Source: Mizuhopecten yessoensis (Eukaryota). From it: a stretch of DNA of 64,000 nucleotides. Under the pieces are notes generated by a model. The model was given only the letters and a program-made list of their open reading frames with translations, had not been told where the DNA came from and ran no database searches. The DNA is taken from the NCBI RefSeq assembly GCF_002113885.1, contig NW_018408881.1, positions 1,171,659 to 1,235,658 on the forward strand. The letters run 5' to 3'. This document shows positions 1 to 64,000 of the stretch, in pieces; positions within the stretch are counted from its first letter, which is position 1, and each line of letters begins with the position of its first letter. A program made the position numbers and the translations under genes.

Positions 1-1034
1 GCGACGTTTCTCATATAGTCTATGTCTCCTATATTCATTGCCATGACAACATAGCAAACAATAAGACCAAGTCCAGCTGTTATGCTAAACACTAGTGTTA
101 TCAACTGACATGCCGTTTGCTTCCCTTCATTTCCAGAACGGCGATGTTCAGTCGCTGTGAAAGTTGGTAAGAGAGGTGACCGCTCTGTGTGCTCTATATT
201 GTCTATTTCCATGTACGACGTTTCCTCGTCAAGAAGCTGCACTTTTTTCGTAGGCGACCATATTTCCAGAAGTATTGTACAAGACAAAAGACAAAATTCT
301 GTAAAATTTGGTTTGAGAATTGGCTTTGATTTTTCTAGTAAAACAGAAAAAGTGCTGTTGTTTTCCAAGCAGTTGGCGATATCGGAGTCCGGGAACGTAT
401 ACATAATGTACAGCGTGATTTCACCGATTAGTGTCCCATACACAAACATGCATACATTCGCAACTAACAGCAAAGACATTGCATAATTAACTAAATGAGT
501 CTGTTTCAGTTCATATGGCGAAAAGTGCGTAATGATAACCATTTGTGAAAATAGGCATAGGATCAATGTGATATTAAAATAAAGTAATATGTACCAAATG
601 TTTCCAACAGCTAAGTTTTCGGAACACTCAATCTGCTTGATGATGAAGAAACCACAATAGAATACCGACGCAAAGCCAAACAGCCACAGGAATACCACCT
701 GAAGTTTCGGGGTACTTGCGTTCCGGCTTGCAGCGACAATATACTGAAGACCATGTTTATGCACCAAGTATCCTTGAACACAGAAGCCAATCACTGCGAA
801 GATCATAAGTAAGGACAGAAGAATCAGAACAAATCCAATACGAATTTCAGAATGTGTTGGTATCTTTTTGCTTGCGGTGAACACTATGACTATTGAAAGG
901 ACGACCAGGAACAGAACTCGGGACGATATAATACAGTCATAATACCCGGATCCATTCTGCCGTCTACGGTAATTTCCAGCCGTGAATGGCAGAAGCAGTA
1001 TGGACGTCAACAGCTTGCCACACCAGGAATCCAT
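1..1034 (-). CDS. Otopetrin-like (OTOP proton channel family) protein A, N-terminal 344 aa, truncated by the window edge
   Basis: ATG at 1034 lies 10 nt after a pyrimidine-rich acceptor (AG at 1046-1045). Open frame to position 1: MDSWCGKLLTSILLLPFTAGNYRRRQNGSGYYD...KLQVVFLWLFGFAS...LFSQMVII...LLVANVCMF...PILKPNFTEFCLLSCTILLEIWSP. Colinear with the 52368 paralog. Absent from the ORF track, presumably because no stop lies in the window. Confidence 0.85.
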   Translation of the reverse strand, partial: MDSWCGKLLTSILLLPFTAGNYRRRQNGSGYYDCIISSRVLFLVVLSIVIVFTASKKIPTHSEIRIGFVLILLSLLMIFAVIGFCVQGYLVHKHGLQYIVAASRNASTPKLQVVFLWLFGFASVFYCGFFIIKQIECSENLAVGNIWYILLYFNITLILCLFSQMVIITHFSPYELKQTHLVNYAMSLLLVANVCMFVYGTLIGEITLYIMYTFPDSDIANCLENNSTFSVLLEKSKPILKPNFTEFCLLSCTILLEIWSPTKKVQLLDEETSYMEIDNIEHTERSPLLPTFTATEHRRSGNEGKQTACQLITLVFSITAGLGLIVCYVVMAMNIGDIDYMRNV

Positions 1035-1787
1035 CGGAGAAAATCTAAAACAAAACAATAACAGATAAATCAATCAATCCATCAATGAAAAGATATTAAT
1101 GTTAACCATATCATGTGTTAACATCTTAGCTGTGGCCTGTCTGTTTTGAATCAAGTTTTGCTATCGCTATTTCTGAAAGTTTATAACGGTGTTTTTTTTC
1201 AAATTGCATATGAAAAATCCCCTTGGTCATTTGTGTGAATGTTTTGTTTTAGGACTAATTGGAAATAACAAGGCAGCCATCTTGCATTCTGAGAGTTCAA
1301 GATTGTTTTTGCTATTTTCAAACCATGAAGTCCCTGCAGGTAGGGCGCGTAAGAATTGTATCTACTGCCCCCATTGCATGATCGTAAGAGGCGACTAAAT
1401 TTGGAAAAAAATAAGTATACAAATGAATATGACCACATTCGGATAAAACGGCTTGATATAACGCTAAAAGCACGGTATACTCTATTTTGTTTAACGATAA
1501 GGTCATACATGTATAGGGACGTGTCTCCATGTGTCTTGTGTACATGTGCTTATGTATAGTTATGTTTAAACATCTTTAATACATCCGTTAACGAAAAACA
1601 CATTTGTCATTGCACAAAAAAGGTGATGTATCAAATCTCATTCCTCTCAGAAACGGATTGTATGTGCACGACAAGTCTGTTTTTGAAACCATAATTTGAT
1701 ATGACCACATCTAGATAAAGTAACTTGACAACGCCCTAAACCTCTCTTTGTATCCGGTTGTATGGTTAATGAGGCAAAGGAAATGTA

Positions 1788-2545
1788 TACTGAACAAAAA
1801 AAGAAACGCACAAAATCTGTAAGGAAATAATGGAATATTTGATCAGGTATCACATCAAGAACGATCTCCCTTCTCAACAATCTATCCTAAAATCAGCCAA
1901 GCGCGACGATGTCATTGTGTGACTTTGTGAGCTTCTTTAGCCCAAATTACGCGGCTTGATCAAGCCAAGCATTTTCATACAAATAATCTCAACGGATACT
2001 CTAAGTTTAGCCACATTAATTTTCAACGTTGGCATTTTGATTTCGCCATTGACTGAGATGCCACACTTAACGCAAATTCAGAGGGGTAGAGCAATTGCGA
2101 TGTGGATGGATGGCCATAGCCAAACTGCTGTCGCACGGCAGCTTGTTGGCCCGTGTACAATTAACCGTCTCTGTACACGTTTCCGTGCTACTGTGTTAGT
2201 TTCCGATCGTCCCAGAAGCGGTCGTCCGCGTGTAATGACCGCACGACAAGACAGGGCGATTAAATTGTCGCACTTGCGCAACAGATTCAATACCTTAGGT
2301 TCTCATGGCAGACCCATTAGTCCTCAAAGTGGCAGAAACCGCTTGCATGCCGAGAGAATCATTGCGCGCCGACCTTATGTCGGGCCACCTCTGACACCAC
2401 GGAGGCGGCAAGTGCGTCTTGACTGGATGCGCAGACATGGCCGGAATAGGTTTGGGATGCGTCAATGGAGGCGTGTGATGTTCACCGACGAGTCTAGATA
2501 CTGTCTGTATCGCTCAGACGGAAGAAAAAAGGTATATCGCAGACT
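1788..2545 (+). mobile_element. Tc1/mariner transposon, 5' part (TIR + truncated transposase from ATG 2058)
   Basis: TA followed by the TIR-like TACTGAACAAAAAAAGAAACGCAC. Protein has paired-like HTH, RPRSGRPR, ARRPYVGPPLT and WRRVMFTDESRY (first catalytic Asp). Cut at about 2546 by another repeat. Confidence 0.9.
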
Positions 2546-2547
2546 GA

Positions 2548-2620
2548 TCCTGCAGGTAGGCCGTAAGAATTGTACCTGCTGCCCCCAATTGCATGATCGT
2601 AAGAGGCGACTAAATTTGGG
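2548..2620 (+). repeat. SINE-like fragment (CATGATCGTAAGAGGCGACTAAATTTGG); second copy at 1332-1404
   Basis: Near-identical 70-bp segments at 1332 and 2548; more diverged relatives at about 8595 (-) and 28420. Confidence 0.6.
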
Positions 2621-2689
2621 ACCTTATCTCTTCTCTCCTTTCTAAATAACTTTTTTCTTCCTAATGCCTCCATTGACAATGCCTCACTT

Positions 2690-3010
2690 TTGGCCATTTC
2701 GCCCCTGTGAGGAAGGCTTTGGGTTCTGTCCCCTGGCCGAGACATACCAAAGTCTTTAAAAATGGTAGTTTCTACTCCTGCTTAACGCTCAGCAAATTCA
2801 GAGTGGGACGACTGGTTCACCCGTTGTCAGTATAATGTGACCGGGTGGGGCGTCCTGCTGGGTGTATTCGGCAGTATGTTTCAGTGAAGTAGCACTATAA
2901 AGTCGGCATCAGTTCCGCGCTATCACAAGGAGACAAACCCGAACATATCGCAGCCTCCCAAAATACACACACATACATTACACGCATGCATCTTGCACAC
3001 AGGGGAGGTC
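2690..3010 (+). mobile_element. tRNA-headed SINE, dominant family in the window
   Basis: Core CTGGTTCACCCGTTGTCAGTATAATGTGACCGG...AGCACTATAAAGTCGGCATCAG recurs at about 18130, 21553(-), 22697(-), 28641, 37040, 41425(-) and 47755. Confidence 0.8.
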
Positions 3011-3691
3011 CTGGATCAAAACCTCATTGCCGTTCGATACAGAGACCATCCAACCACATGTCCTTCCACTTCTCAGACGTTATAACCTAATTACCTGTTC
3101 AGTATATTAAAAAGGCTACCATTTTTATGACAAAACAGGTAGTAGTCATGTATATAATAACATGGGTTTTCCATCTTTTATTTACTTCCTCTTTCTGAAT
3201 TTATGTCCTTACTATTGTGTATACAGTAAAAGCCAAGTCTTACTGTGACACCTGATTATGTGGAAGAACATGGTATCTTATTGTGCCAACTTGACTTCCG
3301 CCTTTATGTATTATTAATAAGTTTGTATATGATATATATATTGCATTGTTCTGCATCTAAATGAAGCTCTTGTACTTCTTATACTAATAAAAATTACTGA
3401 AAATACAAAAACCTTTTAAACAACCTTTTTAATAAACTCGTGTCTAATCAGCTGAAATTAAATGAACAAATCATATCTCAACTAATCGTTTTTTTGAAGT
3501 ATTATGTAAATAATCGGTGTATCATAAAAACGCTCATCTGGCCCTTTGAAGGCCGATCGGCATGGCTAATATTGGGCAGCAGTTACGTATGTAGCATACA
3601 CGTTTGCTCATCATCAAAATTTTGTTTTACAAAATATTCCCAAAGGGATTAAGATGTAGCATTACTTTCTGAGACAACACATACACAGGTA

Positions 3692-3899
3692 TTTGGTTTG
3701 TTTGTGTTTGACGACCTATTAACAGATATGGTAATTTAAGGACGTGCCAGGTTTCGGTGGTGAAGGAAAGCCGGAATTTCTTCGACCTACGGCCAGTACC
3801 CGGCGACTGCCCCATGAAGGTCAAGAACCTGCGACCCAGTCATGGAGGGCTAATGGTAGCAGAATGCAAGACGCCTTAACAGCTTGGTCACCGCGGCCC
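3692..3899 (-). mobile_element. SINE of a second family
   Basis: tRNA-like head GGGCCGCGGTGACCAAGCTGTTAAGGCG on the minus strand and a 3' tail shared with the dominant SINE; it interrupts the diverged copy of the ~790-bp repeat. Confidence 0.6.
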
Positions 3900-4659
3900 A
3901 TCAGAGGAGAGGGAGGATTACGAGGGGAATAACAAGACAAAATAAAAATAAAAAACGATCGGAAGAAAAAGTGAAATACGTTTGCTAATTTTAAAAATAA
4001 TAAGTTATTAGCAGGTTAAAACATCATCATTCCAGACGCAGACAGCATAATACATTTGAACTCTTACCTGAAGTTAAGAGTGAACGTCTTTGTATATCAC
4101 AAGTGTCGGCGATTGTTTCCAGTCATATCAACAATACACAGCCTAACATTCATACGGATGAAAAGAAGCTTTATATTTTTCATATGTTCATGTATATATC
4201 AGACTGTACAAAGATAAGAGGTTGTTCATACATTTTCATACATGTCCTGGCCTAAATTCGCTTTCGTGTTGTTTATGTTAGCTAGGTTGATGATATTGCA
4301 TCAGTTACATGCAGGGATGTAGGGCTACCAACTATGTTCAAAAAATGACTTTACCTAAACCCAAGGTCTCAGAGGACCAGGTTCATATTTGGTTAGTTGC
4401 ATGCAGGAACGAAGGGCTGCAAAGTTTATTAAAATAAATGAACTTCACCTTTATTTAAGGTCACAGGAGTAAAATACGTTAATTTTTATTCTAACTTCTT
4501 CTGAAAAATGAAATAATGATTTTTTTTATAGTTTTTGAATGGGTTCCCGGACATGGGAATACCAGTAATGATTGACTTTAAATTCATTTTACTGATATTA
4601 AACCATTTAAAACAAAATTCATATGATCGCTAATTGGAATCAGTGCTTTAACAACGAAT

Positions 4660-5095
4660 AAAACTCTATTAAACCTGAAATCGGTGAATGACGTCCTAGC
4701 TACAGAGAGAGGCGCCGATACGAGGTTGTCCTTACCCGTTTCCGGATGTGTCTTTCATACATTGATCATTGTTATTTATTGAAAACGTGAAGCCCAGTCT
4801 CAATACATTGCGTGTCAAGATACATTTTCAGTAAAACACTTATTATAAGATTGCGTCGACATTCGGTCAAATTCACAAATATATCTTAAATATCTTTCCG
4901 AAAGAAAAATGTCTCGACATGTTTTAAACTTTTTGAAAGCTCTTTTATCAAAATAATAGTCAACATAGCGCGATTTTCGATAAAATCTCCACGATTTATG
5001 GTTTTGTTTTTGCATATATTTTTGTAGAATATTTGTTAATGGCCTCTCCTGTGTTGATGGGCCTTTAAGCATGTAATGATAATGATGATAATTTA
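4660..5095 (+). mobile_element. Degenerate 3' end of an I/Nimb-like LINE
   Basis: Homologous to 44870-45330, with the same tail (GGCC...TGTTGATGGGCCTTTAAGCAT + TAA/TGA repeats). Confidence 0.65.
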
Positions 5096-5268
5096 TCTAC
5101 TTCCTCCTTCTGAATAAATACCCTTAATACTTGTGTATATATTAAAGTCCAGTCTTCCGTGAAACATGATTTTGTCGAGTGACTTTAATTTAAAATTTTC
5201 TGAATGTAAATAAAACTCTTGTAATTTGAATACAAATATTTTGTTTAAAAATATTATGACAATAATTT

Positions 5269-7690
5269 AGCTTGCTCAATTTCAGATGACCTCGCTATTG
5301 GTTAGTAGTTAGCAGACAAGTTTATAGATAAATAATTGTACACAGTTATTTCTAAAAGGGTTTAGACTTAGCATTACTTTGTTAGACAACATAGATACAC
5401 AGAGCACATAACGAGGGGAACAACAAGACAACGAAAAACGTAAACAGAGGTAAAATGTTCTACGATTCCTAATTTTAGAAAAAGATTGACAGGTTAAAAA
5501 ATCAGCATCATTGGCGATGCAGACAACGTATCAAATTGAACATTTACCTGTAATTAAATGTGAACGTCTTGGTATGTTGTCGCCGATTGTCCTCAGTCAT
5601 ATCAGTAATACACAGCCTACCACACTGGCACAACGCGGAAGAACAAACAATGTTTTTTAGCTTATTATGGTGAAACAGATACCTGAGGCGTATATACGGT
5701 TGATGACCAACCGCGGAAAACAAGTATTCATGCGGAAGCAAAGAAGCATAATATTTTAATATGTACATGTACCATGCATCTTAGACTGTACAATGATAGG
5801 AGGTTGTTCATACTTTTAAATATATTTTGTGTGTGGCAATTTGTAACTTTAGTTCGCTGTTCCGGCCTCAAACTCACTTTCAAGTTGGCAAATACACCAA
5901 CATATCCTCTCTCCGGGACACAAACACGCATTCGCAACATACATGGAGGCACGTCCATAAATGACCTTGGCTGTTAATAGGACGATGACCAAAATTTAAC
6001 AAAAACCGAAAAATTGTTTTCTATTTTTAACTAGGTTGATGATATTGCGTCAGTAGCATGCAAGGATGAAGTGCTAATCAGCCTGCTCAATTTCAGCTCA
6101 CCTCGCCCTGGGAGGACCGACCGGCCCAGTTATTATTTGTAAGTAGTTAGTAGACAAGTTGACTGATAATTTTTTTTAGAGTTATTTCTTAAAGGGCTTA
6201 GATTTAGCATTATTTTGTTAGACAACACAGATACACAGACAAAATAACGAAGGGAACAAGACAACGAAAAAAAGTGAACAGAAGTAAAATATTTTTGACA
6301 CGTTAAAATCAGCATCATTGGCGATGCAGACAGCATAATATATTTGAACACTTACCTGTAGTTAAGTGTGAAGGTGTTGCTATATTACAAGTGTCGGCGA
6401 TTGTCCCCAGTCATATCAGTAATACACAGCCTAACACAATGGCACACCGCGGAAGAACAAACAATGTTTTGTAAATCAGTATTGCGAAACAGATACCCGA
6501 GACGTGTATACGGTTGATGACCAACCGCGGAAAACAAGTATCCATACGGAAGAAAAAAAGCATAATATTTTAATATGTACATGTACCATGTATCTTAGAT
6601 TGTACAATGATAGGAGGTTGTTCATACTTTTAAATATATTTTGTGTGTGGCAATTTGTAACTTTAGTTCGCTGTTCCGGCCTCAAACTCACTTTCAAGTT
6701 GGCAAATACACCAACATACATGGAGGCACGTCCATAAAAGACCTTGGTTGTTAATAGGACGTTGAACAAAATCTAACAAAAACCAAATTGTTTTCTTTAT
6801 TATTTTAAACTAGGTTGATGATATTGCATAAGTAGCATGCAAGGATGAAGTGCTACTCAGCCTGCTCAATTTCAGCTCACCTCGCCATGGGAAGACCGAC
6901 CGGCACAGCTTTTATTGGTTAGTAGTTAGTAGACAAGTTGACTGATACAAATTTTACAGTTATTTCTGAAAGGGCTTAGATTTAGCATTATTTTGTTGGA
7001 CAACACAGATACACAGAGCAAATAACGAAGGGAACAAGACAACGAAAAAAGTGAACAGAAGTTAAGTATTTTTGACACGTTAAAATCAGCATCACTGGCG
7101 ATGCAGACAGCATAATATATTTGAACACTTAACTGTAGTTAAGTGTGAACGTGTTGGTATATTACAAGTGTCGGCGATTGTCCCCAGTCATATCAGCAAT
7201 ACACAGCCTAACACACTGGCACAACACGGAAGAACAAACAAGTTTTGTAGCTCAGTTTTGCGAAACAGATACCTGAGGCGTTTTTACGGTTGATTAACCG
7301 CGGAAAACAAGTATTCATACGGAAGCAAAGAAGCATTATATTTTAATATGTACATGTACCATGCAGCTTAGACTGTACAATGATGGGAGGTTGTTCATAC
7401 TTTTAAATATTTTTTGTGTGTGGCAATAAATTATCAAATTCAATGGAAGAATATGTATCTTTAGTTCGCTGGGCCAGCCTAAAACTCACTTTCAAGTTGC
7501 CAAATACACCAACATATCCTGTCTTCTTGACACAAACACGCATCCACATCATTCATGGAGGCACGTCCATAAATAACCTTGGGTCTTAATAGGACGTTGA
7601 ACAAAATCTTACCAAAAGTAAATTGTTTTCTTTATTATTTTAAACTAGGTTGATGATATTGCGTCATTAGCATGCAATGATGAAGTGCTT
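5269..7690. repeat. Tandem repeat, 3 units of about 780-830 bp; diverged partial 4th copy at about 3560-4330
   Basis: Unit start AGC(T/C)TGCTCAATTTCAG at 5269, 6080 and 6859; the ORF track shows duplicated peptides here. Confidence 0.92.
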
Positions 7691-9332
7691 CAAAGTTTTT
7701 CAAAACAAGTAGTTGTATGCTTGGTTTAGGGGTCTGTTCTGTTCATATGAATAGGATTCATCCATGAATAGGCCTACTGTATACCACTGAATGATCGTAT
7801 GGAGCGATGTTTGTGGGACCCCTGCAGAATCAGGGCTGGTTTCTTCCTCGTCTTCTGTTTAGATAAGCAAATCAAAGACCTGCTGTACGATGGCCAGCAG
7901 CAGTAATAAAGAGTTTACCATATTTAGTAGGTACATGTCATGGCAACTGCTTCAGAAAACAGCACTTGCCAGGTTAAAATGTCCGCTTAACTAGAGCGGT
8001 TGTTTTGTTACGCATCTAAGTGGCCCATATCAGCCATTTCGCCAAACGTTGACACAATTAACATTCTGCAATGATAACGGGTGATTTTAACACAGTACAT
8101 GTGAGCTCTATTCATTTACAGGGATACATGGCTTCATCTTGATCGTTATAAGAAGGTGTGCTATACAACCTCGTCCTGCTTGGTCTCATTGGATTGGTAT
8201 CAGTCTTTTTGGTTTGGTCTGGCATGGTCTCTGGAGTCGGACCGAAGGCTATTTTTTTATTTAATTAGTAGTTGATGTCTTATAAATCCTTATATGACTC
8301 TATATGTAGCCGTTTGCTGAATCGATTATCTAAAGAACTCAAATACAGTGTGTAGATCATTTTGAGTGATAAGGAAATATGAACTGAAAGTACGGTGGGT
8401 TATTATTATTTTTTTTGGGGGGGGGGGTAACATCCTTAGCTTAGATCTTCGTAAGACGGGGTCTAGATACAACATCGAAAAAGTGAGAGAGAAATATCTA
8501 GATCATACCAACATCAGATCAATTTTCAATGTCCAATGTCGTCCAAGCATAAGACACTAAACACGAAACCCTAGATTCTGCATTGAACACAACTAGTCGC
8601 CTCTTAATTACGATATACAGAGGGATACAGCGGGCCTATTTTTTTCCAAAACCAGCAAGGGTCCCATTGGAGTGTAAGGAGTGAAACAGCCAACGTTGTA
8701 AAAGAGCAAAAATGCACATTTGATGATACTTTTTTATCACACACCTTTTATCACTATGACAAATAGTAAAGAGAACAGTAAAATTAACATATTGTTGTTA
8801 CAATTTGTATCAACGTAGCTGCAACTGAAGTTAAGGATAACAGATAGTGGTACAGCAAATCCTATACAAAATATGATTTTCCCAATAATAATAATAATTA
8901 TGATATAAAACATTTGATATAGTTAACATAAGCCACTCTAAAACGCTTTACAGTACAAAGAGTATACAATTAGCATATACATTAATCAATACAATTTTTG
9001 GGGAAATCGCAGGAGCTGCCTTATCAGGCGCTAACTACTAGCCCTTTGTCACCTGGCTAATATCTCCCTATGTGTGTATGCCTGCGTATGTGCTCGAGAT
9101 GTATTGTGATGGTTTGTAGTCGGACCGTGCTTCAAACGGTATCTTTTATAGTGCCACCTCACTTGAATGCTTCAACACAAATACCGCAACATACACCCCA
9201 GACCATTTTATACTCCCCTGGGTTGTTGGATTTGTGTGGGCAGGAGAAAAACACTTTCTCTGATATTCCATTCGTACGACGACTTCGAAGATCAAACCCG
9301 GTCGCCTGCGTGAAAGGGCGATGTGTTAATCA

Positions 9333-10176
9333 TGTAACGTGTAGGGGTGTCCTTACAACCCTGGGTCCGTCCTTAGTATATACTTGGGATGTACTGTACT
9401 TTAAACTATACCGGCGCACTGGCTTGGTCAACGCCGTCGATGAAAAAGAAATAATTTCTTTATGATACAACAACAATAACAATATCTAATTTATACTGAA
9501 TCAATATTATGTGCACTATGATTGTTAATTGCAAGGTAAATATATATAGAACAATAACTAACAACTCATGCTCACTACCTGTCAGCGAATAGGCAAACAC
9601 ACTCGCCCCTGATTCTATCACTCGATTTCACACAGTGCAACAGTGTACACCTGCGCAGTTGTCAACACAGCGCAACGGCACTTATACAGTGCGCAGAGTA
9701 ACGGCTCCAACCTTAGCAGTTGTCTGTTCCGCGCAAAGGCACTTATGCAGTGCCAAACACCTACACTTACTCAGTGTTCTATGTAATACTGGGAGAACAA
9801 ATAGCTACCCAGAGCCTTGTCCAGGCTCTGTTGTCAGTTGTTCCGTTGCATCTTTATTCCGGGTGTCCCTACTATCCTAATTCATGATTTTAGTATTACC
9901 TTTTATCTTCGTCGTGTAAAACTCCCAACTTCAGGTGAATAGTCGAAGACCGTCGATCAAAAGCCTAGCTTACTAGTCTGTCGCCGTTTGTATACCAATG
10001 GACTATACTATCTCAGTGTAAATCAGGTTATTCCATTTCCCTTACTTCTAAGTCACGAGTATGTTTGACTATAATGTCCCATCTATATACAAGTAACAAA
10101 CACGCTAACTACAGTGATCTATACTTTAATTGAGGCACACGAAGGGGAAATTAACATGAATCAAAACATCGTTACA
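9333..10176. mobile_element. Solo LTR (Gypsy-like), 844 bp
   Basis: Termini TGTAACG...CGTTACA (7-bp inverted); perfect 4-bp TSD ATCA at 9329-9332 and 10177-10180; the flanks rejoin into a tRNA-like SINE head. Confidence 0.8.
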
Positions 10177-12449
10177 ATCACTCAACTAATCCGCCCTATA
10201 TGATCAAAGGGAGATCACTCATGTAACAGATCCATTTTGCATTGAAAATAATGTTTTGACAGACCCTTAACTTTTCTCCTGTAATTGATTTCTATATATC
10301 AAATAGACGAGGACAAATAACTGCATCTTGTCTTATTTCCAGAGTAGCGAAGCTCAGGATATCAATTAGTCATATCTATATATGGTATCCAATGAAATTG
10401 TTGTATACTAGAAATTATCCAATAAAAGTTTACATAGTGGCATGAGTGACCTATGAAATACATTTACCCCTAGAACTATTATAGGCTGTTACATTTCTAA
10501 GAAACGTTTTCTGTTTTGTCTGCTCTTAATTCTCCATACTAGCATATCATGTTTCAAGTAACTCAACAATAACAGTTCATCTAAAACATGTCCTTAAAGC
10601 AGGGAGAAATGAATTTACGAATTCGCTTGTTTGCATGGACTTCTTTTACATTTAAATACATTTGTAATGATCTAATATATATTATCCCATACATATCTTT
10701 ACATGTCTCTTTTACAATTAAACATACCAAATTGTAGGAGTTGGGCATCTCTTATAATTAAAGATGTTTAAACATAATCTAAAAATACATTAAGATTTAT
10801 CTAATTCTTCAGCAACGCGCCTTTAGGTATTAAAGTTAGGTTGGCTTGTCATGTGAAGATGCAAGCAATCATGGATCCGTAATTATTCCTTCATAGGAGG
10901 TGTTGTTCACACGTAACACATTTCAATAACAAAGAATAATATGTATCATTACATTAAACTATTTAGGGTCCATGATTACTCTATTTTCAGACAGCGACAT
11001 GTTTTTGTTTTGTTATTAGAGCTAGTCAATGTAAACAGGCTTTTAATTAAAGGATTTCGGCCAAGATGTTTTACTTTTTGTAAAAATAAGCGAACTTGTC
11101 ATTACAATTTAATTAATAACGAATCATCGTTCAACGAGCGTTCAGAAGTGTCCCGTTACCTAGATATAGGCAACCAAAGGTGACCGCTCCTTACTGGTGA
11201 GAATTTTAATGAGCTAACCGGTCACGTGGTACTTGTGACGTCACAATGGCGGATTTGGGTCACTGGTTTATATAACAGTAGCTTTGGTTCAGGAGCTACA
11301 CCTCCTATTGATTCCTGATTTAGTTTCGATGAACACGTCTGACAGTGTGATTCTTGCCGTGAACTACATACTTAATATAATTCACTATACATTTAAGCCG
11401 AAGAACGGACGAAGACAAATAACTATTGACGTAAAAATTGACATTGGTTGACGATTCTGATATGGCAGGGACGTAAATAAGATAAACATACAGAACAAGC
11501 GGTTCAAAGAATAAAACTTCCATATATTACTTGATTTAATACAAAATATTTTTTTTTTACATAATAGCAAGTTTAATAATGTTGCGACCTTTTTAAAGTC
11601 ATAATCTACTGTAATTATAATTTTCTGAAATCTGCTGACAAATAGCTTGTATTCCTCCTTCTTAATACCCCGTGTACCGTTACATATCAACACATCAACG
11701 TCTAAAAGTGATAGTTTTACCAAATAACTTTTGCATCTCAGATTGATGTAGTATTAGAACACGTAGAAATGGAACACATACACTTTCATTCAATTTGGTT
11801 TCGTCATAATATCAAACTTAGATCACACTGACAAGTTAACACACGGGGTAGTATATTTTAATTGTTTACCAATTTATTGCTGGTGTCAATCAAACTCACT
11901 TTCACGAACAAATATAAATAGCATGACAGTTTAAAATGTTTGTTTCATTGAAATATTGCTTTAGATGTCGGCTGAAATCGGGATACGAAAATGAAAATGG
12001 CCCTTCCCCACTTCAGGTATTTATTTATTTCACTTAAAATCACTAACATGCATGTCTGTTTGTGTGGGTTAGGAACTATTTTCCCCTCTCTAACGATGAA
12101 ATATATGGAAGAGTGTACCGTTCTGAGATGCTATTTTCCTATTCCGTTCAAAAAGGATTAAAATACTGTAAGTTATATAAAAAGGATTAAAATACTATAA
12201 GTTTTATAACATCTTAACACATAATCAAACAGCTTTCCACTCGTCACTCAGTTGTGGCTTGAAGTAATTACCCAAACCGCAGCCTTTAACAAATATTGCG
12301 CTATATTCTGTTCAATTTTTCTTCAGAAAAGAAACAGGTTCCTAAATATCCACTCATCGCTAGCTTCAAATTATACGTGAAATTCTAACTCGAAAAAAAA
12401 AAGAATTCTGCCTCGCTCTAGTTGGTGATATTCAATTCAACTATGCTTC

Positions 12450-12770
12450 ATAACATTGGTTTTGTGTGGGGGGTTTTAACACTATTTGTAATCAGGAACT
12501 GGATTAGTTTGGATTTATTGACGCTCTCAGTTGACACGTATATGATAACATTGGTTCTGTGTGGGTTTTTTTAACACTGTTTGTAATCAGGAACTGGATT
12601 TGTTTGGATTTATTGGCGCTCTCAGTTGACACGTATATGATAACATTGGTTTTGTGTGGGGGGTTTTAACACTATTTGTAATCAGGAACTAGATTGGTTT
12701 GGATTTATTGACGCTCTCAGTTGACACTGACGCTCTCAGTTGACACGTATACAAATGTATGATAACATTG
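12450..12770. repeat. Tandem repeat, about 94 bp x 3
   Basis: ATAACATTGGTT(T/C)TGTGTGGG...CTCTCAGTTGACAC at about 12450, 12545 and 12639. Confidence 0.9.
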
Positions 12771-14109
12771 GAAACTTAATTCTAAAAAAGGTGTGAAACA
12801 ACTCATCGGGAAATCTTGGATCCACCCCTGAAGATATATATTTTTGTTAAAAAAACCTATTCAATAAATGTTCTTGTTGATATTTTGAAATTTTCCGTCA
12901 TATCAGTTTTCGGTCCAGGTTACTAGCCTAAGGTTAAACGCATGTAAAAAACGATTTAATTCTGTTGAAATTGCCTGTAGTCCTTCCAACAACATTTTTC
13001 CTTTCAACATTGAGGACAAAAAGAAACGCGCCGGTACACCAATCTACATGTGTTAGTTGGAGGATCGGTTATGCCATGACATTAACAGGTAATACCTCGG
13101 GGTAATTGATTTACCTTCGAATTCACAGGTAGGTATTGTAAATGACCTTTGGCTATGATATAAACTGGTAAGAACTACAAAAAATGAACATGCCTTTTTT
13201 CATGTATATCATTATTATGTGTATTAGTGTAATCTCAGCTAGAAGTTACTATATTACGATATTGTTGATGCTGGCCCGGAATTAGATTTCAGTGATTCAA
13301 GCTTGAATGTTTAACCTCTCTTTCAGATAGGAACATTATTGTCGGGTGTTTTTTTTGTCTATTGATGATTTTACCCATGCAGCATGTTTTGGTTGATGTC
13401 ATTATTTACACTGGGATGCAGAGAATATTTAAAGAGCGTGTCAAAATGGGTACACGTAATGAACAAGATATCGGATAGGCTGTTCCGCTGCGCAATACGT
13501 GACCTTCTACCAAGTTCAAAATATGCATGTTCACTAGGCTGATAACGATGGGGCGTCACCTGGCCTGTCCATCATCTGAATACCGAGAGAGACGGGGTTC
13601 TGTGACTACACGTATTATTGCATCACGTGACCTTAAAATATGAATTATGAAAAATCTTGGTCAAAATCCTTTAATACCGAACGTTAGATAAATCATGTAT
13701 ATTATTTTCTGAACAGAATAGGCCCCTCTTGATGCAAGATACATGAAACTTTATTTAAAGTCGCATACATGTAAACAAAAAAACATTAGCTCTTGAGAGC
13801 TATTATTGCGACAAACATATGTAAAATGGTAGGGTAAATGATATAAGCAAGGATAAGGCAGCTCACCTTGTGGCTTGTCACATTACTTTTGTGTAGAGAT
13901 AAGTGACCAATTGCTTGCTTGCTTAAGGAATCACGATTGAACGGCCTTTAAAAATCACCACATGTAACAATCATATTGATCACTTATTACCAAATCATGT
14001 ACCTATATTCAGCATAATTTGAAATAACTCCTCCTGTATCCCCTCAGCTTACTTCTGACATAGAGCTGTCCCACAAATAACGGAGCGCGCAATGTTAAAC
14101 ACGTGGCAT

Positions 14110-14320
14110 TTTTAGCTCACCTGGTCCGAAGGACCAATGTGAGCTTATGCCATACCGTTACGTCCGTCCGTCCGTACGTCAACAATTTCTTTAAACGACT
14201 TCTTCTGGTTGGAATTCAACTAAATTTGACTGAAAGCATCCCTAGGTGGTGGGGAATCAAAATTGTACAAATGGTGGGGCTGACCTTCCAGGGGGCTGAG
14301 GGGCGGGGCCAGGGGAAAAA
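14110..14320 (+). mobile_element. HINE/pearl(CvA)-like element, 5' fragment
   Basis: TTTTAGCTCACCTGG...GTGAGCTT subterminal hairpin followed by a GTCC microsatellite. Confidence 0.7.
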
Positions 14321-17300
14321 AGACGTTCTATTGCATTATTGTTGTCATGTGTGAGTGTGATGCATTGCTATTTAATTTTGAAGTCAAATATAACAGAAGT
14401 TGCTAATTCTGCTTATTTGCTCAACGCATTTTTGTGAAAATTTGGGATAACATTTTGCCTTGATTTTGAAAACGCTGCTTGCCTGTCCTAGCGTATCAAT
14501 ACCGCAACAAAGGCCTACTCGTCTGAAGGTTTTTCGTTTACACTTCTAAACAATCGAGATCAGTACTCAACTCATTTTATATTGGTTATACGAAAATATG
14601 AACGTATAAAAGTGTTTTTCGTTAATCTCCTTGGGTGACGCTACGCATGCGCATTTTTCTATTTATATTTAGGGCATCCTATTATCGCGTGGTTTTGTTT
14701 TGTAATAGTCTTACGGCTCATCGACTTGCCTGAGAGTTTATATAATTCTTGAGAATTCATATCATGCTTGAGAAGTAAACATTGCCTGAAATTTTGTTCA
14801 TCGTTCTTGAGAACTCTTCCAACAGTTTTCATGCAAAGTTCTCGAAAATTATGTACTCGATACACATGTTCGCGGAAGTTGTGCAACTTTGATTACTGTT
14901 TGATCTGTTATTTCTCCTTTTTATATTTATTAACAAGTGTTTGGGCCAGAGTGGGAATCAGACTGGATGGGAGAGCGGGGGATAATAGTCAACCATCCTG
15001 GTGACAGTTCAAGTTGAAGTTCCAGTGTTTGATGACCGGGTAACTTTGATGGTTAGTAGTTCTAAGTTTTAAAATTAAGTACTTGCTCTTGAATGTATAT
15101 CAGTATTCGTTTTGGCATCTATAATTGCTTTATTTTTATTTCACCTTTTACATTCCATTATTGTTCATGTCCAAATATCTGACAACGCCTCCTTCTGTAC
15201 TTACAGTTCTTTGATCTCTAAATTTTTTAACACGGTGCCTGTCAACCTTCTTTTTTGATGTCACACAAATCAGCCATACAAAACGTCTGGTTCACGAAAC
15301 TTAAAGTGTTAATCGAAACTGACAATGAAAAATCCCATTCGTAGTGTTAAAGGACAAGATTCGTATGTAAGAATGAACAACTTTCTTCAAACGTCGCAAC
15401 ATGGAGAAATGTTCCACACCGTTAATGTCGGGGGAACCAGTCCGATATTGTCTCGTCGATCGAAAAATATTTGTCAAGGCGAAGTCCAAACAAACATATT
15501 TTGTGTCCATAAAGGTGACAGTTACAGCAATGATGATCCGGTCTGAGACGCAAAACAACTTGCGAAGTGTAATTCGCTGGGGGATTCAGTAACAAACTGT
15601 TTGAGTATTGCTGATAGTTTCGAGGTTAAATAGTGTTTTTGCCCATTTTCCTGACAATAAAAACATGGAATCGATTCATTTCATATTTCATAAAAAATCA
15701 TTTGTTTTAAATCATGTTTTTTTTTCTTTCAAATTGCTTAATCTTAATCTTAATTAAAGAAACAATCAAACTCGTTCCAATTGTTTAGACTGCTGAGCTT
15801 TTTTTTTTTGTTTTTTTTTAAAGATTGTAATTATGATCGACTGCCTTTGTTGTTTGCAGATATCTGTGAAATCGGGTGAGAATTCTGTCTTTTGAATGAA
15901 AACACCAGAGATTACAGCATTTTGCAAATTTATTGTGTTAACAATTCTCTTTCAGTTCTTTTAGTGTGTAACATGAGGGAAGCGCCAATACAGAAATGTA
16001 CCCCCGAAGGATATTGCTTTCGTACTTTTAGATTCAGTGCGAGAACTCACAAAGATTTCACAGCGCTAAACTATCTATTTAACATTAATCTATTTGTTTT
16101 CATGATTCATAATGACATTACAGATTCCCAAAATATCCAGAAACTCAAGAGAACACTTCTTGTTATCAGATATGTTTCTCTTAAAATGCATATGGACCGA
16201 ATCTTATGAAAACATGGGGAAAAAAGACTTCAAAACAATAAAAAAAAAGTTTCATTTTGTACTTTATCAAGTTAAAATACAAATAGTTACAAAAATATAA
16301 AAACTTCCAATGATCATTATTATTATAACTTCCTTCTATTTTATAAATGACTAGACCGTAAAAGATTTTAGAATAGCTAATTGAGAGCTCAGATACTATG
16401 TAAGGCGGAGAGACAAAAAATCACTATTACGGGAAGGAAGAATTCTTTAAATTGCAGTTAGTTTTTAAATCTTATATTTGTTTGTCAAAGAATTGATATT
16501 TTGAAAACCATTGCTGACTATCGGTATCGAGAGTTATCTCTATCAAAAATTGTTAAGATGATATTGTGTAATGTTTGATTTCTCTTTTATAATATCCCTT
16601 TCGGTTTATTTAAAATCACAAACTGAATTCAATTGAAGAAAAGAACTATTTTCTTTATTTTGAAAAACAAATACATCCAACTAACTGTTATACCAGTCAA
16701 ATGTACAATTCAGTTATAATGGGTGAAAAACCGCTCATAAAAAAGTAACGTTTCATCATGGAACAGGTTCATAAAACGCATGTAATGTTTTTTTGTTTTT
16801 TCTTAAAAGAACAGCTGTTTTCCTACAACAGCTGACAGAAAATAAATCCCTTCTTCCTAAGATATACTACTCGAAGTCAATCAAATCTAACACGACTTTT
16901 GTCTTATTATTTTAATATATTCGACATGACATTTAGTTCAAATCATCTGTTCTAACAACAGTTTTACATGTATCCTTCATAATTCTACATCTTTGGTACA
17001 TTTCTAAAACAAGGGAAAATACATTTTGCAAGACCTTATTAATACCTGATACATACAACTGATATAACTCCTTTATAATTCAAATATATAAAGTTTCATT
17101 AAAAGCATTTTATCCCCATTATAAAAATAAATAGTGACTCAACCCCTCCCCACCTCGTAAGCAGTGTCGTTTTAAAACAACACACCATATAGTCATGTTC
17201 GATACATGGCTATAAGTTATTTTTATGATACCAACTTCAACTCAACTACCATTATCAGTTAAACAGCTGCAAGAAAATTAGTCAACTTATTCAGAAGCAC

Positions 17301-17363
17301 CTTTAGTAGTCCATCAACCTCCATATTCAATCACACAAGTGCTTGTAAATCCGTTATCCTCTT

Positions 17364-18026
17364 TTACAGAGATACAATGGCTGGAGCATCAGCCTCCCTC
17401 TTCCTCAGAGAAACAATGGCTGGAGCATCAGCCTCCCTCTTCCTCAGAGAAACAATGGCTGGTGCATCGGCCTCCCGCTTTTTCAGGGAAACGATGGCTG
17501 GAGCATCTGCCTCTCTCTTCCTCAGAGAAACAACGGCTGGAGCATCAGCCTCCCTCTTCCTCAGAGAAACAATGGCTGGAGCATCAGCCTCCCTCTTCCT
17601 CAGAGAAACAACGGCTGGGGCATCAGCCTCCCTCTTCTTCAGAGAAACAACGGCTGGAGCATCAGCCTCCCTCTTCCTCAGAGAAACAACGGCTGGAGCA
17701 TCAGCCTCCCTCTTCTTCAGAGAAACAACGACTGGAGCATTAGCCTCCCTCTTCCTCAGAGAAACAATGGCTGGAGCATCGGCCTCCCGCTTCTTTAGAG
17801 ATACAACGGCTGGTGCAGCGAAGGCTACAAAGGGGAAAAAAGATCGATTATTTGAATTTAATTTATATTTTATTTTAATGAATTTTAAATAATAAGTTAT
17901 CAGTATAATAGCTTAAAATATATTTATTAAGTATAAAGAGTTAGTATTTTTTTTTAAAGCAATTGTAAACTCACCAAAAGTACTCAGACACAGCACGGCC
18001 ATGAACGAAATCCACTGAATTTTCAT
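17364..18026 (-). CDS. Secreted multi-copy peptide precursor, 170 aa; CDS complement join(17975..18026, 17364..17824)
   Basis: Exon 2: acceptor TTTCAG (AG 18039-18038), ATG 18026, MKIQWISFMAVLCLSTF, phase-1 donor GTGAGT at 17974. Exon 3: acceptor CTTTTTTCCCCTTTGTAG (AG 17826-17825), reading AFA-APAVVSL then 11 x (RKR or KKR)-EADAPA(I/V)VSL (one unit EANAPVVVSL), TAA at 17366-17364. 52+461=513 nt, in frame. Confidence 0.9.
17367..17815. repeat. 39-bp coding tandem repeat, about 11.5 units
   Basis: Unit CAGAGAAACAA(T/C)GGCTGGAGCATCAGCCTCCCTCTTCCT; encodes the peptide repeats on the minus strand. Confidence 0.97.
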
Positions 18027-18129
18027 GTCTGATTGTTCTGAAACAATGAAACGACACAGTATAAAGCACAACCTCGTTAATCAATCCACTCAATATTTAA
18101 GGACAAAGTCCCTACTCTTAATCGTCTCA

Positions 18130-18428
18130 AATGGTAGTTGTTATTCCCTGCTTACTGTTCAGCAATTAAGGGGAATGGCAACACCTGGTTCACCCGTTGT
18201 CAGTATAATGGAATCGGGCGGAATGCTGTGATGGCTGCCTTCGGCATGGTATATCAGTGAGATGGCACTATAAAGTCGGCATCAGATCCGCGCTATCACA
18301 AGGAGGCAATAACACCAATATACACAGTCTCTTGCACACATACACACATGCATGCTTACACAACACTTACGGAGACACGTTCTTGAATGACCTTGGCTGC
18401 TACAAATGGGACGTTAAATAAAATAAAA
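18130..18428 (+). mobile_element. SINE (dominant family) in intron 1 of the precursor gene
   Basis: Same core and AATGACCTTGGCTG...GGACGTTAAA tail as the other copies. Confidence 0.8.
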
Positions 18429-20591
18429 CTTATCACGTTCACAGTCCAGATATATGTATTTAAGCTGGGGAAGATGGTGGCTAGATTATCAAATCTCCCC
18501 TTACTAATATTAAAAGTCAGTGATACACATTTTAACGCACGCGTTTTTGAGGTATATTTCTTTCTCGGTGATGGAATTCAAAGCTACATATATATATATA
18601 AATTTAATTTCTTTTTGCGGAATGGAGTTAAATTAATTTGATCCTGGTATCACTCTACTGGAATAGCGATATGGTTACATTAAAGTGATCGATTGTTTCC
18701 GGTTTCCGGAAAAATAAACAGAGTATCGATAATGCTTGCCTGTTATAACCAAAATTTTATGAGTGTGACAATATAAAACTAATCGTTAATGTCACCTATA
18801 TTTCAATAATATGGCAGATTATAATCTTCCAGAAAAAAAAACATATGGTATTAAACATGATACTCATTTAATTCCTATTACATGTATTATAATTCTAAAG
18901 CCTTCAGATAAAATTATTCAACAGTTGCATCTAAAAAACGTCGTATTAAAATTAAGGCTTTGCACCATTTGGCATAGGTAACTCAAAGATTTTTTTATTA
19001 TTTTTTATATTTTCTGTTAAGTTTTGTTTACAAATAAATGTTATACATCGTGTAATTATACAGTGTCGTGTATGTGGCAAAATCACCACTTTTTATCGTC
19101 GCTTTATATAAATAGGAAATGCACTTCAATAACTTGAGTTATTAATTGATATCTAGCAATGCGTAAATGACGTTATTGATAAAACTTGCCGCAACGAATA
19201 TAAAAGTGTGGTTAACCCTTCATCTGCTCAAAACCTAATATCGGCAAGTAAGAATGTTTCATATTACAGTTTTGCAACAAAGATATTGAAGTGTTTGTTC
19301 CAAACAGTTTTTGAATTCGAGATTTCATTATTAATGGTGAATTATATTTTACGTTGAATATTTATAACAATCCCAGCAACAAACATAACAAATACAAAGC
19401 GACTTTGAATAAAGCGGTACTCAATTTATCACATTATTTAGAAGCGTAAGAAATTACAAATGTACCTTGTGAACAAAAGATTAATTCATTTGTAATATTG
19501 GATACTGGTTTACCACACCATTCTTCCTTTGACTATAGTTAAAGCATTATGAAATAAAATGTTTGTAAAGCAAAATGTATACATTGTATATACTCTTAAT
19601 ACAAGTATCATGAATTATCGTTATACTTTGGATACATATTAGATATGGTTGTTTTGTTTTAAAAGAATCGGCATGGAAAACCGACCACATCTTGTTTATC
19701 AAAGTTTATCAAAAGAATCTTGTTCATAGGAAATTTAACAAAAATGTGTTGGTGAACGAAAAAATATATGGAATTAATTTGGCCTGAGCTAATTGCTTAA
19801 ACTAAAACTATTAATTTATTATAAACCTGTACATCTTGTTAACATTAATATTATGTTCCAGTTCTTGTGTTTGTACACAAATTAACAATTGAAACATTTA
19901 GGAACTAAAGAGCTTTTGACAAAAGTTCGCTGTTCTCTGCAATACAATACTTTCATTTTAAAAAGCTTGATCGCTTTACAAATACAAAACTAAAATTCGG
20001 AAACTTATGTTCAGGATTAATACAAATGTTTAGTAAAAACCCAAACAATTATTGCGAAAGTTTAACTTCTGTGTAAGAATTTTTTTTACTTTTTTGCATA
20101 ACCTAGATTCTTGAATTATAGGTGACATTGTTGCTGCTTCATGCATAGAAAACAGGTTTTTAACTCGACGATAGGCAGTTTTAACAAACTCTTTTACACA
20201 ACTTTGAACGTTCTTGACACAAAATAAAAAAAACCCAGTTTAAATGTAAAGATATAAATGAAAACTCCTATAGCATCATTAACAATTTAAAATACAGTTT
20301 GTATAGATAATAAGACAATTTAATTGAATTCATTTTTGCAATTGCAGTACTGTTAAACCGAATTTCATTATTTACTGTCATAGTATAATAATATAACCTA
20401 AACTTCGGCATCAGTCACTTGGCTACTGTTTGCCTTAGTTTAACAAAATTTTAATTATTTATATAAAACATATATTGATTTATTTACAAATTTAAAATTA
20501 GTTCATGATATATTTACATTCGTTCAGTATATACATACATAAATAGTACATTAGCTCATTCAAATTAATTTTTAATTTGGAAAAGTCTTAC

Positions 20592-20686
20592 CTTTTCAAG
20601 CTGGTAGTGTCTTTATCTTGACAAAATTGTCGGAGTGAAAAGCAGGGATTATAACGATTTTACTTAGATCCGCATCAGCTTTTATA
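20592..20686 (-). promoter_or_regulatory. Probable TATA promoter and non-coding exon 1 of the peptide precursor
   Basis: TATAAAA at 20686-20680 (minus) and a consensus donor AAG|GTAAG at 20592/20591, about 60 nt after the expected TSS (about 20655). Exon 2 begins with an acceptor, so an upstream exon is needed. Confidence 0.65.
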
Positions 20687-21552
20687 GGCAATTATCAGGT
20701 ACATGTCATCTTGGGTTGGTAAAACACATTATTTATGCAGTTTAAAAGAAACCATTAAGCATCACCTTCAAGTCGACATCACTTATCATGAACCAATAAA
20801 AATATTCCAAGTGATTTATGTGAATGTCCATGCCATCAGACAATGCCCCGCCGGACAGGTACATTAATGTTGTTTGATAACCACATGTGACTAAATTATT
20901 AAGATTTAGCACACGAATATAGGATACACGTTCCTGGCATTGGTAATTAATTCTTCGAAATTTCGTAATAATGCTGAAACCGCTTTCCAAGAAAACAAAA
21001 ACATATATATATTGCTACTCTTTCCTAAAAGAAGTAAAGGGCGCCGTCTATCCTGGTAAACATCTTTGATATTTTGTCACCAAACGTTTTTAAGCTGTTT
21101 ACATAGCTCTACCATCAAATGGATGTAGGTTAAACTTGTTGTAGTGTCGATTAGTTTTATTTTACACGAATAACTGTCTTTCTGTTTGAACTGGTGTGCA
21201 TGTTACTATTTTAACAGTTTGTAACGTAGTCTTATAAAGTACAACAATTGTTCTCATCACCTGTCGTTGATTTTGAAGCACTGCAATAATCTTTTTAATT
21301 TTTCGAAGCAATTTAAATGATAAAAGATAGATGGATATGCATATCAACACTATGAAACAACCTGCATGTACTTCCATAGCTCCATGAACCTGTTATTCAT
21401 AAACGCCCTGAATATGACCTCTGAAGTTTTAAAAACCTTACATATATATATATATATACATAAATATGTATTTTCATTTTCATACAATAATATCAAGTAC
21501 TCTCAGCATCTCTATCAATTCTATAAGTTTGAATTCATGCTTGTTGCTAGGC

Positions 21553-22880
21553 TTGGTTTGGTTTTGGTTTAGTTTTGTTTAACGTCCTATTAACAGGTAA
21601 TGTAATTTAAGACGTGCCTCCATGTGTGAAGTGTATGCGGGCTTGCGTGTGTATATGTAGGAGACAGGGTATGTTGGTGTACCTGCCTCCTTGTGATAGC
21701 GCGGATCTGATACCGACCTTAGAGTGTTATATATCACTGAAATGTCATGCCGAAGGCACCAAGCACAGTATTCCCCCCGGTCACATTATACTGATAACGG
21801 GTGAACCAATTGTTGCCATTCCCCCGTAATGCTGAACGTTAAGCAGGGAATTACAACTACCTTTTTAGCCCACCACCATCTGATTATGGGCTATTCAAAT
21901 CGCCCTGCGTCCGTGGTCCGTCCGTCCGTCCGTCCGTCGTCCGTCCTTAAACAATTCTTGTTATCACTTTTTTTCAGGAAGTAACAGAGGGATCCTTCTC
22001 AAATTTTATATGTAGGTTCCCCTTGACCCCTTTTTGTGCAACTTTTGACACTGAAGGGTTGTTATGGCTATTTCACAGGAAGCAAAAGAGGGCCCTTTCT
22101 CAAATTTTATATGTAGGTTCTCCTTGGTCCTTAGTTGTGCAGGGCAACTTTTGGGACTGATCGGATAAACAAGATGGTCGACAGGCAGCCATCTTGGATT
22201 TTGACAGTGAAAGTTTGTTATCGCTATTTCTCAGGAAGTGCTGGAGAGATTCATCTCAAATTTAATATGTAGGTTCTCCTTGGTCTGTTGTTGTGCATGT
22301 TCAATTGTGAGACTGATCGGATATAGAAAATTGCCGAAAGGCCAATATTTTGGATTGTGACATTAAAGATTTATTTATCACTTTTTCTCAGGAGGAAATG
22401 AAGGGATCTTTCCCAAGTTTGTTATGTAGGCTCTTCTAGGTCTGTGGTTGTGCATATTGAATTTTGAGAATAATCAGATTAACAAAATGGACGACAGGCC
22501 ACCATCTGTGATTGTGACATTAAAGGTTTGTTTTCATTATTTCTCAGTAAGTACTGGAGGGATCTTTCCCAAACTTGTTATGTAGGTTTCCCTATGTCTT
22601 TCGTTTTGCATATTTACTTTTGAGACTGATCCGATAAACAATATGGCCGAGAGACAGCCATCTTAGATTTTGATAGTGAAGGCTTGTTGTCACTATTTCA
22701 CTGAAATGCCATGCCGAAGGCACCCAGCACAGCATTCCACCAGGTCATATTATACTGACAACGGTTGAACCAGTTGTTGCCTTTTCCCTTAATGCTGAAC
22801 GTTAAGCAGGGAATAACAACTAACATTTTTTGGACTTTGGTATGTCCCGGCCTGGGGACAGAACCCATTGCCTTCCAACA
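21553..22880. mobile_element. Composite: SINE(-) 21553-21865 / HINE-like element with about 156-bp internal repeats 21862-22697 / SINE(-) 22697-22880
   Basis: TTTTAGCCCACC start, GTCC microsatellite and repeated ATGTAGGTTCCCCTTGG...CAGCCATCTTGGATTTT units, flanked by SINE cores. Confidence 0.75.
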
Positions 22881-25800
22881 ATTGCTGAACCTTAAAATAA
22901 ATGTATATGCTTTGTTTAACTAAGGACAGCAAATTTGAATAATTGCCTGTCTTTTAATTTTAATGTATAGTTGGATGTGACGACGTAAAATTTAAAGAGG
23001 AATTGAAAAGCAATCATCGAACTGTATTAATTGTTCTGTAAGGAGTTAATGAACAAACTCTGCTTTCAAGCCGTCATTGTTTTCCAAGCATAAACAGGGG
23101 ATAAACAGAAAAATCCAAACACCTCCCCTCCCACTTACTATATGATTGGATAGAGCAATGAACATTGAGGACCTGCAAAAATTACTATTTATTAATTCTA
23201 GTCTTTCCAATGTACTCTGCTTAGCTTAGAGTACATTGTGAAAGACTAGAATTAATCCACTGCGCCTATTCTAACACTTTGCATAACTATCCTAGTATCC
23301 TTCCTCAATTACCATTTCTTTCCCTGGGTTATCCATCTTTGCAGGTCGGCGATTGAGAAATGAATATCGTACGAGGCCACTTATGTAAAAACCCGTGCAG
23401 AATTTAGGATTCGATTTTGTACCCTCTACTAGGGGAAACAAAAACGACCAAAATAAATCTGCTGCACCCATTACAATATTTGGGAAGTTAATATTTCTCT
23501 CTATTTCTAACATAGCGCGTTGCTTGGCTGTATCTCACTCTAGGCTGTAGTGAAGGATGTTCTCCCAGGTGACGAAGGCAATGGGTTCGTCAGTATTTTT
23601 ATTCAACAAATATTTTTATTTTTATAATATTATTTTGTGGTAACATACACTTGGGGATCTGTCGGTGTCTCCCTCTCGTCCTCTTATGACCCTGACTGTT
23701 GCAAGGACGTTAAACCACAAATATGTACAAAAACACATTGTAAACAAATACATAAACCACAGTGTCATACACAAGGTCGGGAATTTAAAGCTATACAAAA
23801 CACAGCATGTTGTTCTGACGCAAAATGAACCACGGAACGTAATACTTCATGAATATTCCTTGTCTACTTTTCAAGTTGTACGTGTCATTTCTCACGAGAA
23901 CGTGACGTTTTGAAAAAATCAGTAAGGCGCCGCTCCTTGTTCCGAGACCTCCCTTACCGGACTTTGATAAGCGATAAAGATTGTTCAACCTCATGATACA
24001 TGTAAACAGAAGGACTATTAATGATAGTTATCAAATTTAATGTAAACAGCAGCTAAAGTGCATTTACGGCATCAAACGTTGGCATTTGTGAACATCGGTA
24101 GGCTTGATATCCTATCACAACTACGTTTAATAGCCAATCATTTTCTATTTTATCTTATCGTTTAGATTGCAAATTTTCTGTATCGCACATGTCGAGAAAA
24201 TAATTGCAGATATTACTTCCACATGGTAAAACAACATTTTAAAACTGAAAACGAAATAAATTCAATTTTTCTTAGGGGAAGTTGAAGTACGTTTCTATAT
24301 GTATTTAAGCCTATATTTCACACATATTTTACATGTGTTTAAAAGAACTATTTAATTCTTGAAATTTCAAGTATTTGCATTTATTTCGTTCAAATGCAAA
24401 ATAGAAACAAAATGATACATTAACACGGGCCATTATTATTATTTCCAACTGCGTATAACTTAAATAAGCCTGCACCTAAGTTAACGCCAATGAATTAATT
24501 AAGGACGTATCATCATCCACGTAAACACATGTAATGTCGATTAATTGGCTTGCTTTATGGGGAAATCTGACAGATAAAAAGGGTTCCTAATATGTACCTG
24601 GAAAAGAAAATTCGAGAATTTGCCGACGTTTGTCACGAACATGGCTTGGCTGACCTCTAGGATGTACAGGTCGACGTAGAACCCTGAATATTTTTAGTGA
24701 TAATCCCAACTTTTTATATTTTATTTGAGAAGGTTTAACATTACTTGAAAGTATTTCAACATTATTCAAAAATGCCTGCTTACCATTAAGCATCGTTTTA
24801 AGCTTCGAATGTAGGAAATATTAACTACTTTTAAGTGACAAACAAACAAACAAACAAATATGATATAAAACAAGTAACATTCTAGCCAGAGAATCGTCTC
24901 TGAAAGAGCGGTCGCATGTAAACATATCCTATAAATAATGTCGACATCATTATTCTCTTGTCAGATCATGTCGACAATGTTTAAAATTAGGTTGACATAT
25001 GTATTTCTGAAGTCGAATTTTGATGGCAGAAATCTGCCACCGTTATAATACAAATAATAGAACAAATTATCTGAGAAATTGTAACATTGATGATAGTTTA
25101 TAAAGCCGTCATTAAAATACTTATAAGTATTGCCATTACAGCAACGTTAAATGATTTTTTATACTGCTTCAACACAAATACATAGTAAAAGTATATGAAA
25201 TGTTATATCTTCACATACTACCCAGTTAAAATGGACCTTTCTATTCACACCGTTGATTGGATTTACAAGTTTATACAAAATTTATATGAAGAGACTGTAG
25301 AATCAGTGCTTGCATAGGTACTCTTTTGTAACATGAAATATGGTATTTACATGTACATAACTACACAATTGACAACTTATTTTTTGTTTGGACATCGGAT
25401 CAGATAATTGCAACAAACGGCAGAATTGCGCTGAGCAACCGATTGAAAATGGCAATCTGCCTTGTTATCAAGCGAGACGACATTTGAACAAGGTGTAAAT
25501 ATTTCGCTACTAGTTCTTATGCTGCAACATTTCGTCGTTTTACTTTTTTTTTAAATGTAATAAATGGAAAATTAAACGTTTTTTCCGTTGAATACCATTT
25601 ATGGTTCACTGATATGGAAGAATATTTTTTCACTCGTGCTTCCGATTCGTGAAGATATTGATATTCTCCCATACTCGTGAAAGATATCTGGAATTCAACG
25701 GAAAATTATTAAATATTCTCTGTAGGTGAGTTACTTAAATTCTGTAATACTGCCTGAACACATATCATGAGCTGCATTGGTATATATGTTAATCGAAATT

Positions 25801-26506
25801 AACTATTCCCGTATAATAACACCCAAACAAGTGGTTCGACCTTACCAATTGGAAAAAATATTAATCCGCTCATGAGATTAGTTTTGGAAGAGAAAACGTT
25901 GTTAACAGCCAAAAGTAGATTAGGCATAAGAGAATGTATGTTTCGGATACCCCGAAAGACCCTAGTTTTTACCTCCGACTTTAACAATGGCATCTCCCTC
26001 AAAAGCTTTTAAACGTCATGTTATTATTTAACTGACCTTAAACTTTAATGAAAAAGAATACAATAGGTTTGGTCTAAAGAACTGTTTGGTGATTATTGTA
26101 ATTTTTTAAATTGCCCCCCCCCCCCAACACACATCCTCCCTCAAAATGAAAATAAAAATATTGAAACTTCTTGCCGACTTACACTATTTTTCAGTCATGT
26201 TACCTGAAACAACCTGAAACAAACGTATTTTGTTTCCATTAAAACCATACAGTTTGGCTTCAACGCAGGCAGCCATATCAACTTAATGTAGCGGGAATCG
26301 TAATGACTCTGATGCAATTACTATTTTTCTGGTTGTTTGTGTGACTGGTGCGTATTTTTTTTAATTCCAAGAAAACGCATTCAACCTGGTCATCAGCTTG
26401 TCACGGTGGTAAAACCTGACAAGATAGGAGGCGGAGCTTCGCCAGTAAAAAGGTTTTTTTCTCGTTATTTCTAGGACAACGCTCCAGTAGGCACACATAC
26501 ACCGAG

Positions 26507-29500
26507 ATGATGACCGGTAGCGTAGTATTGGTGGTATTTGTGTGTGCTAGGGCAGTGTTAGGCCTGCCTTATCTACGTAAAGCAGACCATTACAATGATT
26601 CTGGGCCGCTCTTAAAGTTACCAGATTTGAACAAAGAAGTGTATTATCAACATATGAAATTACCTCTGCGTACATTTGTCGGAGAAAAGGTTTGTATATC
26701 ATCACCATTCTTGTGATAACAAATTCATTACAAATGGTCCGTATCAAATTAGGGTGTAAGTATAATCGAATAACGATCTTGGGTATATCTGCATGTTTTT
26801 GAATGGTTTTACCATATTTTACAGAAAATTGAATATGGCTGTTCGGCTTTTCCTCTGAAGGCAGACGAATACATTGGTAAGTATTGCTTACTTTATATTT
26901 CAAAAGATTTTACTGTGAAATGAAAGTTTTATGTAATTGCCAATTTTACAAAAATAACTCGTGTCTATGTTTTGAATTAAGATATAGTAATGATTCAGAA
27001 TAAATTCTAAAAAGTGAAATGAGTGTCATGCATTTGTTTTGTGTGGGTTTTTTTCTGTTTCGTAGTTAATGCAAATAAAGATAGATTGTATGTTTTATAT
27101 ATTGTATATATAATTACAACATGTGTGTATAATATCAGCTATACATAACTTATGCTTTTATGTTCATTTGCCGCTGTGAACTAGAACAGCTTACAACGTT
27201 TTATACATTATTACAGCCTGTGTGAAAACTACATGTTATACATAAATACAGCGCGTGTACAAAGTAGTCCCAGACTTGTACTGCTCGTGAAAACAATAGG
27301 TTTGTACTCCGTCCACCAGTCGGCAAGTCCGCCCAACCGGCAGTGCATCATTTTTTTTCTTGGCCATATCTCGGAAACTTTGTCATCTTCAATTTCCAAA
27401 TTTTGTATGTTAATTACTCTTGAGATGATCAAGTTTTGCGTATAAAATCATGTCGTATGTTCAGCTCTATACTATACAAATATATATAGTGTGTCCAATT
27501 CGATACTGAAATCTGATGTTATTTGTTATATATTAACTACGTGTTCTGTACATAACTACCAGTATTGTTGGTATTATATGTTATATACAGGAAATGTTAA
27601 CCACGTGTTGTGTAGGTATTGTATATTATATTAACAACTACATATTGTAAGGATATTATTTGCTATTTGTAATATCAGTCTGTATAGGTATTATCTTATA
27701 TACACCTTCCTCGAGTAAATTTTACTCGCTTGTATAGTGCATCTATTACTTTATTATACATGTATGTCTTTCCTCTCTAAGTCATGAGTCAATTTTAATT
27801 GTTATTTACAGTCGAGTATTTGCCCATCGGAGAACGAGATGATGTTTATCACATAACAGTCGATGTATGCGACGTCCCCTATGATGAAGCTCCTATTTGG
27901 TGAGTTGTTCTGTCATTTGCAAATGAGAACTTAGTGATGTTAATATTTATGTTAATATGCTAAATGGAATATCTGTAGATGTTGTTAGATCTTGGTGTGA
28001 AATAGAGGTAATTATTTGCAAATTTTGAGCATAACACTTACCAGCCCGAGAGCCCCCTATAACGTCAAAGAGGAAGTGACGTCACTGAATATTAGTATAG
28101 CTTTATCGAAATCTCAATATTATCTGTATTATACGTACATGTAAGCTATACAAAACAAAACAAGAACAAGTAAATTCACAACTGCAGAACAAAAAGAGAC
28201 ATGTTTGGAACAGTCGGAAGTATGATTCATTATTATCATGGTGTTGATATTTCGAACATATCTATTTTGGTTTATTTATTTATTCATTTCATATATTATT
28301 CGCCGAATATTTCAGTAAATTGCCATCAAGCAATTTGGATCCGTACTTTCTCGTCCAATTTAAACATGGTAGATGCTAAATTTTCCACGTGTCACCCCGA
28401 TTCCTTATATATCTCACCCCTGCAGGTCGGGATCGAGAAAAGAATGCACCTGCTGTTGACCACTGCCATGTATCGTTCGAGACTCATGTGGAAGCTCCCT
28501 TCAGAATTGGGGATTTTGTTTTGTACTTTTTATTAGATGACACGAAAGCGACCAACAAAAATTCTGCTGCACTCATTACAATATTTAGGATCTTCCTTTT
28601 CTTTCTACTTCTAACTACCTTTTATTTCCTAGCGTCTTGCTTGGTTCACCCGTTGTCAGTAAAATTTGAACGGGCGGAATGCTGTGCTGGGTGCCTTCGG
28701 TATGGTATTTCAGTGAGGTAGCACTATAAAGTCGGCATTAGATCCGCGCTATCACAAGGAGGCAACTACGCCAACATACCTTGTTTCCGGTTCACATACA
28801 CGCTTACACAAAACACATGGAGGTACGTCCTTAAATTACCTTAGCTGTTAATAGGAAGTTAAACAATATGAAACCAAACCAAACCGAAAATGTCCCCAAC
28901 CCATTCACCACTCCTTTTTCGTTTCTTACCCGTTTTATAGAGGTACAAAATACAATACATTTTGTTTAACTATGTTTCAGGGAATGCGTTGACCCGACGC
29001 ACGTTTGTAAAGATCACAAGAGAGAATTCCTGTATTCCTGGACGAACGGGGCCCCCGGTTGGACCCTACCAGAAAGTAAGTCACCGACGTACTGTTATGA
29101 ATTCTTTTTCGTGAAGGATTGTTTTTTACTTTAATTTGCGGGGACACTCATTTGAAAAATTAAATTTCCTCAAACAATAATTGAAAATATAATCATAACC
29201 AATATTGAAAAAACATCCTCGCTTTAGCAAGTTTATGTATTCGCAAATAAAGAACGATATATTTTCGAAATTAACTGCACTGAACAAAAGGTGATTTAAA
29301 GAGTATAATCAACAACGATTACAACCTGTATTATAATATTCTTACTTTATCCGATACATTGAAATAAAATTGTGTTTAGTCTAAACCATTTTGTAGGATT
29401 TGTATGACGGGAGATAACAGATAACACTGCTGTTGCCTTGCCTTTTCTTCTTCTTACTTATGTCGATTTTTAGTTGAAATATATTTTTTCTTGATGGCGC

Positions 29501-32500
29501 TGTTTAATATTTGCTTTTTCACCTTTTCATTCATTCGAATGTATATAGTCAATAAAACACTCTATTAAAAATATTTGTACTACATACTTGTTAGGTGGTC
29601 ATGACGTCATGACATTGTGACATTATAATAATAAGAAGATAGCACTAACCGATGATTGCTATTGAACTAACGAAGTACTACTTTCAATTTTAACAAAAAC
29701 TGTGATTGAAATAAAAGAATGTATCATCATATTGTGTGAATCTTGAAAACTACAATCGTGAAAATCTTTGTTTTATTTTATATATCAGATACCGGAATAT
29801 ACACCGGTAATAAACCCCGGTATGTTATAATACAAGTCCATGGACGTGACGACATCTCAGGTAAATTCACCTTTGGATAATTTAAATAAGGAAAGTAAAG
29901 GATACAATTTAAAACGTGCATCCCAATGCAATTACACAATGTAAGTTATACATGTGTGTAAACATAGCATCGAGGTCGTTCAATTTCCCTGAGCATGTTT
30001 AGGTAAAAATTTATGATGTACATTTCCGTATACGCTATATACACGATAAAATGGGGCTTCGTCTCGATATGGTACTATGTACATGTATATATGTACACAA
30101 GACAAAAATGTTAATACCGAAGTTTGTCCACAGCATATGTTGTTAGGGCCCCATATAGAGGATGCGGGTGAGCGATACTAATTCGAATTTTCGTCTGTCA
30201 CAATAAAACAAGGTATCAACTGACCAAAGGTCAAGGTCACTGGGTCAAAGGTCCAGGTCAAATTTTGTGTCTTCCCTGATGAACATTTTGTTATGACATT
30301 ATGAAGCAAAGATGGTTGGAATTTAACAAAGAGTCAGCTGACTTAAGGCCAGGGTCACTGGATCAAAGATTAAGGTAAAATTCAGTATCTTTTCACTGGG
30401 GAACATTTTGCTATGACACTTTGAAGCAATGTTGGTCAGAATTAAACAAGGAGTCATTTGACCAGAGGTCAAGGTTACGTGTTCCAAAGGTTCAATGTCA
30501 AGGTAAGGTTTTGTATTTTTCACTGATGGACATTTTGTTATGATATTATGAAGCAAATTTGGTTGGAATTGAAAAATGAGTCAACTGACCAAAGATCAGG
30601 GTCACTAAGTTAAAGGTCAAGGTCATTTGGGTCCAAAGGTCAAAGACAAAGTTGATCTCTTACTTTGACCCTGGCTTTTGATGGGGGAAGTATTTAAGGC
30701 TAACAAGTGAGTATTGCACCGGTATTTAAATTTCTGTAAGCCCAGCAAATATGGAAGTGGAAAGAAACAAGACTCACATCATAGTACATGTAAAATGTCT
30801 ATTTTGCTTCCTTGCAAATGTTTTTGAAGTCCAAATGTCAAACTTCAAGCTCAGCTATATGGGCAGATTGCTTCTTGATGATTACGGGGGATATATTGCC
30901 ACAAGACGAGGCCCTTACTGACCTGTCAGTGTTCTAGTTTCACCTACGTTGACCAAACTTGCTAAAGTTTTAATGTATCTTGGGAGGCATGAGTGTCGAA
31001 TTCTAAATTCGGGTCTCGGGTCCCACTATATAAAGCGATATGGCCCTTTGTTAATATACAGGATTTTTTCTATTGTCTAATAAGGGGAGACATATGTTTT
31101 TGTTCACAAAACCAAAATTCTAGTTAAAAAGTGTGACACATTTATTGAGAGAGTACACAGTATATAAGAATACGTATTCAAGATAAATTCTTATACATGT
31201 GCAGCTTTCTTTTTAATATCTTTCGACAACAATATGGGATATGCGTCGATTCTGTTAATAAAAGAATGATTATGTACGCATGTTATGTACATGATAAATT
31301 TGTAATCCAAGTTTCCTCGAGTTTTTTCTTCTCGTTTTCAGAGGAACGTGTCTCGGACTTCGCACACATGCGTTTGAAAATCCGGACCACCCGGTGTGTA
31401 TCACTCCTACTAACTATTAATCAAACACACATTACAAAATGTTAAACAACTTTTAACACATTTTCTTATAATTATATAAACGTCACTCATTCAACATCGA
31501 TGTCTACTTTGTGTTATCCTCTTTGTTATGATGCCCAATAATAGACAATAGACTGTTACTGATATTAACCCGACAACAAATATATTTAATATTAATAATA
31601 CTTTCATAAAATTATTTTTATCCGCTGCTATATTTATACTAAGTAAACATAATTATCGAACTGTGCTATCTTGTTTCCACCAGTCCCCGACTAGCTGCAG
31701 CTGTTAGTAGATACGCCGGCACCGGCTCTATACCTCCTCACGTAGAAAGTAAGTATATTATCATGTACATATTGATGAATAATACGTACGAATAATCACT
31801 ATGATCACATGATGTGATGTATTTTCGTATACAAATCCATATATAATAAACTAAAATTTGCAATGGTGTTTTTTTTTCAAAAAATAAAACAAAGTTTCAT
31901 TTTGTTGAATTATTGGTGATTGAAAGTCTTTCAAGGCGTATTTTCAATATCGCCGATATATGACATGAATGAAACAGAATGCACTTTATCAGAACTAGGT
32001 GATCATTTTTGAATAAACGAATTTTAAGATGAACTCAAATAAAATATAAAAGAATAACAATAAAAAATAATTTTAAAAAGCAGATATCAAAATTGTTAAA
32101 ACAGAGTAACACAGGGAAGTTTTTCACTTACACCATTAAAAAGTACATATAGAATAGTATCAGGTGTTCCGAATTCAATTAAAAAGACAAGCACTTATCT
32201 AGGTCACAATTATATAATATGATAACTTCAGTTTTGTTGAGGAAGGTACATGCACTGTGTTTATTCTACCTTTAGATTTCACCGTTGACACTGCGTGTGT
32301 ATGGAACAGGACAACACCTACGCCTATATTAGCTTACGGAATACATACACACGGTAGAGGTCAGTCATTATGTACCTGACGTCAAGTACACATACAGGAA
32401 ATCTTAGGGACGACCTCTTCATTCAAGTTGACGTGTGTCTTTTACTTTTACGTTTGTTTTATTTCATTTCAACAAAGTTTATTCATGACGTTGTATGAAT

Positions 32501-35500
32501 TGGATCGAACAACAGGCTATGCCTATATCAGTTTTCTCCTGCATGCATTTGTATTAATCAGCATATATATATTATAATTTATAGTGAAACGAAAGATGTA
32601 AAAAAAACAGACAACTTATATATAAAACAGATATCAATGTGCAAGTCATGTGGTAAAGGTAAGATAATTCTAACTGCTTCTGAAAGTTCACAAGTCAAGC
32701 TGTGCTCCTTCCTGACCTCACCGGAGTAATGAGTGAGTTTAAGTCATATTCCTTTACTAGATTCTCCCCGGGAGTTCAAAATCCACACAGAGTGACTCAT
32801 AGATAGTTGAATATTCGGCTTATTTAATTAAATATTATTAATAAGCTATGTCAATATTGTATGGTATATCAATATTCACATTAATAATACGTTAAGAATA
32901 TAATTATACAACTACTTGTTATTAATTACAAAATACAAGTCCATGTTGATTTAAGGGTGAGTATATTATATTAACGTTTGTTTGATAACATTTTTAATTT
33001 TATGTTTTTATCGACAATTTGTCGGCCCTAATGACTAACACAGATTGGCTGTTGACCATATAATGATAATAACAAAACTCTTCATTACTGCATTACCTGT
33101 TGTCAGTCTAGGTAATTTGTAATACTTACATATATATATATATATATATATATAACATTTTTATAATGTCATGTATTTACTGAAATCAGCTCCTGCATAT
33201 ATTACTTTTATTAAACATATACAACTGGTCTTAGTTTTTATTTACGAGAGTGTCAATGTCTTTATAATTGTGACTTGTTTTAAAACAATAAATCCATATA
33301 ATATCATCGTACCAATGTCGAGATTTTGGGTTTAAGTTAATTTTAGATCTAAAATTTAGTTAAGGATATGCAGACAAATACACAAGCATTTGAATATGAC
33401 GTAATGACAATTGTTATTTTAAAATGGAAAATTTAAGTTGTATTGAACTTCATGAGAACTCGTTTAAATTATGAATTAAGATCGATATCAAATTACAGAC
33501 ACGATTCTCACAAAAACTGTAACGTCCTAAGAGGTTTCTCCGCAATGATTTTAGGTGTGAAATGGTTAGGGCAATGCCAATAATATTTTGACGTAAGGGA
33601 TCGGGCCGTTGCGGTTTATGGGCAAATCGTCTGCCCCCACCCATCCCTCCTGTTTCATTTTATACTCTTTTCTAATATTAGGAGTTGCATTGTCCGGTTA
33701 CATTGTGAGAAAAGGCAAATGGATCGAGATTGGACGTGGTGATCCGGTGTACCCACTGGTAAGTTAGTGTGTCGATATCAGAATATGTGGCATATAGTAT
33801 TGATAGAACAAAATATGAAAAGGATTCAATGTTATTTTAATCTTAGGTGTATCAAACTTTCACTATTTATTCCATGTACGTTTAAAATTGTATTTGCATC
33901 GGTTGAACACGGAACATTTATTTCGCCTACCAATGGAGCGTGTACATACACAATCTGTCGAATAGTTATTAGCTGTTAGCTTCTTCCTCCAACTAGTAAC
34001 TACCAGTCCGTCTTGAAACGTTGCAACACATTAACATGTACATATTTTATCTGAAAAATGTAATTCTATTTTTTCAAAATTGATTTATGTTGTTGAAGAT
34101 ACAAAACGGAGTTGATTTACTGTATTCGTAGTAAAATCTATAAAATAAAATTGTGTATCATTATTACAGACAATGTTTGACATCACAGAGAGAAATATTT
34201 GGCTTCAACCCGGAGATGTTGTAGTAAGTACTGAATGTTTATTTCAATAAAGCAGCACCAGATTTTTTTTGTATGCATTAACATTATGCGGTCGAGGGAA
34301 ACAGTTCATCTGGTGGGTCCCAACTCCGAGGGAAAATGGGTTTGACTGTTGACTGATAAGGCATGAAACAACTGTTTTGTTACTTGATCAATGAAAAACA
34401 AAAATTTGAGTAAGTCACAATCCAACATTTCAAAAAAAAACAAAAAAACTGGAACACTTATAGCTAGTGGTAATGAATATGTAGGTTTTGCACCACTCCG
34501 TGTAAATTCAGGGGATACCGTCTCACCGACGCAGTCTCATATTAATATAATGTAACAAATCAATGTTTACTAAACAAATAAACAACAAATTAATGTCCTT
34601 TCTAGCTAGTGGTAATGAATGAAAAATGTTTCATGTAAACCATATCTGACTTACAGCATGGAATTTTTGTGTACGTAGTCCTGCATAAAAACCTTTGAGG
34701 TGCTCATTCAATGTTTGTACTTCTGCCGACTCAAAGTCGGTTATTGGTATTTTCTTTGCGTCACATAATGCGGCTAAAATTATGACGGCCCCCTTTATAA
34801 TATTCTTCGTGTTAGCAGCGTCATGGTTCTCAATCAGTTGAGGTAAGGATTCATCACTGATTTCTTCAAACCTGTCCATGTCGAATGTACCGACAGACGA
34901 CCGTCAACAATCCAGTACCAAAAACGCTTGATCATCGGGGTGCTTGTAATTATAGGTGCTTTCGATTACCTAACACGTGACCAGTCAACAGTCGTAGGGT
35001 AGCAAGCACCAGTTCATCACGTGACCAGTCAACAGTCGTAGGGTAGCAAGCACCGATTCATCACGTGACCAGTCAACATTTTTACGGTAGCACACATTAG
35101 CTATAGTTCGTTTGGTGAATTGTCTGGGAAACAGTTGAAATTGATTAATATGCATTTATATAGCGTGTCAGGTAACAATTTATACTGTTTCATATAATCC
35201 TTCCCCTATGGTGTACTGTGAAATCAGATATTTCGTGGGGCCCACATTTCGTGGTTTCCCGAAAAATAATTCATGAGGACATGAATTCATGGATTACAAG
35301 TACCCACTAATACGGAGAATTGCTTTATGTCAAACTTGAATTACTCAGTAGACCTTTGAATTCGTGGAGGATTACCCACGAACTCAACAAAATTAAAGAC
35401 CCTTCGAAAATGAGTGATTTCAAAGTATTTCAACATTTGCTTAGAAACACATTAGATGTGTATTTTCATTCCTTTGATAAACAGTATATCTAATGTGTCC

Positions 35501-36329
35501 TTACGTGATGAAACGGCCATATAGTGAAGTAAAAATGTAGGTTTTGTTCAGCTTCTTGCATTGAAAGTTTGAAGTGTTTAAATTGGTGCTTCCTTTTTAG
35601 GTATATCTACTTATTATTTGAATGATTTAATTTTGCATTTATCCTGGTTCCTTTTATTTAATTCAAATTTACGCAACATATGCCTTGTTATCCACCTGAA
35701 TTTAAGGTAATGTTTCCAATACATTGTATGTTCAGTGCCAAATGTATCAAATCTGTGTATTACGTATCTAGGCAACGAGATGTACCTACCGCAATACCGG
35801 AAACACACGAATCCAGATGGGGTAAGACTGTTAAAAGATTTCTCTCTGTAATGTAGGCAAGGTCAAATGAGAAATGTTTGAATTGAAAACATATTTGAGA
35901 AAATGCTTTAAAATATTGATATGTTGTCACTACGAGTTATCCATACCTCGGTACGTTGGTAGTGGATAAGTGTAATTTTGTAGAAGACCAGTGTAAGTTT
36001 ATAGTACACCAGTGTAATTTTTAAGAGGACCAGTGACAGTATATCTGATCTCTTTGTTCACTTGTGATCAATAAAATATGTATATAATTTATTGACTCCA
36101 TATTACTTATATTTTCAGGTTCAACCACGTCAATGAGATGTGTAACTATTTTTTGTATTACGGTGTTTCTTCCGATTCAATTGCTGAGGCCAAGTCACTA
36201 GCGTGTTCAAGAGAGGGGGGAGGATGGGACCAACTGTTTGACAACATCCCAGCTGACGCAAGCGATCCTAGTGGCGACACGGAACAGTCTCGCTTTGTCA
36301 AAAAGTACCATCTTACCAGAAGTTACTGA
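26507..36329 (+). CDS. Divergent monofunctional peptidylglycine alpha-hydroxylating monooxygenase (PHM)-like copper monooxygenase, 360 aa, secreted; 12 exons: 26507-26689, 26825-26876, 27812-27899, 28981-29075, 29789-29860, 31342-31393, 31684-31748, 32276-32359, 33682-33758, 34170-34223, 35772-35821, 36119-36329
   Basis: All introns are GT-AG with compatible phases; total 1083 nt. Signal peptide MMTGSVVLVVFVCARAVLG. PHM-colinear motifs: EYGC, DVYHITVDVC, FLYSWTNGAPGWTLP, YVIIQVH, SIPP, LAYGIHTHGRG, SGYIVRKGKWIEIGRGDP, PGDVVATRC, NEMCNYFLYY, LFDNIPADA. Eight PHM core Cys are retained. AATAAA at 36525-36530. Confidence 0.92.
28641..28890 (+). mobile_element. SINE (dominant family, 5'-truncated) in PHM-like intron 3
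   Basis: Core plus AAACC tail. Confidence 0.8.
30110..31125 (+). repeat. HINE-like element with about 120-bp internal tandem repeats
   Basis: Four units containing TGACC...GGTCA(A/G)GGTCAC at about 30217, 30335, 30455 and 30582; 3' end ...TTCTAGTT. Confidence 0.55.
34631..34879 (-). mobile_element. Crypton-like (DUF3504-associated tyrosine recombinase) N-terminal remnant in PHM-like intron 10
   Basis: RFEEISDESLPQLIENHDAANTK...TDFE...LNEHLKGFYAGLRTQK matches my recollection of CryptonA/KCTD1/ZMYM-type N-termini; a 45-bp tandem repeat with CACGTG lies upstream (34973-35080). Confidence 0.6.
35215..35427. mobile_element. MITE
   Basis: Termini TACTGTGAAATCA...TGATTTCAAAGTA. Confidence 0.55.
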
Positions 36330-37539
36330 AAGGTTATTTACAGTCATCGTTTTTATCATTTAAACATGTAACGAGTACTTCATATAATGGTTTTCTAACA
36401 GTGACAGTTTGGGGGAAAACAAATCAGACAAACAAGAAACTTTTGGTGTTTAATGTTCGCCGTACCGATGCCAAAACTGTTAATATTAATTCGAAACCTC
36501 TTTTACTGTCATTGAAATTGCTTTAATAAATCTTGTTTGAAAATGATCTCCTGTCTAACGGAAAAAGCCCTGAAAATACTTCAAAGATGGAATTAAACAG
36601 TAATGCTTATAAAAAGTGCTGCGAGAGTAAAAAAGGGACTAGGCCGGGATTCGAACCCTTGGCCTCCAATCATCAGAGCATGGTGGCTATAAACAACAAT
36701 TTAGCTAAGTGATCAGCGATAGTTCACGGACCAAGTCGCACTATGCTTGCATCCAAAAACGATATTAAGGGGAGGTAACTGTTTGTATACAAAAAACACA
36801 GATGAATTATTTTATATTTGCCGACAACTGGATAAAAACCTAAATTATTCATAGTTTTCCATACGGAAGCAATACATCCTGTCTCCGGTAATATTACACA
36901 CACGCACGCTTACACAACACACATGGAGACACGTCCTTAAATGACCTGAGATGTTGAAAGGACGTTAAAAAATAAAAGCAAACCAAACCTTTGAAGGGTT
37001 AGATGCTATTATCTGCTTAACAAACAATATTTAGGTAATGACAACAACTGGTTCACCCGTTTTAAGCATGATGTGATTGAAAGAAAAGCTCTGCTAGGTG
37101 TCTGCGGCATAGTATTTCAGTGAGATATCACTATAAAATCGGCGTCAGATCCGCGCTTTCAAGGAGGTAAAAACACCAAAATACCCGAGACCTATACACA
37201 AATGCACACATTCACAAAAACCCATGAGGCATGTCCTTACATGCCCTAAGCTGTTGACGTTAAACCCTATAAACCAAACCATAATGGTTACAATACTTGT
37301 ACATCTACATTTTCGACAAAACTATAACGTACATGTATAATAGCGTACTTGATAGTGTTGAAAAAGGTGCCAAAGTAAGGACTGCAAAAATCAAGACTTG
37401 GCAACTATTTTTATGTTGTTTTCAGTTTATCATTATTATTATTATTTTAATCCAAAACAAGAGACCATATTCTTATTAAATACTATAGTGTGCTATACAT
37501 ATTTCACTGGCAAACTTTGTCGGCTCCAACTGTTGAAAC

Positions 37540-38395
37540 TACCGGCCAAATATTATTATATGATTCTATGCTTTTTGGTTGTTCTTCAAAGTTGTTTAAC
37601 ATATTTTTCCCTGTGACCTTGTATGTAGGTCAAGGTAATTTTCCTTCCCAAACTTTGTTGGCTCTATCCCAAGAAGCTACCAGCCACATCTTATGGATCC
37701 ATTCCTTTAGATTCTTCAGAGGAAGTCGTTTGAAATGTTGTTGACCTCTGTAACCTTTAACGTAGGTTGCGGTCATTTTCATTTGCAAACTTCGGTGATC
37801 TCTATCCCAAGAAGCCACCAGGCCAATATGAAAATTCTATACCTTTTAGTTCTTCAGGAAAAGTCGTTTGAAGTGTTTGACACATTTTACCCCTGTGACC
37901 TTGAAAATTGGTCGAGGTCATTTTCATTCTAAAACTTGGTCAGGATTTATCCAAGAAAGCAACCAGCCAAATATGATGATTCTATACCTTTTAGTTTTTC
38001 AGAAGAAGTCGTTTGAAGCGTTTGACATATTTGACCATTATGTCCTGGATAGTAGGTCAAGGTCATTTTCATTCTTAAACTTTGTCTGGCTCTATCCTAG
38101 AAAGCCACCAGCTAAATATGAAAGTTCTATACGTTTCAGTTCTTTAGAAGAATTCGTTTGAAGTGTTTGACACATGAGACCTCTGTGACCTTGAAAATAG
38201 GTCAAGGTCATTTTCGTTCTCAAACCTTGTCGGCTTCCTACCAAAGAAACTTTCAGCCAAATACCAAGACTCTTGGCCTTTCCGTTCCTCAGAAGAAGTT
38301 GTTTAAAGGAAACTTGACGGACAACGCCGGATGACGGACGGACGACGGACGCGCACCATCACATAGCTCACTTGCCCTCGGGCAGGTGAGTTTTA
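37540..38395 (-). mobile_element. HINE/pearl-like element with about 145-bp internal repeats
   Basis: CCTGTGACCTTG...GGTCAAGGTCATTTTC units, GACG microsatellite and terminal AGCTCACTTGCCC...GGGCAGGTGAG hairpin. Confidence 0.75.
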
Positions 38396-39340
38396 AATAC
38401 AACAGAAAAAATATTTGAACCTTAATCATAACTTTAAAGTGAGGAATAAACAGCCTTTTTAATTCACTTAAACTCTGAGAGCATGTTGAACACATTTTCC
38501 AGGATCGATGCTAAAAATATCAAACGGGTTGGGGGTCGGGGTATTAATGACAGTGGTCTATGTTATAAAAGTACAAGTACGACAGGGCTAGACAAGGACT
38601 CGTACTGGTCCATCTGACCAACTGCATAACAATATTAAACATAATAAACTTTATTTTCTGAGGATAAAACCTGTTAAGCAAAGGTCCTCTTGTTAGTTAA
38701 ATATTAGTTAGTGAAATTACAATTTCAACATTATCACAGACATGATAGTAAAACATCTAATATTAATAAATGTTTTGACAGACATGTGGATATTAGTATA
38801 TATATATCTATATATATAAAGAAAGTACATGTAACAGCTTATAAAGATCATGGTTTGCATATTAGACAATTTCAATTATAATATACATGCAGGCAGTCAC
38901 AATTACCATGCTAAAAAAGAGTGGGAGTAAACAGGTTTATCACAGGAAACACAAAAGTTGTTTTGCACTTCAACCTGAGCTGCGTCATGCATAACATGTC
39001 ACGAGCCATATACAGTAAAACACGTTTTACCTTTTGGTGTGTTTGATATATTTTCCTTTAACATGTATTATCTACGGTGTATTTCTTTAACATGTATTAT
39101 CTATTTCTTATTGGCCCTTATAACCTCTTTCGTGTTGATTAGCCTATAAGAATCCAATAATAACAATGATGATAATAACACCCAAAACAAAATCATTCAG
39201 GATACTGTACATTGGAATTATCTAGTGTTGTGCCTGAATTGATGGTTTGTTTTTATTTTGTTTAACGTTAACAGCTAACAGTTAACAGTTAACAGCTGAG
39301 GTCATTTAAGGACGTGCCTCCATGTGTTTGTGTATGCATG

Positions 39341-52367: not shown

Positions 52368-54003
52368 ATGGGGAATTCCTGTAGCGAGCTAATTACATCA
52401 GTTGTGGTCCTACCAATCACGGCGGGGAACTATCGGAGGCGACAGAATGGCTCCCGGTATTATGACGGTACCCTATCGTCCTTAGTTTTCTTCCTCATCT
52501 TCCTCGCAACCGTCATCATATTAACCTTCAGCAAGGATATCGATATTGGCCAAGACAAGCGTCTTGCGATCGTTTTCATTTTACTGGCTGTGATCATGGT
52601 ATTAGGTATGTTTGCATGTGCTATCGTAGGATGTTTTATAAAAACATACGGACTTGGCCGTGTGGTGTTGAGGAGACAAGAGAGAAGTGTTACCAAGCTA
52701 CAGTTAATCTTCCTCTGGATATTTGGAATAGGTTCGGGCTGGCTTTCTGCTTTCCTTGCAGGACAGCAATTCCAATGTGATATTTTAAGTCAAAAGATTG
52801 ACGGAGGGGGTGATGTTTTCTGGTACTCCAGAGGAATTTTCAATGTCATTTTGACGATTATTTTATTCATACAAATAACTTTCATCAATTACTTTGTTCA
52901 GTTTCAAATGAAGTGTTCAACATCCGTCCGTTACTCATTATTTATCCTTGTGGGTGCGAATGTGTCTGTATGGTTGCATAGCATCATCACAGACAACGAA
53001 TCATTCCCTGAGAACATTCCAGGCAAACACTTCCGAAACAACAGTAAAATACTTGCCTGTCTACGAAACGAGACTATTGGATTCCTTCTCGACATTTCAA
53101 ACCCAATTTTAGATCCATGTTTACTTGAGTTTTGTTTGTTGTCTACAATGTTGCTATTTGAGATGTGGTCTCCAAATACTCTACAGACCTCTTCTGAAGG
53201 GACCTTCTCAAGAGACGACTCTCGAACGTATCGGGACAATGTTGAATCGAATTATACTTTGAACGATACGGAACGAAATCCGCTCCTAGGAAACGCAAAT
53301 CAAAATCCCGAAAACAGTCTATCTAGACACGGAGTCACCCGAACAGTGTATCATCTCATTGTCCTAGTGCTAAGTATCGTTGTTACAATAGGAAACGTTA
53401 TTTGTTACGTTGTTTGGGTGATGCACCCAAACAGTGGCCAAATTCGACTGGTTATAGAACAATTTGGTTTAGTCGAATTATGCCGCTACGATCGGGGCGA
53501 TTTTGGTGGGATTTTATTGTCTTGTTCATTATTGTATACCAGATCGGGAACCTAAACTCCTGACGGTCAGTGAGAACGTTTACCTATCGTCTGCTTTTGC
53601 TATGATCATGATGGGCTTCTGTGAAATTCTAACAGGTAACTTGTCGCCAGATAGCACCTCGGAATCGACAATAATATCGCACGTTTTCGGACTCGTACAA
53701 GTTTATCTGCAAGTTGTGTTTCTGCTTCATGCCAACAGATGTCGAAAATCTAACCAACATTTAAACATCCACGTACTGGATTGTGTATTGATATTCCTTA
53801 CAGTTATCAATATTAATTATTGGATCGTAGATAGCTTCGTACTTACTTCGTTTCCAGGCATCAGGAATGTTGAAAAAGTTGTCCTTGGTGGCACTCTATG
53901 GAATCTTTACCATAGAATACTATTACCGGCTGGCGTGTTTTTCAGATTTTCGTCGGTACTTGAGATGTTTACGATATTTGATATCTACAATACTGGTAGA
54001 TAA
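52368..54003 (+). CDS. Otopetrin-like protein B, single coding exon, 544 aa if one extra T (53478/53479) is removed
   Basis: ORFs 52368-53555 and 53503-54003 join into a polytopic protein with otopetrin-like motifs FLWIFGIG, FIQITFI, GANVSVWL, ILDPCLLEFCL..MLLFEMW, QVYLQVVFL, NINYWIVDSF and LPAGVFFRFSS. Confidence 0.85.
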
Positions 54004-56557
54004 CACTCCGTAATAAGTCAAATAAACAATTTTCCCCTGTGATGTGTCATGGCATGGCATATGTATGTTTTTTTTTTACTAAGTATCTCTATATTGATAA
54101 GCAAGAAGCTTTACATGTGTATATTTGTTTCCTTGTGTGGTTTTATTTACCCTCGCAACAGGTAACATACAGTACATGTGAAGACGGTTGCCTAGAGAAA
54201 CGAGAGAAAAGAAATGGTTTGGTTGGGTTGAACGTCCTATCAACAGCTAACGTCATCCCTGGATTGGTAGAGTCCCCGTATTGGCCGCCTCGAAAGAAAT
54301 ACAGTAGGATACATTGGGAAAATCAAATTTTGCATTCGAACTGCATGGGCGAAACAATGTAGAACCAATTATTGATAGCTTAGAACGAATTATTATGCTT
54401 TCTTCTTCAAATATTATACCAGAAAATGTATTAAGAAGCTGCGATATATTTTGATATTTGTCTTGACAGCATGTTTTGTTTCACATTTTCCTGTCTTTAA
54501 AAAATATCATAAACAATGTGTAAATATGACCCACTCATTATTTCATATGTTGAAGACATTTCGTATGACATTTCCTTGTACGTGTATTATATTATATATA
54601 ATGTATGGAACATATAAAATGGACTAAATAATGTAATATGTTCTATGCACTGATTATTATTTACAAAGTACACATAATGTAACATACCTATAACTAAGAA
54701 AATGTTTCATACACCGCCTTTTTAATTAACTTTTAATTAAATCTATTTACGATATTATGTAATAATAAATCAACGCATTTTTTTCAATTTGTTTTATTGA
54801 TAGCTCCAGCTGCAGACACTGCTGGGGGTATCTTTTTTTCCTTCCTTCACAGGTACGTCTCTTGTTTTAGTCGAGATCATGATCAGATTGTATCCCCCAG
54901 TGCGGAGAAAGCCTCGTGCAAAATAGCACGCACAAAATCATAACGTCATAAAAAGAGAACGGCGATTCTGACGTCATAAAAGGTGAATTACGAAATTTCG
55001 TACGCCAAATATGCTTTTGTTTACAAATGTGACTTCTGTCAGTTAAGTTGTAACTGAAATAATAGGATGGTAGAAAAAAAACTTTAAAAAAAATTTAAGA
55101 GTGAAACAGGGAAATATGCAACCCTCGGGGTGATTATTAAGTTGTCTAACCCTCGACAGAGCCTCGGGTTTGACAACCAATTAAATCACCTCTCGGATTA
55201 GAGATTTCTTTAGCACACCCTCAAGGTAGGGGAAGATTCTATTATTATTATCCTTTGTTGAAGTTAAAACTAATGAGCCTTACCTAGACAAAAGTAGAAA
55301 GTATTTCACTAAAGTGCCTATATCTCATGGGGACGGACTAAGGAGTTATTCCACAGCAAATCTTATATACCACTGGTAAGGAGTGAGAAACCTTTAACAG
55401 TGAGAACATACTATCTATATACTTCTATGTTATCCAGCTGAAAATAACAATTTAAGTAAATCATATCAAATCAAACGAGACGATGTATGCAGGTTTAATA
55501 ACGTAACCCCCAACTCCACTTAAATCAATATGTATAGCCGTGTGGTGCAGAATTATTAATTTTGGCATACTGTATCAATTATCAAAGAGAGGGTGCTTAT
55601 AATGCGGTTTTGTTTCACTTATTATTTTCTAAAAAAGTAGATCTTATTCTGCAACTTTACGTTCTTGCTATGGCTTTGAATTTCCTTGTGGGCACCTCCC
55701 CTTGATAGGTCCTATCATGTGTTTGCCTTGCGTTCATGTTTCGAGATACAGGGTGATAGACTCTGCTGGTGTATTGCTTAGTACCCGATGTTTGCCGGCC
55801 GTAACCTTGATGTTCACAGCAACCTCTGTTAAGTAGTAGCATGGTACATAGTATAAACACTTTACTTATTATTCATTTGAAATTAATCAGTACCCCTCTA
55901 TTTTTTGAAAATCATTTAATTACATGGTTTATGCAAAACACCTGCTGTTTCAACAATAGTTTTGAACAATTTGCATTTTCAACCTTTTTTTCCATGTAGC
56001 ATCACCGATGGATCCTAGAAGGACAACACATCTGTATGGTGCAATGTATTTCATTTTTCGGCTTACTGTATCGAATACAAAATTGTATAGGTGTAAATGT
56101 ATGCGTGTGTCTTGCATTCATCTTTAAACTCAATAATACAAATTGCATTTTATTTTGTGTATATTCTCGATCAACGTCACGCCATATAATTAAATGAAAA
56201 TATGTATGTGTTTATACGGGTATAAATAAAAAAGAGATTACCAGATGAAATTAACTGAAAGCTATGATTTTCTTTTATATATAAAAGTTATATTTGTTGA
56301 GATGTATTAAATGTTCCTAACCTTATTAAAGGGAGACAACTCCGTTTGGCATATGTCGTTTGACTTTTTCTATTAAATATACAGGAACTACACCTTCTGT
56401 TTGTGATTTCTTGCTTATAATGACTCCATGGTCAAAACTTACCCATGAACATAAAATTACAGTACATATCGAATGTACAAGAAACAAATGGTCAAAAGAT
56501 AAAAATTCCACGGAAGAACTTTTGGTATAAGGACTCCTAACTCATGCACTCTCCGAA

Positions 56558-56624
56558 GAGCAGTTCCTTTTGAGTAACATGGACGGAGAGCAGTTCCTTT
56601 TGAGTAACATGGACGGAGAGCAGA
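56558..56624. repeat. 30-bp tandem duplication
   Basis: GAGCAGTTCCTTTTGAGTAACATGGACGGA x 2. Confidence 0.85.
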
Positions 56625-56679
56625 GTGCACACTGCCGTAAAGAAAACTGATAAGCTGCTTCACAAGTCGCTCAGCAGTC

Positions 56680-56830
56680 ACCTTTCTTCTGTAATTGCGA
56701 TAAGAAAAACAAGTTCGACACAGGTTGGTAGTTTTTCATTTTGTTTTTGTCTAAAGCAGGTTTCTTCAAAAGTGAGCAAACGACGGCTGTTTTTGGAAAC
56801 AGTGGAACAATGGATTCATCATGAGACTTT
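56680..56830 (-). mobile_element. CR1/L2-type LINE reverse transcriptase fragment
   Basis: KTAVVCSLLKKPALDKNKMKNYQPVSNLFFLSQL resembles the KKPxLDxxxxxNYRPVSNLPFLSK RT motif. Confidence 0.8.
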
Positions 56831-57317
56831 TTGGTGATGGAGCTAAGCAAAAGAAACAGACATTTTACACACAGTTTCAAATGTTATTATCAATATCACA
56901 CAATTTAGTTTGAGTCTTTGCAAATATAACGAGCAACTCATCATTGGACATTTGATCAAGATTGTGGATGCTCACCTTCAAATCGAATGCCATCCGACGT
57001 AGACGCGTTGACAATATCAGCTGGAAAGTTAATCTCACCAAATTAACGTTCTTTTATCAATGAAAACTGAGCTGAAGTCTTTGGTCAGAAGCGTTAACTC
57101 GGAGGGGTATACATCCTTTCCGATCCATGGGGATCTTGTGGAATATTCCTCTATTTAATTGAATTTAAAATCTCGCTGAGGCAAAGCGAGAAGATTGCTC
57201 ACTTTCCGATATTGCTAGTTTGGTCCTTTGAAACGATCTGTTCTGTCCTATGGTACTACTGCTTTCCCTCGCGACTTTCTTCTGTTTTCCGCCGGTTTAT
57301 TAGGTATGGCACAATAC

Positions 57318-58038
57318 ACAGGGACCTGAGAATCTGTTAGTTATGTTTTTACCTAAACTAAGGTGTTCAGACTAATTTTACACACGTTTAAGGGTTTAGA
57401 TCTATTTTCGGTAAAAATGCCACCCCCAATGATAATATAGGAGAGGGGGTATATTTTTTACCGAAAGTTTATCTAAACCCCAAAAACGTGTAACCTAATT
57501 ACTCTGAACAGACTAATTTAGGTCCAAATTTAGCTGTAACAAATCTTCATGTCCCTGTGGTACTATGTACATTAAGGTAATATCCTGAGATGGCATTCTA
57601 GACACATTTTCATTGGTTGATAGTTTGATTATATAGTAAACCCTGATATATACCATGACTAAGAGGTTGTGTGCTATTTTACCGAAGGTTAAACAATCTG
57701 CAGCATTGTACACAGGGTTTCCGTGCTAGTTCAAGGGAGGAAACTCGGCTTGGCATATACTGATCCAATACTTTTGTGATTTCTTGTTTATAATTATTCA
57801 CTAGCCACGAATTTTTCCATATCCATTTTCGGAGTACTGGCTAAGTGCTTTCATTCACAGGACCTGATAAATTGTTACAGCTATATTTGGACCTAAACTA
57901 AGCAGTTCAGAGTTGGGTGTTTACATTATCTTTCGGTAAAAGTACCCCGATCCCAAATGGGATGATATATACTTTTGGGGTGGCATTTTTACCAAAATAT
58001 GACCTAAACCCATGTAACAAATTATCAGGTCCCTGTGC
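57318..58038. mobile_element. Two related palindromic MITEs (about 57318-57560 and 57856-58038) in opposite orientation
   Basis: TIRs CACAGG(G)ACCTGA...TCA(T/G)GTCCCTGTG and a shared internal CGGTAAAA. Confidence 0.7.
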
Positions 58039-61000
58039 TTTCATTGTCTAGTTATTTGAGTATGATGTCAGTTTATAGTACATTGTCAAGTTATAATCCC
58101 CTTGTGACGTCATGATACATTGTCAGTTTTCATCCTAAACTGTGTGCTTGCAAGTCTGTGGCGTCCATAATCACGTTATTTTATCTTGAGTTACACATGA
58201 CACATGTAGTATGGCCATGCATTAAGCCCTTAAACCCAGAAAAAACATCGCACTATACTCCAGACACCGAAGATCTATTAATCTCATGTATGTCTGAATC
58301 GAAGCTGGAATGTTTTGAAAGTATCTAGTTTTTTGAATGATCAAAATATATAATTGTATTGCAAATTCAGAATAAAATTGTCAACAGAAATTGGAAGATG
58401 GGAAATATGGAAAAGGAATGAACGAAATAAACGACGAGTTTCATTCTATTTTAGTGTCTTTGTACTGTAACTAGAGAAAAATCATTATACTCGGTCAATA
58501 TTTTGCGTGAACGAGTGAACAATTTGAAATGTTCCCCTATAATGAGCTTGGGAAATAAGACATAAAAAATCCAAGAAATCTCTGTTTTATCAAATACATA
58601 TAAAGTTTGTCTTTCTAAATGATAAGCAGATTTCATTGGGCCTCATAACTGTTGTGCATACTGTAAATATGTGTGGGAATAAAACCTGTTTCCCACTGAC
58701 GTTATAGGAGTCAGTTTAAGGAGTTGTGAGACACATCGGTAAGCTACAAGCAGATTGTTCGTAACGATATCCCACACCACCTTGCTGCTCGACGGTAGAC
58801 CCTGTCGAGTCTCCTGAAGTCTCCCTGAAGAAAAAAGGATCCCAAGTCGAAGCGGTACAGAAAGTGTCATGTAACAGAGGTCATTGCTTTTTTCCCAATG
58901 CCTCCGCTAGGAGTCGAACCCTGGACATCTGGTTTATTAGTCTTACACTTTACCTAATGAGATGAAGAGAATTTCTCCCTAATTGAGTCGGTAATAAGCG
59001 GTCAGTATTTTACCAGGGTGACAAACGGTGCGGTCCTGGTTCACTTTATGTTTATAGTTCTTTGTATACAAAAAGCTAAATAATTTGGTAGTTTCATGGA
59101 TGTGTTGCACGCTTTTCAAATCACAATTGCTCCAGCTAAGGTCTGAACTGACGATGCTTCCTTAGACCTAGGTATTTCTCGAAATGGGTGCAAAGATAAA
59201 GATAGCCGAATTTCCCGCTTAAATTCTTGGAGATAGCCTATTAGATGTAACCTGACATTGCTCGGGGTGAAATACCATCATCCGCCATATATGTTACTCC
59301 TCGCCTGTTCTTTATATTTTGTCCCAGCATAGACTTTTATTTTAGCATGATGCCATTTAAGCAAATGAGCAGTTGCATGTACATGTACGTCAAATTTCCC
59401 CACATACTATTTTGAATTTAATGGTTTAACAATACCTCCTCGTAACAGGCTTGTTGGGAGATTTCATAATTCTGAGTGATGCTGTTCAACAATTAAAAGT
59501 ATTCGTGAACATTAATTGAAGTCTTTAATTTTGTCGACACTAATTTAATTTATGTCATATCAATTAAATTCAGCTTCTTTTATTGTTTCAGAAAATCTGA
59601 AAAAAAGAACGTAATATCACGAAATTGCTATCTTAGTCTGTGGTAATATATAGAACAACGCCATCAGAAGCCATCAGAAAGCACCACTAAGCTTCAAAAA
59701 TGTTTTTTTTTAAATGATTGTTTTCATTTATTTCTCAATTAGTATATGTGTATAGCTAAATATAGATTATACAATACATTATAAATAAGTAGGTGTCATT
59801 TTTACAATAAAATCGTTCATGATCCGTGGTATTTAAATCCTAAACATTAAAATGTAACACAAAGCACGTATACGTATAAATATATCATAATATGAAATGT
59901 ATGTTATTCAGGTAAAACTTTTCAATATACACTACACAGTACATAATGTATATGACAACAGGCGTGCTGGTACCGATGTATATATCATTAAAATGCTAAT
60001 ACGTCTGTCCTTTGTGATCACATAATTTAGCAAGTTTCAGCATGTGTATTTGGTTCAGTGGAAATCACTTATAGCTAGATCTACATAGTGAACAGGTGAA
60101 AGTAAATATATCCTCTTTAAATGCAATGGGCCATTCAGGTAAACATAACCTTATAGTACAGGTATTTATATCACGTGACTTTCATACGAGTCACTTGGCG
60201 GATTACCAAAATGCTTCCAAAATAACTCGAACATGGTCTGCTTCGTGTACATATAGATCTTAGCCGGGAAAATTATTTCAATGACAAAAACGTCGGAAGG
60301 GAAACTCATTCAACTTCGAAGACAAGCTAACGCTTGGTCCGGAATACGGATATAAACAGGACAGGTGTGTCATACACAGGAAAATTGATTGTTTCGTCGC
60401 ACTAACCATGTGGATCGGCTGTGTATATATGTGTGTGCATTCTGAATGCCTGCTGGTGCTTGCATATTGCTAAATTTAAATCGTGTGTGTGGATACATTT
60501 CGACAAATGGAGGATCTTATTTATTGTTTATTTCGTCAATAGTGGAATTAAATGTTTTAGAATATAAAACAATGGTTTAGTCGTAAACAATACGGCACTG
60601 TGATCTGATAGATCTATATAGGACACCTCTATATATCGGGGGATTGTATTGAGGTGACGTTACTATGAACGCTTTGATGAAGATTGAAGAGTTCCACTGT
60701 TGACTTGAGCGGGGGATGGCCATGCAGATTGCTGGCACGTGGATGCAGGACAGTCTTGGACGACAGGTAACTAACCAGGTAGATCGTAATATTACGTGAA
60801 GTCGTTGGAGACGAAAGAATGATCAATGTTTATCATAACTAAACATTTAATGTGAAACTGTTGTTCTTCCCCAGGCACACAACTTTGACAAGTGGTGTCA
60901 TTTCAGTGTTGCCTCCTTGGGAGGGGTCATTTCATTATAACAGTTGGGTGTAATTTAATTGTCCTGTGGATGGAATCTACACCCATCCTATAAACTAAGC

Positions 61001-61187
61001 ACTCAGTTTGATAAAACTTTATGAAACATATGTGGGGTGTAAAAAAACCGGCTGAATCACTGTGGTATATATGCCTGGGCTAGTACTACAGGAAAGAAGT
61101 CTGATAAAATATATTGGATTGGTTTGGAGTGATAGGGTACAGTACACACTCTTGTTTCTTGTTGAGGGAGGAGGGGTACACAATAGA

Positions 61188-61715
61188 CAGGCGCGTAGCT
61201 AGCCCCTTTACCATGTGTAAGCCCCGACATGGGGTTGCCGTAGGCAGCCCCCCCCCCCCCGAAGCGCGAGCAGGGGGAGGGTACGGGAGTCGGTCTTCCC
61301 CCTCCCGTAAGGGGGGTCTGGGGGGTCTCCCCCATGAACATTTTGTTTTCTAGAACGTCTCAGTAGCCATTTCCCACGGCCTGATGTCTGAGATAATGAT
61401 ATGTTGTAATTTATAATATAGTTTTAAAACAGGGGCAGGACTTGCCCCGGTCTCCCCTACACATGTATAATACATGTGTAGGGGGGACCGGGGCAAACAC
61501 GGCCCCTTTTCTTTTTTCAAGACGTTATGGAAGGCATGTACTATATACTGTTGAAATGCATATTTATATATGTCATTTAGAAAAGAAATGTATTGTCTTT
61601 CATAAACTAATAAACAAATCTTAAACAAGACCATATTTTGGGAACTATTGGACTTTTTAGGTCGAGAGAGTTGGGGGCCGGACGAGCCCCGCCCTGAGGT
61701 AAATCCGGCCCCTAC
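61188..61715. repeat. GC-rich MITE-like element with an internal hairpin
   Basis: CAGGCGCGTAGCTAG start, GGGGGGTCTGGGGGGTCTCCCCC motif and a 26-bp stem at 61443-61495. Confidence 0.5.
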
Positions 61716-61756
61716 CAGGGCAAGTATGGCATGAAGGATAGAGAAGACAATTTACT

Positions 61757-62629
61757 NNNNNNNNNNNNNNNNNNNNNNNNNNNNNNNNNNNNNNNNNNNN
61801 NNNNNNNNNNNNNNNNNNNNNNNNNNNNNNNNNNNNNNNNNNNNNNNNNNNNNNNNNNNNNNNNNNNNNNNNNNNNNNNNNNNNNNNNNNNNNNNNNNNN
61901 NNNNNNNNNNNNNNNNNNNNNNNNNNNNNNNNNNNNNNNNNNNNNNNNNNNNNNNNNNNNNNNNNNNNNNNNNNNNNNNNNNNNNNNNNNNNNNNNNNNN
62001 NNNNNNNNNNNNNNNNNNNNNNNNNNNNNNNNNNNNNNNNNNNNNNNNNNNNNNNNNNNNNNNNNNNNNNNNNNNNNNNNNNNNNNNNNNNNNNNNNNNN
62101 NNNNNNNNNNNNNNNNNNNNNNNNNNNNNNNNNNNNNNNNNNNNNNNNNNNNNNNNNNNNNNNNNNNNNNNNNNNNNNNNNNNNNNNNNNNNNNNNNNNN
62201 NNNNNNNNNNNNNNNNNNNNNNNNNNNNNNNNNNNNNNNNNNNNNNNNNNNNNNNNNNNNNNNNNNNNNNNNNNNNNNNNNNNNNNNNNNNNNNNNNNNN
62301 NNNNNNNNNNNNNNNNNNNNNNNNNNNNNNNNNNNNNNNNNNNNNNNNNNNNNNNNNNNNNNNNNNNNNNNNNNNNNNNNNNNNNNNNNNNNNNNNNNNN
62401 NNNNNNNNNNNNNNNNNNNNNNNNNNNNNNNNNNNNNNNNNNNNNNNNNNNNNNNNNNNNNNNNNNNNNNNNNNNNNNNNNNNNNNNNNNNNNNNNNNNN
62501 NNNNNNNNNNNNNNNNNNNNNNNNNNNNNNNNNNNNNNNNNNNNNNNNNNNNNNNNNNNNNNNNNNNNNNNNNNNNNNNNNNNNNNNNNNNNNNNNNNNN
62601 NNNNNNNNNNNNNNNNNNNNNNNNNNNNN
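61757..62629. other. Assembly gap (873 N)
   Basis: Run of N. Confidence 1.
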
Positions 62630-63884
62630 CACCCCCAACCCCACCCCCACCACCATGTACCTAGTCTAACCAGTTATAGATGTACAAATGGTACTCATGG
62701 ACCCCTTGATTTAAACTGGAATATACACCCTCCAGATCAGAATAGATAATATTTTTCTGGTTTTCTAGTTTTTCTCAAACACATAATACACCATTTCTCG
62801 CCTATAAACTGCCCCATCCCTGCCTGTGTCTTTTCTTTTTGTACAACCATTATACATTCTTTCAGGCTTGCATGAAACAAAGTGCACAATATATGCATTA
62901 TGTAGAAAATTTGGAAAAGATCTGTAATATTTCTTTTTTACCCAAATATGCATATATATGCCTTGTTCAGTTTGCAAGGAACATCAAGCCTTCTGGGCCA
63001 GTGAATGGTCATCTTACATGAACATTAATTCAAATCGTGATAAAACGCAACATCCTTAATATTTATAAGTCCTTTAAGAAAACAAGTCAACATGTGTTAA
63101 TGTTTGAAAAATGATATGTTTAGGGGCTAGTTGGGCCAGTTGCCATAAAATTCAACTGGCCCTGAAGGCCATTTTATCATTTACAGTAAGTTGACCCCTG
63201 TGTACATCAGGCCAGACCAAAACAATATGTGTTTCCTGCAACACGCTGAAAAGATTTAGGTAGGGTAGGTAACAAATTTGATTTTAACAAATAATATTAT
63301 ATGGTTTATATAGGAGAGTGATCTTGACTTTAACAGTGCTTCTTTTAAAAATTGCCTTATTTTTTTTAGGGAAGGCACAACAAATTAGGGTAGGTAGGGT
63401 AACTGGAAACACCAAATACTTTTTGCTTGATCTAAGTCAGCATCAGGTCATTTATCAAAATCGTAGAATTATTTTCCTACATCGGTGTCTCTGTGACCTA
63501 AAAACTTGCATGAAATTATTATGGTACAATGTATAAAATCTATGTAGGACCCTCTTTAAAAAACCTCTGACATCTGTAAGTCAGCACAGGTCCTATACAA
63601 GTTCTGTAAAACCACAGGATGACACACGACCAGTTATATTATAGAAATTCCAAATGGCCAGCGTTTGGTCCCATGGATACCTGGGTCAAGTCTGAACATA
63701 CCTACAGCAGGTAAATACAACGCATCAGTGATGTTTTTAGATACAAAACAATAAAACCAATTTATAAATATACTGCAATCCATTGGTCAACCTCTATGCA
63801 TATTATACATAGTGACATTGGGTTAATTATCCCTCCCCATCTTAAAGATCCCTGTCTCACTGCACTGTTTTTTCTTATGTACAG

Positions 63885-63985
63885 TAACTTCCCCTTAACT
63901 TCCCCTCCCTTAACTTCCCCTTAACTTCCCCTTAACTTCTCCTTAACTTCCCCTTAACTCCCCTTAACTTCTCCTTAACTTCCAT
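63885..63985. repeat. 11-bp tandem repeat (TAACTTCCCCT)n
   Basis: Seen directly. Confidence 0.9.
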
Positions 63986-64000
63986 TTTGATATAACCGTA

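What the first reader, a model, noticed from the sequence alone, without database searches (positions are those of the whole stretch)
17364..36329. Candidate animal RiPP-like cluster: repeat-peptide precursor head-to-head with a re-purposed PHM-like copper monooxygenase
Seen: a secreted precursor with 12 short cores and a secreted PHM-like enzyme are adjacent and divergently transcribed, about 5.8 kb apart, with no gene recognisable between them. No core ends in Gly, and the enzyme lacks the Gly-carboxylate-binding residues. Known: canonical PHM acts only on Gly-extended peptides. Fungal Kex2-processed repeat precursors (ustiloxin/dikaritin type) cluster with their oxidative tailoring enzymes. 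Inference: the two genes may be co-expressed in one secretory cell type, with the enzyme modifying the APA(I/V)VSL cores (e.g. aliphatic or C-alpha hydroxylation, or oxidative C-terminal trimming) to make a pheromone, defence or matrix peptide. The linkage could be coincidental.
Basis: partly seen in the sequence, partly recalled or inferred. Interest (0 to 1): 0.95.

Follow-up and report, generated by a model that had tools for sequence, protein, structure and literature searches.

The report
Ancient peptide-plus-copper-enzyme gene pair
Scallops and a brachiopod keep a gene for many copies of a short secreted peptide right beside a gene for a rebuilt copper enzyme, which suggests that animals, like fungi, have a small gene cluster that makes a chemically modified peptide; the chemistry itself is untested.

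Summary
Both genes are real. This is the Yesso scallop. A 3-exon minus-strand gene encodes a 170-aa secreted precursor with 12 cores (mostly EADAPA[I/V]VSL) between KKR/RKR sites. Facing away from it is a 12-coding-exon, 360-aa secreted PHM-fold enzyme (RefSeq XP_021377673). The enzyme keeps the CuM ligands but has R240G, Y318F and H107Y. The linkage is not chance. The same head-to-head pair occurs in Ylistrum balloti and Pecten maximus, and an unannotated one occurs in the brachiopod Lingula anatina (unit 10/14 identical, same exon plan), while other neighbours differ. Precursor promoter traces lie beside two more scallop paralogs. The enzymes form an R240-less, PHM-like group under purifying selection. 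Best reading (about 0.6): a RiPP-like unit in which the enzyme oxidises the peptide, most likely at the C-terminal Leu. Not shown: co-expression, activity, or any modified peptide. H107Y argues for slow or altered catalysis. I found no description in the searchable literature. The scan had noted only this same stretch, not the pair on other DNA.

The parts
20679..20686 (-). TATA box of the precursor gene
   Evidence: sequence; conserved in Ylistrum, both P. maximus loci and the second Mizuhopecten locus
20592..20655 (-). precursor exon 1 (5' untranslated; start approximate)
   Evidence: donor conserved in Ylistrum and P. maximus chr8; no RNA reads seen here
17975..18037 (-). precursor exon 2: ATG at 18026, signal peptide, phase-1 intron
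   Evidence: matching exons in P. maximus, Ylistrum, Lingula
17364..17824 (-). precursor exon 3: 39-nt repeat encoding 12 peptide units and KKR/RKR sites, stop at 17364-17366
   Evidence: a few RNA reads incl. 3' UTR in run X24
26507..26689 (+). enzyme coding exon 1 (signal peptide; splice acceptor just upstream, so a 5' UTR exon is unlocated)
26825..26876 (+). enzyme exon 2 (Y79 equivalent, first Cys)
27812..27899 (+). enzyme exon 3 (CuH site: Tyr in place of H107, H108 kept)
28981..29075 (+). enzyme exon 4
29789..29860 (+). enzyme exon 5 (Q170, H172 kept)
31342..31393 (+). enzyme exon 6
31684..31748 (+). enzyme exon 7 (pocket residues L206 to Ser, M208 to Tyr)
32276..32359 (+). enzyme exon 8 (R240 to Gly; CuM H242, H244 kept)
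33682..33758 (+). enzyme exon 9 (Q272 to Leu; group-invariant Tyr254)
34170..34223 (+). enzyme exon 10
35772..35821 (+). enzyme exon 11
36119..36329 (+). enzyme exon 12 (new His at rat S310, M314 and N316 kept, Y318 to Phe, group-specific C-terminal tail, stop)

Best explanation
The two genes are one ancient biosynthetic unit, a RiPP-like pair. Both enter the secretory pathway of the same cell. Convertases cut the precursor at K/R-K-R, carboxypeptidase removes the basic residues, and a dipeptidyl peptidase probably removes the leading EA, leaving many copies of an 8-mer such as DAPAIVSL with a free C-terminal Leu. The PHM-fold enzyme uses its intact CuM/O2 site to abstract a hydrogen from this peptide, most likely at the C-alpha of the terminal Leu/Val, whose side chain would fit where R240 and L206 were removed. 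The product would be a Gly-independent amide (loss of Leu), a decarboxylated enamide, or a hydroxylated peptide. Shown: gene models, fold, residue changes, conserved linkage, purifying selection. Inferred: co-expression, processing, enzyme-substrate relation and chemistry.
For: Head-to-head pair in Mizuhopecten (window), Ylistrum (about 59 units), P. maximus chr15 (71 units, flanked by two PHM-like paralogs) and Lingula. Lingula unit scores BLOSUM 53 against the P. maximus unit, versus a maximum of 36 in 500 shuffles and 20-27 in loci without a precursor. Other neighbours differ: otopetrin, Kunitz, Mpv17. Precursor TATA and exon-1 traces face two more scallop paralogs, so the unit seems to have duplicated whole. 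R240 is lost in all 12 group members examined while H108, H172, H242, H244, M314, N316 are invariant. dN/dS about 0.07-0.14. All peptides lack Gly, and the last scallop copy ends VSL-stop, marking Leu as the true C-terminus.
Against: No co-expression or peptidomics data; only about 11 reads on the precursor in one run. H107 is Tyr in the window enzyme, and rat H107A keeps at most about 5% activity (PMC12164859). No precursor repeat seen within 10 kb in Argopecten, Solemya, Tegillarca or the second Mizuhopecten locus. PHM removes the pro-S hydrogen of Gly; an L-residue puts its side chain there, so binding must be re-oriented (inference). No PAL-like lyase gene was seen in the fetched flanks. 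Conserved adjacency can also reflect shared regulation alone.
Confidence: 0.6

Rival explanations
1. Shared regulation without an enzyme-substrate relation: a bidirectional promoter or enhancer ties two genes used by the same secretory cell. The peptides are unmodified signals and the enzyme oxidises something else, such as a small amine or acyl-amino acid.
For: Head-to-head orientation is kept in every case seen, as expected for shared cis-regulation. DBH/TBM relatives act on small molecules. Loss of R240 could simply mean a non-carboxylate substrate.
Against: The enzyme is much closer to the peptide-modifying PHM than to DBH (E 4e-33 against 7e-13). It keeps N316, which binds the peptide substrate. 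P. maximus also keeps a second paralog on the tail side of the precursor.
Confidence: 0.22
2. The window enzyme is a copper- or peptide-binding pseudo-enzyme or a slow partner. Catalysis, if any, is done by His107-retaining paralogs (A type), and the Tyr107 B-type proteins act as carriers or regulators.
For: H107Y in four B-type proteins; H107A rat PHM retains at most about 5% activity.
Against: All other Cu ligands and eight cysteines are retained under purifying selection. The Argopecten ortholog has His-His. A group-specific His at the S310 position near M314 could re-wire the site (inference). Lingula's linked enzyme has the full ligand set.
Confidence: 0.13
3. Chance neighbours preserved by slow genome rearrangement.
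For: Scallop and Lingula genomes are known for slow rearrangement (my background knowledge); the otopetrin neighbour is also kept among scallops.
Against: Only this pair, not its flanks, is shared between scallops and Lingula, and it occurs in at least three genomic contexts.
Confidence: 0.05

Closest known systems
Peptidylglycine alpha-hydroxylating monooxygenase (PHM domain of PAM; rat PHMcc, PDB 1OPM/1SDW)
   Same: Both Pfam domains PF01082 and PF03712, about 25-27% structural identity, TM about 0.69/0.78, CuM His-His-Met, H108, H172, Q170, N316, four disulfide pairs' cysteines.
   Different: R240G, Y318F, H107Y, Q272L, L206S, M208Y; no PAL or membrane part; extra conserved C-terminal tail; the linked peptides have no Gly.
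Fungal Kex2-processed repeat proteins with clustered DUF3328 oxidases (ustiloxin, phomopsin, asperipin; PMC7329392)
   Same: Signal peptide plus tandem near-identical cores between dibasic sites, with one or two secretory oxidase genes a few kb away (22% of KEP genes have DUF3328 nearby).
   Different: Animal host; PHM-fold enzyme, not DUF3328; cores are aliphatic with no Tyr, Trp or His-His for ring formation; product unknown.
Yeast alpha-factor type precursors (KR followed by X-Ala spacers removed by Ste13)
   Same: KR-EA-DA-like spacer after each cleavage site.
   Different: Mating-factor genes lack neighbouring tailoring genes. Here only the first X-Ala dipeptide is conserved across species.
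Plant BURP-domain copper peptide cyclases (PMC12164859)
   Same: Copper His2Met oxygen chemistry on repeated ribosomal cores.
   Different: Unrelated fold; cross-links aromatic residues; often fused to the cores.
Multi-copy molluscan neuropeptide precursors
   Same: Signal exon with phase-1 intron, tandem copies, basic cleavage sites.
   Different: No Gly amide donor; not found in the text or text supplements of the Yesso scallop ganglion peptidome (PMC5996578) or the brachiopod survey (PMC8557429); tied to an enzyme gene.

Membership tests
Copper type II ascorbate-dependent monooxygenase superfamily | PF01082 + PF03712 two-domain fold | tested here: met
Copper type II ascorbate-dependent monooxygenase superfamily | CuM ligands His-x-His and Met | tested here: met
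   H226, H228, M298 align to H242, H244, M314
Copper type II ascorbate-dependent monooxygenase superfamily | CuH ligands His-His and His | tested here: not met
   Y91 aligns to H107; H92 and H157 kept; met in Lingula, Solemya, Argopecten and A-type paralogs
Canonical PHM (Gly-dependent amidation) | R240 salt bridge and Y318 contact to the substrate carboxylate | tested here: not met
   G224 and F302; role of R240/Y318/N316 from PMC12164859
Canonical PHM (Gly-dependent amidation) | Activity on Gly-extended peptides | not testable with these tools
   needs an assay
DBH/TBM/MOXD1 | DOMON domain and about 600 aa length | tested here: not met
   360 aa, only two Pfam domains
Fungal KEP/dikaritin RiPP cluster | Signal peptide plus repeated cores between dibasic sites | tested here: met
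Fungal KEP/dikaritin RiPP cluster | Neighbouring DUF3328 oxidase | tested here: not met
   neighbour is PHM-fold; no DUF3328 listed in any fetched locus
RiPP system (general) | Precursor and tailoring enzyme genes conserved together | tested here: met
   three scallop genera and Lingula
RiPP system (general) | Co-expression of precursor and enzyme | tested here: inconclusive
   only the precursor was laid, about 11 reads in one of four runs
RiPP system (general) | Enzyme-installed modification on the mature peptide | not testable with these tools
   needs peptidomics or an assay
Amidated neuropeptide precursor | C-terminal Gly before the basic site | tested here: not met

The most novel reading that the evidence does not exclude
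This is an animal-encoded RiPP gene cluster older than the mollusc-brachiopod split, in which a neofunctionalised PHM-family copper enzyme oxidises the C-terminal Leu of a secreted peptide, giving glycine-independent amidation or oxidative decarboxylation, a reaction not known for this enzyme family.
Probability: 0.4. Interest if true: 0.95.

Novelty: new variant of a known kind. Interest (0 to 1): 0.86.

Why it matters
Clustered precursor-plus-tailoring-enzyme genes are routine in bacteria and fungi but are not an established feature of animal genomes. A pair kept from scallops to a brachiopod gives a concrete enzyme, a concrete substrate and natural active-site variants (His or Tyr at 107; Gly, Ala or Ser at 240) to test. 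If the enzyme works on a non-Gly C-terminus, it breaks the rule that PHM-family peptide chemistry needs glycine, changes how mature peptides are predicted from invertebrate precursors, and offers a natural experiment on the disputed role of the CuH site. These proteins are currently annotated as ordinary PAM-like.

Tried and rejected
Pfam exon by exon found nothing for the enzyme exons, which are too short; Pfam hits on the repeat are repeat artefacts with no passing stretch. The precursor search found only a Saccoglossus repeat protein, with no locus on record. Two metagenome scans found nothing. A profile HMM built from scallop units alone did not detect Lingula significantly (E 1.1); the Lingula claim rests on the ungapped score against shuffles, its own repeat and its exon plan. 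A weak HMM hit upstream of P0003 was noise. Literature searches for the peptides, accessions and concept found nothing relevant; the library omits most subscription papers. Rejected: non-coding minisatellite (open frame kept over 57-69 units with third-position bias 95 against 10/15 and 106 against 24/24); enzyme pseudogene (intact, dN/dS about 0.1); amidation via the first basic residue of KKR standing in for Gly (disfavoured, because the last scallop copy ends in Leu-stop). Two row labels in my table are misnumbered: true Q272 is L256, and Y254 aligns to L270. CDS recovery failed for P0022, so it is absent from dN/dS. The Lingula N gap and the window's N run were left unfilled.
Full report
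Observation. The minus-strand 39-nt array at 17367-17817 is the last exon of a secreted precursor. With the exon at 17975-18026 it gives 170 aa: a signal peptide, APAVVSL, then 11 units, mostly EADAPA[I/V]VSL, separated by KKR or RKR and ending VSL-stop. A TATA box at 20679-20686 and an untranslated exon ending at 20592 are supported by conservation. On the plus strand, 12 GT-AG exons from 26507 to 36329 give a 360-aa protein identical to Mizuhopecten yessoensis XP_021377673.1, which identifies the genome. TATA to enzyme ATG is 5.8 kb and no gene is evident between them. RNA support is thin: about 11 reads fit the precursor in one of four runs, and the depth at the exon edges fits one spliced read, below the tool's threshold for listing a joint.

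The enzyme. It has both copper monooxygenase domains, matches rat PHM at E 4e-33 against 7e-13 for DBH, and its predicted model (pLDDT 79) matches PHM structures best. In rat numbering it keeps H108, Q170, H172, H242, H244, E313, M314, N316 and eight cysteines, but has H107Y, L206S, M208Y, R240G, Q272L, S310H and Y318F. R240, Y318 and N316 hold the substrate's C-terminus in PHM, and H107A leaves at most about 5% activity (PMC12164859). Relatives at 38-76% identity occur in four scallop genera, Tegillarca, Solemya and Lingula. All lack R240, and all share a C-terminal tail. H107 is Tyr in four scallop B-type proteins, Lys in Tegillarca and His in the rest. Pairwise dN/dS is 0.07-0.14, approximate because dS exceeds 1. 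The tree separates scallop A and B types; the window enzyme groups with Ylistrum, P. maximus chr8 and Argopecten. No canonical PHM was in the tree, so monophyly of the group against canonical PHM was not tested.

Linkage. In Ylistrum a precursor with about 59 units (EA[ED]SPAIVS[LV]) faces away from the ortholog. On P. maximus chr15 a precursor with 71 units (mostly EADVPSIVSL) sits head-to-head 5.4 kb from a B paralog, with an A paralog 5.5 kb away on its other side. In the brachiopod Lingula an unannotated gene lies head-to-head, 3.7 kb ATG to ATG, with the same plan (untranslated exon, signal exon with phase-1 intron, repeat exon) and SADEDLPSMVAL-KKR units on both sides of a 2.26-kb assembly gap, which I left unfilled. 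Its unit is 10/14 identical to the P. maximus unit, score 53 against a shuffle maximum of 36. Flanking genes differ between these contexts. Beside P. maximus chr8 P0022 the precursor TATA, first exon and donor are present but the rest lies off the fetched DNA; the second Mizuhopecten locus keeps the TATA region, followed by a satellite and 9 kb I could not see. Tegillarca has a head-to-head signal-peptide exon inside a 757-aa unannotated-function gene that runs off the locus, which is only suggestive. Nothing was seen within 10 kb in Argopecten or Solemya. So four full pairs in three scallop genera plus Lingula, which amount to two independent lineages.

Mechanism. From general knowledge of prohormone processing, cleavage at K/R-K-R and carboxypeptidase trimming leave a C-terminal Leu, as the final stop-terminated copies confirm. 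One X-Ala dipeptide (EA, or SA in Lingula) is conserved and would be removed by a dipeptidyl peptidase that then stalls before Pro, giving acid-x-P-[AS]-[IVM]-V-[SA]-[LV]. The enzyme keeps the oxygen-activating CuM site and has lost the bulky residues that fit a glycine carboxylate, so I infer it oxidises these peptides at or near the terminal Leu/Val C-alpha, giving an amide, an enamide or a hydroxyl. I put the enzyme-substrate relation at about 0.6 and this specific site at about two thirds of that. Rivals are co-regulation without catalysis on the peptide (0.22), a pseudo-enzyme role for the Tyr107 proteins (0.13) and chance (0.05). The role of the product (pheromone, defence, matrix) is not addressed by any evidence here; its absence from the searchable ganglion peptidome text hints at a non-neural source but is weak.

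Comparison and novelty. It works like a fungal Kex2-repeat cluster (PMC7329392) but is not a member: the oxidase is PHM-fold, not DUF3328. The enzyme belongs to the copper type II monooxygenase fold family but fails the defining residues of canonical PHM. I found no description of the peptide family, the enzyme group or the linkage, within a library that lacks most subscription papers. I class it as a new variant of a known kind, with a real chance of being new chemistry.

Method note. The spliced models were joined only inside local scripts for alignment. 

Noticed in passing
window 52368-54003 (+): Otopetrin proton-channel gene split over two overlapping ORFs that together match a single 525-aa ORF in Ylistrum; a frameshift, either a pseudogene or an assembly error. 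Otopetrin also lies downstream of the enzyme in Ylistrum and P. maximus chr8.
   Followed up: partly
P0001 (Saccoglossus XP_006817504): Hemichordate repeat protein with EAKAYPVL units between RKR/KKR sites, a similar layout ending in Leu; no locus available to check for a PHM-like neighbour.
   Followed up: partly
L003 1695-1742 (-): Tegillarca signal-peptide exon with phase-1 donor, head-to-head with the PHM-like gene, inside a 757-aa Pfam-less gene model; possible precursor.
   Followed up: partly
L006 17598-19695 (+): Lingula 116-aa gene with a signal-peptide-like start directly downstream of the PHM-like gene; no Pfam hit.
   Followed up: no
P0027 (Argopecten XP_069134180): Near-copy of the N-terminal half of the enzyme joined to an unrelated Cys-rich part; partial duplicate or a mis-joined gene model.
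   Followed up: no
L008 144-2445 and L001 27527-33456 / L009 1-510: Long 36-nt and 31-nt satellites sit exactly where precursor introns or exons are expected; the 415-aa gene annotated in L008 is probably just the satellite read through.
   Followed up: partly
window 18170-18340, 21700-21860, 28640-28860, 37040-37270: Copies of a dispersed SINE-like repeat; they account for most RNA reads laid on the precursor intron.
   Followed up: no
window 61.7-62.6 kb: Run of N; left as is.
   Followed up: no

What the first reader, a model, noticed from the sequence alone, without database searches (positions are those of the whole stretch)
17364..20686. Hidden 3-exon prohormone-like gene inside an apparent minisatellite
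Seen: the 39-bp repeat read on the minus strand and spliced to a 52-nt signal-peptide exon gives MKIQWISFMAVLCLSTFAFA-APAVVSL followed by 6 x EADAPAIVSL, 4 x EADAPAVVSL and 1 x EANAPVVVSL, separated by 7 RKR and 4 KKR sites. Unit differences are mostly synonymous (GCT/GCC/GCA, AGG/AGA/CGG, TCT/TCC) or conservative (K/R, I/V) in this frame, and the stop falls exactly after the last core. Known: multibasic sites are cut by furin/prohormone convertases. I do not recognise the core as any described molluscan neuropeptide family. Repeat masking and ORF finders would miss this gene.
Basis: partly seen in the sequence, partly recalled or inferred. Interest (0 to 1): 0.88.

Follow-up and report, generated by a model that had tools for sequence, protein, structure and literature searches.

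The report
Scallop multi-peptide precursor beside altered enzyme
The apparent repeat is a real, spliced Yesso scallop gene, already predicted but never named or studied, for a secreted precursor of twelve near-identical short peptides; it sits head-to-head with an altered copper peptide-modifying enzyme that may, or may not, tailor them.

Summary
The gene is real. Both introns are seen as exact joints in assembled contigs from two studies (runs probably RNA), at depths of 470-8,300 against 3-11 in the introns. Repeat variants are mostly synonymous. It is not hidden: the identical 170-aa protein is PY_T16696 of the Patinopecten (Mizuhopecten) yessoensis gene set, listed unnamed in a 2019 proneuropeptide dataset (PMC6425005). 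It is not among the 63 ganglion neuropeptides of PMC5996578, and no paper searched names the core. Layout: signal peptide plus 12 unamidated cores between tribasic sites with EA-DA spacers, as in alpha-factor or apidaecin precursors. The only look-alike is a hemichordate protein sharing L[RK]KR-EA-x-A. The next gene, 5.8 kb away and divergent, is an intact 12-exon PHM-like copper monooxygenase. It keeps the CuM ligands but has lost H107 and the substrate-carboxylate anchors R240 and Y318, while the cores lack the glycine PHM needs. A functional pair (animal RiPP-like unit) is plausible, about 0.3, but co-expression and conserved linkage could not be tested. The enzyme lead came from earlier notes on this same window; the scan has not reported it on other DNA.

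The parts
20680..20686 (-). TATA box of the precursor gene
   Evidence: sequence; about 30 nt upstream of where the X6 spliced contig begins, 20650
20592..20650 (-). precursor exon 1 (non-coding; 5' end approximate; one X1 contig runs on to 20954)
   Evidence: joint 18037/20592 in X6 and X1
17975..18037 (-). precursor exon 2: ATG at 18026, most of the signal peptide
   Evidence: also picked out by the splice-site scan
17364..17824 (-). precursor exon 3, coding part: end of signal peptide, 12 cores, 11 tribasic sites, stop at 17366-17364
   Evidence: joint 17824/17975; same protein as PY_T16696
16605..17363 (-). probable 3' UTR; polyadenylation signals at 16916, 16659 and 16610
   Evidence: a spliced mRNA would cover 0.24-0.31 of the stretch searched, like the 0.25-0.39 word shares of runs X6-X14; end not mapped
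26507..36329 (+). PHM-like copper monooxygenase gene, 12 coding exons (26507-26689, 26825-26876, 27812-27899, 28981-29075, 29789-29860, 31342-31393, 31684-31748, 32276-32359, 33682-33758, 34170-34223, 35772-35821, 36119-36329), 360 aa with signal peptide; an acceptor at 26474 suggests an unmapped upstream exon
   Evidence: expression not tested
27812..27899 (+). enzyme exon 3: Tyr-His where PHM has His107-His108 (CuH site)
   Evidence: HH in 35/35 natural PHMs
32276..32359 (+). enzyme exon 8: Gly at Arg240; His242 and His244 kept
36119..36329 (+). enzyme exon 12: Met314 and Asn316 kept, Phe at Tyr318
   Evidence: N-x-Y in 47/47 natural PHMs

Best explanation
A tissue-restricted, strongly expressed secretory gene that amplifies one short peptide twelve-fold. 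Shown: gene structure, splicing, coding constraint, precursor layout. Inferred: signal peptidase cuts after residue 20 (A-F-A at -3..-1; the next site would put Pro at +1). A furin or prohormone convertase cuts after each [RK]KR and carboxypeptidase removes the basic residues. N-terminal trimming of the acidic spacer stops at the Ala-Pro bond, so all copies converge on the heptapeptide APA(I/V)VSL, which is exactly what the first copy is once the signal is removed. The free-acid, hydrophobic peptides most likely act as an exocrine or paracrine signal from a non-ganglionic tissue. In this reading the neighbouring PHM-like enzyme is a diverged paralogue that is not needed for these peptides. Processing into short peptides (shared with rival 1) I put at about 0.85; the no-tailoring version at 0.5.
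For: Joints and depth contrast; zero exon reads in two raw RNA runs from other studies, so expression is restricted. Synonymous bias. Stop directly after the last core. Conservative R/K exchange only at the first basic residue. Hydrophobic N-terminus. The same spacer logic is described for alpha-factor and hymenopteran multipeptide precursors (PMC3415428). The Saccoglossus protein keeps the L[RK]KR-EA-x-A context around a different core. Absent from the ganglion list. H107A-type PHM mutants keep under about 5% activity (PMC12164859), so the neighbour may be a poor catalyst.
Against: No peptidomics, tissue identity or receptor. The exact mature end is not fixed: 10-, 8-, 7-, 6- and 5-mers are all possible. 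No orthologue was found in other bivalves. The runs that hold the joints are only guessed to be RNA. The neighbour's losses match the cores' lack of glycine, which this reading must treat as coincidence.
Confidence: 0.5

Rival explanations
1. Two-gene RiPP-like unit. The precursor is cut as above, and the divergently transcribed PHM-like enzyme, in the same secretory pathway, uses its intact CuM site to abstract a hydrogen from the non-glycine core: side-chain or C-alpha hydroxylation, or oxidative trimming of the C-terminal Leu. The product is a modified peptide metabolite.
For: Head-to-head, 5.8 kb apart, with no other multi-exon gene detected between about 2 and 48 kb; the pair is flanked by otopetrin-like copies. 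The enzyme frame is intact over 12 GT-AG exons and keeps His108, His172, His242, His244 and Met314. It has lost Arg240 and Tyr318, which hold the substrate's C-terminal carboxylate (PMC12164859). The cores have no glycine. The precursor promoter shares more 10-mers with 24001-25000 than with any other 1-kb window (8 against a mean of 1.0; 0/300 shuffles).
Against: Adjacency in one genome only; linkage elsewhere untested (no contig on record for the Saccoglossus protein). Enzyme expression untested. His107 is replaced by Tyr, which may cripple catalysis. The promoter signal is weak: 46 of 203 other 300-nt queries reach 8 or more matches somewhere. My rough estimate (own assumptions: 5-10 PHM-family genes, about 100 multi-copy precursors, about 25,000 genes) gives a 4-8% chance of one such neighbour pair in the genome.
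Confidence: 0.33
2. The protein is not cut to free peptides but works as a secreted repeat polymer (beta-solenoid, amyloid- or surfactant-like), or the released acidic-head, hydrophobic-tail decapeptides self-assemble as a coating, like fungal repellent peptides.
For: Single-sequence AlphaFold2 gives a confident all-beta repeat fold (pLDDT 85, pTM 0.80). The cores are beta-prone. Very high expression suits a bulk product.
Against: [quoted passage not shown] No PDB match at E<=0.001. The Saccoglossus look-alike is modelled as one long helix, so no fold is shared. The strands would bury basic residues.
Confidence: 0.12
3. A transcribed minisatellite whose reading frame is incidental.
For: No close homologue in 5.8 billion or 1.84 billion proteins; a plus-strand frame is also open over the repeat.
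Against: Two spliced joints, a signal peptide built across an intron, synonymous bias, no indels in 11.6 units, and the stop at a unit boundary.
Confidence: 0.03

Closest known systems
PY_T16696, Patinopecten (Mizuhopecten) yessoensis gene model, in Datasets S2/S3 of De Oliveira et al. 2019 (PMC6425005)
   Same: Identical 170-aa protein.
   Different: Carries no family name there and I found no discussion in the main text; no processing, tissue or neighbour analysis.
Yeast alpha-factor, bee apidaecin and ant hymenoptaecin multipeptide precursors (PMC3415428)
   Same: Signal peptide, tandem cores, basic cleavage sites followed by E/D-A dipeptide spacers.
   Different: Unrelated core and no pro-region. 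The second dipeptide is followed by Pro, which blocks DPP-IV-type enzymes (own knowledge), so trimming probably differs.
Saccoglossus kowalevskii LOC102803574 (XP_006817504.1)
   Same: Repeats of L[RK]KR-EA-x-A followed by a short, hydrophobic, Pro-containing, unamidated core.
   Different: Core YPVL; 11-aa unit; the predicted model has no signal peptide; E only 1e-4, so homology and convergence cannot be told apart; neighbours unknown.
Peptidylglycine alpha-hydroxylating monooxygenase (PHM), for the neighbouring gene
   Same: Collinear profile matches over the catalytic core; CuM ligands, His108, His172, Asn316 kept; an intron just after the His-x-His motif shared with many animal PHM loci; eight mature Cys fit four of the five rat disulfides (pairing from memory).
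   Different: His107 to Tyr, Arg240 to Gly, Tyr318 to Phe; no PAL domain.
Eukaryotic multi-core RiPPs: fungal Kex2-processed repeat proteins, plant BURP copper cyclases (PMC12164859), sponge proline-rich macrocycle precursors (PMC10945851)
   Same: Secretory multi-core precursor; for fungi and plants, copper-type oxidative tailoring. A fungal look-alike found here lies 3 kb from a tyrosinase gene.
   Different: No DUF3328 or BURP enzyme. A PHM-derived tailoring enzyme beside its precursor did not turn up in the papers searched. No modified product is known.

Membership tests
multi-copy prohormone-type precursor (alpha-factor/apidaecin layout) | N-terminal signal peptide | tested here: met
   hydrophobic residues 3-20 and A-x-A site; SignalP not available
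multi-copy prohormone-type precursor (alpha-factor/apidaecin layout) | repeated cores separated by basic convertase sites and X-Ala/X-Pro spacers | tested here: met
   11 tribasic sites each followed by EA-DA or EA-NA
multi-copy prohormone-type precursor (alpha-factor/apidaecin layout) | spliced, expressed transcript | tested here: met
   two studies; library type is a guess
multi-copy prohormone-type precursor (alpha-factor/apidaecin layout) | processed peptides detected | not testable with these tools
   needs peptidomics
described molluscan neuropeptide family | core matches a named family | tested here: not met
   unnamed (open-access library only; supplement files partly cut)
described molluscan neuropeptide family | neural expression | tested here: inconclusive
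   absent from the 63-gene ganglion list; tissues of the runs are coded
canonical PHM (neighbour gene) | type II copper monooxygenase core | tested here: met
   top four of 3,514 six-frame pieces are its exons, collinear with the profile; exon 9's best PDB hit is PHM, E 0.14
canonical PHM (neighbour gene) | CuM ligands His242, His244, Met314 | tested here: met
canonical PHM (neighbour gene) | CuH ligands His107, His108, His172 | tested here: not met
   Tyr at 107; HH in 35/35 references
canonical PHM (neighbour gene) | carboxylate anchor Arg240 with Tyr318 and Asn316 | tested here: not met
   Gly and Phe; N-x-Y in 47/47 references; the Arg tally is circular because my search pattern required it, but its role is in PMC12164859
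RiPP-type precursor plus tailoring-enzyme cluster | precursor and modifying-enzyme genes adjacent | tested here: met
RiPP-type precursor plus tailoring-enzyme cluster | linkage conserved in other genomes | tested here: inconclusive
   no orthologous locus retrievable
RiPP-type precursor plus tailoring-enzyme cluster | co-expression | not tested
   the single read-laying run went to the precursor's joints; promoter word-sharing is only a weak hint
RiPP-type precursor plus tailoring-enzyme cluster | enzyme modifies the core | not testable with these tools
   needs assay and MS

The most novel reading that the evidence does not exclude
An animal RiPP-like two-gene unit: a bivalve re-purposed a duplicate of its neuropeptide-amidating copper enzyme (PHM), dropping the glycine-carboxylate anchor and one CuH ligand, to oxidise short non-glycine peptides mass-produced from the adjacent precursor, with L[RK]KR-EA-x-A as a processing motif also seen in a hemichordate.
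Probability: 0.3. Interest if true: 0.85.

Novelty: new variant of a known kind. Interest (0 to 1): 0.55.

Why it matters
Alone, the precursor is an abundant orphan scallop peptide with a clear prediction for mass spectrometry. If the neighbour acts on it, this would be a clustered peptide-tailoring pathway in an animal and new chemistry from the PHM fold, whose only established peptide job is glycine hydroxylation for amidation. Even if unlinked, a natural PHM that keeps CuM but lacks His107, Arg240 and Tyr318 bears on the open question of what the CuH site and substrate anchor do in this enzyme family.

Tried and rejected
Homologue searches with exon 3 found only the Saccoglossus protein; the other profile hits were unrelated repeats, RFamide precursors or fungal proteins. 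Pfam hits on the repeat are compositional noise. ESM Atlas feature searches were blank. The metagenome scan for precursor relatives was blank. Single enzyme exons were too short for Pfam and mostly for the PDB (the toxin B-subunit rows are chance matches at E 0.2 or worse), so I fetched natural PHM sequences by motif and built a local profile. P0083 proved to be a probably fungal repeat precursor near a tyrosinase gene and is not a relative. The AlphaFold beta-solenoid was rejected as a known artefact. Promoter word-sharing was downgraded after a second null. Reads at 18130-18400 come from a dispersed repeat in intron 1, not from this gene. No paralogue of either gene lies in the window.

Full report
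Observation. The 39-bp array at 17367-17817 has 11.6 copies, 90% matches and no indels. On the minus strand it is the last exon of a three-exon gene with canonical splice sites, a TATA box at 20686-20680 and a 513-nt coding sequence ending at 17364. The product is 170 aa: a 20-residue signal, a 7-residue first core and eleven 13-residue units, each a tribasic site, an acidic spacer and a hydrophobic core. Ten of 14 distinct unit variants are synonymous, against 26% expected (p=0.0006; 0.007 for transitions only). Units homogenise, so these p-values are approximate.

Expression. Nineteen runs from eight studies hold the stretch. Nine guessed-RNA runs hold 0.25-0.39 of its words, about the share a spliced mRNA would give. 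I laid reads on 17745-21000, leaving out most of the repeat because the tool turns away long repeats. Runs X6 and X1, from different studies, both show the joints 17824/17975 and 18037/20592, at depths 1,943 (both joints, X6) and 8,324 and 470 (X1), against 3-11 in the introns. Two raw RNA runs from other studies have no reads on any exon, so expression is restricted. Strand, tissue and 3' end were not determined, and the library type of X6 and X1 is a guess.

Identity. The same protein is PY_T16696 of the Yesso scallop gene set, present without a family name in the clustering files of PMC6425005. The organism is therefore Patinopecten (Mizuhopecten) yessoensis, and the gene was not missed by annotation. 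It is not among the 63 precursors found in ganglia by homology and de novo prediction in PMC5996578, and a full-text search for the core found nothing relevant. Protein searches returned one look-alike, Saccoglossus LOC102803574, which shares L[RK]KR-EA-x-A around a YPVL core. With E = 1e-4 on a repeat, this may be convergence.

Processing (inferred). The layout is that of alpha-factor and hymenopteran multipeptide precursors: endoprotease, carboxypeptidase, then removal of E/D-A/P dipeptides (PMC3415428). Here the second dipeptide precedes a proline, which stops DPP-IV-type enzymes (own knowledge). Aminopeptidase trimming that halts at an X-Pro bond would turn every internal copy into the same heptapeptide that signal peptidase releases from the first copy, so APA(I/V)VSL is my best guess. 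No core has a glycine, so none can be amidated in the usual way.

The neighbour. Earlier notes on this window pointed to a PHM-like gene, and I tested that. Twelve GT-AG exons at 26507-36329 (+) give an uninterrupted 360-aa protein with a hydrophobic N-terminus. A profile from 26 natural PHM sequences was run against all 3,514 six-frame pieces of the window. The top four hits, and six of the top nine, are these exons, in collinear order; single-exon E-values are modest (0.007-0.03 for the top four). His108, His172, His242, His244, Met314 and Asn316 are kept. His107 is Tyr (HH in 35/35 references), Tyr318 is Phe (Tyr in 47/47) and Arg240 is Gly (the references were selected for this Arg). Arg240 makes the salt bridge to the substrate's carboxy terminus, with Tyr318 and Asn316 as secondary contacts, and H107A retains under about 5% activity (PMC12164859). 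An intron just after the His-x-His motif is shared with many animal PHM loci, which points to duplication of a native gene. It is not a canonical PHM, but it looks like a maintained one.

Are the two linked? They are divergent, 5.8 kb apart. A splice-site scan tuned on the enzyme's own exons finds no other multi-exon gene from about 2 to 48 kb, and otopetrin-like copies lie on both sides. The enzyme has lost the anchor for the C-terminus of glycine-extended substrates, and the cores lack glycine. Promoter word-sharing peaks in the intergenic stretch but is weak. Against a link: one genome only, no co-expression data, possible loss of activity, and a chance of some such neighbour pair that I estimate at 4-8% from assumed gene counts. 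I give the functional pair about 0.3. Papers searched describe animal biosynthetic gene bundles and sponge peptide precursors but no PHM-derived tailoring cluster.

Structure. AlphaFold2 folds exon 3 as a confident beta-solenoid, with no significant PDB match and only shape matches to other predicted repeats. The hemichordate repeat folds as a single helix. This is the artefact described in PMC11795689, and I give it little weight.

Limits and handling. Joined models were built only inside scripts, to check frames and once for a local comparison against this window. My exon-3 queries omitted the final Leu. The N run at 61757-62629 was left untouched.

Verdict. A real, already predicted, unnamed multi-copy peptide precursor of a familiar design, with an unusual enzyme next door. 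Interest 0.55; new variant of a known kind.

Noticed in passing
window 21-1035 (-), 48048-49961 (+), 52368-54003 (+): Three otopetrin-like copies flank the gene pair. The middle one is fragmented. The right one is split over two overlapping ORFs (52368-53555 and 53503-54003), a frameshift or an assembly error.
   Followed up: partly
window 20592-20954: In run X1 the exon-1 contig extends about 270 nt upstream of the TATA box: an upstream start or a divergent transcript.
   Followed up: no
window 24224-24975: Candidate TATA at about 24932 and several 10-13-nt words shared with the precursor promoter; three of the window's eight GTCGAC sites lie at 24670-24970. Possibly the enzyme gene's promoter.
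   Followed up: partly
window 1956-2645: ORF resembling a Tc1/mariner transposase remnant (by eye).
   Followed up: no
window 21908-22699, 37609-38308, 39865-40555: Arrays of 145-156-bp units, two beside GACG/CGTC microsatellites, like bivalve pearl/CvA-type elements (family from memory); one lies between the two genes.
   Followed up: no
window 18129-18427, 21553-21866, 28642-28889, 47752-48001: Dispersed repeat of about 250-300 bp with many copies, abundant in RNA runs; one copy is in precursor intron 1.
   Followed up: partly
window 5296-7689: Degenerate tandem duplication of a roughly 800-bp segment.
   Followed up: no
L001 10001-16476: Probably fungal repeat precursor (basic site, AEDAEA-type spacer, IPFY core) 3 kb from a tyrosinase gene in GCA_020747065.1; a possible fungal RiPP locus.
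   Followed up: no
L014, L037, L043, L053, L074, L089 and similar: Long intronless PHM-containing ORFs of 700-980 aa in metagenome contigs, probably PAM-like proteins of microbial eukaryotes or bacteria.
   Followed up: no
PMC6425005 supplement file 5: A GLWamide precursor (apparently cnidarian) has KR-EANAP before its cores, matching the second unit here; probably convergent processing logic.
   Followed up: no

What the first reader, a model, noticed from the sequence alone, without database searches (positions are those of the whole stretch)
26507..36329. PHM-like enzyme with a remodelled active site
By-eye alignment to rat PHM numbering. Intact: CuM ligands H242, H244 and M314, plus H108, H172, Q170, Y79, N316 and four disulfide pairs. 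Changed: CuH ligand H107 to Tyr (TAT, 27847-27849), substrate-anchoring R240 to Gly (GGA, 32338-32340), and Y318 to Phe (TTT, 36150-36152, with a Tyr one position earlier). There is no PAL or transmembrane domain. Known: R240 and Y318 bind the peptide C-terminal carboxylate, and the CuH histidines are needed for normal electron transfer. Inference: a clean 12-exon frame with targeted changes suggests new substrate or chemistry, or a copper-binding pseudoenzyme. Extra His residues (PTHVCKDH, FNHVNEM) might substitute as ligands. Each change is a single base from the canonical codon, so read support matters.
Basis: partly seen in the sequence, partly recalled or inferred. Interest (0 to 1): 0.8.

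Follow-up and report, generated by a model that had tools for sequence, protein, structure and literature searches.

The report
Scallop PHM-like enzyme paired with peptides
This is a real, expressed scallop gene for a secreted copper enzyme related to the one that amidates hormones; its substrate clamp and one copper ligand have been replaced and kept that way by selection, and in most scallop loci checked it sits beside a gene for many copies of one short peptide, so it may carry out an undescribed peptide modification.

Summary
The 12-exon frame translates exactly to an NCBI protein of Mizuhopecten yessoensis (P0019, 360 aa, "PAM B-like"). HMMER against rat PHM places Tyr at H107, Gly at R240 and Phe at Y318. 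H108, H172, H242, H244, M314, Q170, N316 and four disulfides are intact. There is a signal peptide but no PAL or membrane span.

DNA contigs from three studies and spliced RNA contigs support the codons and the splicing.

The changes are not private to this gene. R240 is lost in all 13 clade members I collected (bivalves and Lingula). Y318F and H107Y (HHM to YHI) are shared by two scallop paralogue groups, with synonymous codon differences between species. dN/dS is about 0.10-0.16, so the gene is not decaying. A canonical PAM with H107, R240, Y318 and NHL repeats lies elsewhere (C76735).

In six of eight group A/B loci checked, across four genera, the enzyme is head-to-head with a precursor of 11-72 copies of a peptide ending in Ser-Leu, followed by KKR and never Gly.

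Best reading: an active monooxygenase of altered specificity that probably tailors those peptides. The scan noted this same stretch before (s1-528011), not on other DNA. Function is untested.

The parts
26507..26689 (+). Exon 1: start codon, signal peptide, N-terminal linker
   Evidence: The exact threading of P0019 places it here. It holds the protein's only hydrophobic segment, residues 1-24.
26825..26876 (+). Exon 2: holds the Tyr equivalent to rat Y79 and the Cys equivalent to C81
   Evidence: tblastn to paralogue P0002 gives 76% identity.
27812..27899 (+). Exon 3: CuH motif YHI in place of HHM. Tyr91 codon TAT at 27847-27849 (rat H107); His92 (rat H108)
   Evidence: HMMER alignment to rat PHM. 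DNA contigs of 3 studies show no difference at the codon, and an RNA contig joins exons 3-4-5. Tyr is conserved in orthologues as TAT/TAC.
28981..29075 (+). Exon 4: two disulfide Cys (rat C126, C131) and the conserved W..NGAPGW stretch
   Evidence: The RNA contig piece 28980-29075 has no differences.
29789..29860 (+). Exon 5: Gln155 and His157 (rat Q170, H172)
   Evidence: RNA contig piece 29789-29860.
31342..31393 (+). Exon 6 (52 nt): strand after the CuH loop; rat C186 position is Phe
   Evidence: It is present in P0019 and has the same 52-nt length in all 7 genes threaded. The sequence is conserved in orthologues. No RNA contig was seen across it. My first guess of a single exon starting at 31644 was wrong.
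31684..31748 (+). Exon 7
   Evidence: An RNA contig joins 31685-31748 to 32276-32360. Threading agrees.
32276..32359 (+). Exon 8: Gly224 codon GGA at 32338-32340 (rat R240); His226 and His228 (rat H242, H244)
   Evidence: DNA contigs (3 studies) and the RNA contig show no difference at the codon. Gly in all group A/B genes as GGA/GGG/GGT.
33682..33758 (+). Exon 9
34170..34223 (+). Exon 10
35772..35821 (+). Exon 11: Cys278 (rat C293)
36119..36329 (+). Exon 12: His294, Met298 (rat M314), Asn300 (N316), Tyr301, Phe302 codon TTT at 36150-36152 (rat Y318). It also holds the clade-specific C-terminal tail and the stop at 36327-36329.
   Evidence: Phe is TTT/TTC in all group A/B genes. This stretch was not covered by read laying.
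17364..17912 (-). Repeat-bearing exon of the divergently transcribed neighbour gene. It encodes about 11-12 copies of a 10-residue unit ending in Ser-Leu, each followed by (K/R)KR, with no Gly before the basic site.
   Evidence: Translation and unit counts. Homologous precursors lie head-to-head with the enzyme's orthologues and paralogues in three other genera.

Best explanation
The window encodes a real, spliced and expressed gene for a soluble secreted member of the PHM branch of the copper type II ascorbate-dependent monooxygenases. It belongs to a lophotrochozoan clade of about 340-360-aa PHM-only proteins. That clade lost the arginine that salt-bridges the substrate's C-terminal carboxylate.

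Within the clade it belongs to a scallop-specific pair of paralogue groups (A and B). These also replaced Tyr318 by Phe and turned the CuH motif HHM into YHI.

Because the other five copper ligands, Gln170, Asn316 and the fold are strictly kept under strong purifying selection, I infer that it is still a working O2-activating copper enzyme. The CuM site would be canonical. The electron-donor site would be built from two His plus Tyr, or two His alone. Its substrate would no longer be a glycine-extended peptide.

The most likely substrate is the product of the divergently transcribed neighbour gene. That gene is a prohormone-like precursor giving many copies of a short peptide ending in Ser-Leu after cleavage at (K/R)KR.

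Shown: the gene model, residue states, conservation, selection, fold, canonical PAM elsewhere, and conserved gene pairing. Inferred: catalytic competence, copper binding at the Tyr site, the substrate and the reaction.
For: Gene and family.
- P0019 equals the 12-exon translation.
- Both Pfam domains are over their cut-offs: PF03712 85.6 bits, PF01082 35.8 bits.
- The best solved relative is rat PHM at E about 4e-33, against DBH at 7e-13.
- The AlphaFold model has pLDDT 80.4 and TM 0.80-0.82 to PHM structures.
- Spliced RNA contigs exist, and DNA contigs of three studies agree.

Selection.
- NG86 dN/dS is 0.10-0.16 within group A and 0.09 in group B. ML omega is 0.144 over 7 coding sequences.
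- The exon structure is identical in all 7 genes.
- H92, Q155, H157, H226, H228, M298, N300 and the 8 Cys are invariant in 13 clade members, where only 50 of 360 positions are invariant.

Remodelling is maintained.
- Tyr is TAT/TAC, Gly is GGA/GGG/GGT and Phe is TTT/TTC across species and both paralogue groups.
- The M. yessoensis group B copy is also intact, with Tyr, Gly and Phe.

Loss of glycine-peptide recognition.
- R240 forms the salt bridge to the substrate carboxylate, with Tyr318 and Asn316 as secondary contacts (PMC12164859).
- The canonical scallop PAM keeps HH, R-x-H-x-H and MCN-x-Y and has NHL repeats downstream.

Pairing. A head-to-head precursor was found in six loci:
- window: 11 units, 5.8 kb upstream
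- Ylistrum A: 59 units
- Pecten A: 35 units, about 13.7 kb upstream
- Pecten B: 70 units
- Argopecten B: 66 units
- Ylistrum B: 72 units
All units end in Ser-Leu (some Ser-Val), followed by KKR, never Gly. The two closest other precursor copies in this genome lie on the scaffold that carries the group B and C enzymes.
Against: - No activity, copper content or peptide product has been measured.
- In rat PHM, H107A, H108A and H172A are each inactive, and H107A crystals lack CuH (PMC6123673). A Tyr at this position could therefore abolish electron delivery.
- Argopecten's group A copy has His at this position, so Tyr is not obligatory.
- The pairing was not found within 10 kb of Argopecten A. In M. 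yessoensis group B the precursor copies lie 23-45 kb away on the same strand.
- Adjacency could reflect a shared regulatory domain rather than an enzyme-substrate relation. Co-expression was not tested.
- L-residue C-termini do not fit the known pro-S hydrogen geometry of PHM (own knowledge).
- dS values of 1.0-1.5 are near saturation, so the dN/dS figures are approximate.
Confidence: 0.45

Rival explanations
1. It is an active monooxygenase with a new substrate, but the neighbour peptides are not that substrate. The enzyme would hydroxylate some other secreted peptide, protein or small molecule. The conserved adjacency would reflect only a shared chromatin or enhancer domain, or co-duplication of a block.
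For: The evidence for catalytic competence is the same as in the best explanation. The deeper clade members (Lingula, Solemya) lack R240 yet show no such precursor within 10 kb, so the loss of glycine-carboxylate binding predates the pairing. Group C (P0014), with an intact HHM, also borders a precursor in Pecten, tail to tail.
Against: The head-to-head arrangement survives in six loci of four genera and across the A/B duplication, while introns and spacers changed greatly: the gene is 6.4-27.8 kb long and the spacer 5.4-13.7 kb. The clade that gained H107Y is the one that carries the head-to-head pairing (Y318F is also seen in group C member P0014).
Confidence: 0.2
2. It is a pseudoenzyme. 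The protein would keep the PHM fold and perhaps one copper, but not turn over. It would serve as a secreted copper- or peptide-binding protein, for example a chaperone or carrier for the abundant neighbour peptides.
For: Mutation of any CuH histidine to Ala inactivates rat PHM, and H107A crystals lack CuH (PMC6123673). Both H107 and M109 of the HHM motif are changed. The carboxylate anchor is gone.
Against: All five remaining copper ligands plus Q170 and N316 are invariant in 13 sequences, where only about 14% of positions are invariant. A pure binding protein has no obvious need for them. Tyr is a competent copper ligand in other enzymes (own knowledge). His and Tyr interchange at this site within group A without other visible decay.
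Confidence: 0.22
3. It is an ordinary amidating PHM paralogue. It would still hydroxylate glycine-extended peptides, and the three substitutions would be tolerated neutral variation.
For: NCBI names it PAM B-like. The CuM site and N316 are canonical. Monofunctional secreted PHMs exist in other invertebrates (own knowledge).
Against: R240, the salt-bridge partner of the substrate carboxylate, is absent from the whole clade. Y318 is absent here too. A canonical PAM with all residues is present elsewhere in the genome. The substitutions are conserved, not drifting.
Confidence: 0.08
4. It is an artefact or a decaying gene: assembly or sequencing errors at three codons, or an unexpressed pseudogene.
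For: Each change is one base from the canonical codon. The RNA contig on exon 3 has 3 unplaced differences.
Against: Independent DNA contigs of three studies agree at two of the codons. The same residues occur in other species with synonymous differences. There are spliced RNA contigs, a clean frame and omega of about 0.14.
Confidence: 0.01

Closest known systems
Rat/vertebrate PHM catalytic core of PAM (PDB 1PHM, 1OPM, 1SDW)
   Same: Same two-domain beta-sandwich fold: TM 0.80-0.82, rmsd 3.2-3.4 A over about 313 columns. Same CuM ligands (H242, H244, M314). H108, H172, Q170, N316 and four of the five disulfides are also kept.
   Different: About 26-27% identity. H107 is Tyr and M109 is Ile (HHM to YHI). 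R240 is Gly. Y318 is Phe. The C47-C186 disulfide is lost. There is no PAL, stalk or membrane anchor. There is a clade-specific conserved C-terminal tail, and His at rat position 310.
Canonical bifunctional PAM of the same scallop (G000:C76735, minus strand, about 804.7-817.1 kb)
   Same: Same family and the same copper-ligand motifs.
   Different: The canonical gene keeps HH-I-LLFGC, R-A-H-A-H and MCN-F-Y, and is followed by NHL (PAL-type) repeats. The window gene has none of these substrate-clamp residues and no PAL.
Scallop paralogue group C (P0002 of M. yessoensis, P0014 of Pecten maximus) and the deeper clade members (Tegillarca P0007, Solemya P0021, Lingula P0020)
   Same: Same 12-exon structure where checked (the two group C genes), similar length, signal peptide and C-terminal tail. 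R240 is already replaced by Ala or Ser.
   Different: They keep His at 107 (Lys in Tegillarca) and mostly keep Tyr318. They are 38-43% identical to the window protein. No head-to-head precursor was found for Lingula or Solemya.
Dopamine beta-hydroxylase / tyramine beta-hydroxylase / MOXD1
   Same: Same superfamily and two-copper logic. They show that the scaffold can hydroxylate substrates other than peptidyl-glycine.
   Different: A much weaker match (E 7e-13, TM 0.59 by the query). The window protein has no DOMON domain. The scallop's own DBH/MOXD-like genes are separate loci (C942, C5485, C5553).
Fungal RiPP clusters with KEX2-processed repeat precursors and copper or other oxidases (ustiloxin/phomopsin type; own knowledge, not tested here)
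   Same: A precursor with many copies of a short core peptide separated by dibasic sites, encoded next to an oxidative tailoring enzyme.
   Different: This is an animal, and the enzyme family is different. It is a two-gene pair rather than a multi-gene cluster. No modified product is known.

Membership tests
Copper type II ascorbate-dependent monooxygenases (Pfam PF01082 + PF03712) | Both Pfam domains score over their gathering cut-offs | tested here: met
   P0019: PF03712 85.6 bits (cut-off 23), PF01082 35.8 bits (cut-off 30). Single exons give no hit.
Copper type II ascorbate-dependent monooxygenases (Pfam PF01082 + PF03712) | Two-domain beta-sandwich fold of the PHM catalytic core | tested here: met
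   Model pLDDT 80.4. Foldseek gives TM 0.80-0.82 to rat PHM entries, with DBH next.
Copper type II ascorbate-dependent monooxygenases (Pfam PF01082 + PF03712) | CuM ligands: two His and one Met | tested here: met
   H226, H228 and M298 align to H242, H244 and M314. They are invariant in 13 clade members.
Copper type II ascorbate-dependent monooxygenases (Pfam PF01082 + PF03712) | CuH ligands: three His | tested here: not met
   Tyr91 stands at H107. H92 and H157 are kept. Tyr is conserved in scallop groups A and B.
Peptidylglycine alpha-hydroxylating monooxygenase in the functional sense (EC 1.14.17.3) | Closest solved relative is PHM rather than DBH | tested here: met
   E about 4e-33 to PHM chains against 6.7e-13 to DBH.
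Peptidylglycine alpha-hydroxylating monooxygenase in the functional sense (EC 1.14.17.3) | Arg240 salt bridge to the C-terminal carboxylate of the glycine-extended peptide | tested here: not met
   Gly224 (GGA 32338-32340). Role of R240 from PMC12164859.
Peptidylglycine alpha-hydroxylating monooxygenase in the functional sense (EC 1.14.17.3) | Secondary substrate contacts Tyr318 and Asn316 | tested here: not met
   Asn300 is kept but Tyr318 is Phe302, so the feature as a pair is not met.
Peptidylglycine alpha-hydroxylating monooxygenase in the functional sense (EC 1.14.17.3) | Hydroxylates C-terminal glycine of peptides | not testable with these tools
   Needs an enzyme assay.
Enzyme-precursor (RiPP-like) gene pair | Precursor with repeated core peptides between processing sites | tested here: met
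   11 units in the window and 35-72 in other species, each followed by (K/R)KR.
Enzyme-precursor (RiPP-like) gene pair | Adjacency of precursor and tailoring enzyme conserved across species | tested here: met
   Head-to-head in six of eight group A/B loci examined, in four genera and both paralogue groups. Exceptions: Argopecten A, and M. yessoensis B.
Enzyme-precursor (RiPP-like) gene pair | The enzyme modifies the precursor's peptides | not testable with these tools
   Needs biochemistry or peptidomics.
Enzyme-precursor (RiPP-like) gene pair | Co-expression of the two genes | not tested

The most novel reading that the evidence does not exclude
Scallops may possess an animal counterpart of a RiPP pathway. 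In this reading, a secreted copper monooxygenase descended from PHM, using a His2-Tyr (possibly redox-active Tyr) site in place of the classical CuH, performs a glycine-independent oxidative modification of a dedicated, genomically linked multi-copy peptide. The modification could be hydroxylation at or near the conserved C-terminal Ser-Leu, or oxidative removal of the terminal Leu to leave an amide.
Probability: 0.25. Interest if true: 0.9.

Novelty: new variant of a known kind. Interest (0 to 1): 0.7.

Why it matters
PHM is the only enzyme known to start peptide amidation. Its three-His CuH site and Arg240 clamp are treated as essential and "highly conserved".

This is a natural clade that has kept a Tyr at H107 and has no clamp, under strong purifying selection. 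That makes it a ready-made experiment on two questions: how much of the CuH site is really needed, and what else the scaffold can oxidise.

The conserved pairing with a high-copy peptide precursor gives a concrete candidate substrate. The question of whether animals have dedicated peptide-tailoring oxidases beyond amidation therefore becomes directly testable with one recombinant protein and one synthetic decapeptide.

It also warns that automatic names such as "PAM B-like" hide functional divergence in molluscan genomes.

Tried and rejected
1. Exon-by-exon Pfam and PDB searches by reference gave no family hit. The exons are too short and divergent.
2. A by-eye exon at about 30785-30918 was rejected. 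It has no usable donor before a stop, and it lies in a very high-copy repeat (depth in the thousands).
3. My own 11-exon model, with one exon at 31644-31748, was wrong. P0019 and the orthologues show two exons, 31342-31393 and 31684-31748.
4. The best Pfam loci of the genome (C942, C5485, C5553) were taken for the canonical PAM at first. Their motifs are DBH/MOXD-like.
5. C262 and C3024 gave nothing canonical. A further expanded group (C4169, C76647, C4270, C1728, C3864, C5580, C5589) has HH-M-LLYGC and N-H-M-H-Y motifs and was not resolved.
6. The canonical PAM was finally found through co-occurrence of NHL repeats on C76735.
7. The 'extra His' compensation idea was rejected on conservation grounds.
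8. I searched for the precursor near Lingula, Solemya and Argopecten A, and within C5357:370-440 kb. None was found.
9. Literature searches for the peptides, for scallop PHM paralogues and for R240/Y318 variants found nothing on this clade.
10. The joined spliced model was never sent to a search tool as letters. It was built only inside scripts for local comparison, and the database protein P0019, shown to be identical to it, was used instead.
Full report
**Source and gene model.** The window is G000:C5554:1171659-1235658 of a 988-Mb, 82,659-contig assembly. Protein names returned later identify it as the Yesso scallop, Mizuhopecten yessoensis.

I first tried to rebuild the gene from open frames and splice sites. 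Ten exons were clear and were supported by tblastn to relatives. My guess for the stretch between 29860 and 32276, a single exon starting at 31644, was wrong.

Pfam and PDB gave nothing for single exons. The last exon alone, searched against 1.84 billion representatives, found full-length relatives P0001, P0002 and P0007. A word search with these found P0019, an NCBI protein of the same species.

P0019 is identical, residue for residue, to the translation of 12 exons, all with AG/GT borders:
- 26507-26689
- 26825-26876
- 27812-27899
- 28981-29075
- 29789-29860
- 31342-31393
- 31684-31748
- 32276-32359
- 33682-33758
- 34170-34223
- 35772-35821
- 36119-36329

The joined model itself was never sent to a search tool. 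It was assembled only inside scripts, and P0019 served for all whole-protein searches.

**Observation.** HMMER aligns P0019 to rat PHM chains at E about 4e-33, against DBH at 7e-13. Both Pfam domains pass their cut-offs.

In that alignment:
- Tyr91 (TAT 27847-27849) stands at rat H107.
- Gly224 (GGA 32338-32340) stands at R240.
- Phe302 (TTT 36150-36152) stands at Y318, with Tyr301 before it.
- H108, Q170, H172, H242, H244, M314, N316 and Y79 are kept.
- Four disulfide pairs are kept. The C47-C186 pair is absent.

The only hydrophobic segment is at residues 1-24, and the protein ends after the PHM core. An AlphaFold model (pLDDT 80.4) matches rat PHM structures at TM 0.80-0.82.

**Read support and expression.** Nineteen public runs hold at least half of the sampled words of the stretch; all 20 holders come from 8 studies.

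DNA contigs of X1, X5 and X7, from three studies, span the Tyr and Gly codons and list no difference there. RNA-library run X20 has one contig joining 27811-27898 | 28980-29075 | 29789-29860. It has another joining 31685-31748 | 32276-32360 and running on. These are spliced transcripts using exactly the predicted borders.

Three limits remain. The Phe codon and exons 9-12 were outside the stretch. Exon 6 has no RNA contig. Three differences in the RNA piece on exon 3 were not placed by the tool.

**The substitutions are a clade history.** Aligning the relatives and reading their codons from genomic loci threaded with the exact proteins gives the states below.

| Group | Members | Rat 107-109 | Rat 240 | Rat 318 |
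|---|---|---|---|---|
| A | window, Ylistrum balloti P0024, Pecten maximus P0025, Argopecten irradians P0022 | YHI (Tyr TAT/TAC); Argopecten has His at 107 | Gly | Phe |
| B | P0026, P0027, P0028, and an intact M. yessoensis copy at C5357:383410-389051 | YHI (Tyr TAT/TAC) | Gly | Phe |
| C | P0002, P0014 | HHM | Ala | Leu or Phe |
| Deeper members | Tegillarca P0007, Solemya P0021, Lingula P0020, metatranscriptome P0001 | His (Lys in Tegillarca) | Ala or Ser | Tyr |

Across groups A and B the Gly codon is GGA, GGG or GGT and the Phe codon is TTT or TTC. The order of events is therefore: loss of the arginine clamp, then loss of Tyr318, then H107Y together with M109I.

All seven genes threaded share the same 12-exon structure, with identical internal exon lengths.

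**Selection.** Pairwise NG86 dN/dS is 0.10-0.16 within group A, 0.09 in group B and 0.17 in group C. A codon-model ML estimate over the seven sequences gives omega 0.144. dS is 1.0-1.5, so the ratios are rough, but they are nowhere near 1.

In the 13-sequence alignment only 50 of 360 positions are invariant. Yet H92, Q155, H157, H226, H228, M298, N300 and all eight Cys are among them. This pattern fits a metal site that is still used.

**A canonical PAM exists elsewhere.** The strongest Pfam loci of the genome turned out to be DBH/MOXD-like.

The canonical gene lies on C76735, minus strand. Exons there encode HH-I-LLFGC (817046), Q-I-H (815196), F-R-A-H-A-H-S-L-G (812871) and D-E-M-C-N-F-Y (810663). 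NHL repeats of the PAL type follow at 807502 and 804704. Ordinary amidation is therefore provided for, and the window gene is an extra, diverged paralogue.

**The neighbour.** On the minus strand at 17364-17912 I read about 11-12 copies of a 10-residue unit ending in Ser-Leu. Each is followed by (K/R)KR, with no Gly before the basic site.

I then examined the flanks of the relatives. A homologous precursor lies head-to-head with the enzyme in:
- Ylistrum A: 59 units
- Pecten A: 35 units, about 13.7 kb away, beyond a minisatellite
- Pecten B: 70 units, with group C gene P0014 on its other side
- Argopecten B: 66 units
- Ylistrum B: 72 units

The units differ between loci. All begin with Glu-Ala after the cleavage site and end in a hydrophobic pair plus Ser-Leu (occasionally Ser-Val).

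Nothing similar was found within 10 kb of Argopecten A, Lingula or Solemya. In M. yessoensis the two closest other precursor copies sit at 344 and 360 kb of scaffold C5357. That scaffold carries enzymes B and C, but the copies are not head-to-head with them.

The pairing thus holds in six of eight group A/B loci, across four genera and across a gene duplication. Meanwhile introns and spacers changed several-fold.

**Interpretation.** R240 makes the salt bridge to the carboxylate of the glycine-extended substrate, and Tyr318 and Asn316 make secondary contacts (PMC12164859). An enzyme lacking both Arg and Tyr should not bind such substrates in the known way.

H107A, H108A and H172A rat PHM are inactive, and H107A crystals lack CuH (PMC6123673). 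The Tyr is therefore the riskiest change for catalysis.

Against a dead enzyme stand three facts: the strict conservation of all other ligands, the maintenance of Tyr itself through synonymous change, and its interchange with His in one lineage.

My estimates:
- real, expressed, selected PHM-family gene with these residues: about 0.98
- still a working oxidase: about 0.65
- overall, a working oxidase that acts on the neighbour's peptides: about 0.45 (the confidence given for the best explanation)

The reaction itself is unknown. Hydroxylation at or near the C-terminal Ser-Leu, or oxidative dealkylation leaving an amide, are chemically conceivable but untested.

**Known or new.** The gene is annotated under an automatic name. 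I found no paper in the held library on this clade, its active-site changes or the peptides.

This scan had flagged the same stretch once before (s1-528011).

I class it as a new variant of a known kind: a PHM-family enzyme with a naturally remodelled CuH site and substrate pocket, linked to a candidate substrate gene.

Noticed in passing
G000:C82630:1542-2872 (not in the window; protein P0023): A 3.7-kb contig carries a 5' copy of the window gene (exons 1-3, 87-93% identical), also with Tyr at the H107 position. It is an uncollapsed haplotype or a partial duplicate.
   Followed up: partly
window 28280-28880 and 30080-31280: Two intronic stretches reach contig depths in the thousands to over 100,000 in every run, RNA included. 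They are very high-copy interspersed repeats. One of them produced a spurious PHM-looking open frame at about 30785-30918.
   Followed up: partly
P0019 residues 335-356 (window 36249-36314): A C-terminal tail beyond the rat PHM core is conserved in all 13 clade members (invariant Pro335, Gly343, Thr345, Gln347) and is predicted helical. Its function is unknown.
   Followed up: no
P0019 His294 (window 36126-36128): His at rat position 310, four residues before the CuM methionine, is present in at least 90% of clade members, whereas rat has Ser. It is a candidate new substrate or metal contact.
   Followed up: partly
G000:C5357:399810-400016 (+): An isolated copy of the last exon of the group B enzyme (75% identical to Pecten P0026), with no other exons nearby and next to an assembly gap at 396382-396448. 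It is a gene fragment or a misassembly.
   Followed up: no
G000: C942, C5485 (five loci), C5553, C4169, C76647, C4270, C1728, C3864, C5580, C5589 and others: The scallop genome holds more than 50 exon-level matches to each Cu2_monooxygen Pfam domain. They include a five-gene DBH/MOXD-like cluster on C5485 and a separate expanded group with HH-M-LLYGC and N-H-M-H-Y motifs, whose nature I did not resolve.
   Followed up: partly
L072 (Argopecten irradians CM084272.1), protein P0029: An annotated 293-aa protein joins the N-terminal half of the group A enzyme to an unrelated DUF8401 region. It is a chimeric model or a partial duplicate beside the Argopecten group A gene.
   Followed up: no
L057:144-1391 (Pecten maximus): A 415-aa 'gene' between the Pecten group A enzyme and its precursor is a pure 12-residue tandem repeat. 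It is probably a minisatellite called as a gene.
   Followed up: no
window 61757-62629: A run of 873 N (assembly gap or mask); left untouched.
   Followed up: no
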